Source: Squalus acanthias (lineage: Eukaryota). From it: DNA of 64,000 nucleotides. Positions 1 to 64,000 of the stretch are shown here, piece after piece (within the stretch, counting starts at the first letter, position 1; every line of letters starts with the position of its first letter). The translations under genes and the position numbers were made by a program. The stretch covers positions 26,910,001 to 26,974,000 of the forward strand of contig CM059432.1 in the NCBI GenBank assembly GCA_030390025.1, in the 5' to 3' direction. The notes beneath the pieces are model-generated. The model saw only the letters and a program-made list of their open reading frames with translations. It was not told the origin of the DNA and did not search any database.

Positions 1-167
1 AACATAAAAAGGAACCCAAAAGTCTTTTATAAACACGAATAGTCAAAGGAAGGGTGGGGCTGATTAGGGACCAAAAAGGAGATCATCTTGTGGAGGCAGA
101 GGGCATGGCTGAGGTATTAAATGAGTACTTTGCATTTGTCTTCACTAGAGAAGAGGATGTTGCCAAT

Positions 168-331
168 CAATGTATCTGTTAAGCTGCGTGGCCACGCAGT
201 GCTCTAGAAGTCCTGCGCAGGCAGCTCAGTGGCTTCACAATGGAAAAACCGTGTGTGTGTGCGGAAATTTGAATTGGCCACGCAGCCCGTTCAAAGGACT
301 GCGCACCCAAAAAAAATTAGCGGGTACATTG
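168..331. mobile_element. hAT-like MITE, copy 1
   Basis: Imperfect terminal inverted repeats (TIRs) CAATGTATCTGTTAA / TTAGCGGGTACATTG; flanks TTGCCAAT (160-167) and CTGCTAAT (332-339) form a degenerate 8-bp TSD; interrupts the CR1. Confidence 0.75.
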
Positions 332-1294
332 CTGCTAATGTAACAGTAAAGGAGGAAGTAGTAGCAATATTGGATAGGATGAAAATAGATAAAGAGGATG
401 TACTTAAAAGGTTAGCAGTCCTCAAAGTAGAAAAGTCACCCGGTCCGGATGGGATGCATCCTAGGTTGTTGAGGGAAGTAAGGGTGAAAATTGTGGAGGC
501 TCTGGCCACAGTCTTCTAATCCTCCTTCGATATGGGGGTGGTGCCAGAGGACTGGAGGATTGCAAATGTTACAACCCTGTTTAAAAAGGGGGGAGGGGGA
601 TAAACCCAGCAATTACAGGCCAGTCAACCTAACGTCAGTAGTGGGGAAACTTTGAGACAATAATCAGGACAAAATTAGTTGGCATTTGGAAAAGAATGGG
701 CTTATAAATGAAAGTGAGCACAGATTTATTAAAGACAAATCATATTTGACTAACTTAATCGAGGTCTTTGATGAAGTAACTGAGAGGGTTGATGAGGGTA
801 GTGCACTTGACTTTCAAAAGGTGTTTGACAAAGTACCACATAATAGACTTGTTACCAAAATTAAAGCCCATGTGATTAAAGGGTCAGTGGTAACAAGGAT
901 GCAAAATTGGCCAAGGGACAGAAAGCAGAGAGTAGCACTGAATGGTTATTTTTCAGACTGGAAGGAAGTATACAGTGGTGTTCCCTAGGGGTTGGTATTA
1001 GGACCAGTGCTCTTTTTGATGTATATTAATGACATGGACTTGGGTATACACGGCATAATTTCAAAGTTTGCAGATTATTCAAAACTCGGCAATGTATTAA
1101 ACAATAAGGAGGATAGTAACAGACTTCAGGAGGACATAGACAGACTGGTAAAATGGGCAGACACATGTCAGATGACATTTAATGCAAAAAAAAGTGTGAA
1201 GTGATCCATTTTGGTAGGAAGCATAAGGAGAGGCAATATGAACTAAATGGTACAATGTTAAAAGGGGTGCAGGGACAGAGCGACCTGGGGGGGT

Positions 1295-1428
1295 CAATGT
1301 TCTCCCAGTTTTTTTTGAGCCACACGGCCCATTCAAACTTCCACGCATGCGCGGTTTTTTGCATTAGGAAGCTGGCTCATCGGCTGCGTGGGACCTGGAG
1401 ACAGCCGCGCGGCTTAAGGGGAACGTTG
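1295..1428. mobile_element. hAT-like MITE, copy 2 (opposite orientation to 168-331)
   Basis: TIRs CAATGTTCTC / GGGAACGTTG; flanks CTGGGGGGGT and CTGGGGGT; reverse complement of the interior resembles 168-331. Confidence 0.75.
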
Positions 1429-2344
1429 CTGGGGGTGTGTATATACGCAAATCTTTGAAGGTGGCAGGACAAGTTGAGAGGGCTGTTAAGATCCTTGGCT
1501 TTATTAATAAAGAAATAGAATACAAAAGCAAGGAAGTTGTGTTAACCCTTTATAGAACACTGTTAGGCCTCAGGTGGAGTAATGTGTTCAATTCTGGGCA
1601 CCACACTTTAGGAATGATGTCAAGACCTTGGAGAGGGTGCAGAAGAGATTTACTAGAATGATTCCAGGGATGAGGGACTTCAGTTATGGAGAGAGACTGG
1701 AGAAACTGGGGTTGTTCTCCTTAGAGCAGAGAAGGTTAAGGGGAGATTTGATAGAGGTGTTCAAAATCATGAATGGTTTTAATAGAGTAAATAAGGAGAA
1801 ACTGTTTCCAGTGGCAGAATGGTCAGTAACCAGAGGACACAATTTAAGGTGATTGGCAAAAGAACCAGAGGCTACATGAGGAAGCTTTTTTACACAGCAA
1901 GTTGTTGTGATCTGGATTTCACTGCCTGAAAGGGTGGTGGAAGCAGATTTAATAGTAACTTTCAAAAAGAATTGATAATTACTTGAAGGGAAAAAATTAC
2001 AGAGCTATGAGGAAAGAGCAGGGGAGTGGGATTAATTGGATAGCTCTCCAAAGAGCCAGCACACAGGCACAATGGGCCGAATGGCCTCCTGTGCTGTCAT
2101 TCTATGATTCTATAATGGTTAATTATATCACCTTGGGTTGGGGGTGGAGAAGCTGGTGCTATTGTAGAGAATCATTGTGACTATGCTGGTGCTCGATCTT
2201 CATGTGTAGTTGTCTACTCTAATCTCATTCTTTGCCTTTTCCCAATGTTCTTCTATATTCTTCCCTTTCAAGTACTTATCCAGTTCTCTTCTAAATAATG
2301 TTATAGTCTCTTCCTCAATAATTACTTGTGTTAAGTCATTGATG

Positions 2345-2800
2345 GGTACTGTAGCGTGGTATTACGGGACTAGTAATCCAGAGTCTTGGACGAATAATCC
2401 AGAAAACGTGTTCAAATCCCACCACAGCTGTTTGAGAATTTGAATTCAGTTTAAAAATAAATGTGGAAATAACAGATTTATATCAGTAGAAATGACTGAA
2501 GCTATCTGATTGTCTTTTAAAAACACAACTGGTTTATTAACGTCCTTTATGAAAGGAAATCTGGTTCATTAACGTCCTTAAGGAAAGGAAACCAATCTGG
2601 CCTAAATGTGATTCCAGTCCCACACCAGCATGGTTAACTTTGAAGTGGTCTAGCAAGCCATTCAGACACTATGAGCATAGTGGGAACACAGTCACCACAC
2701 GTATGGCAGTAGTTCAAGAAGCCCCACCACCATGTTCTTGGTACAGCTAAGGATGGGCAATAAATGCCAGCCTGCCAGTGATGCCCACATCCTGAGAATT
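2345..2800 (+). mobile_element. tRNA-head SINE-like element (family A) carrying the LINE-B 3' tail
   Basis: A/B-box-like TAGCGTGG..GTTCAAATCC; tail GGATGGGCAATAAATGCC..GCCAGTGATGCCCACATCC matches the LINE-B ends at ~37065-37105 and ~41995-42040. Confidence 0.7.
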
Positions 2801-3430
2801 TTTTTTCTGTTCTAATAATTCTCTGGAAAAACTTCTAATTTTCATTGTTCTATTGACCTATCTCAATCCAAGCTTTCTTGTTACCAATTCACCAGCCAGT
2901 GAACAATTATTCACAGTGTATCCGCTCCAAAATCTTTAAGTTTTGGAAACTTCTATTAGATTACCCACTGCCCTCAATCTTCTCTATTCCAGTGGGAGAA
3001 ATAAAACATTTTCCAAGCCTGCCTTGAGCATTACGCTCATTCCTGGCATCATTCTAGTGAATCTTCGCAATACCTTTTCAGCGATTCTAATACCCTTCCA
3101 ATATGGGGTGCCCAAAAATGCGTATAATACTCAACTGTGGCTTATCCAATATTTTGTACAGGTGCCGTGGAATAGCCCTTGCTTTTATATTCAACACCCC
3201 TGTATATAAAACCCAGAACTCCCTGGCTTTTTTAACCTGCACTCCCGCCTTTTCTTTTTCTTTTTAATAACTTTGAACAAAACAAAGGGAAACTAAACTG
3301 AATTATATTATTCCTGGTGTCCACAAAACATTCCAGTCCACCTTTTTAAAAAATCTATGCATCGTTCCCCCCCCCCTAGATTTCTGTTCCCATCACTGAG
3401 TCTTGCTATTTACGTTGTACTTTCTAGGAG

Positions 3431-3860
3431 CATCAGAAATTGGAGCAGGAGTAGGCCATACAGCCCCTCGAGCTTGCTCCGCTATTCAATAAAGATCATG
3501 GCTGACCTTCCACATCAACTCCACTTTCCTGCCCTATCCCCATATCCCTTGATTCCCTTAGTGCCCAAAAATCTATCGATCTCAGTCTTAACTATACTCA
3601 ATAACAAAATCTAAAGCTCTCTGGGTTAGAGAATTCCAAAGATTCACAACCCTCTAAGTGAAGAAATGTCTTCTCATCTCGGTCCTAAATGGCCAACTCC
3701 TTATCCTGAGACTATGACCCCTAGTTCTAGGCTCTCCAGCCAGGGGAAACAGCCTCTCCGCATCTGCCCGGTCAAGCCCTCTGAATCGTGTAAAATAATC
3801 AGATCACCTTTTGTTCATCTAAACGCCAGAGAATATAGGCCCATTCTACTCGATCTACTC
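3431..3860 (-). mobile_element. CR1 3' fragment
   Basis: Matches the CR1 3' region at 11071-11500 (GGAGCAGGAGTAGGCCAT..). Confidence 0.85.
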
Positions 3861-4184
3861 AAGTAACAAGAAGTTAGTTCACAAACCCGTTTGGCCCAAC
3901 CAATAATGTTGGTGTTTACCCTCCATGTAGTTCCTTTCATTACTGTCTTTTGTCTTTTCCTAAAATGTACTTCATTATATTTCTGCTTTGACCTGCATTT
4001 CCCACCTCACTGCCAACCTGTCTATGTTCTTATGCATTTTTTCTTGCCGTTTGTCATGCCAGCTAATTTGTTATTGTCAGCAGATTTCAGTATCAATGCA
4101 CTGTGATGCCATTTGTCTTAGTTCCCTGGTGCTTTAGCCCTGCAGTTGTGTTTGCCATCTGTTGCATGAACTATAATACTTCAC

Positions 4185-4545
4185 TAATGCCTTGGTGGGT
4201 TAAAGTGTTGAGGTGTGGTACATGGCCATACAAACCAGAAGGAGCCAGGTTTGATCCTGATCATTGTTGAGTTAACTGATTTTAGCTGAGATGGCAGTAG
4301 GGGTGCTCAAATTGGCCTCTATGGTCTGAGCTACAGGGGGGCAATATTAGCCAGGGTTACCACATGATCTCTGATGGCGCCTGCTGACTCGGGCTTCTCT
4401 TCACAATCAAATAGTCTTCCAGCGAAGTCTGATGTGGCTCATCATGTGAAGAATGTTTACTTGGTGTTAGTGTGCTGGAATGTTGCCAATACCTCCGAGT
4501 TAGCCCCTTCAAGGGGAGGAGAGGGGGGGAAAAGGAGTAAAAACC
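4185..4545 (+). mobile_element. Unclassified SINE-like repeat (family B)
   Basis: Shares GGTTTGATCC..GAGTTAACTGAT..AATTGGCCTC..TGAAGAATG with other copies in the window. Confidence 0.55.
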
Positions 4546-4959
4546 AACTATGAAAAGTAATTTAGTGTATATATTGTATAAAAAGTTTTCATTATCTTCT
4601 CCGTTCATTAGCAAAGCCATTTGATTTGGATTAAAGCATTAACTGGTATTTGTAGATTGTATGATTTAGCCTTGAAGTCTCCTGCAGTGAAGTAATGTGA
4701 AGCTATCAAAAACCACCGGCACTCAAGTCTTTTTTTAATCTGTTGCATGATGGTTCAGGATTTCTGTGCGCACTACCTGTAATGGAACCTTTAGATTGTA
4801 CCATTGGCATGTATAGACCAGTCTAGCTTTCAAATCCTGTGTGGTTTCGTGCAAGTTTATTAAGAAAACTAATCATTTCTAGTCACACAAGGCATTTGAA
4901 TGATAATGTTCTGGTTCCTGTACATTTCAGTGCCAGCGAGAGCTTGACCGTGTGCAACT

Positions 4960-5045
4960 GAGCTCCAGGCACTGTAAACATCCTACACTCAGCTGTAACA
5001 AGAAAAAGGGGCTGAGAGAAGGTTGTTTACTCTAACTGGCTTGGA
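4960..5045 (+). ncRNA. mir-30: miR-30 family microRNA precursor (5p arm identical to miR-30b-5p)
   Basis: TGTAAACATCCTACACTCAGCT at 4973-4994; pairing 3p arm CTGAGAGAAGGTTGTTTACTCT at 5012-5033; basal UG at 4959-4960, apical UGU at 4994-4996, CNNC at 5050-5053. Confidence 0.95.
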
Positions 5046-6029
5046 ACAGCAACTTTTTAAATGAAGAATGCCTTTGGAGAAGATATCTGGAGGAGGTTTG
5101 TAATGGTTGGCACGCTTTACAATTTATACAAACCAGGAAAGGTTAAGGGAAGAGTTTGGAAAATATTGAACTCTTTTTTTTAAAGAAAATGTTGTAATTT
5201 TATTATCTATTATAGAGTTGATAGTATTTTGGGATTAAAGAAGTACATTACCGTTGAGGTGGCGATGGGCTGAGAAAAATTTTACATTAAGAAATCCTTT
5301 CTTTCTCCCACCCCTTCCGCTCTTCTTCCCAACAACTAAAATACAAGTCATTTAAACTGTGGTGTCAGTACGTTTTTAGACCCAAAATGTATTTGTTTGT
5401 TCTGTATATGGAGTACGCTGTGTTATGTAAAACCTGCTAGATTTTATCTCTCAAATTCAAAACCAGCTCAACTGCAATAAATTAACAGGAAACTAAAAAG
5501 GGGCGTTGTTACCTGAACAGGGAGAAGGAAGTTCCTGGAAAATAGCAGGATTAAATGTGTTGTATCATGCTCGTAAAAATGATTTGATTGCCGTATTAAC
5601 ATACTGTTGGGCCTGTGTGAAGCAAACACTAAACTAACTAGTTGACTTTTAACTGAGCTGTGGCGTTCATGATTTCCAATAATTTAGACAAGCAAAACTT
5701 CGTACAGTTTAATTTTACAGTGGGATGGAATAACTCGGTTGCTCTGGAGCTGGCCAGAATGTGTCCTGAGCAGGTCTTCCACTATGCTATAACTGACATG
5801 AACTTGGAACCTTTGCGGGATCTGAAAGCCAAACAACTGGAAATACTTTGCATACCAGAGCGAATAGCATATACTGTAGTGACTTTTTTTTTTTAAAAAG
5901 TGCATTTCCTGAAAGCTGGGGGTTAATCTTTAATATAGCAGTTATATAATTTCTAAGAAAATGTAGCATTTTATGCCCCTGTAAAAATACCATTTGTATT
6001 GTCCTGATGATTAGTGGGTTATTGTGGTA

Positions 6030-6370
6030 CCTAATGTGTTACTGAAGGGTACAGACCAGAATGGTCCCAGGTTTAACAATTGTTTATGCTGATTTAGCTG
6101 ATCTCTGCAGAAGTAAGGCTGATAAAATTGGCCTTCGAGCCTTTGGATTGGTGGGGTGGGGGGAGAGGAGAAGAGAAATTCACCAGATTCTAAATCCTGA
6201 TGACTATCTACTGCTTGACATTGAGAACTGAATCATGCCGTCGCAGTCAATAACCTTCTGAGGCTGTTTGGGCTCTGACCTTGAGTTAGATGCTGGAGTG
6301 CTTCTGGCTCTTGTATGCCAGCAAGTGTCACCATCTTTGCGAGAGGAGAGAAAGTGGAGGCAAGAAGAAG
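6030..6370 (+). mobile_element. SINE-like repeat family B
   Basis: ACAGACCAGAATGGTCCCAGG..GCTGATTTAGCTGATCTC..AATTGGCCT motifs. Confidence 0.5.
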
Positions 6371-9300
6371 AAAAAGCAAAAGGCCAACTTACTACAGCCA
6401 GAGTTCAACTTTCACTACTTTGACACGACAGATGTGGTATAAATTTCCAGAACTGGAAATGTCTCCAGGATATCATTGTATTTTTGTAATATGATTGATC
6501 TATGTTTTCTGCATTCCACCCCCCCCCCCCCCAGCTCTGAAGGACATGGGGTGGGAACTCAAATACAAGAAAGGAACTGGATGGACAATTTGCAATTATC
6601 ACAAGCTGAAGTGACCAGCAACATGACAGTTTACATGTAGATTTTGTGCCTAGACATGCTGGTAATAGTACTCACTGTTTATAGATGTCACTTTCCTGTA
6701 ATGGGGCAGGTTTGATTGCTTGGTAAATACAGCACTGAGGGTCAGGAAATTGGCATTATTGAATTTCAGTACACATGCCAACAATTGGGTCCCTGGGAAT
6801 TTAAACCTTAACGCATTTAAATCCTGACCAAACTAATCTCAAACAGCAGGCAATCTTCTTAAGCACCCCATTATCACTGGTGCTTAAAATTAGTATTTTC
6901 TCTTTGAACTGTTATACAGTGTATCCAATGAGGCAATCTTGCCCATGTGTAAATGGGAAGGATACATCTCCCATATTCCCTCTTTGCAGATGTTGTGCAA
7001 CCTAGTTAATCAATTTGTAGGAAACTGCACACTGAACTTTGCATAGGTAATTCCCTGCCCTTTCCTAGACTGAATGTCACTTCACAGATACAAGCTAAAA
7101 TTGCTAGAGTATAATTTGCAAATTAAAAAACAAAATACACTGAAGCATCATTATTGCTAAGCAAATACTTTGAGCACAAAGGGCTATCAATACAGCACAG
7201 CATTGAAAATCAATTTTAAGTGTCAGTTTGCTTAATGCAGCTCTCTTCTAGTAGAACCACTGAGTTTCTTTAAGCTGCACTGTCTTTAAAAATGTCACTT
7301 TTTCAGTGGGTTTATTGAGATATGTTCCCCTCTGCAGTGAAGCCTTTGTTTTCAAGTGCAAATTTCTTTTGATGTGGGATCCCAAACCAGTTTTAATGCA
7401 GTTGTTCACAAACAGCACAACAATCGCATCTAAGACTACTGACTGTTTACCTAGATGAAGTTAGCAGGATGCATTTCAGCAAATTACCGCAAAATACAAT
7501 ACTAAAATGCATGCTGCAAGCACTTTTTAAGATGCACTCTTGGCATATTTATCAGCTCACAGAAGGTTTCACACTTACAGAAATAGTCCTCTCAAAAGGA
7601 TTGTGGTGATAATTTAGATTTAAGTCAACAGACCCTTTATTTAATAAAACTGACAGAAGCATCCAACTAAGCAGCCATAATAGTTCCTGTATGCTTGCAG
7701 CTATCTTGCATGTGACAGAAACGTGATCGGAGCAAGATGAACTTTTAGATTATAAAAATATATCCAGCCAGACAAATTGCAATTTTTAGCACACCTCATT
7801 TGTTCTACTCTATCAAATGTTAACGACCCAATCACTCTGCACTAGGTGTGAGTTTAGCTTGATCTACGACGTGAAGTGACAAATTCTGTACAACAGGAAA
7901 TGTATTCTTAACTGCCTAGGTAATGAATTCAGTATTTACATAAAGATCCATGCCTGAAATGTAAACTTGTCTGTTCCCTCCACGGGTGCTGACTGACCAC
8001 CTGAGTGTTTCCAGCTTTTTCAGATTTCGCTTTTAATGAATCCAGCAATTCACCACAAAATCTTGAGTGAAATTACTGGTTTTGGTTGTGTAAAATGTTC
8101 TTTGGGCTAATATTTGTCCATTTACAGTATGACGGTTGCGTGATTTGAGTATTTTACATATGCCAGTGGAATTTGCTGTAAATTTTCAAACTGGAGTCCA
8201 CAAATTTCTGTCTTTTTGGAGCTGGGTGTCCCATGTACAAGCAGCATCTGAAATGTTTTTTCTGTATTCTGTTGTCATACACTAATAAACATTTTCTGAA
8301 ATGATTGCACTGTTTTCCTTTCAGATGTTGACATTGTCTTTCAGAAGTTAGGACGAGACCTTCCCTGGAGAATGCCAGTATGTGCAGGGGGGACCCCAAC
8401 ATGAAAATTTCAAAACTGTTGATGTAAATGATACAACTACAGATCCTGATTCAGTGGGCACTCCCCAGCTGTTACAGTAATCAGCGTTCTGCATTCCGAC
8501 ATACAAAGGAAAGCACTTGGCAGTTAATAAATTATGCCATTGTTGAACGTGTGGAAACCATGGAGCGAGAAACCTTTCATATAAACTGTTGTAAAATCTA
8601 ACTCTTTTCTACATTTCATTATCTTATTGATCTCATTGATCTATTACACCTTGATATATCAAATATATGCAAATTATTACCACAGACCCTCTATTACAAA
8701 TTTTCACAAGTTAAGTGAATGGATCCCACACACCTTACCTGCTGTTGTGTACTTGAACTGCGTGCTATCTACAATATGGCAGCATAACCCAGGTGTGTGA
8801 CAATTGTACCCCATTGTGACCTGAACCACTTATCCACATGTCATTCGCATGTGCCCCCATATTTCTTTCCAAGCTTGTCAAAAGTGGGCCTAGAAAACAC
8901 CTGGTAAGATGAGGCCAGGTACAAATTGTTAAGATGCTTTATTTCACAGTTGAAAATTCAGAATAACATTTATGATTGGACTCACAATCAGTACAACTCC
9001 ATGTAATTATACAAAAAAAAATAAGCTATCCTAATTCAATGGGCACTCCCCAGCTATTACTGATGGGGTTTCTTACCTGACTTAAAATAACTCCTAACTA
9101 CCCTCCTATTTGCTAAACCTCTGAGCCTGGTGAAAGCTTGCTCTCACTACTTTTTAAAAATCTAACTGACCCGACAGCCCTTTCTGAACCCGACTGTGTG
9201 TATTTCTGCCCTATCTTTTATCTCACTGTATTCACAAGTGAGGGAGAGTTTATGCCAGACATCCAGGACCAGGGATCTTCCAACACCATGGATGTGAAGT

Positions 9301-9966
9301 GCTTACTAATTACTGAAACAGATTGCTTATTATTTAGTCTATGGTGGAATCACTTCAAAGCTAACTCAATAGCATTTTAACCACATTTGGTCGGGTTTAC
9401 CCATAAATAATAGCCATGTGGGTGAGGTACTGTCAGTGAACATTGGCAGTTAATTGAGTTACACCTTTGGCCTTCTTCCCCAAACTTGTTTGCAGCTCCT
9501 GTCATGCAGCCAGTTCCTGCCTTAAAGCATTGTGTGTGTCTGGACTCTATGCACACTTAATTACCATAGATTTTCATAAACAAATAGTGCCCCTCAAAAG
9601 TTCATTGCTTATACAATAAATGATTTGCTGTCTTTCCCGGAAGAGAATTTTTAAACTGAATTTGGAGCGAAAATGAAGAAAGGAGGGCTTGCTATATTTG
9701 AGATGAATAGTAACCTATTAGCAGAAAGCAAATAATTCAAATTGATTTTCGTTAGGTTTAAATAATTTGAAATAAAATATTTTTCCCCTATGGAAAAATC
9801 ATTTTTGATACAGTTTTTGTTTTGCATTCTAAATGTCAATATAAGAAATCATGTGCTGCTAATCACAGATTTTGGTTAGGTAAACAGTGAATATTGCCTA
9901 AAGTAAATTTTTAGAATTCAATCACCTATTTGTTTCAAAGTCTTTGGTGAGGGAGAAAAACAAAAT

Positions 9967-10113
9967 GGGTGAATTTCCACCGGGTTCTCCTGCTCATCTG
10001 TTATAACTTCGAAACCCTGGAAAAACAAGGTAAAAATAATTGATGGCACTTTTCTGGGGTTTCTGTGGCTTTTCCAAAGAGGACAAGCAGGAGAATCCCC
10101 GTTGATATTCACC
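9967..10113. mobile_element. Palindromic MITE-like element
   Basis: GGTGAATTTCCACCGGGTTCTCCTGCT pairs with AGCAGGAGAATCCCCGTTGATATTCACC; inner pair GAAACCCTGGAAAA / TTTTCTGGGGTTTC. Confidence 0.65.
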
Positions 10114-10351
10114 ACCCACTTCCCCCCCACCCCCCCCCCTGCCAGCCCCAAAAAAACCTTTCAGTTCATCACAGGAGGAAGGGAGATAGCAGCCCATCTA
10201 CTTAAAGGGAGTGTTAACTGGGACTTTCAGTTAAATACACGTGATCAGAATGTGCAATTGCCTTCAACTGTTCTGATGGAAAAAAAATAGGCTTTTGAGA
10301 CCGCCAGAGACCATGAAACTAAAAACTTTAATGAAGCTATTAAAAGAGGCA

Positions 10352-10560
10352 GAAGAAAGAACTTGAATTTATATAGCGTCTTTCACATCTTTGCGATGTC
10401 CCAAAGCACTTCACAGCTAATGAATTACTTTAAAGTCACTTGTTATCTAGTCAAAGGTGGAAACCAGAATGTACCTAGCAAGGTCCTGTAACTAGTAAAT
10501 AATCAGTTGATCTGCTTTGGCAGTGTTGATTGAGGAATGAGTGTAGGCCAGGGCCCTGGA
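10352..10560 (-). mobile_element. Deu-domain SINE 3' part with L2-like tail
   Basis: Reverse complement resembles ~29230-29423; AACTTGAATTTATATAGCG tail is shared with the L2 ends in the window. Confidence 0.6.
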
Positions 10561-12433
10561 GGACCAGACAGAGAGAGGGTTGATAAACTCCTACAGCTGG
10601 CTGTTTGTGTAATGATGCCACGGAGTCTATCATATATTTCCTTGTTCATGCATTGTTTTATAAATTACCAATAGAGTTCAAAAGCTCAAGTTTTACACTG
10701 TTTCTATGTTTTGATACAAAAAGAATTAACCAGCAAAATTCTGCCAGCAAATTTTGCATTTCTTGGAAAGTGGATGGGGTGGGCTTACAAACTTCATCTA
10801 TGAATGGCTATTTTTGCTGTCAATTATATTAATTTCTAAAAAAAAACACTTGTTTATCTCAAAGTAATTTTTGTAATAAAAGACTGATAAAATGGGGACA
10901 GAGCGTATCAACAGCAAGTTCTCTGCTGTTACAAAGAATTTACAGCACAGAAACAGGCCATTCAGCTCAATTGGTCTAAGCCGGTGTTTATACTCCATAC
11001 GAGCCTCCTGCCACCCTACTTCGTCTAACACTATTTGCATATCCAGTTCGTCAGTCATAGTCATAATGACACAGAAACATAGAAAAATAGGAGCAGGAGT
11101 AGGCCATTCGGCCCTTCGAGCCTGCTCCGCAATTCAATATGATCATGGCTGATCCTCTATCTCAATACCATATTCCCGCTCTCTCCCCATAACCCTTGAT
11201 GCCTTTTGTGTCTAGAAATCTATCTACTTCTTAAATATATTCAGTGACTTGGCCTCCACAACCTTCTGTGGTAGAAAATTCCACAGGTTCACCACCCTCT
11301 GAGTGAAGAAATTTCTCCTCATCTCAGTCCTAAATGTCCTACCCCGTATCTTGAGATGGTGACCCCTCGTTCTAGACCCCCCCCAGCCAGGGGAAACATC
11401 CTCCCTGCATCCAGTCTGTCTAGCCCTGTCAGAATTTTATACGTTTCAATGAGATCCCCTCTCATTCTCTAAACTCTAATGAATACAGGCCTAGTCGGCC
11501 CAATCTCTCCTCATACGACAGTCCTGCCATCCCAGGAATCAGTCTGGTGAACCTTCGCTGCACTCCCTCTATGGCAAGTATATCTTTTCTTGGGTAAGGA
11601 GATCAAAACTGCACACAGTACTCCAGGTGTGGTCTCACCAAGGCCCTGTATAACTGTAGTAAGACATCCTTGCTCCTGTACTCAAATCCTCTTGCAATGA
11701 AGGCCAACAGACCATTTGCCTTCCTAACTGCTTGCTGCACCTGCATGTTTGCTTTCAGCGACTGGTGTACAAGGACACCCAGGTCCCTCTGTACATCAAC
11801 ATTTCCCAATCTATCAGCATTTAAATAATACTCTGCCTTTCTGTTTTTCCTACCGAAGTGGATAACTTCACATTTATCCACGTTATACTGCATCTGCCAT
11901 GTATTTGCCCACTCACTCAACTTGTCTAAATTGCCTTGAATCTTCTTTGCATCCTCCTCACAACTCACAATCCCACCTAGTTTCGTGTCATCAGCAAACT
12001 TGGAACTATTACATTTGCTTCCCTCATCCAAATCATTGATATATATTGTGAATAGCTGGGGTGCATGCACTGATCCCTGCGGTACCCCACTAGTCACCGC
12101 CTGCCACCCCGAAAAAGACCCATTTATTCCTACTCTCTGTTTCCTGTCTGTTAGCCAATTTTCATTCCATGCCAGTATATTACCCCTAATGCCATGAGCT
12201 TTAATTTTGTACACTAACCTCTTATGTGGGACTTTATCAAAGGCCTTCTGAAAATCCAAATACACCACATCCACTGGTTCTCCCTTATCTATTTTATCAG
12301 TTACATCCTCAAAAAACTCCAGTAGGTTTGTCAAACACGATTTCCCTTTCATAAATCCATGTTGTCTTTGCCTAATCCCGTTGATATTTTCCAAGTGTCC
12401 TGTTATCACATTCTTTATAATAGACTCTAGCAT

Positions 12434-13069
12434 AGAAACATAGAAGATAGGAGTAGGAGTAGTCCATTCGGCCCCTCGAGCCTGTTCCGCCATTTAATGA
12501 GATCATGGCTGATCATCCAAATTCAGTACCCTGTCCCTGCTTTCTCCTCCATATCCCTTGATCCCTTTAGCCTTAAGAAATATATCTAACTCCTTCTTGA
12601 ATATATTTCATGAATTGGCCTCAACTGCCTTCTGTGGTAGAGAATTCCACAGGTTCACCACTCTCTGGGTGAAGAAATTCCTCCTCATCTCAGTCCTAAA
12701 TGGCTTACCCCTTATCCTTAGACTGTGACCCCTGGTTCTGGACTCCCCTGCCATCGGGAACATCCTGCATCTAGTCTGTCTACTCCTGTTAGAATTTTAT
12801 AAGTTTCAATGAGATCCCCTCTCATTCTTCTAAACTCTAGTGAATGTAAGCCTAATCGACCCAATCTCTCCTCGTATGTCATTCCTGCCATCCCAGGTAT
12901 CAGTCTGGTGAATCTTTGCTGCACTCTCCATGGCAAGAACATCCTTCCTCAGATAAGGTGACCAAAACTGCACACAATACTCAAGGTGTGGTCTCACCAA
13001 GGCCCTACACAACTGCAGCAAGACATCCTTGCTCCTGTACTCGAATCCTCTCGCTATGAAAGCCAACAT
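12434..13069 (-). mobile_element. 5'-truncated CR1 nested in the RT of a related CR1
   Basis: A second CR1 3' end starts at ~12434; the host resumes at CATTTTCCCTACTACTGATG; CAT occurs at both junctions. Confidence 0.85.
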
Positions 13070-14829
13070 TTTCCCTACTACTGATGTTAGGCTAACCTGG
13101 TCTGTAGTTCCCTGTTTTCTCTCCCTCCTTTTGAAAATAGTGGGGTTACATTTGCCACCCTCCAATCTGCAGGAACTGTTCCATAATCTACAGAATTTTG
13201 GAAGATGACAACCACTATTTCCATGGCTACCTCTTTTAGTATTCTGGGATGCAGATTATCAGGCCTTGGGGATTTATCAGCTTTCAGTCCCATTAATTTC
13301 TCCAGCACTTTTTTTTACTCATACTAATTTCCTTTAATTCCTCCTTCTCACTCAACCCTTGATTCCCTAGCATTTCTGGGAAGTTATTTGTGTCCTCTTC
13401 CGTGAAGACAGAACAAAAGTATTTGTTTAATTGCTCTACCATTTCCTTGTTCCCCATTATAAATTCTCCCGTTTCTGACTGTAAGGGACCTACATTTGTC
13501 TTCACTAATCTTTTTCTTTTTACATACCTGTAGAAGCTTTTACAATCCGCTTTTATGTTCCTTGCAAGTTTACTCTCGTACTCTATTTTTCCCCTCTTAA
13601 TCAATCTCTTGGTCCTTTTTTGCTGAACTCTAAACTGCTCCCAATCCTCAGGCTTGCTACTTTTTCTGCAACTTTATATGACATCTCTTTGGATCTAATA
13701 CTATCTTTAATTTCTCTTGTTAGCCATGGTTGGGCCATTTTTCCTTTTGTGTTTTTTGCGCCAGAAAGGAATGTATAACTGTTGCAATTCATGCATGCGT
13801 TCCTTAAATGTTAGCCATTGCCTTTTAATGAAGCTCCCCAATCTATCACAGCCAACTCACTCCTCATACCATCGTAGTTTCCTTTGTTTAGATTAAGGAC
13901 CCTAGTTTCGGATTGGACGTCTTCACTTTTCATTTTAATGAAGAATTCTATCATGTTATGGTTACTCTTCCCTAAAGGACCCCGCACAACAAGATTATTA
14001 ATTAACCCCTTCTCATTGCACAATACCCAATCTAGGATAGCCTGTTCCCTAGTTGGCTCCTTAACATACTGCTCTTAAAAAACCATCTCGTACACAGTCC
14101 AGGAATTCATCCTCCACAGTATTATTGCTAATTTGCTTTGTCCAGTCTATATGTGGATTAAAGTCACCCATGATTACTGTAGTACCCTTGTTACATGCAT
14201 CTCTAATTTCATGTTTGATGCCATCCCCTACATTACCACTACTGTTTGGAGGCCTATTGACAACTCCCACCAATGTTTTCTGCCCCTTGGTGCTTCTTAG
14301 CTCCACCCAGACTGATTCTACATCTTGATTTTCTGAGTCAATATCCTTTCTCACTGTTGCTCTGATTTCATCCTTCACTAACGAGGCCACCCCACCTCCT
14401 TTTCCTTTTCGTCTGTCCTTCCTAAATATCGAATATCCTTGGATATTCAGCTCCCAGCCTTGGTCACGCTGCAGCCATGTCTCCGTAATCGTAATTATAT
14501 CGTATCCATTTACATCTATTTGTGCTGTTAATTCGTCTACCTTATTATGAATGCTTCGTGCATTCAGATACAGTGCCTTTTAGATTTGACTTTTTAACAT
14601 TTTTAGACATCTTAACTTTTTTTGTACTATGGCCCTATTTGTCTTATTACCATTTTTTCTTATCCGGACCCTATTTGTTAGTACACTCTGTCCCTTCCTG
14701 ACACGATCTGGTTATCCTTACCCCAATCACTTTCCTGCACTGCTTCCTTGTCTTTTCTCTTTAGCATTCTAAATTTCTCTCCAACGGGACCCTCCCCCCC
14801 CCCCCCCCCCCCTTTACCTCCCTAGTTAT

Positions 14830-15735
14830 TTGATTCACTAGAACTCTGGTCCCAGCATGGTTCAGGTGTAGTCCGTCCCAACGGAACAGCTCTCTCTTTC
14901 TCCAGTACTAGTGCCAGTGCCCCACGAATCGAAACTCACTTCTCCCACACCAATCTTTGAGCCACGCATTCATCTCCCTGATCCTATTGACCCTATGCCA
15001 ATTTGCTCCTGGCTCCGGTAATAATCCAGAGATTATGACCTTTGTGGTTCTGCTTTTTAATTTGGTCCCTAGCTGCTCAAACTCTCTCAGCAGAACCTCT
15101 TTCTTTGTCCTACCTATGTCGTTGGTACCTACGTCGACAACGACAACTGGATCCTCCCACTCCAAGTTCTTCTCCAGCCCGGAGGAGATGTCCTTTACCG
15201 GTTAGGCAATATAGCCTTCGGGACTCATGCTCCTGGCTGCAGAGAACAGTGTCTATCCCCCTAACTATACTGTCACCTACTACAACCACCTCCCTTTTTA
15301 CTCCCCCCCCCCCCCCCCCCCCACTTGAACGGTGCCGTGGTCAGTTTGCTCGTCCGCCCCGCAGTCACTGCACTTGTCCACAAGTGTTGCAAGAACCTCA
15401 AATCTATTGGACAAGTGCAGGGACTGAGTCTCCTGCAATACTACCTCCTGGATCCCCGTACCTGCCTCACTCGCAGTCACACCCTCCTGTCCCTGACCAA
15501 GTGTCAGTTCTAAAGTATTTAATCTAAGGGGTGTGGCTGCCTCCTGGAGCAAAAGGTCCAGGTAACTTTCTCCCTCCCTGATGTCTCGCAATGTCTGCAG
15601 CTCGGACTCCAGCTTCTCAACTCGGAGCCGAAGTTCCTCGAGCCGCAGACACTTACCACAGATGTAGTCGCCCTGGACAAAAATGTCCACAAGCTCCCAC
15701 ATACTGCAGCAGCAACACATCTCCTGTTCTCCCAT
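14830..15735 (-). pseudogene. CR1 ORF1: zinc finger/leucine zipper plus SGNH-type esterase (disrupted)
   Basis: CCSMW..YICGKCLRLEELRLRVEKLESELQTL and VVVVDVGTNDIG..VIISGLLP. Confidence 0.85.
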
Positions 15736-16104
15736 TATTTTAGTTGTTTAATTAATTTAGTTTAGTATTAATCAAATTATTTACCTCATTTAGTTAATTA
15801 AATTAAATTAAGTTTAGTTTTTAAAATTGTTATATGTTAACTTAAAACTTAGCCCACAGTCACTACCAATCACTTACCTGCAATGTTACACTGCCGTTTT
15901 CTCTTGTTGATGCAGGTCTGTTGCTGCTTTTATCCTCGCTCTCGGGCCTCGGTCTGCTCCGCTGAGGTCCGCCGCCGCTTTGCAGAAAACGTTAAGAAAA
16001 GCAAGCACCTCCTTCCCACACTTACCAAACTCGCAGTTGTTCACTCTGTGCTGCTGCACTCAGTGCTGGCTGCACTCAGGCCCCTGTATTTATGCTGTGT
16101 GTGA

Positions 16105-18497
16105 CTCAGAAGGAGGCCATTCGGCCTATCAAGTCCGTGCCGGCTCTCTAGAGCAATCCAGTCAGTCCCATTCCCCCGCTCTATCCTCGTAGCCCTGCAA
16201 GTTTATTTCCCTCAAGTGCCTATCCAGTCTCCCCTTGAAAACATTGAGTGTGTCCGCTTCCACTACTTCTGTCGGCAGCGAATTCCAGGTCACCACCACT
16301 CGCTGCATAAAAACGTTTTTCCTCACGTCCCCCCTGTATTTCTTGCCCAAAACCTTAAATCTGTGACCCCTAGTCCTTGTGCCATCAACTAGTGAGAACA
16401 GCCTTTCCCCGTCTAGCCTATCCAAACCCGTCATAATCTTGTACACCTCTATCAAATCACCCCTCCTTTGCTCTAATGAAAACAAATCCAGCTTCTCCAA
16501 CCTGTCCTTGTAGCTAAGATCCCCCATCCCCGGAACCATTCTGGTAAATCTCCTCTGCACCCTCTCAAGGGCCTTCACATCCTTCCTAAAGTGTGGTGAC
16601 CAGAACTGGATGCAATACTCCAGTTGTGGCCTAACCAGCACTTTATAAAGGTTCAGCATAACTTCTCTACTTTTGTACTCAATACCTCTATTTATGAAGC
16701 CCAAGATCGCATATGCTTTGTTAACCACTCTCAATATGTCCTGCCACCTTCAGGGACCTATGCACATCAACTCCCAGGTCCCTCTGTCCCTGCACATTCT
16801 TTAAATTTGTGCCATTAAGTGTATATTAACTCTCCCTGTTCCTTCTGCCAAAATGCATCACCTCACACTTCTCTATTAAATTCCATCTGCCACTTGTCTG
16901 CCCATTCTGCTAGCCTTTCTGCGTCCAGTTGCAGTCGATTGGTATAATCATCACTGTTTGCCACACCCCCAAGTTTGGTGTCATCGGCAAATTTAGAAAT
17001 TATACTCTGTATTCCAATATCCAGGTCATTTAAATTTGTATATATATATATATTCTCTCAAAAAAAAGCAGTGGCCCCAGCACTGACCCTTGGGGAATAC
17101 CACTGTCTACCATCCTCCAGTCTGAAAAAGAGCCATTTACCACAACTTGCTATTTTCTGTCCTTAAGCCAATTCCTTATCCAAGCTGCCACTGATCCACC
17201 TATTCCATGAGCCTCAATTTTGTTAACCAGCCTTCTACGTGGTACTTTGTCAAACGCCTTCCGAAAATCCATGCAGACAACATCCCTTGCATTCCCTTCA
17301 TCAATCCTCCCTGTTACTTCATCAAAAAATTCAATTAGATTAGTCAAACATATCTGCCTTTTACAAATCCGTGTTGGCTCTCCTTAATTAGTTTAAACCT
17401 CTCCAAGTGCCCGTTAATTTTTTCCTTGATTTATTGATCCTAAAACTTTACCCACCACTGATGTTAAACTGACCGGCCTGTAGTTACTAGGATTGTCCTT
17501 GCACCCTTTCTTGAACAATGGTGTCACATTTGCCACTTTCCAATCCTCAGGCACCTCCCCCGCATCTAGAGAAGATTGGAAAATTATGGCAAGCCCTTCC
17601 GTTATCTCCTCCCCGAATTCCTTTAGCAACCTGGGATGCAAGCCATCTGGACCAGGCAACTTGTCCACTCTAAGCATACCCAGCCTTTCAAGTACATCCT
17701 GTCTATCAATTTTCACCCCTTCCATTGCTTCTACCTTTTCCACTTCTACCAATATTTTGTCAGCACCGATACAAAGTATTCATTCAGTATTCTAGCCTTG
17801 CCCTGCACCTCTAAGCATATATCACCCTTCTTTGTCTCTAATAGGCCCTCCCCGCCTCTTACTATCCGCTTACTGTTTACATGCCGGTAGAAGATTTTTG
17901 GGTTCCCTTTTATGTTGACCGCCATTCTACTCCCTCATTCTCTCTTTGCCAATCTTATTTTCATCTTCACTTCCCCTCTCAACTTATTGTATTTGGTCTG
18001 GTTCTCCCTTGAAGAATTCACCTGACATGCATCATACACCCTCTTTTTTTGTTTCATCATCTTCTCTATCTCCCTCGTCATCCAAGGAGCCCTTGCTTTG
18101 GTTCCCTTACCCTTCCCTCTTGTTGGAATGTACCTAGCCTGTACTTGGAACATCTCCTCCTTAAAGATCACCCATTGTTCCGTTACAGTTTTTCCTGTCA
18201 GTCTTTGGTTCCATTTTACCCTGGCTAGATCCTTTCGCGTCCCATTGAAGTTAGCCCTATTCCAGTTTAGAAGTTCCATTCTGGATTGTTCCTTGCTCCT
18301 CTCCATTGCTAATCTAAATCTTATGATCCGATGATCACTCGTACCCAAGTGTTCTCCCACAGACACTTGGTCAACCTGGCCCACCTCATTCCCAGCACCA
18401 GATCCAGCAATGCCTCCTTCCTAGTTGGGCCAAGAACATATTGGTCAAGAAACTTCTCCTGAACGCATTTCAGAAATTCCTCCCCCTCCTTTCCCTT
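16105..18497 (-). mobile_element. CR1 LINE (different subfamily), 5'-truncated
   Basis: RPQLEYCIQFWSP, MDFRKAFDKVP, PGPDGLHPR and HLGTSDH motifs. Confidence 0.92.
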
Positions 18498-18505
18498 TAT
18501 TCGAT

Positions 18506-18858
18506 GTCAAGGCAGCATTTGACTGAGTGTGGCATCAAGGAGCCCTAGTAAAATTGAAGTCAATGGGAATAAGGGGGGAATGAGCTGGAAAACTCTCCAC
18601 TGGCTGGAGTCAAACCTAGCACAAATGAAGATCGTTTTGGTTGTTGGGAGGTCAATCATCTCAGCCCCAGGACATCGCTGCACGAGTTTCTCAGGGCAAT
18701 GTCCTAGGTCCCCGACCATCTTCAGCTATTTATCAATGACCTTCCCGCCATCGTAAGGTCAGAAGTGGGAATGTTCGCTGATGATTGCACAGTGTTCAAT
18801 TACATTCACAACTCCTCAGATAATGAAGCGGTCTATGCCCGCATGCAGCAAGACCTGG
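18506..18858 (+). mobile_element. LINE-B RT fragment
   Basis: LHWLESNL and GMFADDCTV; matches 36044-36310. Confidence 0.85.
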
Positions 18859-18859
18859 A

Positions 18860-19770
18860 GGCTGGAGGGTTGGAAGGTGAGGACAAGGTGAACCCTATCG
18901 TGGTTCTGGGAGGGAGGGGAATGGGTGAGAGCAGAAGTGTGGGAAATGGAACGGACACGGTCGAGGGCCCTGTCAACCACGGTAGAGGGGAATCCTCGGT
19001 TGAGAAGAAAGTAAGTCATATCAAGCACTAGTATGGAAGGTGGCATTGTCAGAACAGATGCGACGGAGATGGAGAAACTGGGAGAATGGAATAGAGTCCT
19101 TACAGGAAGCCCGGTGGGAGGAAGTGTATTCAAGGTAGCTGTGGGAGTCAGTGGGCTTATAGTGGATGTTGAGCAGTAGCCTATCCCAAAAATGGAGACA
19201 GAGAAGTCGAGGAAGGGAAGAGTCTGAGATGGACCCTGTGAAGGCGAGGGAAGAGTGGAAATTGGAAGCAAAGTGAATAAAATTGTCTAGTTCAGAGCGA
19301 GAGCAGGAATCAATGTACTGGAAAAGGAGGTGAGGGAGGCAACCTGAGTAGGACTATAACAAAGAATGTTCCACATATCCCACAAAAAGGCAGGCATAGC
19401 TAGGACCCATGCAGGTTCTCATAGCAACACCTTTTATTTGGAGGAAGTGAGTGGAGTCAAAAGAGAAGTTGTTCAATGTGGGAACAAGTTCAGCCAAGCA
19501 GAGGAGGGTGCTGGTGGATGGGGACTGGTTGGGCCTCTGTTTAAGGAAGAAGCGGAACACCCTCAAGCCGTCCTGGTGGGGGATGGAGGTTTAGAGGGAT
19601 TGGACGTCCATGATGAAAAGGAGAGGGTTAGGGCCAGGAAACTGGAAACTTAAAGTGGCGGAGGGTGTCGGAAGAGTCACGGATGTAGGTGGGAAGAGAC
19701 TGGACAAGGGGAGAAATTGAGTCGCGATATGAAGAAATCAGTTCTGGGGCAAGAATAGGTTGAAGGAATG
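18860..19770 (-). mobile_element. Penelope-like retroelement RT fragment
   Basis: FSFDSTHFLQIKGVAMRTCMGPSYACLF, LPFLDFSVSI and LNRGFPSTVV, typical of Penelope-like RT. Confidence 0.85.
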
Positions 19771-21399
19771 ATGTGATTTGGTGCAGCCAAAATTATGGTT
19801 AGTCAATCATTAACATACCTTAGTGATACCTTTGGGTCTGGTGTCCCAGCATCCTTTGGGAAGAAGAGCATCCATGAGAAAGAACTTCACAACCTTAGGA
19901 TGTCCCAAAGCATCTTGCAGGCAATGAAGCATATCATCACTAATTGTCTGCTGACGCAAGATAAGTTCACCTCTCTCTGCAGATGCGATTGTACAGGTAC
20001 CGGTTGGTGGTCACAAAGCTTTTCTTGTGCACCCTGTGTCAGCAGGGGAAAAAAAGAAAATTGGTTAGGAAATAGGATCATAGAGGGGTACAGCACAGTA
20101 GGAGGCCATTTGGCCAAACGTGTCTCCCTCTGCTCCAAATATTTAACTTTTTTAATAGATGCAATGGTTTCTCCCTTAACTCCCTGTGGCAAAGCATTGC
20201 ATGCTTCATCGACTCTTCGTGTAAAGAAATTTCAACTAATCTCTCTCCTCACTCTCTTGGTGGCAATCTTAAATTAATGACCCCTTGTTAGAGGAAATTG
20301 TTTTTTTTTCCTTTCAAAACCCTTAATAATCTTAAAAAACCTCTAATAAATCTCCTAGCCTTCTCTGCTTCAGTGGATATGGCTAAAATACACTTACTTT
20401 AATATTGCTGTGTCCTTTCCATGACCTCTATATACATAACACTGCCTAGCAACCCTGAGCATCCGTTTCTCGTGGGCGTGATTAAAATCTGAAGTCCTGC
20501 ACCCAAATTAATATCGGAAAAAAATGAAGCACTCATCCATTTGAGGCACTTCCACCACTGCTGACCCAGCCACTGGAAACTGTGTTGGGGCACAAAGTGA
20601 GCAAAGTTCCCTCATGGCATGAATTATGCCTATTTGCTGCTCCTCGTCACTCATTTTACACCACTATAACAGGCTGCCAAGAGCAGAAAATCTAGACCAC
20701 TATTCCTCCCGACATGTTTTTCTATGACTTATTAACCTTTGTTGCATTATAGTTTTAGGTCAAAATTTATGCACAAAACAATAAGCAAAGTGCATGTTGT
20801 GAAACTGACCCATATAATCATGGAAGTTGCCAGGCTCAATCCCTACTCTGCTAAGTTAGCCTATCAGCTGAGGTGCTGATCTTAACCCTCTTGGACAAGC
20901 GAAAGAAAAAATTATCCTGGATTCCTAACTCTGATGGTTATGCAGTGATCCCTCCTGGTGGTGCTTCAGTGTCGCCATCTAGTAAGGACAGTGAGCTCTG
21001 CTGTGATGGCCTTCATAATCAAACAGCCTGCCAGCACTCATTACTTGAAGAATGACCATGTTGATGAGTCACTGGAGTGCTGCTATCAGCCACAGAGCAT
21101 TGTGCTAACTCAAGTCACTACCCTTTGCGAGATGTCAGTGTTTGGGCAATAAATCACTGTTCCACTTCTTGCACCCAGTGTCCATATCGAGCATTCCCAG
21201 GTCAGGTATTGCATGGGTTAGGCATTCAAGAAAACCCCTCTACTCAATCAATTGGTCAACTTTAATTGAATACTGTCTATTGGCAAAACATGGTTGCTGA
21301 GGGCATGTTGGATATTAGGATTTCCCCTTTCCCAATGTGCTGGTGAAAGGAAAACTGCTTTTAAGAATTTAAACAAACTCCACTGGACTACCTGGAAGA

Positions 21400-23310
21400 G
21401 CATAACCGGTGAGCTGAGCTGAGCTGAGTAACTGAGCTGTCCAAGGCAGAAAAGGAGGGGGAGGGGTCAGGTGAGGGGAAATTTAGAAATCTAAAGAGAA
21501 AGGTCAAGGCAATAGAGCAGTGTAGCAATTTGGGTAAAAATAAGCAGAGTGTGACAGGAAGGGACAGAGAGTTTAACGGTAGCAGTGCAGCAGAGAATAA
21601 GGTCAAAGCAGGGTATAATGGTAAAAAAAAATTAAAGGCTCTTTATCTGAATGTACGAAGCATTCATAACAAGAAAGATGAACTAGTGGCTCAAATAAAG
21701 ATAAATGGATTTGATCTGTTGTGAATCTTTGGAAATCTCTGCCCCAGAGGGCTGTGAATGCTGAGTCTTTGAGTATATTCAAGGCTGAAATAGATAGATT
21801 TTTGGACTCCAGGGGAATCGAGGGATATTTCAGGATGGCAGGCTGTGACTAGTGGGGTACCGCAAGGATTGGTGCTTGGGCCCCAGCTATTCACAATCTA
21901 TATCAATGATTTGGATGAGGGGACTAAATGTAACATTTCCAAATTTGCTGATGATACAAAGCTAGGTGTCAGTTGCGAAGAGGCTTCAAGGGGATCTCGA
22001 CAGGCTCAGTGAGTGGGCGAGAACATGGCAGATGGAATATAATGTGGATAAATGTGAAGTTATCCACTTTGGTAGAAAAAACAGAAAGGCAGAGTATTTC
22101 CTAAATGATGAAAGATTGGGGAATGCAGATGCTCAAAGGGACCTGGGCGTCCTTGTACATGAGTCACTGAAAGTGAATGTGCAGGTGCAGCAAGCCATTA
22201 GGAAGGCAAATGGCATGCTGGCCTTCATTACAAGAGGATTTGAGTACAGGAGTAAAGAAGTCTTACTCCAATTATATAGGGCCTTGGTGAGTCCACACCT
22301 GGAGGACTGTGTACAATTTTGGTCTCCTTACCTAAGGAAGGATATACTTGCCATAGAGGGAGTGCAATGAAGGTTCACGAGATTGATTTGTGGGATGGCG
22401 GGACTGTCGTATGAGAAGAGATTGAGTAAACTAGGCCTGTATTCTCTTGAATTCAGAAGAATGAGAGGGGATCTCATTGAAGCATACAAAATTATTACAG
22501 GGCTTGATAGGATGGATGCTGGGAGAATGTTTCCCTTGGCTGGGGAGTCTAGAACCAGGGGCCACAGCCTCAAGATAAAGGGTAGGCCATTCAGGACTGA
22601 GCTGAGAAGAAATTTTTTCACAGAGGGTGGTGAATCTTTGGAATTCTCCACCCCAGAGGGCTGTGGAGGCTCAGTCATTGGGTAAATTCAAAACCGAAGT
22701 CGATAGATTTCTGACTAGTAAGGGCATCAAGGGATATGGTGATAGGGCTGGTGAATGGAGTTGAGGCAGAAGATCAGCCATGATCTCATTGAATGGCGGA
22801 GCAGGCTCGAAGGGCCTACTCCTGCTCCTATTTCTTATGTTCTTATGGAGATCGGGCAGGAAAGTGGAGTTGAGGTGGATGATCAGCCATGATATTATTG
22901 AATGGCGGAGCAAGCTCAAGGGGCTGTATGGCCTACTCCTGCTCCTATTTCTAATGTTCTTATGTTCTTATAAAAGGCCCTGGTTTGATCCCAGATCTGT
23001 ACTGAGTTAGTTTACTCTGTGTGCATGGTGGTATGGGTGCAAGAATCACCGCCGCACCCCTGGGTTAGAAAGGAGAGATCAGCAAAAGTTTCCACTCCTG
23101 GCTGCTGGCCAGTGACCATGACAGGCAGTGCATGTGAGTGGCCGTTCAGGACAAAATAAGTCTCGGCTGTGATGTCCTCCCATGGTTGAATAGCCTTCTG
23201 ACACTCACTGTCCAGCTTCACATTTGAATAATGGCTGCTTGGGTGAAGTACCAGAGGGCGATGTGGAACCATACTCCAGCAAGGAGTCAACCACTTTAGG
23301 AGGAAAAAAA
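21400..23310 (+). mobile_element. SINE-like family B copy split by a composite CR1
   Basis: Head ..ACTGAGCTGTCCAAGGCAGAAAAGG ends at 21455; the body resumes AAAAGGCCCTGGTTTGATCCC at 22972. Confidence 0.55.
21456..22971 (+). mobile_element. Rearranged composite CR1 insertion
   Basis: ORF2 N-terminus (KLKALYLNVRSI), a short 3'-region piece, RT to 3' UTR, then a second 3' UTR; AAAAGG on both sides. Confidence 0.85.
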
Positions 23311-23769
23311 AGAAAAGAATTCTTTAAAAAAATCTTCAACATTTAGCATGTTCTGTTATGCCCATGTAAGGAGTTTTAGGTGGGTGTTCTCATGGGGCTG
23401 TGGTATAAGATGAGATAAAATTGAAATAGTGTTTACATTTCCCCTTGTGAGGATGGCCTTACAACTCACTTGAGGGACTACATATAGTTTAAAGCACCTG
23501 ATAACAGTACGCTCTGTTTTCCAGTGTGGGCATAATGGATTTTAGCCATAATGGTTACAGTCTACTGTATTAACTAGAAGGCTGAATTATGTGCTCTCCT
23601 GGGAGTGTGAGAGAAATGTTAGCATTTCTTTTTCCCACAGAAAGTTAGTCCAAAAATAATAATACTGAATGAAAGTAGATAAATTAAGAAAAACCCGAGA
23701 CGATCCATATGGCTGTAACAAATTGATGCTGAATTTTGCAGTCAGGCTCAACTGATAGTGCTTGACTTG

Positions 23770-24980
23770 ACTTGGTGTTAGCTGATATTGTTAATAGTTC
23801 TCTCTCCTCAGGTACTCTCCCTTAAATCTGCCATCATCACCTCTCTCCTCAAAAAACCAACCCTTGATCCCTCCGTCCTTGCAAACTACCGCCCCATCTC
23901 CAACCTCCGTTTCCTCTCAAGTCCTTGAATGTGTTGTCGTCTCCCAAATCCATGCCCATCTTTCCCGCAATTCCATGTTTGAATCCCTCCAATCAGGTTT
24001 CCGCCCCTGCCACAGTACCGAAATGGCTCTCATCAAAGTCACAAATGACATCCTTTGTGACTGTGACAAATGTAAACTATCCCTCCTCGTCCTTCTTGAC
24101 TTGTCTGCAGCCTTTGACACTGTCGACCCCTACATGGTGTCTAAATTGTCAGACTGCTTGTCCGACATACAGTTCTGAATGAGCAAAAATTTTCCCAAGC
24201 CACTGACTCTATCCCTCTCTCTTAACATCTGTCTGAGGCTGAACCACACTGTTCGCAACCTTGATGTCATATTTGACCCTGAAATGAGCTTCCGACCACA
24301 TCCGCAGCATAACAAAGACCGTCTACTTCCACCTCCGTAACATCGCCCGTCTCCGCCCTTGCCTCACCTCATCTGCTGCTGAAACCCTCATCCATGCCTT
24401 TGTTACCTCTAGACTTGACTATTCCAACGCACTCCTGTCTGGCCTCCCACATTCCACCCTACGTAAACTTGAGGTCATCCAAAACTCGGCTGCCCGTGTC
24501 CTAACTCGCACCAAGTCCCATTCGCCCATCTCCCCTGTGCTCGCTGACCTACATTGGCTCCCGGTTAAGCAGCGCCTCAATTTCAAAATTCTCATCCTTG
24601 TTTTCAAATCCCTCCATGGCCTTGCCCCCTTCCTATCTCTGTAATCTCCTTCAGCCCCACAACCCCCCCGAGATATCTGCGCTCCTCTAATTCTGCCCTC
24701 TTGAGCATCCCTGATTATAATCACTCAACCATTGGTGGCTGTGCCTTCTGTTGCCTCGTCCCTAAGCTCTGGAATTCCCTGCCTAAACCTGTCCGCCTCG
24801 CTACCTCTCTTTCCTCCTTTAAGACGGTCTTTAAAACTCTTTGACCAAGCTTGTGGTCACCTGCCCTAATTTATCCTTATGTGGCTCGGTGTCAAATTTT
24901 TTGTCTTAAAATACTCCTGTGCAGTGCCTTGGGACGTTTTACTACGTTAAAGGTGCTCTATAAATACAAGTTGTTGTTGT
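23770..24980 (+). mobile_element. L2 LINE with internal RT deletion
   Basis: QSGFRPCHSTEMAL and LLDLSAAFDTVD; 3' end TATAAATACAAGTTGTTGTTG. Confidence 0.9.
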
Positions 24981-25159
24981 TCCAACATTTTGGCAAGCTC
25001 GTGTTAAGGGTGAGGGATGTTGTTGTTGGGGAATGGCACAGTTTTTCTCATTTGATGCCAAATGTTACCAGGATGGACGTGGTGGAAACATCCCATTATT
25101 AAGAGACAGAAAATGCTGGCAATGCAAAGTAGATCAATTAATACCTAAAAGGGTACAGT

Positions 25160-25445
25160 TGTGCAGTGGTTGTGGTATTGGACCAGAGGTGTTAAAATTA
25201 AATACTACCATAGTAAGTTGTGAAATTGAATTCAATAAATCTGGTAATTTGTGGGCTGGCACTAGAAAGAGCTGGTGGATTGTTCTAAGAATCTAACAGG
25301 TTCACTTAAAGCAGCTGAGGGAAGGGAACCTGCCACTCCTACCTCTTGTCTCCAATTGCATGCTATGTGGTTGAGTCTCAATGCCTTCTGAAGTGACCTA
25401 ACTAGTCACTCAGTTGTAAAAGCAAATGTTAGAAGAAGGCCCACC
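25160..25445 (+). mobile_element. Degraded SINE family A
   Basis: GAATTCAATAAATCTGG..GAAGGGAACCTGCC..AGAAGGCCCACCA. Confidence 0.5.
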
Positions 25446-25776
25446 AGTATTTGTGTTTTTTTCCCAACTCTGGGTCATCACAGCCTGACCTTGTCCTTGC
25501 CTAACATTCACATGCATGCTTCCATGCCTATAACCTATGTCCCCTTATCCTGCTGTCATGGTTTAGCTTAAAGTAGTGCTATTTGACATTCCCCTGCACT
25601 GCCTCCAGTGCTTGGATGTTTCCCTTGTGCCTTAGTGACTAGAACTGAACACAATACTCGAAGTGCAGTCTCAGTTTCTGCATGAGGACCTCAGATTTGT
25701 GCTTTATGCTTTGACAATATAGCTGATCATGCTGTAAGCTTTATGGATTGCTGTTGCATAATGACCAGACATCCTG

Positions 25777-25903
25777 GGAGTGAAATTAGTTAAATCAGGC
25801 GACAACAACTTCCATGGAAAGAACATCAGGTGAGGTGTAAAATGGGCTGCTGATTTACTGTCACCCATTTTGCACTACCGCGCAAGGCCAATTTCACCAC
25901 CCC
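25777..25903. mobile_element. Small palindromic MITE-like element
   Basis: GTGAAATT / AATTTCAC near the ends; inner pair GTGTAAAATGGG / CCCATTTTGCAC. Confidence 0.5.
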
Positions 25904-26235
25904 TAACTGTTGAGTCAATTATCACTCCCAGACCTCTTTTGGCCTCTCCCTGGCTAGTTCACCACCATTCATTGAGTAAATGCTCCTCTCATTCTTTCTT
26001 CCAATACCTTGCTCATATCCATATTAAATTTCATCTGCTATGTTTCGTCATGGAAGCATTACCTTACGTTTATACCAAGAACACGAGCTGATGCAGTCGT
26101 ACTGTAGTATTCTGCATCAACTCAACATTTATACACTAAATACCATTGCCAAAGCTTCATTCAGTTCTTCTGCCTGTGTAATGCTCTGCTTGTCATTGTT
26201 ACCTGGAAAACCGTCTTTTGTATTCAAAAGATTAA

Positions 26236-27120
26236 GGGGTAAAAATTCAGTTGGTTGCGCCTCCCGTTAGCACCTTAAGAGGGCGCTAATGGGGCGCAAA
26301 GCCGCTAACGCCCGGGCGCAGCGATGTTTGCGCCGCTCGGGAACTTAACTAGAGATTGTGCGGCGGCGCTAAACTTTACCGCTGCGACCACCTGCGCGCG
26401 CAGATTGTGACGTCATTCCATGGTGCAACGCCCTTGTGGCGCCCCGGAGCAGAAATTGAGTGGCGCCCCCTGCCTTACCGCCTGGCGCATCCAACGACCA
26501 GAAGACTGGAACGCTATCAATCGTTGTGGGGCTGGGGGGGGCGCTATTTAAAGGGGGCCTCTTCCTGTCTTTTATTGTTGGTGGCATTTTTGAACTACGC
26601 ATTCTGAGAGAGAGAGGGAGAGACTTCTGGAGAGATTCAACGTTGTGTGAAGGAGTTTTGGGTACTGAGCAGCACTTTGCAGGTTCATTTTGATTTGCCA
26701 TTCCTTGTATCGATTTAGCAGAGACTGTGGGAGCTGCACTCTGAGCTCTTTGCCTGGTACTCTCCATTGTTCTTTCCAGCACATTTGATGTGCAAGTCTC
26801 TCCAGGCCGAGATTCAAGGCTGCAATGAACAGGATGTGGATGGAAAGCAAGATTAACCATCCCCTTTAAGAACTGGCCCGTGTGTGTGTTCCATTGCTGA
26901 CTGACATTACATGAGCTTCGCCAGCGCTCTGAGTTAGCGCCTCACTCCTTGGCCTTTGCGCCTTAAGACAGGTGTGCAGCGCCTGATTTAGCGCTCCACT
27001 CACCTCCCGGGGCGGTAAAAGTGAAGTTTCCAGTCAGTGCCGATAATTAGCGCCAGGCGCTAATATTTGCGTCCAGACGATATCTGCGCCCCAAATGGGG
27101 CGCGACCTAATTTTTCCCCC
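26236..27120. mobile_element. PIF/Harbinger-type non-autonomous element
   Basis: TIRs GGGGTAAAAATT / AATTTTTCCCCC; TAA at 26233-26235 and 27121-27123; CpG-rich subterminal GCGC motifs. Confidence 0.8.
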
Positions 27121-27134
27121 TAAATGTAGAATCA

Positions 27135-27270
27135 GAAAGAAAAGAAAGAGCTTGAATATCTATAGTACCTTATAATACCTCTCGGCATGCCCCAAAGCTC
27201 TTCACATACAATGGATTACTTTGAAATACTGTTGCTATGTAGTTAGCAGTTTTACCAGAATTGCTGCTTT
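27135..27270 (-). mobile_element. Deu-domain SINE 3' tail fragment
   Basis: Similar to 10352-10470. Confidence 0.5.
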
Positions 27271-28377
27271 CAATTGCAATAGTCTATGTGAAATCTGTGA
27301 CTTCCCTTTGGTGCCCAGCACAATTTCTTCTAATCTTTTATGTGCCACTAGAGGCAGATTTGTAAGATGCCTGACGTTGTTACATTTGAGCTGGTAATAC
27401 ACAGACAAAAAAAAACTAAGGACCTTAGTACTGTGCCTTAATTCCAATCTTACACTGCTTAAACTGGGAAGTGATCATGTATCAGATGTCACTGTGGCCT
27501 CTAAATTGATACTAATTTATGAACAATTTTGTGCTCTGAACTAGGTTGAGGTCAGCCCGAACACATTTTGTTTAGGACCCTCACATCCAGGTCTTATAAG
27601 TGAAAGGGTAAACTCTAATCTGCTGTGCACCACCCTGCCCACTATGATATCTGTCCAAACTCATTTCACGTCGGGCTCTTTCAAGGTACAGACAGAGAAG
27701 ACTCTTTGTGTTGGATATGAACTCATTAAGAGACATTTGTGGCCATCAGCGCCTTTTACAAGCCTCAAATAGAGGCAAAATATGAATAATACCTTTTTTG
27801 TTTTGAATTAAAATATTTGATGAGAATTGATAAGTGTTGGCTTGAGGTGATTGCTACACAATCATTAATCCAGGGTGCATTGGCAAGTGTACCATGGCAG
27901 TTACATGCCAGTTCAGCTCCCCCGTGCTGCCATGTTCATCCATTTCCCTGATGATCTCACAAGCTTGCAGTTTAAAAATATTTCTATTGATATGAAAAAA
28001 TGTCAGCATTAACAATGCTACTAATTTTGATATTTTTTAAAAGGAGTTTAACTGTTAGTTGTGTTCATCCTTTTAGAAAAAACACTTTTATAAATCTCTT
28101 TGTGTTTCAAATAATAAAATCAATGCTATGTTTTAATCTAACAGCCTTCTTGATTTCTTTGCCAGATAGATGTGTGTAGCCCCCTCAGGGAAGTCAGCCA
28201 GGAATTCTCGCTCCTGACAACATGTGTGGACATTCTCCCAACCCCTCTCCTGTCCCCCCACAGGTTGAAGAGCCTGCCCACACTCACTGTCTAGGCCCAC
28301 ACACATACATGAAAAAAGGACCACTTTGGTGAGGAAATAGAGGGAGCCGCCAGTTCCCGTGGCAACCCGCCCAGCAG

Positions 28378-28775
28378 GAAATACTGGAAACACACAGCGG
28401 ATCCATTCAGCGTCTGAAAAGCAAAAAGACGGGTTAATATTTCGAGTGTAAATCCTTCATCAGAACTCATCCGAGACATTGACAGAATCTGAGACAGTAA
28501 TTTGTTACAATCTGGAATGCACTGCCTGAAAGGGTGGTGGAAGCAGATTAAATAATAACTTCCAAAAGGGAACTGAATATATACTTGAAAAGGAAGCATT
28601 TGCAGAGCTATGGGGAAAAAGCAGGAGAGTGGGACTAATTGGATAGCTCTTTCAAAGAGCCGGCACAGGCACGATGGGCCGAATGGCCTCCAGTGCTGTT
28701 TGATTCTATAATTAACCTGTCTTTTCTCTTTTCAGGTGTAGATTGACCTGCTAAATATTTCTCATGGGTTCTGAC
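28378..28775. mobile_element. Degraded inverted-repeat element containing a CR1 3' end (~28500-28710, +)
   Basis: Arms AAAAGCAAAAAGACGGGTTAAT / ATTAACCTGTCTTTTCTCTTTT resemble 43580-43643 and 58634-58697; CR1 tail GATTCTAT at ~28702-28709. Confidence 0.6.
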
Positions 28776-29124
28776 CTACAGGATAAGAGAAAGTTACAGT
28801 GGAAAAAAATCCTGTGTTTTATTTTAAAAGAGTCTTTATGGGTTATTATTTATATACTGCAGATAAGTGACGGATTGAATTGCAAAAACGTTTACTAATC
28901 ACACTATGGAGAAACAAAATGAAAAGCACCGTGTACATTCTGATTTTAAACAGTTTGGTGGAAGAAATTAACCCAGGTACATACATCAGTTACAGATCCA
29001 TGCGCAAAAGATCCTAAAAGAACCAAATGGTTACTTATTAATGCATTCAGATTGGTTGAGTGATTGATGTGCCCAGTTACTTGCAGGTTAAGGTAAATAT
29101 TTGGGCCTTCCATGTTTCAGACTG

Positions 29125-29423
29125 CGAGAGTGCTACACTACGCTTTTGGATATGACGTTTAACCCATCTGGACTCTCAGGTAGACATGAAAAAAATCCTA
29201 TGGCACTATTTGAAGTAGAGCAAGGGAGTTTTCCTGGTGTCCCTGGCCAATATTTATCCCTCAACCAACGTCACTAAAAAAGAAATTGGATCATTTATCT
29301 CATTGCTGCTGTGCAAAAAATAGGGGCCGCATTAGGTGGCTACACTTCAAAAATACTGGCCGTGAAGTGCGTTGTGATGTTCTAAGGGATGAAAGCCCAT
29401 ATACAAAAGCAAATTATTTCTTT
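29125..29423 (+). mobile_element. Deu-domain SINE (SacSINE1/AmnSINE1-like)
   Basis: CTCTCAGGTAGACATGAAAAAAATCCTATGGCACTATTTGAAG..CCTGGTGTCCCTGGCCAA resembles the Deu domain as recalled. Confidence 0.7.
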
Positions 29424-30239
29424 CCCCCTTTCACCATTTTTCCATTAAAAGGCTGGAAAAGAGTTGGTTTTTTTTTTAAAGCAAAATGTATTCTCACCAG
29501 TTTAAAAAAAAATGAAAGATGATTAAAATGATAAGCTAAGCATTCAAGTGGGTTCCTCAAAGAGCAAACACAATCAGCAATTTGTTAGCATGTTTTGGTA
29601 TTTGATAAACATCTTACATCCACTGTGTTGGGAAGTCCCTGGTCCCAGGCATTCAGCAAGGCATTCCCTGGCATAGGCCTTCCACTCTGACTTTCAACAC
29701 AAGGACATGAAATAGGGACAGAACCACAAACTGACAGGTTTGAAACAGAAAACTGCTAGGGCAGGTTTTGACCCAGACTCGGCAGGTAGGATGTAGGAGG
29801 ATAGTTAAGTTATTTTAAGTGAAGCAAGATTTTTTATGTGTTATTACGCATAGATAAGTTGTACTGTTTGAATTAATGCCAGTTTCTAACTTCTAAGCTG
29901 ACAACAGAAACCTTGTTTTCCTCAGTGCTGGCATTGATTTTTTTTAAATCTAATATTTGAGTCCATAATCCAGGCTGACACCACAGAGCAATAGTGAGGC
30001 AGTGTTGCATTGTCGGGTGCAATCCTTTGGGTGAAATGTTAAATTGACGGCCCAGCTGTGTGTTCAGTTGAGGGTTAAATGGGATGATGGTAGGCTTAGA
30101 TGGGATCAAATGCGTTTGAAAGACTTCCTTCATCCAATCTATCTAAAATGTCATGGTTTAATTGTAGCAAGTTATTACCATTATTTTCTTTCTCAGTTAT
30201 AGGGAATGATGATAATATCTCATTCCATTTAATGAGATT

Positions 30240-30975
30240 CCCCAGTGGGTCAGTGGCTAAATGCTTTGCCTTGCATGGTGCTGAGTCATAAGGACCCAGC
30301 TTCGATCTCTGTAATCTCCTTCAGCCCCACAACCCCCTGAGATATCTGCGCTCCTCTAATTCTGCCCTCTTGAGCATCCCTGATTATAATCTCTCAACCA
30401 TTGGTGGCCGTGCCTTCTGTTGCCTCGGCCCTAAGTTCTGGAATTCCCTGCCTAAACCTGTCCGCCTCGCTACCTCTCTTTCCTCCTTTAAGACGCTTCT
30501 TAAAACCTACCTCTTTGACCAAGCTTTTGGTCACCTGCCCTAATTTATCCTTATGAGGCTTGGTGTCAAATTTTTTGTCTTAAAATACTCCTCTGCAGCG
30601 CCTTGGGACGTTTTACTACGTTAAAGGCGCTATATAAATACAAGCTGTTGTTCATCTTGAGCCTGTCCTGAATTCATTGATCTTAGCTGGGCGGCAGTGG
30701 GTGTGCTACATTTGGCCTCAGCAGCCTGTTGTTGATCCAATGATTTGGGTGAGGATAGGATTGAATTAAAGGGATTAATGCCTCCATTAAAACCGCAGAG
30801 GGAAGAATATGATACGGGCTTTGCACGGTAACATCGGCAACTGTCATTTCTATCCCATTAGTATTTGGACGGACACATGAAGAATGATCACTTTGGTGAA
30901 GTACCAGAGGGTTGCTGGAACCAATGGACTTGTACCTTAAGCTGGGAGATGGAGAAAACTGGGGGAAGAGGGAAA
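30240..30975 (+). mobile_element. SINE-like family B copy split by an L2 3' end
   Basis: Head to GGACCCAGCTTCGATC at ~30307; body resumes at ~30652 with ATTTGGCCTCAG..CACATGAAGAATG..AAGTACCAGAGGG. Confidence 0.6.
30308..30652 (+). mobile_element. L2 3' fragment
   Basis: Near-identical to ~24638-24978. Confidence 0.9.
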
Positions 30976-31365
30976 GAAGTGATCGCAATATTACGATTTA
31001 TTGTTAAATATTAATAACCGCAAAATTACCCATTGCTGAAAAAAGTTTAAAGAAAGTTAGAAGCTTCGTAACCTCCACAAGGTCATTCTTACTGCTTTCA
31101 AAATACTAACAAAATGTCATGGGATTTTCCATGTTTGAAATCAGTCCCGACCTTTTTTTATGAGCCTTATAAAATGCTTCATAAGGTACAGTTTATGTAC
31201 ATGGATACATTGTAAATCAAGGCATAGATACATTTAGTGGTAACTTAGTCATATAACTGTCACACAGGAACAGAAGGTGCCTTGTGCACTGCTAACAGCA
31301 ATAAAGGTGTTGGACCACATTCCCAGCTTGTCTGAGCATTGAGAGTTTTTTCTCTCCGACACTAT

Positions 31366-31528
31366 GGAGGTGAAATTTAACTCGGGCGGGGATGCAAATT
31401 GGTTGATATTGCAACTGCCGCCCGTTATACGTCCTGCCCGATATTCAGTTCCCGATTTCAATGCTACTGAATATCGGGCGGAGCAATGTCGCCCGTTTTG
31501 AGTCATCGACCAAGTTAATGGATATCCC
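31366..31528. mobile_element. Palindromic MITE-like element
   Basis: Perfect 14-bp inverted repeat GCCCGATATTCAGT (31436-31449) / ACTGAATATCGGGC (31466-31479). Confidence 0.6.
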
Positions 31529-32703
31529 TTAAATGAAGAAACTAAAAGAGTTGGAATGGGCTTGAGGGTCCTGAATTTTTCTTTCGGTTCCTGAGTTTTA
31601 TTTCCTTTTATGAATTGTTAATGCTCATAAAGGTGAGGTAGAATCATAATGCCCTGTTTTAACCCAGCCCACCCAGGGCGGGGGGCTAGTTTAAATGGTG
31701 CGGTCGTGGGGGTTTGCGGCGTGCTCCCGAATGATTCCCGCCCAATGCCCTTTTAGCTCGGTAAAAATATTGTTCAGGAGGGCAGCCCATCCCAGGAAAG
31801 TGGAGGGTCTACCTAACATTCAAAAGTCGCGGCCTGTTGATGTCATTAGCAGCGCAATGTGAATTTAACTAGAAAAATCGGGAGGCTCGCAAGGCGTCAA
31901 AGCCAGGAGGCAGCGGAGTGACCAGAAGAGGCCACGGTAAGCTTTTATTATTTCTATGAAGCTTTCTTGTGGGACATGAGGAAGAGTAGCGCTACTCCGG
32001 GCCCTACAAGGAATCCTTGAGCCTCCCTAGCTCCAGCCTTCTCTGTCCCTCCCGGCAACTATATCTGTCTGGAAACCCCCTTCCCCAGCACTAACTTTTT
32101 GCCGGGGACCCTTCCCTTGGGTGCCTAGCTCCCATGCAAGTTTATGCTTCCACTCGCCGGCCCTGACGTCATTCCTGCTGACTTTGGGCGGAAGACAGTT
32201 TAGAACAATTCAAATGGTCCAGGCCTCACGCTCAACTCAGGAGTGTTTCCTGCCCGTCCCGTGTTAGAATTTTACAACACAGATAAGGCCTTCGTGTGGT
32301 CTCACTGAAAGCTAACAACTTAGTCCCATTTCCCTGCAGGGGTAGGTTTTTAACTTGCCGCCTGGTGTTGTGGATTGGTCACTCGTTAGGGAAACTGCCC
32401 GCTTTTCATTTCCATGGAAGTCGGCCCCCATACCCTTTACAATGTTTCTTTTTCAAATATTTATCCTCTTCTCTTTTTGAAGCGATTATGGATTCTGCTT
32501 CTGCCACTGATTCTGTTAGGACATTCCATGTTCCATGTCTGCCTGACAAAAATTCTTCTAAGCTCTCCCTTTGTTTTTTTCTCTCTTCCTCTACTCTTTT
32601 TAAGCTTTTCCATTAATGTATATGCCTTCTCGTTCTCCTCCTAAAATGCATCGCCTCACATTTCTCCACATTAAATTTCATTTGACATATATCTGTCCAT
32701 TCT

Positions 32704-34822
32704 ACAACAACAACAACTTGCATTTATATAGCGCCTTTAACGAAGTAAAACGTTCCAAGGTGCTTATCAAATGAAATTTGCCACATGAGATATTAGGAAA
32801 GATGACCAAATGCTTGGTCAAAGAGTTGGGAAGAAACTGGAAATGTTTAGGAGTCAAAAAAGAGACAAAGCGGGGCCATTCTCAGGAGGAATTGAACTGA
32901 GACCTTGTGCCTTAAACAGTCCGATTCGGATACTAATCATTTTAGTAAAAAAAAATTATTTAAAGTATCTTAATGTGGGGTTATATTTTTAAGGAACGTC
33001 TTAAAGGAGCAGAGAAAGACGGAGAGGTTTAGGGAGGGAATTCCAGAGTTTAGGGCGTAGGCAGCTGAAAGCACGGCCACCAATGGTGGAGTGATTAAAC
33101 TAGGAGATGTGCAGCAATCTCGGAGGGTTGTACAGCTGGAGGAGGTTACAGAGATAGGGAGGGGCAAGGACATGGAGGGATTTGAAAACAAGGATGAGAA
33201 TTTTAAAATCGAGGCATTGCCGGACTGGAAGCCAATGTAGGTCAGTGAGCACTTGGGTGAATCATAGAATGGTTACAGCACGGAAGGAGGCCATTCGGCC
33301 CGTCGAGCCCGTGCCAACTCTCAGCTAGTCCCACTCCCCTGCCCTATCCCCGTAGCTCTGCAAATTGTTTTCCTTCAGATACTTATCCAACTCCCTTTTG
33401 AAAGATAAGATTGAGTCTGCCTCCACCACCCTTTCAAGCAGTGCATTCCAGAACTGCATAAAAAAAGTTTTTTCTTACGTCGCCTTTGGTTCTTTTGCCA
33501 ATCACCTTAAATCTGTGTCCTCTGGTTCTCGACCCTTCTGCCAATGGGAACAGTTTCTCTCTATCTACTCTGTCCAGACCCCTCATGATTTTGAGCACCT
33601 CTATCAAATCTCCTCTCGATCTTCTCTGCTCCAAGGGGAACAACCCCAGCTTCTCCAGTCTATCAAAGTAACTGAAGTCCCTCATTCCTGGAATCAGTCT
33701 TGTAAATCTTTTCTGCACCTTCTCTAAGGCCTTCACATCCTTCCTAAAGTGTGATGCCCAGAATTTAACACAGTACTCCAGTTGGGGCCGAACCAGTGTT
33801 TTATACAGGTTCATCATAATTTCCACACTTTTGTGCTCTATACCTCTATTTATGAAGCCCAGGATCCTGTAAGCCTTTTTAACTGCTTTCTCAACCTGCC
33901 CTGCCACCTTCAACGATTTGTGCACACATACCCCTAGGTCTCTCTGTTTGTGATCCCCCTTTAAGATTGTACCATTTAGTTTATATGTCCTCTCCTCATT
34001 CTTTCTACCAAAATGTATCACTTCGCACTTTTCTTCATTGAATTTCATCTGCCACATGTCCGCCCATTTCACCAGCCTGTCTGTCTTTCTGAAGTCTATC
34101 ACTCTCCTCCTCACTGTTTAATATACTTCCAAGTTTTGTGTCATCTGCAAATTTTGAAATTGTGCCCACATCCAAGTCATTAATATATATCAAGAAAAGC
34201 AGTGGTCCTAAAACCAACCCCTGGGGAACACCACATATACCTTCCTCCAGTCTGGAAAAACAACCGTTCACCATTGCTCTCTGTTTCCTGTCACTTAGTC
34301 AATTTCGTATCTATGCTGCCACTGTCCCTTTTATTCCATGGGCTTCAACTTTGCTGGCAAGCCTATTATGTGGCACTTTGTCGAACACCTTTTGGAAATC
34401 CATGTACACTACGTCAACCGCATTACCCTCATCAACCCTCTCTGTTACCTCATCAAAAAACTCGATCAAGTTGGTTAAACACGATTTGCCTTTAACAAAT
34501 CCGTGCTGGCTTTCCTTAATTAATCCACACCTATCCAAGTGACTGTTAATTTTGTTCCTGATTACTGTTTCTAAAAGCTTCCCCACTACTGAGGTTAAAC
34601 TGACTGGCCTGTAGTTGCTGGGTTTATCTTTACACCCTTTTCTGAACAAGTTTATCTTCACACCCTTTTTTGAACAGGGTGATTGGTGAACAGGACTTGG
34701 TGCGAGTTAGGATACAGACAGCAGAGTTTAAGTTTATGGAGGGTGGAAGATGGGAGGCCTGCCAGGAGAGCGTTGGAATAGTCAAGTCTAGAGGTAACAA
34801 AGGTTTCAGCTGAGGCAGGGGC
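32704..34822 (-). mobile_element. L2 3' region split by a CR1
   Basis: ACAACAACAACAACTTGCATTTATATAGCG end; L2 stops at 33260 and resumes at ~34677. Confidence 0.8.
33261..34676 (-). mobile_element. CR1 LINE, 5'-truncated
   Basis: [23 protein letters not shown] and FADDTK; GGGTGA at both junctions. Confidence 0.92.
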
Positions 34823-35887
34823 AAACTAGGTAGCTATAGACCAGTCAGTGTAACATCAGTAGTGGGTAAGCTTCCAGCGGTCATAATACAGGATAAAATT
34901 ACTATTCATCCAGAAATGCCTTGGCTAATTAAGGACAATTAGCATAGATTTGAAAAAAAGTTAAGTAGTATTTGATAAATTTAATAGAATTCTCAATGTT
35001 ATGTGATGGTAAAGGATATGCAGTGGATTTTCATTGATAAGGCATTTATTGCCCATCCCTACTTGCCCTTGAGATGGTGGTGGTGAGTCTTCTTGAACTG
35101 CTGCAGTCTGTGTGGTGAAAGTGCTCCCACAATGCTGTTTGGTAGTGAGTTCCAGGATTTTAAACCAGTGACAATGACTAACACACTCTTCTGTGAAAAC
35201 TGAGGCAAAATATTCGTGTATTATCTCTGCCATTCCTTCATTCTCCATAAGGCTCTATCCATTCATTAATGATTCTTTTATCTTTTATTTGTTTAGAAAT
35301 TCCTTCACACCGTTCGATTTTCTTCTGTGTTATTAGCCTTCATTTTAAGTCTCATTATAATGTGAATTTCTCTACTCAGCCAAATAGCTCCAGCTTTTTC
35401 TGCATTGCCTGTAATTCTTCTGGGAATATGTCCTGTTTGAATGTTTCCCATTGTTTGTCATTGTCTTATCTGATCAGTTCTCTCTGCAATTTATCTGGGC
35501 TAGTTCCGTTTTTTTTATCTTGTTAAATTTTGGGCTTTTTTCCACTCGAGTACCTTTCTCTTTAACTGTTCTCTCTCTTTTCACTTTTTATCTAAAGTGT
35601 TATAAGCGCTGCTTCCTAGATGTTTTCAAACCTTTATGCTACCTACTTGCCCCACTTCATTACCTGGAAATATATCCAACATTTAACCCTTTCTTGTTGG
35701 ACTAAAAACATACTAATGTAGAAATTAGTCCTTGTCTTCTTTATGAGCTGCAGGTGCTAATTAACTTGACCTGCTTTTCTACAAAGATTTAAATTTGTTT
35801 GACTTAGTCTCACTTTCAAGGACACTTCTCATTCCTTTTTATACCCCTCAACACTAGCTAGCTGTCTTTTCCATTACTGTACCAACA

Positions 35888-37283
35888 CGGGCCCCAAGTT
35901 TCCATGGGGCTGGAGGCACATTCCTGTCATGAGTCATCCAGGACTTCAGTGAACCTTCAAGGAAATGGGTCCTAGGCAAGGCTGTTAATGTCTGATGAGC
36001 CAATTTGGGTCAGAATGTCCATCCGCCCCAAACGTGACCCATGCTCCACTGGCTGGAGTCATACCTAGCACAAATGAAGATGGTTGTGGTGGTTGAAGGT
36101 CAATCATCACAGCCCCAGGACATCGCTGCAGGAGTTCCTCAGGGCAGTGTCCTAGGCCCAACCATCTTCAGCTGCTTCATCAATGAACTTCCCTCCAACA
36201 TAAGGTCAGAAATGGGGATGTTCACTGATGACTGCACAGTGTCCAGCGCCATTCACAACTCCTCAGATAATGATGCAGTCCATGCCCGCATGCAACAAGA
36301 CCTGGATGACGTTCAGGCTTGGGCAGATAAGTGGCAGGTAACATTCGAGCCACAGAAGTGCAAGGCAATGACTATCTCCAACAAGCGAGAGTCTAACCAC
36401 CTCCCCTTGACATTCAACGGCATTACCATCACCGAATCCCCCACCATCAACATCCTGGGGGTAACCATTGACCAGAAACTTAACTGGACCAGCCACATAA
36501 ATACTGTGGCAACAAGAGCAGGTCAGAGGCTAGGTATTCTGCGGTGAGTGTCTCATCTCCTGACTCCCCAAAGCCTTTCCACCATCTACAAGGCACAAGT
36601 AAGGAGTGTGATGGAATACTCTCCACTTGCCTGGATGAGTGCAGCTCCAACAACACTCAAGAAGCTCGACACCATCCAGGACAAAGCAGCCCGCTTGATT
36701 GGCACCCCATCTACCACCTTAAACATTCACTCCCTCCACCACCGACGTACCGTGGCTGCAGTGTGTACCATCTACAAGATGCACTACAGCAACTCGCCAA
36801 GGCTTCTTCGGCAGCACCTCCCAAACCCGCGACCTCTTCCACCTAGAAGAACAAGGGCAGCAGGCGCATGGGAACACCACCACCTCCATGTTCCCCTCCA
36901 AGTCACACACCAGCCTGACTTAGAAGTATATCGCTGATCCTTCATCGTCGCTGGGTCAAAATCCTGGAACTCCCTACCTAACAGCACTGTGGGAGTACCT
37001 TCACCACACGGACTGCAGCGGTTCAACAAGGCAGCTCACCACCACCTTCTCAAGGGCAATTAGGGATGGGCAATAAATGCTTGCCTTGCCAGTGATGCCC
37101 ACATCACATAAAATGCTGTGGGCTGGGACAATGGAATTCCCATACCAGGAATTTCTTCAGTCCGGACTTCTCAGACCTGGACACTGGAGTGATCCCAGAA
37201 TGACCCACCCATTGGGCCATATGGGCTCCATCAGAACGCCGGCAGCTTGAGTACTATTGGCTCAGGCCAGGGATTCGGGGCAC
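35888..37283. mobile_element. Putative MITE interrupted by LINE-B
   Basis: Ends GGGCCCCAAGTTTCC / GGATTCGGGGCAC; ATGCT on both sides of the LINE. Confidence 0.4.
36044..37110 (+). mobile_element. LINE-B (CR1/L2-group) 3' part
   Basis: GVPQGSVLGP, MFTDDCT and YKAQVRSVMEYS; 3' tail GGGCAATAAATGC..GCCCACATC. Confidence 0.9.
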
Positions 37284-37417
37284 TGAATGCTAATGTTGCC
37301 TTGCCTTATATGATGACAAAATCTCTTTTGTTATTTAGGCTACATGCTATTTATGTTACTCTCTTGTCTGATCTTCCCCTCCTTAACCATACATCTGTAG
37401 CTGAGAGAGTGGGGTGG

Positions 37418-37655
37418 ACCATGGCAACTGGGGAATTTAAATTCAAATTAAATAAATCTGGAATAAAAAAAACTCGTATCAGCAATGCGCCATCCTTACC
37501 TGGTCTGGCTCCAGACCCACAGAAATCTTAACTGCCCTCTGAAATGGCCTAGCAAGTCACTTATTGAAGAAGGCAGCTCACCACCACCCTCTCGAGGGCA
37601 AATAGGAACGGGCAATAAATGCCGGCCTTTCCAGAGATGCCCACATTTTATGAAT
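37418..37655 (+). mobile_element. SINE family A (internally deleted)
   Basis: ACCATGGCA..AATAAATCTGGAA plus the LINE-B-type tail. Confidence 0.65.
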
Positions 37656-38308
37656 AATTTTTTTTTTTAAAGAACTCTGAGGTGTAGGGTGATTGAACCT
37701 GTCTCCCACCATTTTGTGGCAGGATAGTGCAGTGCAGTGCTACTCCATCACCCTAATGTCTTCATCTTTTTTGCATCATACTATGCAGATAGGCTGGAAA
37801 CAGCTCCTCAGTCAGTACCCTGGTTAATCTGGTATGTGTCTGGAAATAAGGTTGAGAATGTAACCGCCTGATAGGAGCTTATAGCTTCGGGGCCTGCTGG
37901 CTCCTGTCCAAAAACACCACCAGGGGTCCTCCACTTCTGATCACCATGCTACTGTCCCTGAAAGAAAAAGGGATTGACCTTTTCTTGTTGGCCTCCAGGT
38001 CTTTACTGACTGCCCCTTTCTGGTCCTTTGATTGGAGAGAAGGGGGGCTGGATTCAGAGGGGGTTCCCTTTTAGCATACAGACCGTTTAGCTTCATCAAT
38101 ATCATCTTGTGTAAATTTTCCCGCTTTGGCCCAATCCACGCTCCTTCGGAATACAGATATTGTATCGGGGGAGGAAAATGATGTGGGAGGGGTTGGTTAT
38201 ATTCCTCCACCTCATTAGCATAGCTGCTTGCACCTGTGGCAGGCTTGAACACCCTGTAGTCCCTCAGGAGAAACCGCAGAAATCCACGGATAATTTAAAG
38301 GTTTTGGA

Positions 38309-39025
38309 ATTCATAGAATGTACAGCACAAAAAAAGAGGCCATTCAGCCCATCCTGCCTGTGCCGGCTCTTTGAAAGAGCTCTCCATTTAGGCCTACTCT
38401 TTCTCCATAACCCTGCAAATATTTCCTTTTCAAGTATATAATCCAATTCCCTATTGTAAGTTACTATTGAATCTGCTTCCACCACCCTTTCAGGCAGTGC
38501 ATTCCAGATCATAACAATTCGCTGCTTTAAAAAAATTGTCATCTCCCCTCTGGTTCTTTTGCCAATTATCTTAAACCTGTGTCCTCTGGTTATAGACCCT
38601 CCTGCCAGTGGAAAGTGTTTCTCCTTATTTACTCTATCAAAACTCTTAATCATTTTGAACACCTCTTAAATCTCCCCTTAACCTTCGCTGCTCTAAGAAG
38701 AACAATCCTAGCTTCTCCAGTCTCTCCACATAACTGAAGTCCCTCATCCCTGGTACCATTCTCGTAAAGCCCCTCTGCACCCTCTCCAAGGCCTGGACAT
38801 ACTTCCCAAAGTTTGGTGGCCATAATTGGACACAACACTCTAGCTGAGGCCTAACCAGTGATTTATATAGGTTTAGCATAACTTCCTTTCTTTTGTACTC
38901 TATTCCTCTGTTTATAAAGCCATAGATCCCTTATGCTTTTTTAACAGCCTTATCAACTTGCCACCTTCAAAGATTTGTGTGTATGAACCCCTAGGTCTTT
39001 CTGTTCCTGCACCCCCTTTAAAATT
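38309..39025 (-). mobile_element. CR1 3' fragment
   Basis: RPQLECCVQLW and ERLEKLGLF; tail TCATAGAAT. Confidence 0.9.
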
Positions 39026-39224
39026 AAGCGTTTCGTAGACACAAAGGAGAGGAAACTCATCCCTAATAAGCCAGAAATAAATCTTCTATATTTTTGCTGG
39101 AACTCATTGAAAATAGAAGCAATGAAAGCAACAGTAAGAAGAAATGATTTTTGTTTCATTAAAAAAAATTGAATAATGACTTGAATCTGAAACCAGCATT
39201 TAAATTAGTGACACTGAAGTAGGC

Positions 39225-39555
39225 AGACTTGAAGGTTCCACATTCACACCCCGGTCGGTGCTGTGACAGTTGATCTCAGCCAGGTTGGTAAAGTTGTCAC
39301 AGTTGGCCTCAGCATCCCTGGGGTAGGAAGGGGAAGAAAATTAGCTCGGGTTCCCACTCCTGTGACCTCCGGCAGAAAGTTTGTATTGAGATTAAGGTCA
39401 AGATATGATGGGACTCAGCTGATGAAAACCAGTTAAATAGGACGCGCACACATGAAGGATGACCACTTGGTTGAGGGACCACAGGGTGTCAGCGGCCGGA
39501 AACCTGTATCCAGAGCAAAACTCACCATGTTCCAGAAAGGAAATTGAGGATATGG
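39225..39555 (+). mobile_element. SINE-like family B
   Basis: TGATCTCAGCCAGG..TTGGCCTCAG..CACACATGAAGGATG. Confidence 0.55.
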
Positions 39556-39924
39556 GGAGTTGGCCTTCCGATAGTTGTGGGAAAAAAGGGTCAAGAAGAG
39601 GTCGCTGTGGCACAAACTGTGTTTAATATTTACACTCAGCAGATGATTCAGCATAAAATAAAGTTGACACAAGCACCCAAAGTCCGATAGCCGAAAACAA
39701 AATCCTTATTTTGGATAAATGAGTTGCAACCACATCTCTGCTGTTTCAACAGCCTTTTTTTTTTCCAGAGGAAATGATTTAAGATTAACGTGGGACCATT
39801 TGATATTTGTTTACAATCCGCAGGAAGCTTGATGTATGTTAAAAATAAACTCAGAGTAGCCTGGAATTTCAAAAAGTTTGTCTTGGCACAGTTACACAGA
39901 CTTTCAAGTTTTTAACTAAGGATC

Positions 39925-40545
39925 CAACATCACTATGGCAGAGTGGGTATCATGCATCATGGAGCGACAGAGTGGGCATTAAATGTCACTGAACAACAGA
40001 GTGTACGCTAATGTCACTTAACAACACAGTGGGTGCTACACATCACTCCACAACAGAGAGGGCGCTGCACAACACTCAACAAGAGTAGAGTCTAAGATTA
40101 AAGGATTTGATAGGGTAGATAGAAAGAAACTATTTCCTCTGGTGGGGGAGTCCAGAACAAGGGGGGCACACCTTAAAATTAGAGCTAGACTGTTCAGTGG
40201 TAATGTTAGAAAGCACGTCTTCACACAAAGAGTAGTGGAAATCTGGAACTCTCTCCCCAAAAAGGCTGTTGAAACTAGGTCAATTGAAAATTTCAAAACT
40301 ACGATTGATAGATTTTGTCAGGGAAAGGGATTAAGGGTTACGGAACCAAGGCGGGTACATGGAGTTAAGATACAGATCAGCCGTGATCTGATTGAATGGC
40401 GGTACAGGCTTGAGGGGCTGAATGGCCTACTCTCGTTCTTATGTTCCTATATACACATCACTGAACAACAGAGCGTACGCAAAATGGCACTGTGCAATGA
40501 GTGGCTATCGTGCAACACTCAGTGACAGAGCAAATGCTAATGGCA
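39925..40545. repeat. Degenerate ~28-29 bp minisatellite split by a CR1 3' end (~40090-40450, +)
   Basis: Recurrent TCACTGAACAACAGAG-like units on both sides of the CR1. Confidence 0.55.
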
Positions 40546-41146
40546 ACATCCTTGCACTTATACAGCACTTTTAACATATAAATGTGGTGAGAAACAGACA
40601 GTGAACAGTAGCCAAAGAGTTAGGGAAATAACTAGAATCATGGTAAAAAAAAGTAGGTTTTGAGGAGGCTTTTGAAGGTGGGGAGAGAATTAGCAAGGTG
40701 TCAGCTTCAGGGAGAGAATTCCAGAGATTAGGGACCAGCTGGCCACCAGCAGAGGGAGGCGAATGCGTAGGAAAGTAGAATCAAAAGGCATGGGTTTGGA
40801 TGTAGTGTTATAGGTTACTAGAGGTGGTGTGGGGTGAGCCCATGGAGGGTTAGATAAATGAGGACAAGGATTTTGAATCCAACTTGTTGGAGGGACTGGG
40901 AGCCAATGGAGGACAGAGATGATGGATGAGAGACAGCCTCAGGCAGTTAAGTTAGAGTTTATGTAAGGGGAGGCTTGGGAAGCTGGTGAAGAGGGCAATG
41001 AAGAAGCTGAGTCTGAAGATGACAAAAGCATGGGTGAAAGTTTTGTTGACTTTGGGGGTTAATAAAGGTAGACAATGTAGTGGAGGTAGAAAAACTGGTC
41101 TTGGTGATTAATAGGAGGTGAGGTTTGATATTTAGCTTGAGATCAA

Positions 41147-42060
41147 ATGGGGATGTTTGCTGATGACTGCACAGTGTTCAGTGCCATTCACAACTCCTCA
41201 GATAATGAAGCAGTCCATGCCCACGTGCAACAAGACCTGAACGACATTCAGGCTTGGGCTGATAAGTGGCAGGTAACATTCGTGCCACACAAGTGCTAGG
41301 CAATGACTATCTCCAACAAGCAAGCATCTAACCATCGCCACTTGACCTTCAACAGCATTACCATTGCCGAATCCCCCACCATCAACATCCTGGGGGTCAC
41401 CATTGACCAGAAACTTAACTGCACCAGCCACATAAATACTGTGGCAACAAGAGCAGGTCAGAGGCTAGGTATTCTGCAGCAAGTGGCTCACCTCCTGACT
41501 CCCCAAAGCCTTTCCACCATCTACAAGGCACAAGTAAGGAGTGTGATGGAATACTCTCCACTTGCCTGGATGAGTGCAGCTCCAACAACACTCAAGAAGC
41601 TCGACACCATCCAGGACAAAGCAGCTCACTTGATTGGCACCCTATCCACTACCTTAAACATTCACTCCCTCCAGCACCGGCGTACCGTGGCTGCAGTGTG
41701 TACCATCTACAAGATGCACTGCAGCAGCTCGCCATGGCTTCTTCAGCAGCACCTCCCAAACCCGCGACCTCTTCCACCTAGAAGGACAAGGGCAGCAGGC
41801 GCATGGGAACACCACCACCTCCAAGTTTCCCTCCAAGTCACACATCCTGACTTAGAAGTATATCGTCGATCCTTCATCGTCGCTGGGTCAAAATCCTGGA
41901 ACTGCCTACCTAACAGCACGATGGGAGTACCTTCACCACCCGGACTGCAGCAGTTCAACAAGGCGGTTCACCACCATCTTCTCTCGGGCAATTAGGGATG
42001 GGCAATAAATGCTGGCATTGCCAGTGACGCCTACATCCCATAAACAAATATTTAAAAAAA
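41147..42060 (+). mobile_element. LINE-B 3' part, lying within an old L2 remnant
   Basis: Highly similar to ~36212-37105; degraded minus-strand L2 at ~40545-41140 and ~42196-42400 (YADDTQIY). Confidence 0.9.
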
Positions 42061-42599
42061 ATAGACACCAAGGTTGCACACCTAGTTCAATTTGAGTGAG
42101 CCGGGGAGGGGATGGAGTCGGAGGCAAGGATACTGATTTTTTTTTAAACAAGTGCCAAATAAGATGCCTTCTGTCTACCCAAAGAAATTTCTGGCTTATT
42201 CAGACTTGATGTTGGACAAGCAGCCTGACAACACAGAGGTGATCATGAAGTTGAGGGTGGTGGTGTAGAGGTAGATCTGGGTGTCATCAGCATACATTAT
42301 ACTGCTAAAAGGCATAAGGAAAATAAGTAGGGCTACGGCTAGAACCTTGGGGTACTCCAAAAGTGACCAAGCTGGGGTGGATAAGCCATTGCTGTACAAC
42401 ACAAATTTCATCCCATGAGATAAAATGATAAACAAAGAAAGACAAGATGTGGTAGACCATGGGACACAGACTCCAAAATGTGTTAGATGCAGTACCTAAA
42501 ATATAAGAAATATTGGACCCTGAACCCCTTCCAAAGGGTGGGAGGTTATGTGGGACAGTATAGGCCTCTGCAGAAATCCAACCAACATCTTCCCTCCAT

Positions 42600-42905
42600 C
42601 GCGTAGTGGTTATGTTATCGGACTAGTAATCCAGAGGCCTGGAATAATAATCCAGTGGAACGTGGGTTTAAATCCCACCATGGCAGTTTGTGGATTTGAA
42701 TTCAGTTTATACAAAAATCTGAATAAATCTGGAAAATAAAAGCTGGTATCAGCAAAAGTGACAATGAAGCTGTCAGACTGTCATAAAAACCTGCCTTCCT
42801 TGCCCAATCTGGCCTATATGTGACTCCAGTCTCACACCAAGGCGGTTGACCCTGAAGTGCCCTCTTAAATGGCTTGGCAAGCCATTCAGTTGTATCAAAC
42901 TGCAA
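42600..42905 (+). mobile_element. SINE family A, 5' part
   Basis: GTAGTGGTTATG..GGACTAGTAATCCAGAG..GGTTTAAATCCCACCA matches ~2350-2660. Confidence 0.7.
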
Positions 42906-43643
42906 CAAAAGAAAGGATTGGATGGTGGACTTTGACCTAGAGAACAACCATGTGATAGATCTATGCAACTGTCGGCAAAGCTACTGCTTGTAACTGAGCT
43001 CTAATGTGCTTTTACTAGTCTTGCAAGAAGTCATTTTTGAAACTAAAGTGTTGGCAATGCAAATTAACTGTGAATAAGTAAGCCATTTATATATATATAT
43101 ATATGTACACACACGTGTATGTGTGTTTTCCAATTTCTTTTATGACTCAGATTCTTCTGAATATTAAAGCTTATTTTAGGCAATATTATTTAATGTGGCT
43201 CTGGAAATTATTAGGTTTCTTTGCCAGAAACCACTCAAGTCACGTATTAGATGAGTACTCAAGAATTAATTAAATAGATTTGGAGATTACAGCACACATG
43301 TGGCATCTGTCATTACCTCAGTCTGGGATTTTAGCGTGCAGTGATATTGCCAATCTTGGGTCAGTGCTAAGCAGTTTTGGATGTTGATTGACTCGAAAAT
43401 GGCTACATAACTCAACACTGCGGTCCTAATGTGGCTCTCGATAGCACAAAATCCAAGTGGTGCGAGTCTGCTCTCTACTAGGCCATTTCACACCGGTTTG
43501 AGTTGAAACCAGCTGTCCAGAACGTCATTGTAACATAGCTAAAGCAAAATCCTGCGGTTGGTGGAAATCTGAATTAAAAATAGAAAATGCTGGAAACACT
43601 CACCAGGGCAGGCAGCACCTGTGGAGAGAGAAACAGAGGTAAT

Positions 43644-46600
43644 TGCCCCGATATTTACAGGGAGATGGAGAGGGTGCAGTAACACGGGGAAAACTTGTCT
43701 TGGCCGATCTTAACAGCAGGGTCTCATGAGCATATTGTACAGCCAAATTGACGGTCTGACCAGTGGGCGGGGGAAATGCTAGTGGCAGAGGGCGCCAGCC
43801 GGGGCAAATTGGGGATGGTCCTCAGCACTGTGAAGGGTACATCAACTCTGGGCTGTGAGTAGGTCTGTTGATCGGGAGGGTCGGGGGGAGGGTCAGGGGA
43901 AGGGTCGGGGAGGCGGGTCCTCCCGATCACCAAACGTCCCGAACCAACCTCCCGATTACCAACCCTCCCGATCACCAACCCTCCCGATCACCAACCTCCT
44001 GATCACCAACCTCCCGATTACCAACCCTCCCGATCACCAGCCTCCCGATCACCAACCTCCTGATCACCAGCCTCCCGATCACCAACCCTCCCGATCACCA
44101 ACCTCTCCCGATCACCAACCCTCCCGATCACCAACCCTCCCGATCACCAACCCTCCCGATCACCAACCCTCCTGATCACCAACCCTCCCGATCACCAACC
44201 CTCCCGATCACCGACCCTCCCCCGATCACCAACCCTCCCGATCACCAACCCTCCCGATCACCAACACTCCCGATCACCAACCCTCCCGATCACCAACCCT
44301 CCCGATCACCAACCCTCCCGATCACCAACCCTCCCGATCACCAACCCTCCCGATCACCAGCCTCCCGATCACCAGCCTCCCGATCACCAGCCTCCCGATC
44401 ACCAACCCTCCCGATCACCAGCCTCCCGATCACCAACCTCCCGATCACCAGCCTCCCGATCACCAACCCTCCCGATCACCAGCCTCCCGATCACCAACCA
44501 CCCGATCACCAGCCTCCCGATCACCAACCCTCCCGATCACCAGCCTCCACCGATCACCAACCCTCCCGATCACCAACCCTCCCGATCACCAACCCTCCCG
44601 ATCACCGACCCTCCCGATCACCGACCCTCCCGATCACCGACCCTCCCGATCACCGACCCTCCCGATCACCTACCCTCCCGATCACCAACCTCCCGATCAC
44701 CAACCCTCCCGATCACCGACCCTCCCGATCACCAGCCTCCCGATCACCGACCCTCCCGATCACCAGCCTCCCGATCACCAACCTCCCGATCACCAACCTC
44801 CCGATCACCAGCCTCCCGATCACCAACCCTCCCGATCACCAACCCTCCGCCGATCACCAACCCTCCCGATCACCAACCTCCCGATCACCAACCCTCCCGA
44901 TCACCACCCTCCCGATCACCAACCTCCCGATCACCAACCCTCCCGATCACCGACCCTCCCCCGATCACCAACCCTCCCGATCACCAACCTCCCGATCACC
45001 AACCTCCCGATCACCAACCTCCCGATCACCAACCCTCCCGATCACCAACCCTCCCGATCACCAACCCTCCCGATCACCAACCCTCCCGATCACCGACCCC
45101 CCCGATCACCGACCCTCCCGATCACCGACCTCCTGATCACCGACCCTCCCGATCACCAACCCTCCCGATCACCAACCTCCCGATCACCAACCCTCCCGAT
45201 CACCAGCCTCCCGATCACCAGCCTCCCGATCACCAACCCTCCCGATCACCAGCCTCCCGATCACCAACCCTCCCGATCACCAGCCTCCCGATCACCAACC
45301 CTCCCGATCACCAGCCTCCCGATCACCAGCCTCCCGATCACCAACCCTCCCGATCACCAGCCTCCCGATCACCAACCCTCCCGATCACCAGCCTCCCGAT
45401 CACCAACCCTCCCGATCACCAGCCTCCCGATCACCAACCCTCCCGATCACCAGCCTCCCGATCACCAGCCTCCCGATCACCAACCCTCCCGATCACCAGC
45501 CTCCCGATCACCAGCCTCCCGATCACCAACCCTCCCGATCACCAACCCTCCCGATCACCAGCCTCCCGATCACCAGCCTCCCGATCACCAACCCTCCCGA
45601 TCACCAACCCTCCCGATCACCAACCCTCCCGATCACCAGCCTCCCGATCACCAACCCTCCTGATCACCAACCTCCCGATCACCAGCCTCCCGATCACCAG
45701 CCTCCCGATCACCAGCCTCCCGATCACCAGCCTCCCCCGATCACCAACCCTCCCGATCACCAGCCTCCTGATCACCAACCTCCCGATCACCAGCCTCCCG
45801 ATCACCAGCCGCCCGATCACCAACCTCCCGATCACCAACCCTCCCGATCACCGACCTCCCGATCACCGACCTCCCGATCACCAACCCTCCCGATCACCAG
45901 CCTCCCGATCACCAGCCTCCCGATCACCAGCCTCCCGATCACCAACCCTCCCGATCACCAGCCTCCCGATTACCAGCCTCCCGATCACCGACCTCCCGAT
46001 CACCAACCCTCCCGATCACCGACCCTCCCGATCACCGACCTCCCGATCACCAACCTCCCGATCACCGACCCTCCCCCGATCACCAACCCTCCCGATCACC
46101 AACCCTCCCGATCACCAACCCTCCCGATCACCAACCCTCCCGATCACCAACCTCCCGATCACCGACCCTCCCGATCACCAACCCTCCCGATCACCAGCCT
46201 CCCGATCACCAACCCTCCCGATCACCAGCCTCCCGATCACCAACCTCCCGATCACCAGCCTCCCGATCACCAACCTCCCAATCACCAGGCTCCCGATCAC
46301 CAACCCTCCCGATCACCAGCCTCCCGATCACCAACCCTCCCGATCACCAACCCTCCCGATCACCAACCCTCCCGATCACCAACCCTCCCGATCACCAACC
46401 CTCCCGATCACCAACCCTCCCGATCACCAGCCTCCCCCGATCACCAACCTCCCGATCACCAACCTCCCGATCACCAGCCTCCCGATCACCAACCTCCCGA
46501 TCACCAACCCTCCCGATCACCAACCCTCCCGATCACCAACCTCCCCCGATCACCAACCCTCCCGATCACCAACCCTCCCGATCACCAACCAACCCTCCCG

Positions 46601-49600
46601 ATCACCGACCTCCCGATCACCAACCCTCCCGATCACCGACCCTCCCGATCACCAGCCTCCCGATCACCGACCCTCCCGATCACCAGCCTCCCGATCACCA
46701 ACCTCCCGATCACCAACCTCCCGATCACCAGCCTCCCGATCACCAGCCTCCCGATCACCAACCCTCCCGATCACCAGCCTCCCGATCACCAACCCTCCCG
46801 ATCACCGACCCTCCCGATCACCGACCCTCCCGATCACCAACCTCCTGATCACCGACCCGATCACCGACCCTCCCGATCACCAGCCTCCCGATCACCAACC
46901 TCCCGATCACCAGCCTCCCGATCACCAACCCTCCCGATCACCAGCCTCCCGATCACCGACCCTCCCGATCACCGACCCTCCCGATCACCGACCCGATCAC
47001 CGACCCTCCCGATCACCAGCCTCCCGATCACCAACCTCCCGATCACCAGCCTCCCGATCACCAACCCTCCCGATCACCAGCCTCCCGATCACCGACCCTC
47101 CCGATCACCGACCCTCCCGATCACCGACCCTCCCGATCACCAACCTCCTGATCACCGACCCTCCCGATCACCAACCCTCCCGATCACCAACCTCCAGATC
47201 ACCAACCCTCCCGATCACCAGCCTCCCGATCACCAGCCTCCCGATCACCAACCCTCCCGATCACCAACCCTCCCGATCACCAACCCTCCCGATCACCAAC
47301 CCTCCCGATCACCAGCCTCCCGATCACCAACCCTCCCGATCACCAGCCTCCCGATCACCAGCCTCCCGATCACCAACCCTCCCGATCACCAGCCTCCCGA
47401 TCACCAACCCTCCCGATCACCAGCCTCCCGATCACCAGCCTCCCGATCACCAACCCTCCCGATCACCAGCCTCCCGATCACCAGCCTCCCGATCACCAAC
47501 CCTCCCGATCACCAACCCTCCCGATCACCAGCCTCCCGATCACCAGCCTCCCGATCACCAACCCTCCCGATCACCACCCCTCCCGATCACCAACCCTCCC
47601 GATCACCAACCCTCCCGATCACCAGCCTCCCGATCACCAACCCTCCTGATCACCAACCTCCCGATCACCAGCCTCCCGATCACCAACCCTCCCGATCACC
47701 GACCCTCCCGATCACCGACCCTCCCGATCACCAGCCTCCTGATCACCGACCTCCCGATCACCAGCCTCCCGATCACCAGCCTCCTGATCACCGACCTCCC
47801 GATCACCAGCCTCCCGATCACCAGCCTCCCAATCACCAACCCTCCCGATCACCAACCCTCCCGATCACCGACCTCCCGATCACCAACCTCCCGATCACCG
47901 ACCCTCCCCCGATCACCAACCCTCCCGATCACCAACCCTCCCGATCACCAGCCTCCCGATCACCAACCCTCCCGATCACCAACCCTCCCGATCACCAACC
48001 CTCCCGATCACCAACCCTCCCGATCACCAACCCTCCCGATCACCAACCCTCCCGATCACCGACCTCCCGATCACCAACCCTCCCGATCACCAACCCTCCC
48101 GATCACCAACCCTCCCGATCACCAGCCTCCCGATCACCAGCCTCCCGATCACCAACCCTCCCGATCACCAACCCTCCCGATCACCAACCCTCCCGATCAC
48201 CAGCCTCCCCCGATCACCAACCTCCCGATCACCAGCCTCCCGATCACCAACCTCCCGATCACCAACCCTCCCGATCACCAGCCTCCCGATCACCAACCCT
48301 CCCGATCACCAACCCTCCTGATCACCAACCCTCCCGATCACCAACCCTCCCGATCACCAACCTCCCCCGATCACCAACCCTCCAGATCACCAACCTCCCG
48401 ATCATCAGCCTCCCGATCACCGACCCTCCCGATCACCAACCCTCCAGATCACCAACCTCCCGATCACCAGTCTCCCGATCACCGACCCTCCCGATCACCA
48501 ACCCTCCCGATCACCAACCTCCCGATCACCAACCCTCCCGATCACCAACCCTCCCGATCACCAGTCTCCCGATCAGCGACCCTCCCGATCACCGACCCTC
48601 CCGATCACCAACCCTCCCGATCACCAACCCTCCAGATCACCAACCTCCCGATCACCAGTCTCCCGATCACCAACCTCCCGATCACCAACCCTCCCGATCA
48701 CCAACCCTCCAGATCACCAACCTCCCGATCACCAACCCTCCCGATCACCAACCTCCCCCGATCACCAGCCTCCCGATCACCAGCCCTCCCGATCACCAGC
48801 CTCCCGATCACCAACCCTCCCGATCACCAACCTCCCGATCACCAGCCCTCCCGATCACCAGCCTCCCGATCACCAGCCTCCCGATCACCAACCCTCCCGA
48901 TCAGCAACCCTCCCGATCACCAACCCTCCCGATCACCAGCCTCCCGATCACCAACCCTCCCGATCACCGACCCTCCCGATCACCAACCCTCCCGATCACC
49001 AACCCTCCAGATCACCAACCTCCCGATCACCAGCCTCCCGATCACCAACCCTCCCGATCACCAACCCTCCCGATCACCAACCCTCCCGATCACCAACCCT
49101 CCCGATCACCAACCTCCCCCGATCACCAACCCTCCAGATCACCAACCTCCCGATCATCAGCCTCCCGATCACCGACCCTCCCGATCACCAACCCTCCAGA
49201 TCACCAACCTCCCGATCACCAGTCTCCCGATCACCGACCCTCCCGATCACCAACCCTCCCGATCACCAACCTCCCGATCACCAACCTCCCGATCACCAAC
49301 CCTCCCAATCACCAACCCTCCCGATCACCAGTCTCCCGTTCAGCGACCCTCCCGATCACCGACCCTCCCGATCACCAACCCTCCCGATCACCAACCCTCC
49401 AGATCACCAACCTCCCGATCACCAGTCTCCCGATCACCAACCTCCCGATCACCAACCCTCCCGATCACCAACCCTCCAGATCACCAACCTCCCGATCACC
49501 AACCCTCCCGATCACCAACCTCCCCCGATCACCAGCCTCCCGATCACCAGCCCTCCCGATCACCAGCCTCCCGATCACCAACCCTCCCGATCACCAACCT

Positions 49601-52600
49601 CCCGATCACCAGCCCTCCCGATCACCAGCCTCCCGATCACCAGCCTCCCGATCACCAACCCTCCCGATCAGCAACCCTCCCGATCACCAACCCTCCCGAT
49701 CACCAGCCTCCCGATCACCAACCCTCCCGATCACCAGCCTCCCGATCACCAGCCTCCCGATCACCAACCCTCCCGATCACCAGCCTCCCGATCACCAACC
49801 CTCCCGATCACCAGCCTCCCGATCACCAGCCTCCCGATCACCAACCCTCCCGATCACCAGCCTCCCGATCACCAGCCTCCCGATCACCAACCCTCCCGAT
49901 CACCAGCCTCCCGATCACCAACCCTCCCGATCACCAACCCTCCCGATCACCAACCCTCCCGATCACCAGCCTCCCGATCACCAGCCTCCCGATCACCAAC
50001 CCTCCCGATCACCAACCCTCCCGATCACCAACCCTCCCGATCACCAGCCTCCCGATCACCAACCCTCCTGATCACCAACCTCCCGATCACCGACCCTCCC
50101 GATCACCAACCCTCCCGATCACCGACCTCCCGATCACCAACCTCCCGATCACCGACCCTCCCCCGATCACCAACCCTCCCGATCACCAACCCTCCCGATC
50201 ACCAGCCTCCCGATCACCAACCCTCCCGATCACCAACCCTCCCGATCACCAACCCTCCCGATCACCGACCTCCCGATCACCAACCTCCCGATCACCGACC
50301 CTCCCCCGATCACCAACCCTCCCGATCACCAACCCTCCCGATCACCAACCCTCCCGATCACCAACCCTCCCGATCACCAACCCTCCCGATCACCAACCCT
50401 CCCGATCACCAACCCTCCCGATCACCAACCCTCCCGATCACCAGCCTCCCGATCACCAGCCTCCCGATCACCAACCCTCCCGATCACCAGCCTCCCCCGA
50501 TCACCAGCCTCCCCCGATCACCAGCCTCCCGATCACCAGCCTCCCGATCACCAACCCTCCCGATCACCAGCCTCCCCCGATCACCAGCCTCCCCCGATCA
50601 CCAGCCTCCCGATCACCAACCCTCCCGATCACCAACCCTCCCGATCACCAGCCTCCCCCGATCACCAACCTCCCGATCACCAGCCTCCCGATCACCAACC
50701 CTCCCGATCACCAGCCTCCCGATCACCAACCCTCCCGATCACCAACCCTCCCGATCACCAACCTCCCCCGATCACCAACCCTCCAGATCACCAACCTCCC
50801 GATCATCAGCCTCCCGATCACCGACCCTCCCGATCACCAACCCTCCAGATCACCAACCTCCCGATCACCAGTCTCCCGATCACCGACCCTCCCGATCACC
50901 AACCCTCCCGATCACCAACCTCCCGATCACCAACCCTCCCGATCACCAGTCTCCCGATCACCGACCCTCCCGATCACCGACCCTCCCGATCACCAACCCT
51001 CCCGATCACCAACCCTCCAGATCACCAACCTCCCGATCACCAGTCTCCCGATCACCAACCTCCCGATCACCAACCCTCCCGATCACCAACCCTCCAGATC
51101 ACCAACCTCCCGATCACCAACCTCCCCCGATCACCAGCCTCCCGATCACCAACCTCCCGATCACCAACCTCCAGATCACCAACCCTCCCGATCACCAACC
51201 CTCCCGATCACCAACCTCCCGATCACCAACCTCCCGATCACCAACCCTCCTGATCACCAACCCTCCTGATCACCAACCTCCCGATCACCAACCCTCCCGA
51301 TCACCAACCTCCCCCGATCACCAGCCTCCCGATCACCAACCCTCCCGATCACCAGACTCCCGATCACCGACCCTCCCGATCACCAGCCTCCCCCGATCAC
51401 CAGCCTCCCCCGATCACCAACCTCCCGATCACCGACCCTCCCGATCATCGACCCTCCCGATCACCAGCCTCCCGATCACCAGCCTCCCAATCACCAACCC
51501 TCCCGATCACCAACCCTCCCGATCACCGACCTCCCGATCACCAACCTCCCGATCACCGACCCTCCCCCGATCACCAACCCTCCCGATCACCAACCCTCCC
51601 GATCACCAGCCTCCCGATCACCAACCCTCCCGATCACCAACCCTCCCGATCACCAACCCTCCCGATCACCAACCCTCCCGATCACCAACCCTCCCGATCA
51701 CCAACCCTCCCGATCACCAACCCTCCCGATCACCGACCTCCCGATCACCAACCCTCCCGATCACCAACCCTCCCGATCACCAACCCTCCCGATCACCAAC
51801 CCTCCCGATCACCAGCCTCCCGATCACCAGCCTCCCGATCAGCAACCCTCCCGATCACCAACCCTCCCGATCACCAACCCTCCCGATCACCAGCCTCCCC
51901 CGATCACCAACCTCCCGATCACCAGCCTCCCGATCACCAACCTCCCGATCACCAACCCTCCCGATCACCAGCCTCCCGATCACCAACCCTCCCGATCACC
52001 AACCCTCCTGATCACCAACCCTCCCGATCACCAACCCTCCCGATCACCAACCCTCCCGATCACCAACCTCCCCAGATCACCAACCCTCCAGATCACCAAC
52101 CTCCCGATCATCAGCCTCCCGATCACCGACCCTCCCGATCACCAACCCTCCAGATCACCAACCTCCCGATCACCAGTCTCCCGATCACCGACCCTCCCGA
52201 TCACCAACCCTCCCGATCACCAACCTCCCGATCACCAACCCTCCCGATCACCAACCCTCCCGATCACCAGTCTCCCGATCAGCGACCCTCCCGATCACCG
52301 ACCCTCCCGATCACCAACCCTCCCGATCACCAACCCTCCAGATCACCAACCTCCCGATCACCAGTCTCCCGATCACCAACCTCCCGATCACCAACCCTCC
52401 CGATCACCAACCCTCCAGATCACCAACCTCCCGATCACCAACCCTCCCGATCACCAACCTCCCCCGATCACCAGCCTCCCGATCACCAGCCCTCCCGATC
52501 ACCAGCCTCCCGATCACCAACCCTCCCGATCACCAACCTCCCGATCACCAGCTCTCCCGATCACCAGCCTCCCGATCACCAGCCTCCCGATCACCAACCC

Positions 52601-55600
52601 TCCCGATCAGCAACCCTCCCGATCACCAACCCTCCCGATCACCAGCCTCCCGATCACCAACCCTCCCGATCACCGACCCTCCCGATCACCAACCCTCCCG
52701 ATCACCAACCCTCCAGATCACCAACCTCCCGATCACCAGCCTCCCGATCACCAACCCTCCCGATCACCAACCCTCCCGATCACCAACCCTCCCGATCACC
52801 AACCCTCCCGATCACCAACCTCCCCCGATCACCAACCCTCCAGATCACCAACCTCCCGATCATCAGCCTCCCGATCACCGACCCTCCCGATCACCAACCC
52901 TCCAGATCACCAACCTCCCGATCACCAGTCTCCCGATCACCGACCCTCCCGATCACCAACCCTCCCGATCACCAACCTCCCGATCACCAACCTCCCGATC
53001 ACCAACCCTCCCGATCACCAACCCTCCCGATCACCAGTCTCCCGATCAGCGACCCTCCCGATCACCGACCCTCCCGATCACCAACCCTCCCGATCACCAA
53101 CCCTCCAGATCACCAACCTCCCGATCACCAGTCTCCCGATCACCAACCTCCCGATCACCAACCCTCCCGATCACCAACCCTCCAGATCACCAACCTCCCG
53201 ATCACCAACCCTCCCGATCACCAACCTCCCCCGATCACCAGCCTCCCGATCACCAGCCCTCCCGATCACCAGCCTCCCGATCACCAACCCTCCCGATCAC
53301 CAACCTCCCGATCACCAGCCCTCCCGATCACCAGCCTCCCGATCACCAGCCTCCCGATCACCAACCCTCCCGATCAGCAACCCTCCCGATCACCAACCCT
53401 CCCGATCACCAGCCTCCCGATCACCAACCCTCCCGATCACCAGCCTCCCGATCACCAGCCTCCCGATCACCAACCCTCCCGATCACCAGCCTCCCGATCA
53501 CCAACCCTCCCGATCACCAGCCTCCCGATCACCAGCCTCCCGATCACCAACCCTCCCGATCACCAGCCTCCCGATCACCAGCCTCCCGATCACCAACCCT
53601 CCCGATCACCAGCCTCCCGATCACCAACCCTCCCGATCACCAACCCTCCCGATCACCAGCCTCCCGATCACCAGCCTCCCGATCACCAACCCTCCCGATC
53701 ACCAACCCTCCCGATCACCAACCCTCCCGATCACCAGCCTCCCGATCACCAACCCTCCTGATCACCAACCTCCCGATCACCGACCCTCCCGATCACCAAC
53801 CCTCCCGATCACCGACCTCCCGATCACCAACCTCCCGATCACCGACCCTCCCCCGATCACCAACCCTCCCGATCACCAACCCTCCCGATCACCAGCCTCC
53901 CGATCACCAACCCTCCCGATCACCAACCCTCCCGATCACCAACCCTCCCGATCACCGACCTCCCGATCACCAACCTCCCGATCACCGACCCTCCCCCGAT
54001 CACCAACCCTCCCGATCACCAACCCTCCCGATCACCAACCCTCCCGATCACCAACCCTCCCGATCACCAACCCTCCCGATCACCAACCCTCCCGATCACC
54101 AACCCTCCCGATCACCAACCCTCCCGATCACCAACCCTCCCGATCACCAACCCTCCCGATCACCAACCCTCCCGATCACCAGCCTCCCGATCACCAGCCT
54201 CCCGATCACCCCCCGATCACCAGCCTCCCCCGATCACCAGCCTCCCCCGATCACCAGCCTCCCGATCACCAGCCTCCCGATCACCAACCCTCCCGATCAC
54301 CAGCCTCCCCCGATCACCAGCCTCCCCCGATCACCAGCCTCCCGATCACCAACCCTCCCGATCACCAACCCTCCCGATCACCAGCCTCCCCCGATCACCA
54401 ACCTCCCGATCACCAGCCTCCCGATCACCAACCCTCCCGATCACCAGCCTCCCGATCACCAACCCTCCCGATCACCAACCCTCCCGATCACCAACCTCCC
54501 CCGATCACCAACCCTCCAGATCACCAACCTCCCGATCATCAGCCTCCCGATCACCGACCCTCCCGATCACCAACCCTCCAGATCACCAACCTCCCGATCA
54601 CCAGTCTCCCGATCACCGACCCTCCCGATCACCAACCCTCCCGATCACCAACCTCCCGATCACCAACCCTCCCGATCACCAGTCTCCCGATCACCGACCC
54701 TCCCGATCACCGACCCTCCCGATCACCAACCCTCCCGATCACCAACCCTCCAGATCACCAACCTCCCGATCACCAGTCTCCCGATCACCAACCTCCCGAT
54801 CACCAACCCTCCCGATCACCAACCCTCCAGATCACCAACCTCCCGATCACCAACCTCCCCCGATCACCAGCCTCCCGATCACCAACCTCCCGATCACCAA
54901 CCTCCAGATCACCAACCCTCCCGATCACCAACCCTCCCGATCACCAACCTCCCGATCACCAACCTCCCGATCACCAACCCTCCTGATCACCAACCCTCCT
55001 GATCACCAACCTCCCGATCACCAACCCTCCCGATCACCAACCTCCCCCGATCACCAGCCTCCCGATCACCAACCCTCCCGATCACCAGACTCCCGATCAC
55101 CGACCCTCCCGATCACCAGCCTCCCCCGATCACCAGCCTCCCCCGATCACCAACCTCCCGATCACCGACCCTCCCGATCATCGACCCTCCCGATCACCAG
55201 CCTCCCCCGATCACCAGCCTCCCGATCACCAACCCTCCCGATCACCAGCCTCCCCCGATCACCAGCCTCCCGATCACCAACTTTCCCGATCACCAGCCTC
55301 CCCCGATCACCAACCTCCCGATCACCAACCCTCCCGATCATCGACCCTCCCGATCACCAGCCTCCCCCGATCACCAGCCTCCCGATCACCAGCCCTCCCG
55401 ATCACCAGCCCTCCCGATCACCAGCCTCCCGATCACCAACCCTCCCGATCACCAGACTCCCGATCACCGACCCTCCCGATCACCGACCCTCCCGATCACC
55501 AACCCTCCCGATCATCGACCCTCCCGATCACCAGCCTCCCCCGATCACCAGCCTCCCGATCACCAACCCTCCCGATCACCAGCCTCCCCCGATCACCAGC

Positions 55601-58592
55601 CTCCCGATCACCAACTTTCCCGATCACCAGCCTCCCCCGATCACCAACCTCCCGATCACCAACCCTCCCGATCATCGACCCTCCCGATCACCAGCCTCCC
55701 CCGATCACCAGCCTCCCGATCACCAGCCCTCCCGATCACCAGCCCTCCCGATCACCAGCCTCCCGATCACCAACCCTCCCGATCACCAGACTCCCGATCA
55801 CCGACCCTCCCGAACACCGACCCTCCCGATCACCAACCCTCCCGATCACCAGCCTCCCCCGATCACCAGCCTCCCCCGATCACCAGCCTCCCGATCACCA
55901 ACCCTCCCGATCACCGACCCTCCCGATCACCAGCCTCCCCCGATCACCAGCCTCCCCCGATCACCAGCCTCCCGATCACCAGCCTCCCGATCACCAACCC
56001 TCCCGATCACCAACCTCCCCAGATCACCAGCCTCCCCCGATCACCAGCCTCCCCCGATCACCAGCCTCCCGATCACCAACCCTCCCGATCACCAACCCTC
56101 CCGATCACCAGCCTCCCCCGATCACCAACCTCCCGATCACCAGCCTCCCGATCACCAACCCTCCCGATCACCAGCCTCCCGATCACCAACCCTCCCGATC
56201 ACCAACCCTCCCGATCACCAACCTCCCCCGATCACCAACCCTCCAGATCACCAACCTCCCGATCATCAGCCTCCCGATCACCGACCCTCCCGATCACCAA
56301 CCCTCCAGATCACCAACCTCCCGATCACCAGTCTCCCGATCACCGACCCTCCCGATCACCAACCCTCCCGATCACCAACCTCCCGATCACCAACCCTCCC
56401 GATCACCAGTCTCCCGATCACCGACCCTCCCGATCACCGACCCTCCCGATCACCAACCCTCCCGATCACCAACCCTCCAGATCACCAACCTCCCGATCAC
56501 CAGTCTCCCGATCACCAACCTCCCGATCACCAACCCTCCCGATCACCAACCCTCCAGATCACCAACCTCCCGATCACCAACCTCCCCCGATCACCAGCCT
56601 CCCGATCACCAACCTCCCGATCACCAACCTCCAGATCACCAACCCTCCCGATCACCAACCCTCCCGATCACCAACCTCCCGATCACCAACCTCCCGATCA
56701 CCAACCCTCCTGATCACCAACCCTCCTGATCACCAACCTCCCGATCACCAACCCTCCCGATCACCAACCTCCCCCGATCACCAGCCTCCCGATCACCAAC
56801 CCTCCCGATCACCAGACTCCCGATCACCGACCCTCCCGATCACCAGCCTCCCCCGATCACCAGCCTCCCCCGATCACCAACCTCCCGATCACCGACCCTC
56901 CCGATCATCGACCCTCCCGATCACCAGCCTCCCCCGATCACCAGCCTCCCGATCACCAACCCTCCCGATCACCAGCCTCCCCCGATCACCAGCCTCCCGA
57001 TCACCAACTTTCCCGATCACCAGCCTCCCCCGATCACCAACCTCCCGATCACCAACCCTCCCGATCATCGACCCTCCCGATCACCAGCCTCCCCCGATCA
57101 CCAGCCTCCCGATCACCAGCCCTCCCGATCACCAGCCCTCCCGATCACCAGCCTCCCGATCACCAACCCTCCCGATCACCAGACTCCCGATCACCGACCC
57201 TCCCGATCACCGACCCTCCCGATCACCAACCCTCCCGATCATCGACCCTCCCGATCACCAGCCTCCCCCGATCACCAGCCTCCCGATCACCAACCCTCCC
57301 GATCACCAGCCTCCCCCGATCACCAGCCTCCCGATCACCAACTTTCCCGATCACCAGCCTCCCCCGATCACCAACCTCCCGATCACCAACCCTCCCGATC
57401 ATCGACCCTCCCGATCACCAGCCTCCCCCGATCACCAGCCTCCCGATCACCAGCCCTCCCGATCACCAGCCCTCCCGATCACCAGCCTCCCGATCACCAA
57501 CCCTCCCGATCACCAGACTCCCGATCACCGACCCTCCCGAACACCGACCCTCCCGATCACCAACCCTCCCGATCACCAGCCTCCCCCGATCACCAGCCTC
57601 CCCCGATCACCAGCCTCCCGATCACCAACCCTCCCGATCACCGACCCTCCCGATCACCAGCCTCCCCCGATCACCAGCCTCCCCCGATCACCAGCCTCCC
57701 GATCACCAGCCTCCCGATCACCAACCCTCCCGATCACCAACCTCCCCAGATCACCAGCCTCCCCCGATCACCAGCCTCCCCCGATCATCGACCCTCCCGA
57801 TCACCAGCCTCCCCCGATCACCAGCCTCCCCCGATCACCAGCCTCCCGATCACCGACCCTCCCGATCACCAACCCTCCTGATCACCAACCCTCCCGATCA
57901 CCAGCCTCCCCCGATCACCAACCTCCCGATCACCAACCCTCCCGATCATCGACCCTCCCGATCACCAGCCCTCCCGATCATCGACCCTCCCGATCACCAG
58001 CCTCCCCCGATCACCAGCCTCCCCCGATCACCAGCCTCCCGATCACCAACCCTCCCGATCACCGACCCTCCCGATCACCGACCCTCCCGATCACCAACCC
58101 TCCCGATCACCAACCCTCCTGATCACCAACCCTCCCGATCACCAGCCTCCCCCGATCACCAACCTCCCGATCACCAACCCTCCCGATCACCGACCCTCCC
58201 GATCACCGACCCTCCCGATCACCAGCCTCCCGATCACCAACCTCCTGATCACCAGCCTCCCGATCACCAGCCTCCCCCGATCACCGACCCTCCCGATCAC
58301 CAGCCTCCCCCAAGCCCTCGGATCAGCGGCCAGGAATCCCACAATAGGGCCTCGTCCTCACTTACTGGGAAATTGAAGTTGTGACGCCAATGATCCGCGT
58401 CTTTGGTATGCTAATTAGGCCCCCGCCTGCCTTTAGTGGGATCATTTTCCATGGTCTGGTTCTGCACATTGAATTTAAAGGGGTGGGAATGGGGTCAGGT
58501 TGCCCAATCTCAATATTTTAACCCCCCCCACCCACCCATCGGATCCTCTCCCTCCCGTCGGTAATGGGGGTGGGTGGGTTTAATCGAGGACA
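43644..58592. mobile_element. GC-rich MITE-like host element inflated by the satellite
   Basis: Imperfect termini TGCCCCGATATTTA / TTTAATCGAGGACA; ~275 and ~280 bp unique arms flank the array; no clear TSD. Confidence 0.5.
43919..58310 (+). repeat. ~14.4 kb tandem array of a 15-17 bp unit CCCGATCACC(AACCCT/AGCCT/AACCT/GACCCT)
   Basis: Directly visible; roughly 900 units (length divided by ~15.6). Confidence 0.99.
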
Positions 58593-58780
58593 CTGTTTCA
58601 GGCCATTTCTAATGAAAGGTCATTGACTGATCCATTAACTCTGTTTCTCTCTCCACAGATGCTGCCTGACCTGCTGAGTGTTTCCAGCATTTTCTATCTT
58701 TATTTCATAGTAACTTATAAACTAACATTTCAACACTAGGAAAAAGCGGAGATGGTTAAATGACTGAAGTGATCCTAACG

Positions 58781-59375
58781 TAACAACAACAACAACTTGT
58801 ATTTATATAGTGCCTTTAACGTAGTAAAAGGTCCCAAGGTGCTTCACAGGAGTACTGTAAGACAATAAAATTTGACACCGTGCCATATAAGGAGAAATTA
58901 GGCCAGGTGACCAAAAGCTTGGTCAAAGAGGTTTTAAGGAGTGTCTTAAAGGAGGAAAGAGAGGTAGAGAGGCAGAGAGGATTAGGGAGGGAATTCCAGA
59001 GTTTAGGGCCTAGGCAACAGAAGGCACGGCCGCCAATGGTTGAGCGATTATAATCAGGGATGCTCAAGAGGGCAGGATTAGAGGAGCGCAGATATCTCGG
59101 GAGGTTGTGGGGCTGGAGGAGATTACAGAGATTGGGAGGGGCGAGGCCATGGAGGGATTTGAAAACAAGGATGAGAATTTTGAAATTGAGGCACTGCTTA
59201 ACCGGGAGCCAATGTAGGTCAGCGAGCACAGGGGTGATGGGCGAACGGGACTTGGTGCGAGTTAGGACACAGGCAGCAGAGTTTTGGATGACCTCAAGTT
59301 TACAGAGGGTAGAATGTGGGAGGCCGGCCAGAAGTGCGTTGGAATAGTCAAGGGCAGAGACGGGCGATGTTACGC
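58781..59375 (-). mobile_element. L2 3' region
   Basis: LDYSNALLAGLP..LHWLPVKQ..FKILILVFKSL; (ACA)n end. Confidence 0.92.
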
Positions 59376-59962
59376 AGGTTACGATGTTACGTAAGACAAA
59401 AAGAGGTATGATGAGAGAAATTTCAGAAATGAAAGACAGATACAGAGAATAGGTAAAGTAGGATAGCTCAGTGGAAGAGACAGCATGAAAACCTAGCAAA
59501 TCGGAGCATGCTCCAGTGGCCCAAGAGTCTGGTGGAAGAAAATGGCAGGTCGGCACCAGAGATGCAGAACCCCATCGGTAGATTTACCAACCCTCTTGCA
59601 TTGCCTGGGAGTCTCCCGGGATGGATGATCGATCTCCTGGGTGCTGCCTCTGGCGACCCGGGAGAAAAGTATCTTTGTTTGCGCACTTCGCCCCTGCCCG
59701 CCTCCATGGCCCAGACCCTAAATTCCCTTCCCACACCATCCTGGCTGACTCCCAGGTGCTTGAGGTGATGCCCTTCTTCGGTTTCAGTCAATCAACCATT
59801 CATTCCATGCTGGAATTTCCTTGTGGCTGGTTAGCCTGCCTCCAGAAATGCTAACTTAAGTACCAGTTGAAGAAGAACAAAATGTGACTAAAGGCACTCA
59901 ACTACAGGGGGCTCAACCTTCATAATGTAAGTGCAATAGCATTTGCAAACTGCAGCGATATA

Positions 59963-60005
59963 GTGTCACGTGATCGAGTGTCACATGATCTGGTGTCACG
60001 TGATC
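59963..60005. promoter_or_regulatory. Triple E-box cluster with 15-bp period
   Basis: GTGTCACGTGATC, GTGTCACATGATC, GTGTCACGTGATC; function untested. Confidence 0.35.
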
Positions 60006-60159
60006 AGCCTTTCAGGAATGCTCAACCAGACTTGACAATGTTACCCACCGGCAGTGTACCGATGGGGGAATCCCCATTCTAAGATTCAACCCACTCTCTC
60101 CCCTATCCCCGGAAGTGCTGGCACATCCATGGTACATTACTGGCACCTACTGGGAACTG

Positions 60160-60760
60160 TGGTTAAGGTCTGAAGTTGTTAACATCAATGTTAAGGCCAG
60201 AGGCCGTAAAGTGTAGAGATGTGCAGTTCCTCGAGCTTGTGTTGAGCTTCATTGAATTAGTGTTGGAGGCCGAGGACAGAGTAGGAATGGGGCGGAGAAT
60301 TAAAGTGGCAATCGACAGGTAGCTCAGGGTTGTACTCATGGACATAATGGAGGCTGGACTAGGGTGACACGAACGGAATGCTGAAAGGGGAGGGGAAGAT
60401 GTGTTTGGTGGTGGAATCGTGTTGAAGGTAGCGAAAATGGCAGAAGATGATCTGTCGGATGCAAAGGCTGGGTGGAAAGTGAGGACAAGGTGGGGAGAAG
60501 GGTGAGGGCGGAAATATGGGAAATGGTACGGACTCAGTCGAGGGCCCTCTCTACTACGGTGGAAGGGAATCCTCAGCTGAGGAAAAAAAAGGACATTTCA
60601 GAGGCACTGGTGTGTAAGATGGCATCATTAGAGCAGAAACTGGGAGAAGGAAATGGAGTCCTTACAGGAACAGGGTAGGAAGAAGTCTTGGTAGTTGTGG
60701 GAGTCAGTGGGCTTATAATAGATGTCAAGTGGACAGCCTCTCCCCAGAGATGAAAATAGA
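60160..60760 (-). mobile_element. Penelope-like element fragment (internally deleted, C-terminal part)
   Basis: ~60475-60760 resembles ~18877-19200; C-terminus ..SGLNIDVNNFRP. Confidence 0.7.
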
Positions 60761-60904
60761 GTTCATACAATCATAGAAATTTAGGGCACGGAAGGAGGCC
60801 ATTCGACCTATTGTGTCTGTGCCGGCCGAAAAAGGGTTTTCCAGCCTAATCCTACTTTCCAGCTCTTTGTCCATAGCCTTGTGGGTTATGGCACTTCAAG
60901 TGCA

Positions 60905-63815
60905 TTTTTTTTAATTCGTTCCGGGATGTGGGCGTCGCTGGCAACGCCAGCATTGATTGCCCATCCCTAATTGCCCTTGAGGAGGTGGTGGTGAGCCGTC
61001 GCCTTGAAGAGCTGCAGTGCTGTTAGGGAGGGAGTTCCAGAATTTTGACTCAGCGATGATGAAGGAACGGTGATATATTTCCAAGTCAGGTTGGTGTGTA
61101 ACTTGGAGGGGAACTTGGAGGTGGTGGTGTTCCCATGCGCCTGCTGCCCTTGTCCTTCTAGGTGGAAGAGGTCACAGGTTTGGGAAGAAGCCTTGGCGAG
61201 TTGCTGCAATGCATCTTGTAGATGGTGCATACTGCAGCCACGGTGCACCAGTGGTGGAGGGAGTGAATGTTGAAGGTGGTGGATGGGGTGCCAATCAAAT
61301 GGGCTGCTTTGTCCTGGATGGTGTCGAGCTTCTTGAGTGTTGTTGGAGCTGCACTCATCCAGGCAAGTGGAGAGTATTCCATCACACTCCTGATTTGTGC
61401 CTTGTAGATGGTGGAAAGCCTTTGGGGAGTCAGGAGGTGAAACACTCGCCGCAGAATACCCAGCCTCTGACCCGCTCTTGTTGCCACTGTTTTTATGTGG
61501 CCGGTACAGTTAAGTTTCTGGTCAATGGTGACCCCTAGGATGTTGATGGTGGGGGATTCGGCGATGGTAATGCCGTTGAATGTCAAGGGGCGGTGGTTAG
61601 ACTCTCGCTTGTTGGAGATAGTCATTGCCTGACACTTAAGTGGCAAGTAATGTTCGCGCCACACATTAGCCCAAACCTGAATGTTGTCCAGGTCTTGCTG
61701 CATGCGGGCATGGACTGCTTCATTTTCTGAGGAGTTGCGAATGGAACTGAACACTGTGCAATCATCAGCGAACATCCCTACTTCTGACCTTATGTTGGAG
61801 GGAAAGCCATTGATGAAGCAGCTAAACATGGTTGGGCCTAGGACACTGCCCTGAGGAACTCCTGCAGCGATGTCCCGGCGCTGAGATGATTGACTTCCAA
61901 CAATCACAACCTTCTTCCTTTGTGCTAGGTATGACTCCAGCCAGTGGAGAGCTTTCCCCCTAATTCCCATTGACTTCAATTTTACTCGGGCTCCTTGATG
62001 CCACACTCAGTTAAATGCTGCCTTGATGTCAAGGGCAGTCACTCTCACCTCACCTCTGGAATTCAGCTCTTTTGTCCATGTTTGGACCAAGGCTGTAATG
62101 AGGTCTGGAGTCGAGTGATCCTGGCGGAACCCAAACTGAGCGTCGGTGAGCAGGTTCTGGTGAGTAAGTGCTGGTTGATAGCACTGTCGACGGCATCTTC
62201 CATCACTTTGCTGATGATTGGGAGTAGACTGATGAGGCGGTAATTGGCTGGATTTGTTTTGCTTATTGTGGACAGGACATACCTGGGCAGGTTTCCACAT
62301 TGTTGGATAGATGCCAGTGTTTTAGCTGTACTGGAACAGCTTGGCTAGAGGCGCGACTAGCTCTGGAGCACAAGTCTTCAGCACGACAGCCGGGATGTTG
62401 TCGGGGCCAATAGCCTTTGCTGTATCCAGTGCGCTCAGCCGCTTCTTGATATCACGTGGAGTGAATCGAATTGGCTGAAGACTGGCTTCTGTGATGGTGG
62501 GGACCTCAGGAGGAGGCCGATATGGATCATCCACTCGGCACTTCTGGTTGAAGATGGTTGCAAACGCTTCAGCTTTGTCTTTTGCACTCACTTGCTGTGC
62601 TCAGCCATCATTGAGGATGGGAATATTCACGGAGCCTCCTCCTCCCATTAGTTGTTTAATTGTCCACCACCATTCACAACTGGATGTGGCAGGACTGCAG
62701 AGCTTTGATCTGATCTGTTGATTGTGGGATCGCTTAGCTCTGTCTATAGCATGCTGCTTTCGCTGTTTAGCATGCATGTAGTCCCGTGTTGCAGCTTCCC
62801 CAGGTTGGCACCTCATTTTTAGGTACGCCAGGTGCTGTTCCTGGCATGCTCTTCTACACTCCTCATTGAACCAGGGTTGGTCCCCTGGCTTAATGGTAAT
62901 GGTAGAGTGAGGGATATGCCTGGCCATGAGGTTACAGATTGTGGTGGAATACAATTCTGATGGCCCACAGCGCCTCATGGATGCCCAGTTTTGAGCTGCT
63001 AGATCTGTTCTGAATCTATCCCATTTAGCACGGTGGTAGTGCCACACAACACATTGGAGGGTGTCCTCAATGTGAAGAACGGACTTCGTCTCCGCAAGGA
63101 CTGTGCGGTGTTTACCAATGCTGTCATGGACAGATGCATTTGCGACAAGATGAGGTCACGTAGGTTTTTCCCTTGTGTTGGTTCTCTCACCACCTGCCGC
63201 AGGCTCAGTCTGCCAGCTATCTCCTTCAGGACTCGTTCAGTAGTGGTGCTACCGAGCCACTCTTGGTGATGGACATTGAAGTCCCCCACCCAGAGTACAT
63301 TCTGTGCCCTTGCTACCCTCAGTGCTTCTTCCAAGTGGTGTTCAACATGGAGGAGTACTGATTCATCAGCTAAGGGAGGGCAGTAGGTGGTAATCAGCAG
63401 GAGGTTTCCTTACCCATGCTTGACCTGAAGTCATGAGACTTCACTGTTCACTATACTTCCAAGTTTTGAGACACGGGGAAAGGACAGGGAAGTGGGACGA
63501 GCTGAAGTGCTCTTGCAGAGAGCTGGCACTAGTTGAATGGCCTCCTTCTGTGCTGTAACCATTCTATGACTTCATGGGGTCCGGAGTCAATGTTGAGGAC
63601 TCCCAGGGTAAGTCCCTTCTGACTGTATACCACTGTACCGCCACCTCTGGTGGGTCTGTCCTGCCGGTGGGACAGGACATACCCAGGGATTGTGATGGAG
63701 GAGTCTGGGACATTGGCTGAAAGGTATGATTCTGTGAGTAGGACTATGTCAGGCTGTTGCTTGACTAGTCTGTGAGACAGCTCTCCCAATTTTGGCACAA
63801 GTCCCCTGATGTTAG
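60905..63815 (-). mobile_element. LINE-B with nearly complete ORF2 (APE endonuclease and RT), frameshifted
   Basis: PDIVLLTES..DRPTRGGG, VGDFNVHH, GPDNIP, QFGFR, LDIKAAF, GVPQGSVLGP and FADDCT. Confidence 0.93.
63444..63567 (+). mobile_element. Short CR1 insertion with an inverted 5' segment
   Basis: TSD GACTTCA at 63437-63443 and 63568-63574; ends ..CCATTCTAT. Confidence 0.8.
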
Positions 63816-64000
63816 TTCTTCTTCTTAGGCAGTTCCTCGGAACCGAGGATGACTTGCTTCCACATTAAAAATGAGTTCTCAGGTGACTGATGAGTCTTAT
63901 GCGGGACCTACAGTCTCTGTCACAGGTGGGGCAGACGGTGGTTGAAGGGACGGGTGCTTGGGTTGGCGTGCGCTCCTTGCGCTTGGCTTCCGCTTGCTCC
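63816..64000 (-). mobile_element. RTE-clade LINE 3' end
   Basis: Minus strand encodes PSTTVCPTCDRDCRSRIRLISHLRTH (C2H2), then a short UTR and (GAA)n tail. Confidence 0.8.

What the first reader, a model, noticed from the sequence alone, without database searches (positions are those of the whole stretch)
43541..58710. Nested structure: a 14.4 kb satellite inside a MITE-like element inside an inverted-repeat element
Seen: 64-bp arms (60/64 complementary) lie 15 kb apart. Between them is a GC-rich element with imperfect TIRs and only ~550 bp of non-array sequence, whose centre is the array. The outer element reads ..GAGGTAAT / CTGTTTCAGG.. across the insertion. Known: satellites can arise from internal motifs of MITEs. 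Inference: a snapshot of TE-seeded satellite birth, and other copies of the MITE should carry few units or independently expanded arrays.
Basis: partly seen in the sequence, partly recalled or inferred. Interest (0 to 1): 0.7.

Follow-up and report, generated by a model that had tools for sequence, protein, structure and literature searches.

The report
Old minisatellite inside nested transposon remnants
A 14.4-kb run of 16-letter repeats grew inside an old cut-and-paste transposon remnant that had itself landed in a ribozyme-motif repeat; the nesting is real and shared with two related species, so it is an old, still-changing local repeat of a known kind and not a satellite caught at birth.

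Summary
The nesting is real. About 915 units of 15-17 bp fill 43919-58310. Contigs of two studies bridge both left junctions; the right junctions and array length were not testable.

(1) The outer arms read as a very abundant Penelope-type repeat: empty copies carry a minimal hammerhead motif (motif only; no Rfam hammerhead match). (2) The inner element (43644-58591) has no significant TIRs (6/12 terminal letters). It is bounded by a 3-bp AAT/ACT duplication in a Harbinger-type target; the middle of its left arm is single-copy at 80% likeness. (3) It is no newborn: two related species (flank 3.3% diverged) hold the insert and the array edge, one with further units, and depth in the window's species needs no other arrays.

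New detail: an exact inverted copy of one unit lies 34 bp before the array. The array is polar, with old variants beside that copy and exact duplications up to 1766 bp far from it. TE-internal tandem expansion is known (miDNA4, Xstir, Tetris). The scan earlier noted, on other DNA of this genome, a Harbinger hot spot in a Penelope hammerhead repeat and a LINE-seeded array.

The parts
43541..43643 (-). Outer repeat, left arm (core 43570-43643); very abundant Penelope-type repeat end, interrupted inside the reverse complement of its hammerhead motif
   Evidence: 68/74 complementary to right arm; summed depth 1.1-4.9 million against 12-29 for unique flank; empty copies continue past 43642 in 110, 79, 117 and 125 contigs of the four runs
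43641..43643 (+). Left copy of the candidate 3-bp target duplication (AAT)
   Evidence: Removing the insert and one copy restores the read consensus of the empty repeat; flanks fit A-N-N-Y[3]R-N-N-T, which occurs at 1.9% of flank positions
43644..43918 (.). Left part of the inner GC-rich insert (Harbinger/PHIS-type non-autonomous element, inferred)
   Evidence: Bridged by contigs in 4 of 4 runs, three organisms; a 20-33-letter match beginning at 43645 exists at another locus in X1, X7, X9 (table 5); single-copy depth at 43748-43783 in X1 and X3
43869..43884 (-). Exact reverse complement of one array unit (type present 72 times): candidate seed
   Evidence: 1 of 1000 dinucleotide shuffles, 0 of 316 flank tiles reach 16; 43860-43975 folds as DNA at -31.2 kcal/mol, z -3.5, 0 of 200 shuffles
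43874..43919 (+). G-rich 12-bp mini-array, 3.8 copies; one copy fewer in organisms C and D
   Evidence: 12 letters left out at 43874 in X7 and X9 (table 4)
43919..58310 (+). Minisatellite-type array, about 915 units of 15-17 bp, C-rich on +, one CpG per unit, polar, with nested block duplications
58311..58591 (.). Right part of the inner insert; weak likeness to a second GC-rich element at 31650-32270 (opposite strand)
   Evidence: local score 42, 0 of 500 shuffles, best of 304 tiles but the next tile scores 40; not covered by the read call
58592..58594 (+). Right copy of the candidate target duplication (ACT; one change from AAT)
58595..58602 (-). Continuation of the outer left arm after the insert
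   Evidence: matches the start of the loose-end consensus of empty copies (table 7)
58609..58633 (+). Decayed minimal hammerhead motif (core CTAATGA for CTGAYGA, stem II remnant, GAAA lost)
   Evidence: intact form inferred from read consensus; no hammerhead family matched in Rfam
58634..58707 (+). Outer repeat, right arm

Best explanation
Three layers, all older than the split between the window's species and organisms C and D. (1) A short Penelope-like insertion left two truncated ends in inverted orientation, each carrying the minimal hammerhead region (structure shown; Penelope identity inferred from motif and architecture). (2) A GC-rich non-autonomous PHIS/Harbinger-type element inserted at the 3-bp site in that repeat's hammerhead region, which spells the target these elements prefer, and duplicated AAT (insertion shown; superfamily inferred). 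(3) Inside it, a G-rich slippage-prone tract and an inverted 16-bp copy of its motif formed a local fold-back. The inverted unit was first multiplied by slippage (one-unit and one-base variants), then the array grew by unequal exchange or conversion that copied ever larger blocks (334, 767, 1727, about 3700 bp), mostly at the side away from the seed (pattern shown; mechanism inferred). The result is a locus-restricted giant minisatellite: old in origin, young in most of its present sequence, probably neutral, and not a dispersed satellite family.
For: Empty outer copies run on past 43642 in 79-125 contigs per run and their consensus, read on the other strand, holds CTGAYGA, a 5-bp stem II and GAAA followed by a palindromic CG (table 7), the features given for minimal PLE hammerheads (PMC4209133 passages); inverted truncated copies are typical of PLE insertions (PMC8557442 passages); an older relative in the window keeps the core (28463, - strand). 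TSD AAT/ACT fits ANT (PMC4482050); flanks fit A-N-N-Y[3]R-N-N-T, as does the published Harbinger3_DR target (PMC3016246) and a TAA-bounded element at 26236-27120. Orthologous contigs in X7 and X9 bridge 43643|44 and rejoin 43862-43942; an X9 contig has two further units behind 43942 (tables 5, 5c, 8). Inverted seed. Polarity: 16 of 19 single-occurrence unit variants lie in the first 3.7 kb; median longest exact twin rises 50, 95, 300, 215, 690, 510 nt along the array. A 1766-nt exact duplication bounds that block at under about 0.17% divergence against 3.3% between species. CpG kept in 849 of 921 unit positions, o/e 1.33 against 0.34 in the flank.
Against: No significant TIRs and one mismatch in a 3-bp TSD, so the inner ends rest on the empty-site read-through. 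The two inner arms were never seen together at another locus; the likeness to the element at 31650-32270 is weak for the right arm and not significant for the left (149 of 500 shuffles). Rfam found no hammerhead in 58560-58760 or 28340-28500, and the 28420-28475 stretch folds no better than shuffles (87 of 200). The orthologous contigs of C and D stop aligning at 43942, only 1.5 units into the array, so array length there rests on summed contig depth (86 and 340 single-copy equivalents), which the tool says is no copy number. Right junctions and array length in the window's species are untested; exact long duplications could in part be assembly error. The 3.7-kb boundary for the polarity count was chosen after seeing the data.
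Confidence: 0.65

Rival explanations
1. The inner element family already carried a short array of this unit (and its inverted copy) when it transposed, as in miDNA4 or DTC84; this locus is only the copy where it ran away. Differs from the best reading in where the seed arose.
For: Known for other MITEs (PMC12628747 passages; PMC3879986 abstract). Seed and units are shared by three species, so they are old. About ten single-copy equivalents match 43676-43747 at 80% (table 2), so relatives exist.
Against: The only candidate relative in the window (31650-32270) holds no array (one search lists none there). Depth at the array edge needs no further arrays in organism A.
Confidence: 0.25
2. One reading: a young satellite just born in a high-copy MITE with TIRs, inside a DNA-type inverted-repeat element.
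For: Most of the array sequence is young (exact duplicates of 200 nt or more cover 10,134 of 14,392 nt); nesting is real.
Against: Insert and array edge are shared with organisms C and D at 3.3% flank divergence; mid-left arm is single-copy at 80%; TIRs not significant; the outer repeat carries a hammerhead motif.
Confidence: 0.1
3. The inner segment is not one element but two or more insertions or fragments stacked at a hot spot (left end of one family, right end of another), with the array at their joint.
For: Arms are not significantly complementary; 58510-58591 forms a weak hairpin of its own (13 of 500 shuffles); C and D skip or replace 43773-43861; the site may be reused (X3 record 15 aligns 43575-43664 and then runs on unlike).
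Against: One 3-bp duplication bounds the whole 14,948 bp and restores the empty site; both ends share register (GAT at positions 7-9).
Confidence: 0.15
4. The array is real but its assembled length is inflated by mis-joined reads; the long exact duplications are partly artefacts.
For: 1766-nt and 995-nt duplications with no difference at all; no laid piece spans the array.
Against: Duplications are nested at five or more scales and carry private variants in the older layers; summed depth of 74-128 single-copy equivalents at the array edge shows a large array in two studies.
Confidence: 0.1

Closest known systems
miDNA4 (Tc1/mariner MITE of Xenopus tropicalis with internal satellite) and Xstir/Xmix of Xenopus laevis; seen as passages of reviews PMC12628747 and PMC9659126, primary papers not read
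   Same: Tandem unit inside a short non-autonomous DNA element of a vertebrate; array can outgrow its host element while the ends decay
   Different: Those are high-copy families with many array-bearing copies and dispersed arrays; here one locus, a 16-bp unit, about 915 copies, probable Harbinger-type host, and an inverted copy of the unit beside the array
Tetris/TIR-220 of Drosophila virilis (PMC4079207, abstract) and DTC84 of Donax trunculus (PMC3879986, abstract)
   Same: Fold-back or MITE element with internal repeats that expand; in Tetris kb-size arrays arise from internal repeats
   Different: Units of about 220 bp inside long TIRs (Tetris) or at most five core repeats (DTC84); here no significant TIRs and a one-sided expansion to 14.4 kb
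Mouse Ms6-hm and Hm-2 (from MaLR LTRs) and Alu-derived human minisatellites; seen as table rows and passages of PMC9659126
   Same: Single-locus G-rich tandem arrays grown from a motif inside an old TE copy; polarity and instability of such arrays are recalled, not from a call
   Different: Retrotransposon hosts and 4-6-bp units in mouse; here a DNA-element host in a cartilaginous-fish-like genome
Penelope-like element pLTRs with minimal type I hammerheads (PMC4209133, PMC8557442, PMC11167929; passages)
   Same: Inverted truncated ends, CUGANGA/GAAA core, extra base before stem II, palindromic positions after GAAA
   Different: Only about 100-bp ends here, no ORF; this copy's motif is decayed; link to an autonomous PLE not shown by me
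PHIS transposons: Harbinger3_DR target consensus (PMC3016246 passage) and Pangu ANT duplication (PMC4482050 passages)
   Same: 3-bp duplication of ANT form; A-N-N-Y / R-N-N-T flanks; ends probably GG-initial
   Different: No transposase, TIR match only 6/12; group within PHIS cannot be assigned

Membership tests
MITE (inner element) | Short, non-coding | tested here: met
   556 bp outside the array; the long open frames lie in the stop-poor array
MITE (inner element) | Terminal inverted repeats | tested here: not met
   6/12 terminal letters; 160 of 500 shuffles reach the terminal 30-nt score; may be decay
MITE (inner element) | Target site duplication | tested here: inconclusive
   AAT/ACT, 2 of 3 letters; removal restores the empty-site consensus
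MITE (inner element) | High copy number of similar copies | tested here: not met
   Single-copy depth at 43748-43783 in X1 and X3 at 80% likeness, about tenfold at 43676-43747; older, more diverged copies would be missed and contig depth is no exact copy number
PHIS / PIF-Harbinger superfamily | 3-bp duplication and palindromic target preference | tested here: inconclusive
   ANT form and A-N-N-Y[3]R-N-N-T fit; the motif occurs at 1.9% of flank positions; one site only
PHIS / PIF-Harbinger superfamily | Ends shared with an autonomous element coding DDE transposase (and Myb/SANT protein) | not testable with these tools
   no genome held
Penelope-like element end (outer repeat) | Minimal type I hammerhead in the repeat | tested here: inconclusive
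   Core and stem II read by eye in the consensus of empty copies and in the copy at 28463; no Rfam match; cleavage untested
Penelope-like element end (outer repeat) | Inverted, truncated copy next to the repeat | tested here: met
   68/74 inverted arms, left arm cut inside the motif
Penelope-like element end (outer repeat) | Link to an RT + GIY-YIG ORF | not tested
   0 of 17 long ORFs outside the array hit a GIY-YIG family; 3 hit RVT_1 and 1 an AP-type endonuclease, i.e. LINE remnants; no full PLE at hand
Satellite DNA family | Long head-to-tail array | tested here: met
   14.4 kb, 915 units
Satellite DNA family | Abundant, at several loci | tested here: inconclusive
   Observed 74-128 single-copy equivalents against 4-3800 simulated from this array alone over five settings: no need for more arrays, a few more not excluded

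The most novel reading that the evidence does not exclude
The array was nucleated at this locus by a template-switch inversion of 16 bp of the element's G-rich tract; the resulting hairpin fixed one end, so the array has grown in one direction and been renewed for some ten million generations in at least three species while keeping nearly all its CpGs. It would be a natural, datable record of minisatellite birth by inverted duplication, and possibly a maintained CpG-rich, G-quadruplex-prone block 39 kb from miR-30b.
Probability: 0.2. Interest if true: 0.55.

Novelty: new member of a known kind. Interest (0 to 1): 0.3.

Why it matters
It is a well-preserved vertebrate example in which every layer can still be read: host repeat, insertion site, seed motif and the order of block duplications. 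That makes it a usable case for how long minisatellites start and turn over in slowly evolving genomes, and it adds an independent locus to the hot spot for Harbinger-type insertions in a Penelope hammerhead repeat. It does not show a new kind of element or a satellite family in the act of spreading.

Tried and rejected
Whole genome: none held, so the genome-wide pairing of the two inner arms was not run. Long TIRs between inner arms: not significant in 3 of 4 alignments, 3 of 500 in the fourth. Inner arms against two GC-rich elements in the window: 6 of 8 comparisons at chance, both better ones being the right arm against 31360-32290 (1 and 0 of 100 shuffles); the left arm's best tiles elsewhere looked like chance. 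Rfam: only miR-30 at gathering level in the window; e-value scans gave no hammerhead (best hit Hrs1, 24.5 bits against a cut-off of 56.4, taken as chance). Pattern scans: outer arm 0 hits in viral and prokaryote contigs; inner left end 2 hits in metagenomes, L001 and L002, matching only 21-23 letters, rejected as chance. T-to-G at 43644 in 50-83 contigs per run is not used as evidence, since empty outer copies also have G there. A left-to-right block parse suggested polarity but the right-to-left parse did not show the same trend, so only direction-free measures are used. Protein-coding reading of the array: long open frames follow from a unit poor in stop codons; not pursued. Canonical G4 pattern with loops up to 7: 0 matches; 307 with loops up to 12; G4Hunter mean 1.25, a prediction only. 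Earlier-finding look-ups by sequence and near the window found nothing.

Full report
Setting. The window is vertebrate DNA: a miR-30 precursor lies at 4965-5039 (the mature letters read as miR-30b, from recall) among LINE remnants (3 of 17 long ORFs hit RVT_1, 1 an AP-type endonuclease). That it is a shark or relative rests on the scan's earlier notes on this genome (unchecked) and on my recall of the outer repeat; I did not test it. No genome was held, so outside evidence comes from one run search and one laying of contigs on 42920-43975 (4 of 9 runs: X1 and X3 of organism A from two studies, X7 of organism C, X9 of organism D).

The array. TRF gives 43919-58302, period 16, 915.9 copies. It splits into 915 units of 45 types, mostly 16 (466), 15 (356) and 17 bp (78); five types make up 78%. 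Exact duplications are nested at periods 334, 767, 1727, 3706 and 3733, the longest 1766 nt without a difference. Exact twins of 200 nt or more cover 10,134 of 14,392 nt. The array is polar: 16 of 19 single-occurrence variants lie in the first 3.7 kb (boundary chosen after the fact), and the median longest exact twin is 50, 95, 300, 215, 690 and 510 nt in successive 2.4-kb bins. CpG is kept at 849 of 921 unit positions (o/e 1.33 against 0.34 in the left flank), and the minus strand has a G4Hunter mean of 1.25.

The outer element. Arms 43570-43643 and 58634-58707 match at 68/74 (0 of 500 shuffles). In all four runs this sequence draws summed depth in the millions against 12-29 for unique flank, and 110, 79, 117 and 125 contigs continue past 43642 without the insert (tables 2 and 7). 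Read on the other strand, that continuation holds CTGAYGA, one extra base, a 5-bp stem (AGGTC/GACCT), GAAA and a palindromic CG: the features described for minimal hammerheads of Penelope-like elements (PMC4209133, passages). Inverted, truncated ends are typical of PLE insertions (PMC8557442, passages). This copy's own motif at 58609-58633 is decayed; an older relative at 28463 keeps the core. Against this: Rfam gives no hammerhead match for either copy, the 28420-28475 stretch folds no better than shuffles, and I have no linked PLE ORF. So 'Penelope-type end' is inference from motif and architecture.

The inner element. The empty-site consensus fixes the register: GAGGT[AAT] element [ACT]GTTTCAGG, element 43644-58591, 14,948 bp with 556 bp outside the array. 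A 3-bp ANT duplication is described for the Pangu group of PHIS transposons (PMC4482050, passages), and the flanks fit A-N-N-Y[3]R-N-N-T, a pattern I took from earlier finding e1-7807215 and checked here: it fits this site, the TAA-bounded element at 26236-27120 and the published Harbinger3_DR target (PMC3016246, passage), and occurs at 1.9% of flank positions. A 20-33-letter match starting at 43645 occurs at another locus in X1, X7 and X9, and X3 record 15 aligns from the outer arm to 43664 and then runs on unlike, a hint that the site was reused; its letters were not shown. TIRs are not significant (6/12; 160 of 500 shuffles). At 80% likeness 43748-43783 is single-copy in organism A and 43676-43747 about tenfold. 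The right arm resembles the element at 31650-32270 (score 42, 0 of 500 shuffles, but only just the best of 304 tiles). It works like a decayed non-autonomous Harbinger-type insertion; it fails the MITE tests for TIRs and copy number as testable here.

The seed. The left arm ends in a G-rich 12-bp mini-array and holds at 43869-43884 the exact reverse complement of a unit type found 72 times in the array (1 of 1000 shuffles, 0 of 316 flank tiles). 43860-43975 folds as a DNA hairpin at z = -3.5. The oldest-looking part of the array is the part next to this hairpin. Whether the inverted pair arose here or came with the element is open.

Age and spread. Single contigs of X1 and X3 bridge both left junctions with one other letter each (table 8). 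Organisms C and D have the orthologous flank (23 and 22 other letters in about 690, 3.3%), bridge the same outer/inner junction, skip or replace 43773-43861, lack one 12-bp G-rich copy and rejoin to 43942, 1.5 units into the array; an X9 contig carries two further units of types also found in the window (tables 4, 5, 5c, 8). With the epaulette-shark rate of 7e-10 per site per generation (PMC10587355, passages; another species, CpG changes included) 3.3% is of the order of 10^7 generations; the 1766-nt block is under about a twentieth of that. Depth at the array edge is 128 and 74 single-copy equivalents in X1 and X3, 86 in X7 and 340 in X9; unitigs simulated from this array alone give 4 to 3800 over five settings. 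The tool warns that such depth is no copy number. It shows only that no genome-wide satellite is needed and that C and D probably hold sizeable arrays too.

Mechanism. Shown: nesting, empty site, shared presence in three species, inverted unit, polarity, nested duplications. Inferred: PLE and Harbinger identities, slippage at the hairpin as the start, unequal exchange or conversion as the driver of block duplications (established for minisatellites, from recall), turnover faster than CpG decay.

Comparison. Arrays growing from motifs inside MITEs and other TEs are known: Xstir, miDNA4 (passages of PMC12628747, and PMC9659126), Tetris and DTC84 (abstracts), mouse Ms6-hm (table row). Searches listed no paper on this element or array; the library is partial, Repbase/Dfam were not at hand, and no supplements were read. 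Also seen as passages: PMC6155905, PMC11167929, bioRxiv 10.64898/2026.07.22.740005 (hammerhead-bearing tandem repeats in one cartilaginous fish). The scan noted earlier, on other DNA of this genome, Harbingers landing on one 3-bp spot of a Penelope hammerhead repeat (e1-7805368) and a 60-kb array grown from LINE DNA (e1-7857509); I reached the PLE and Harbinger readings before seeing these (note), and they are leads, not proof.

Verdict. Real, well preserved, of a known kind: a locus-restricted giant minisatellite in a decayed Harbinger-type insertion in a Penelope-type repeat. The inverted seed with one-sided growth is the one feature worth a follow-up. Interest 0.3.

Noticed in passing
window 4965-5039 (+): miR-30 precursor (Rfam RF00131, 58.7 bits); mature letters read as miR-30b (recall); 39 kb from the array.
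   Followed up: no
window 26236-27120: GC-rich element with 12-bp TIR-like ends and a perfect TAA/TAA duplication in an A-N-N-Y/R-N-N-T site: a clear Harbinger-type non-autonomous element.
   Followed up: partly
window 31366-31528 and 31650-32270: Two more GC-rich elements; the second has an internal hairpin and a C-rich tract and is weakly alike to the inner element's right arm.
   Followed up: partly
window 7975-8021 and 28376-28470: Older relatives of the outer repeat; the second keeps the CTGANGA...GAAA core on the - strand.
   Followed up: partly
X3 record 15 (aligns window 43575-43664): A second locus may carry an inner-type end at the same base of the outer repeat, pointing to a reused insertion site.
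   Followed up: partly
window 43773-43861: Skipped or replaced in orthologous contigs of organisms C and D; in D a second contig covers about 43752-43821, which may be another allele.
   Followed up: no
window 43290 and 43794: Both organism A runs read another letter than the window at these places (table 3): other haplotype or assembly error.
   Followed up: no
window 36044-36989, 41145-42057, 60905-61949: Young LINE copies about 90% alike in inverted orientation on both sides of the array, with RVT_1 hits.
   Followed up: no
window 58795-59360, 24407-24837, 30305-30508: Dispersed repeat copies over 90% alike, one inserted about 90 bp right of the outer right arm.
   Followed up: no
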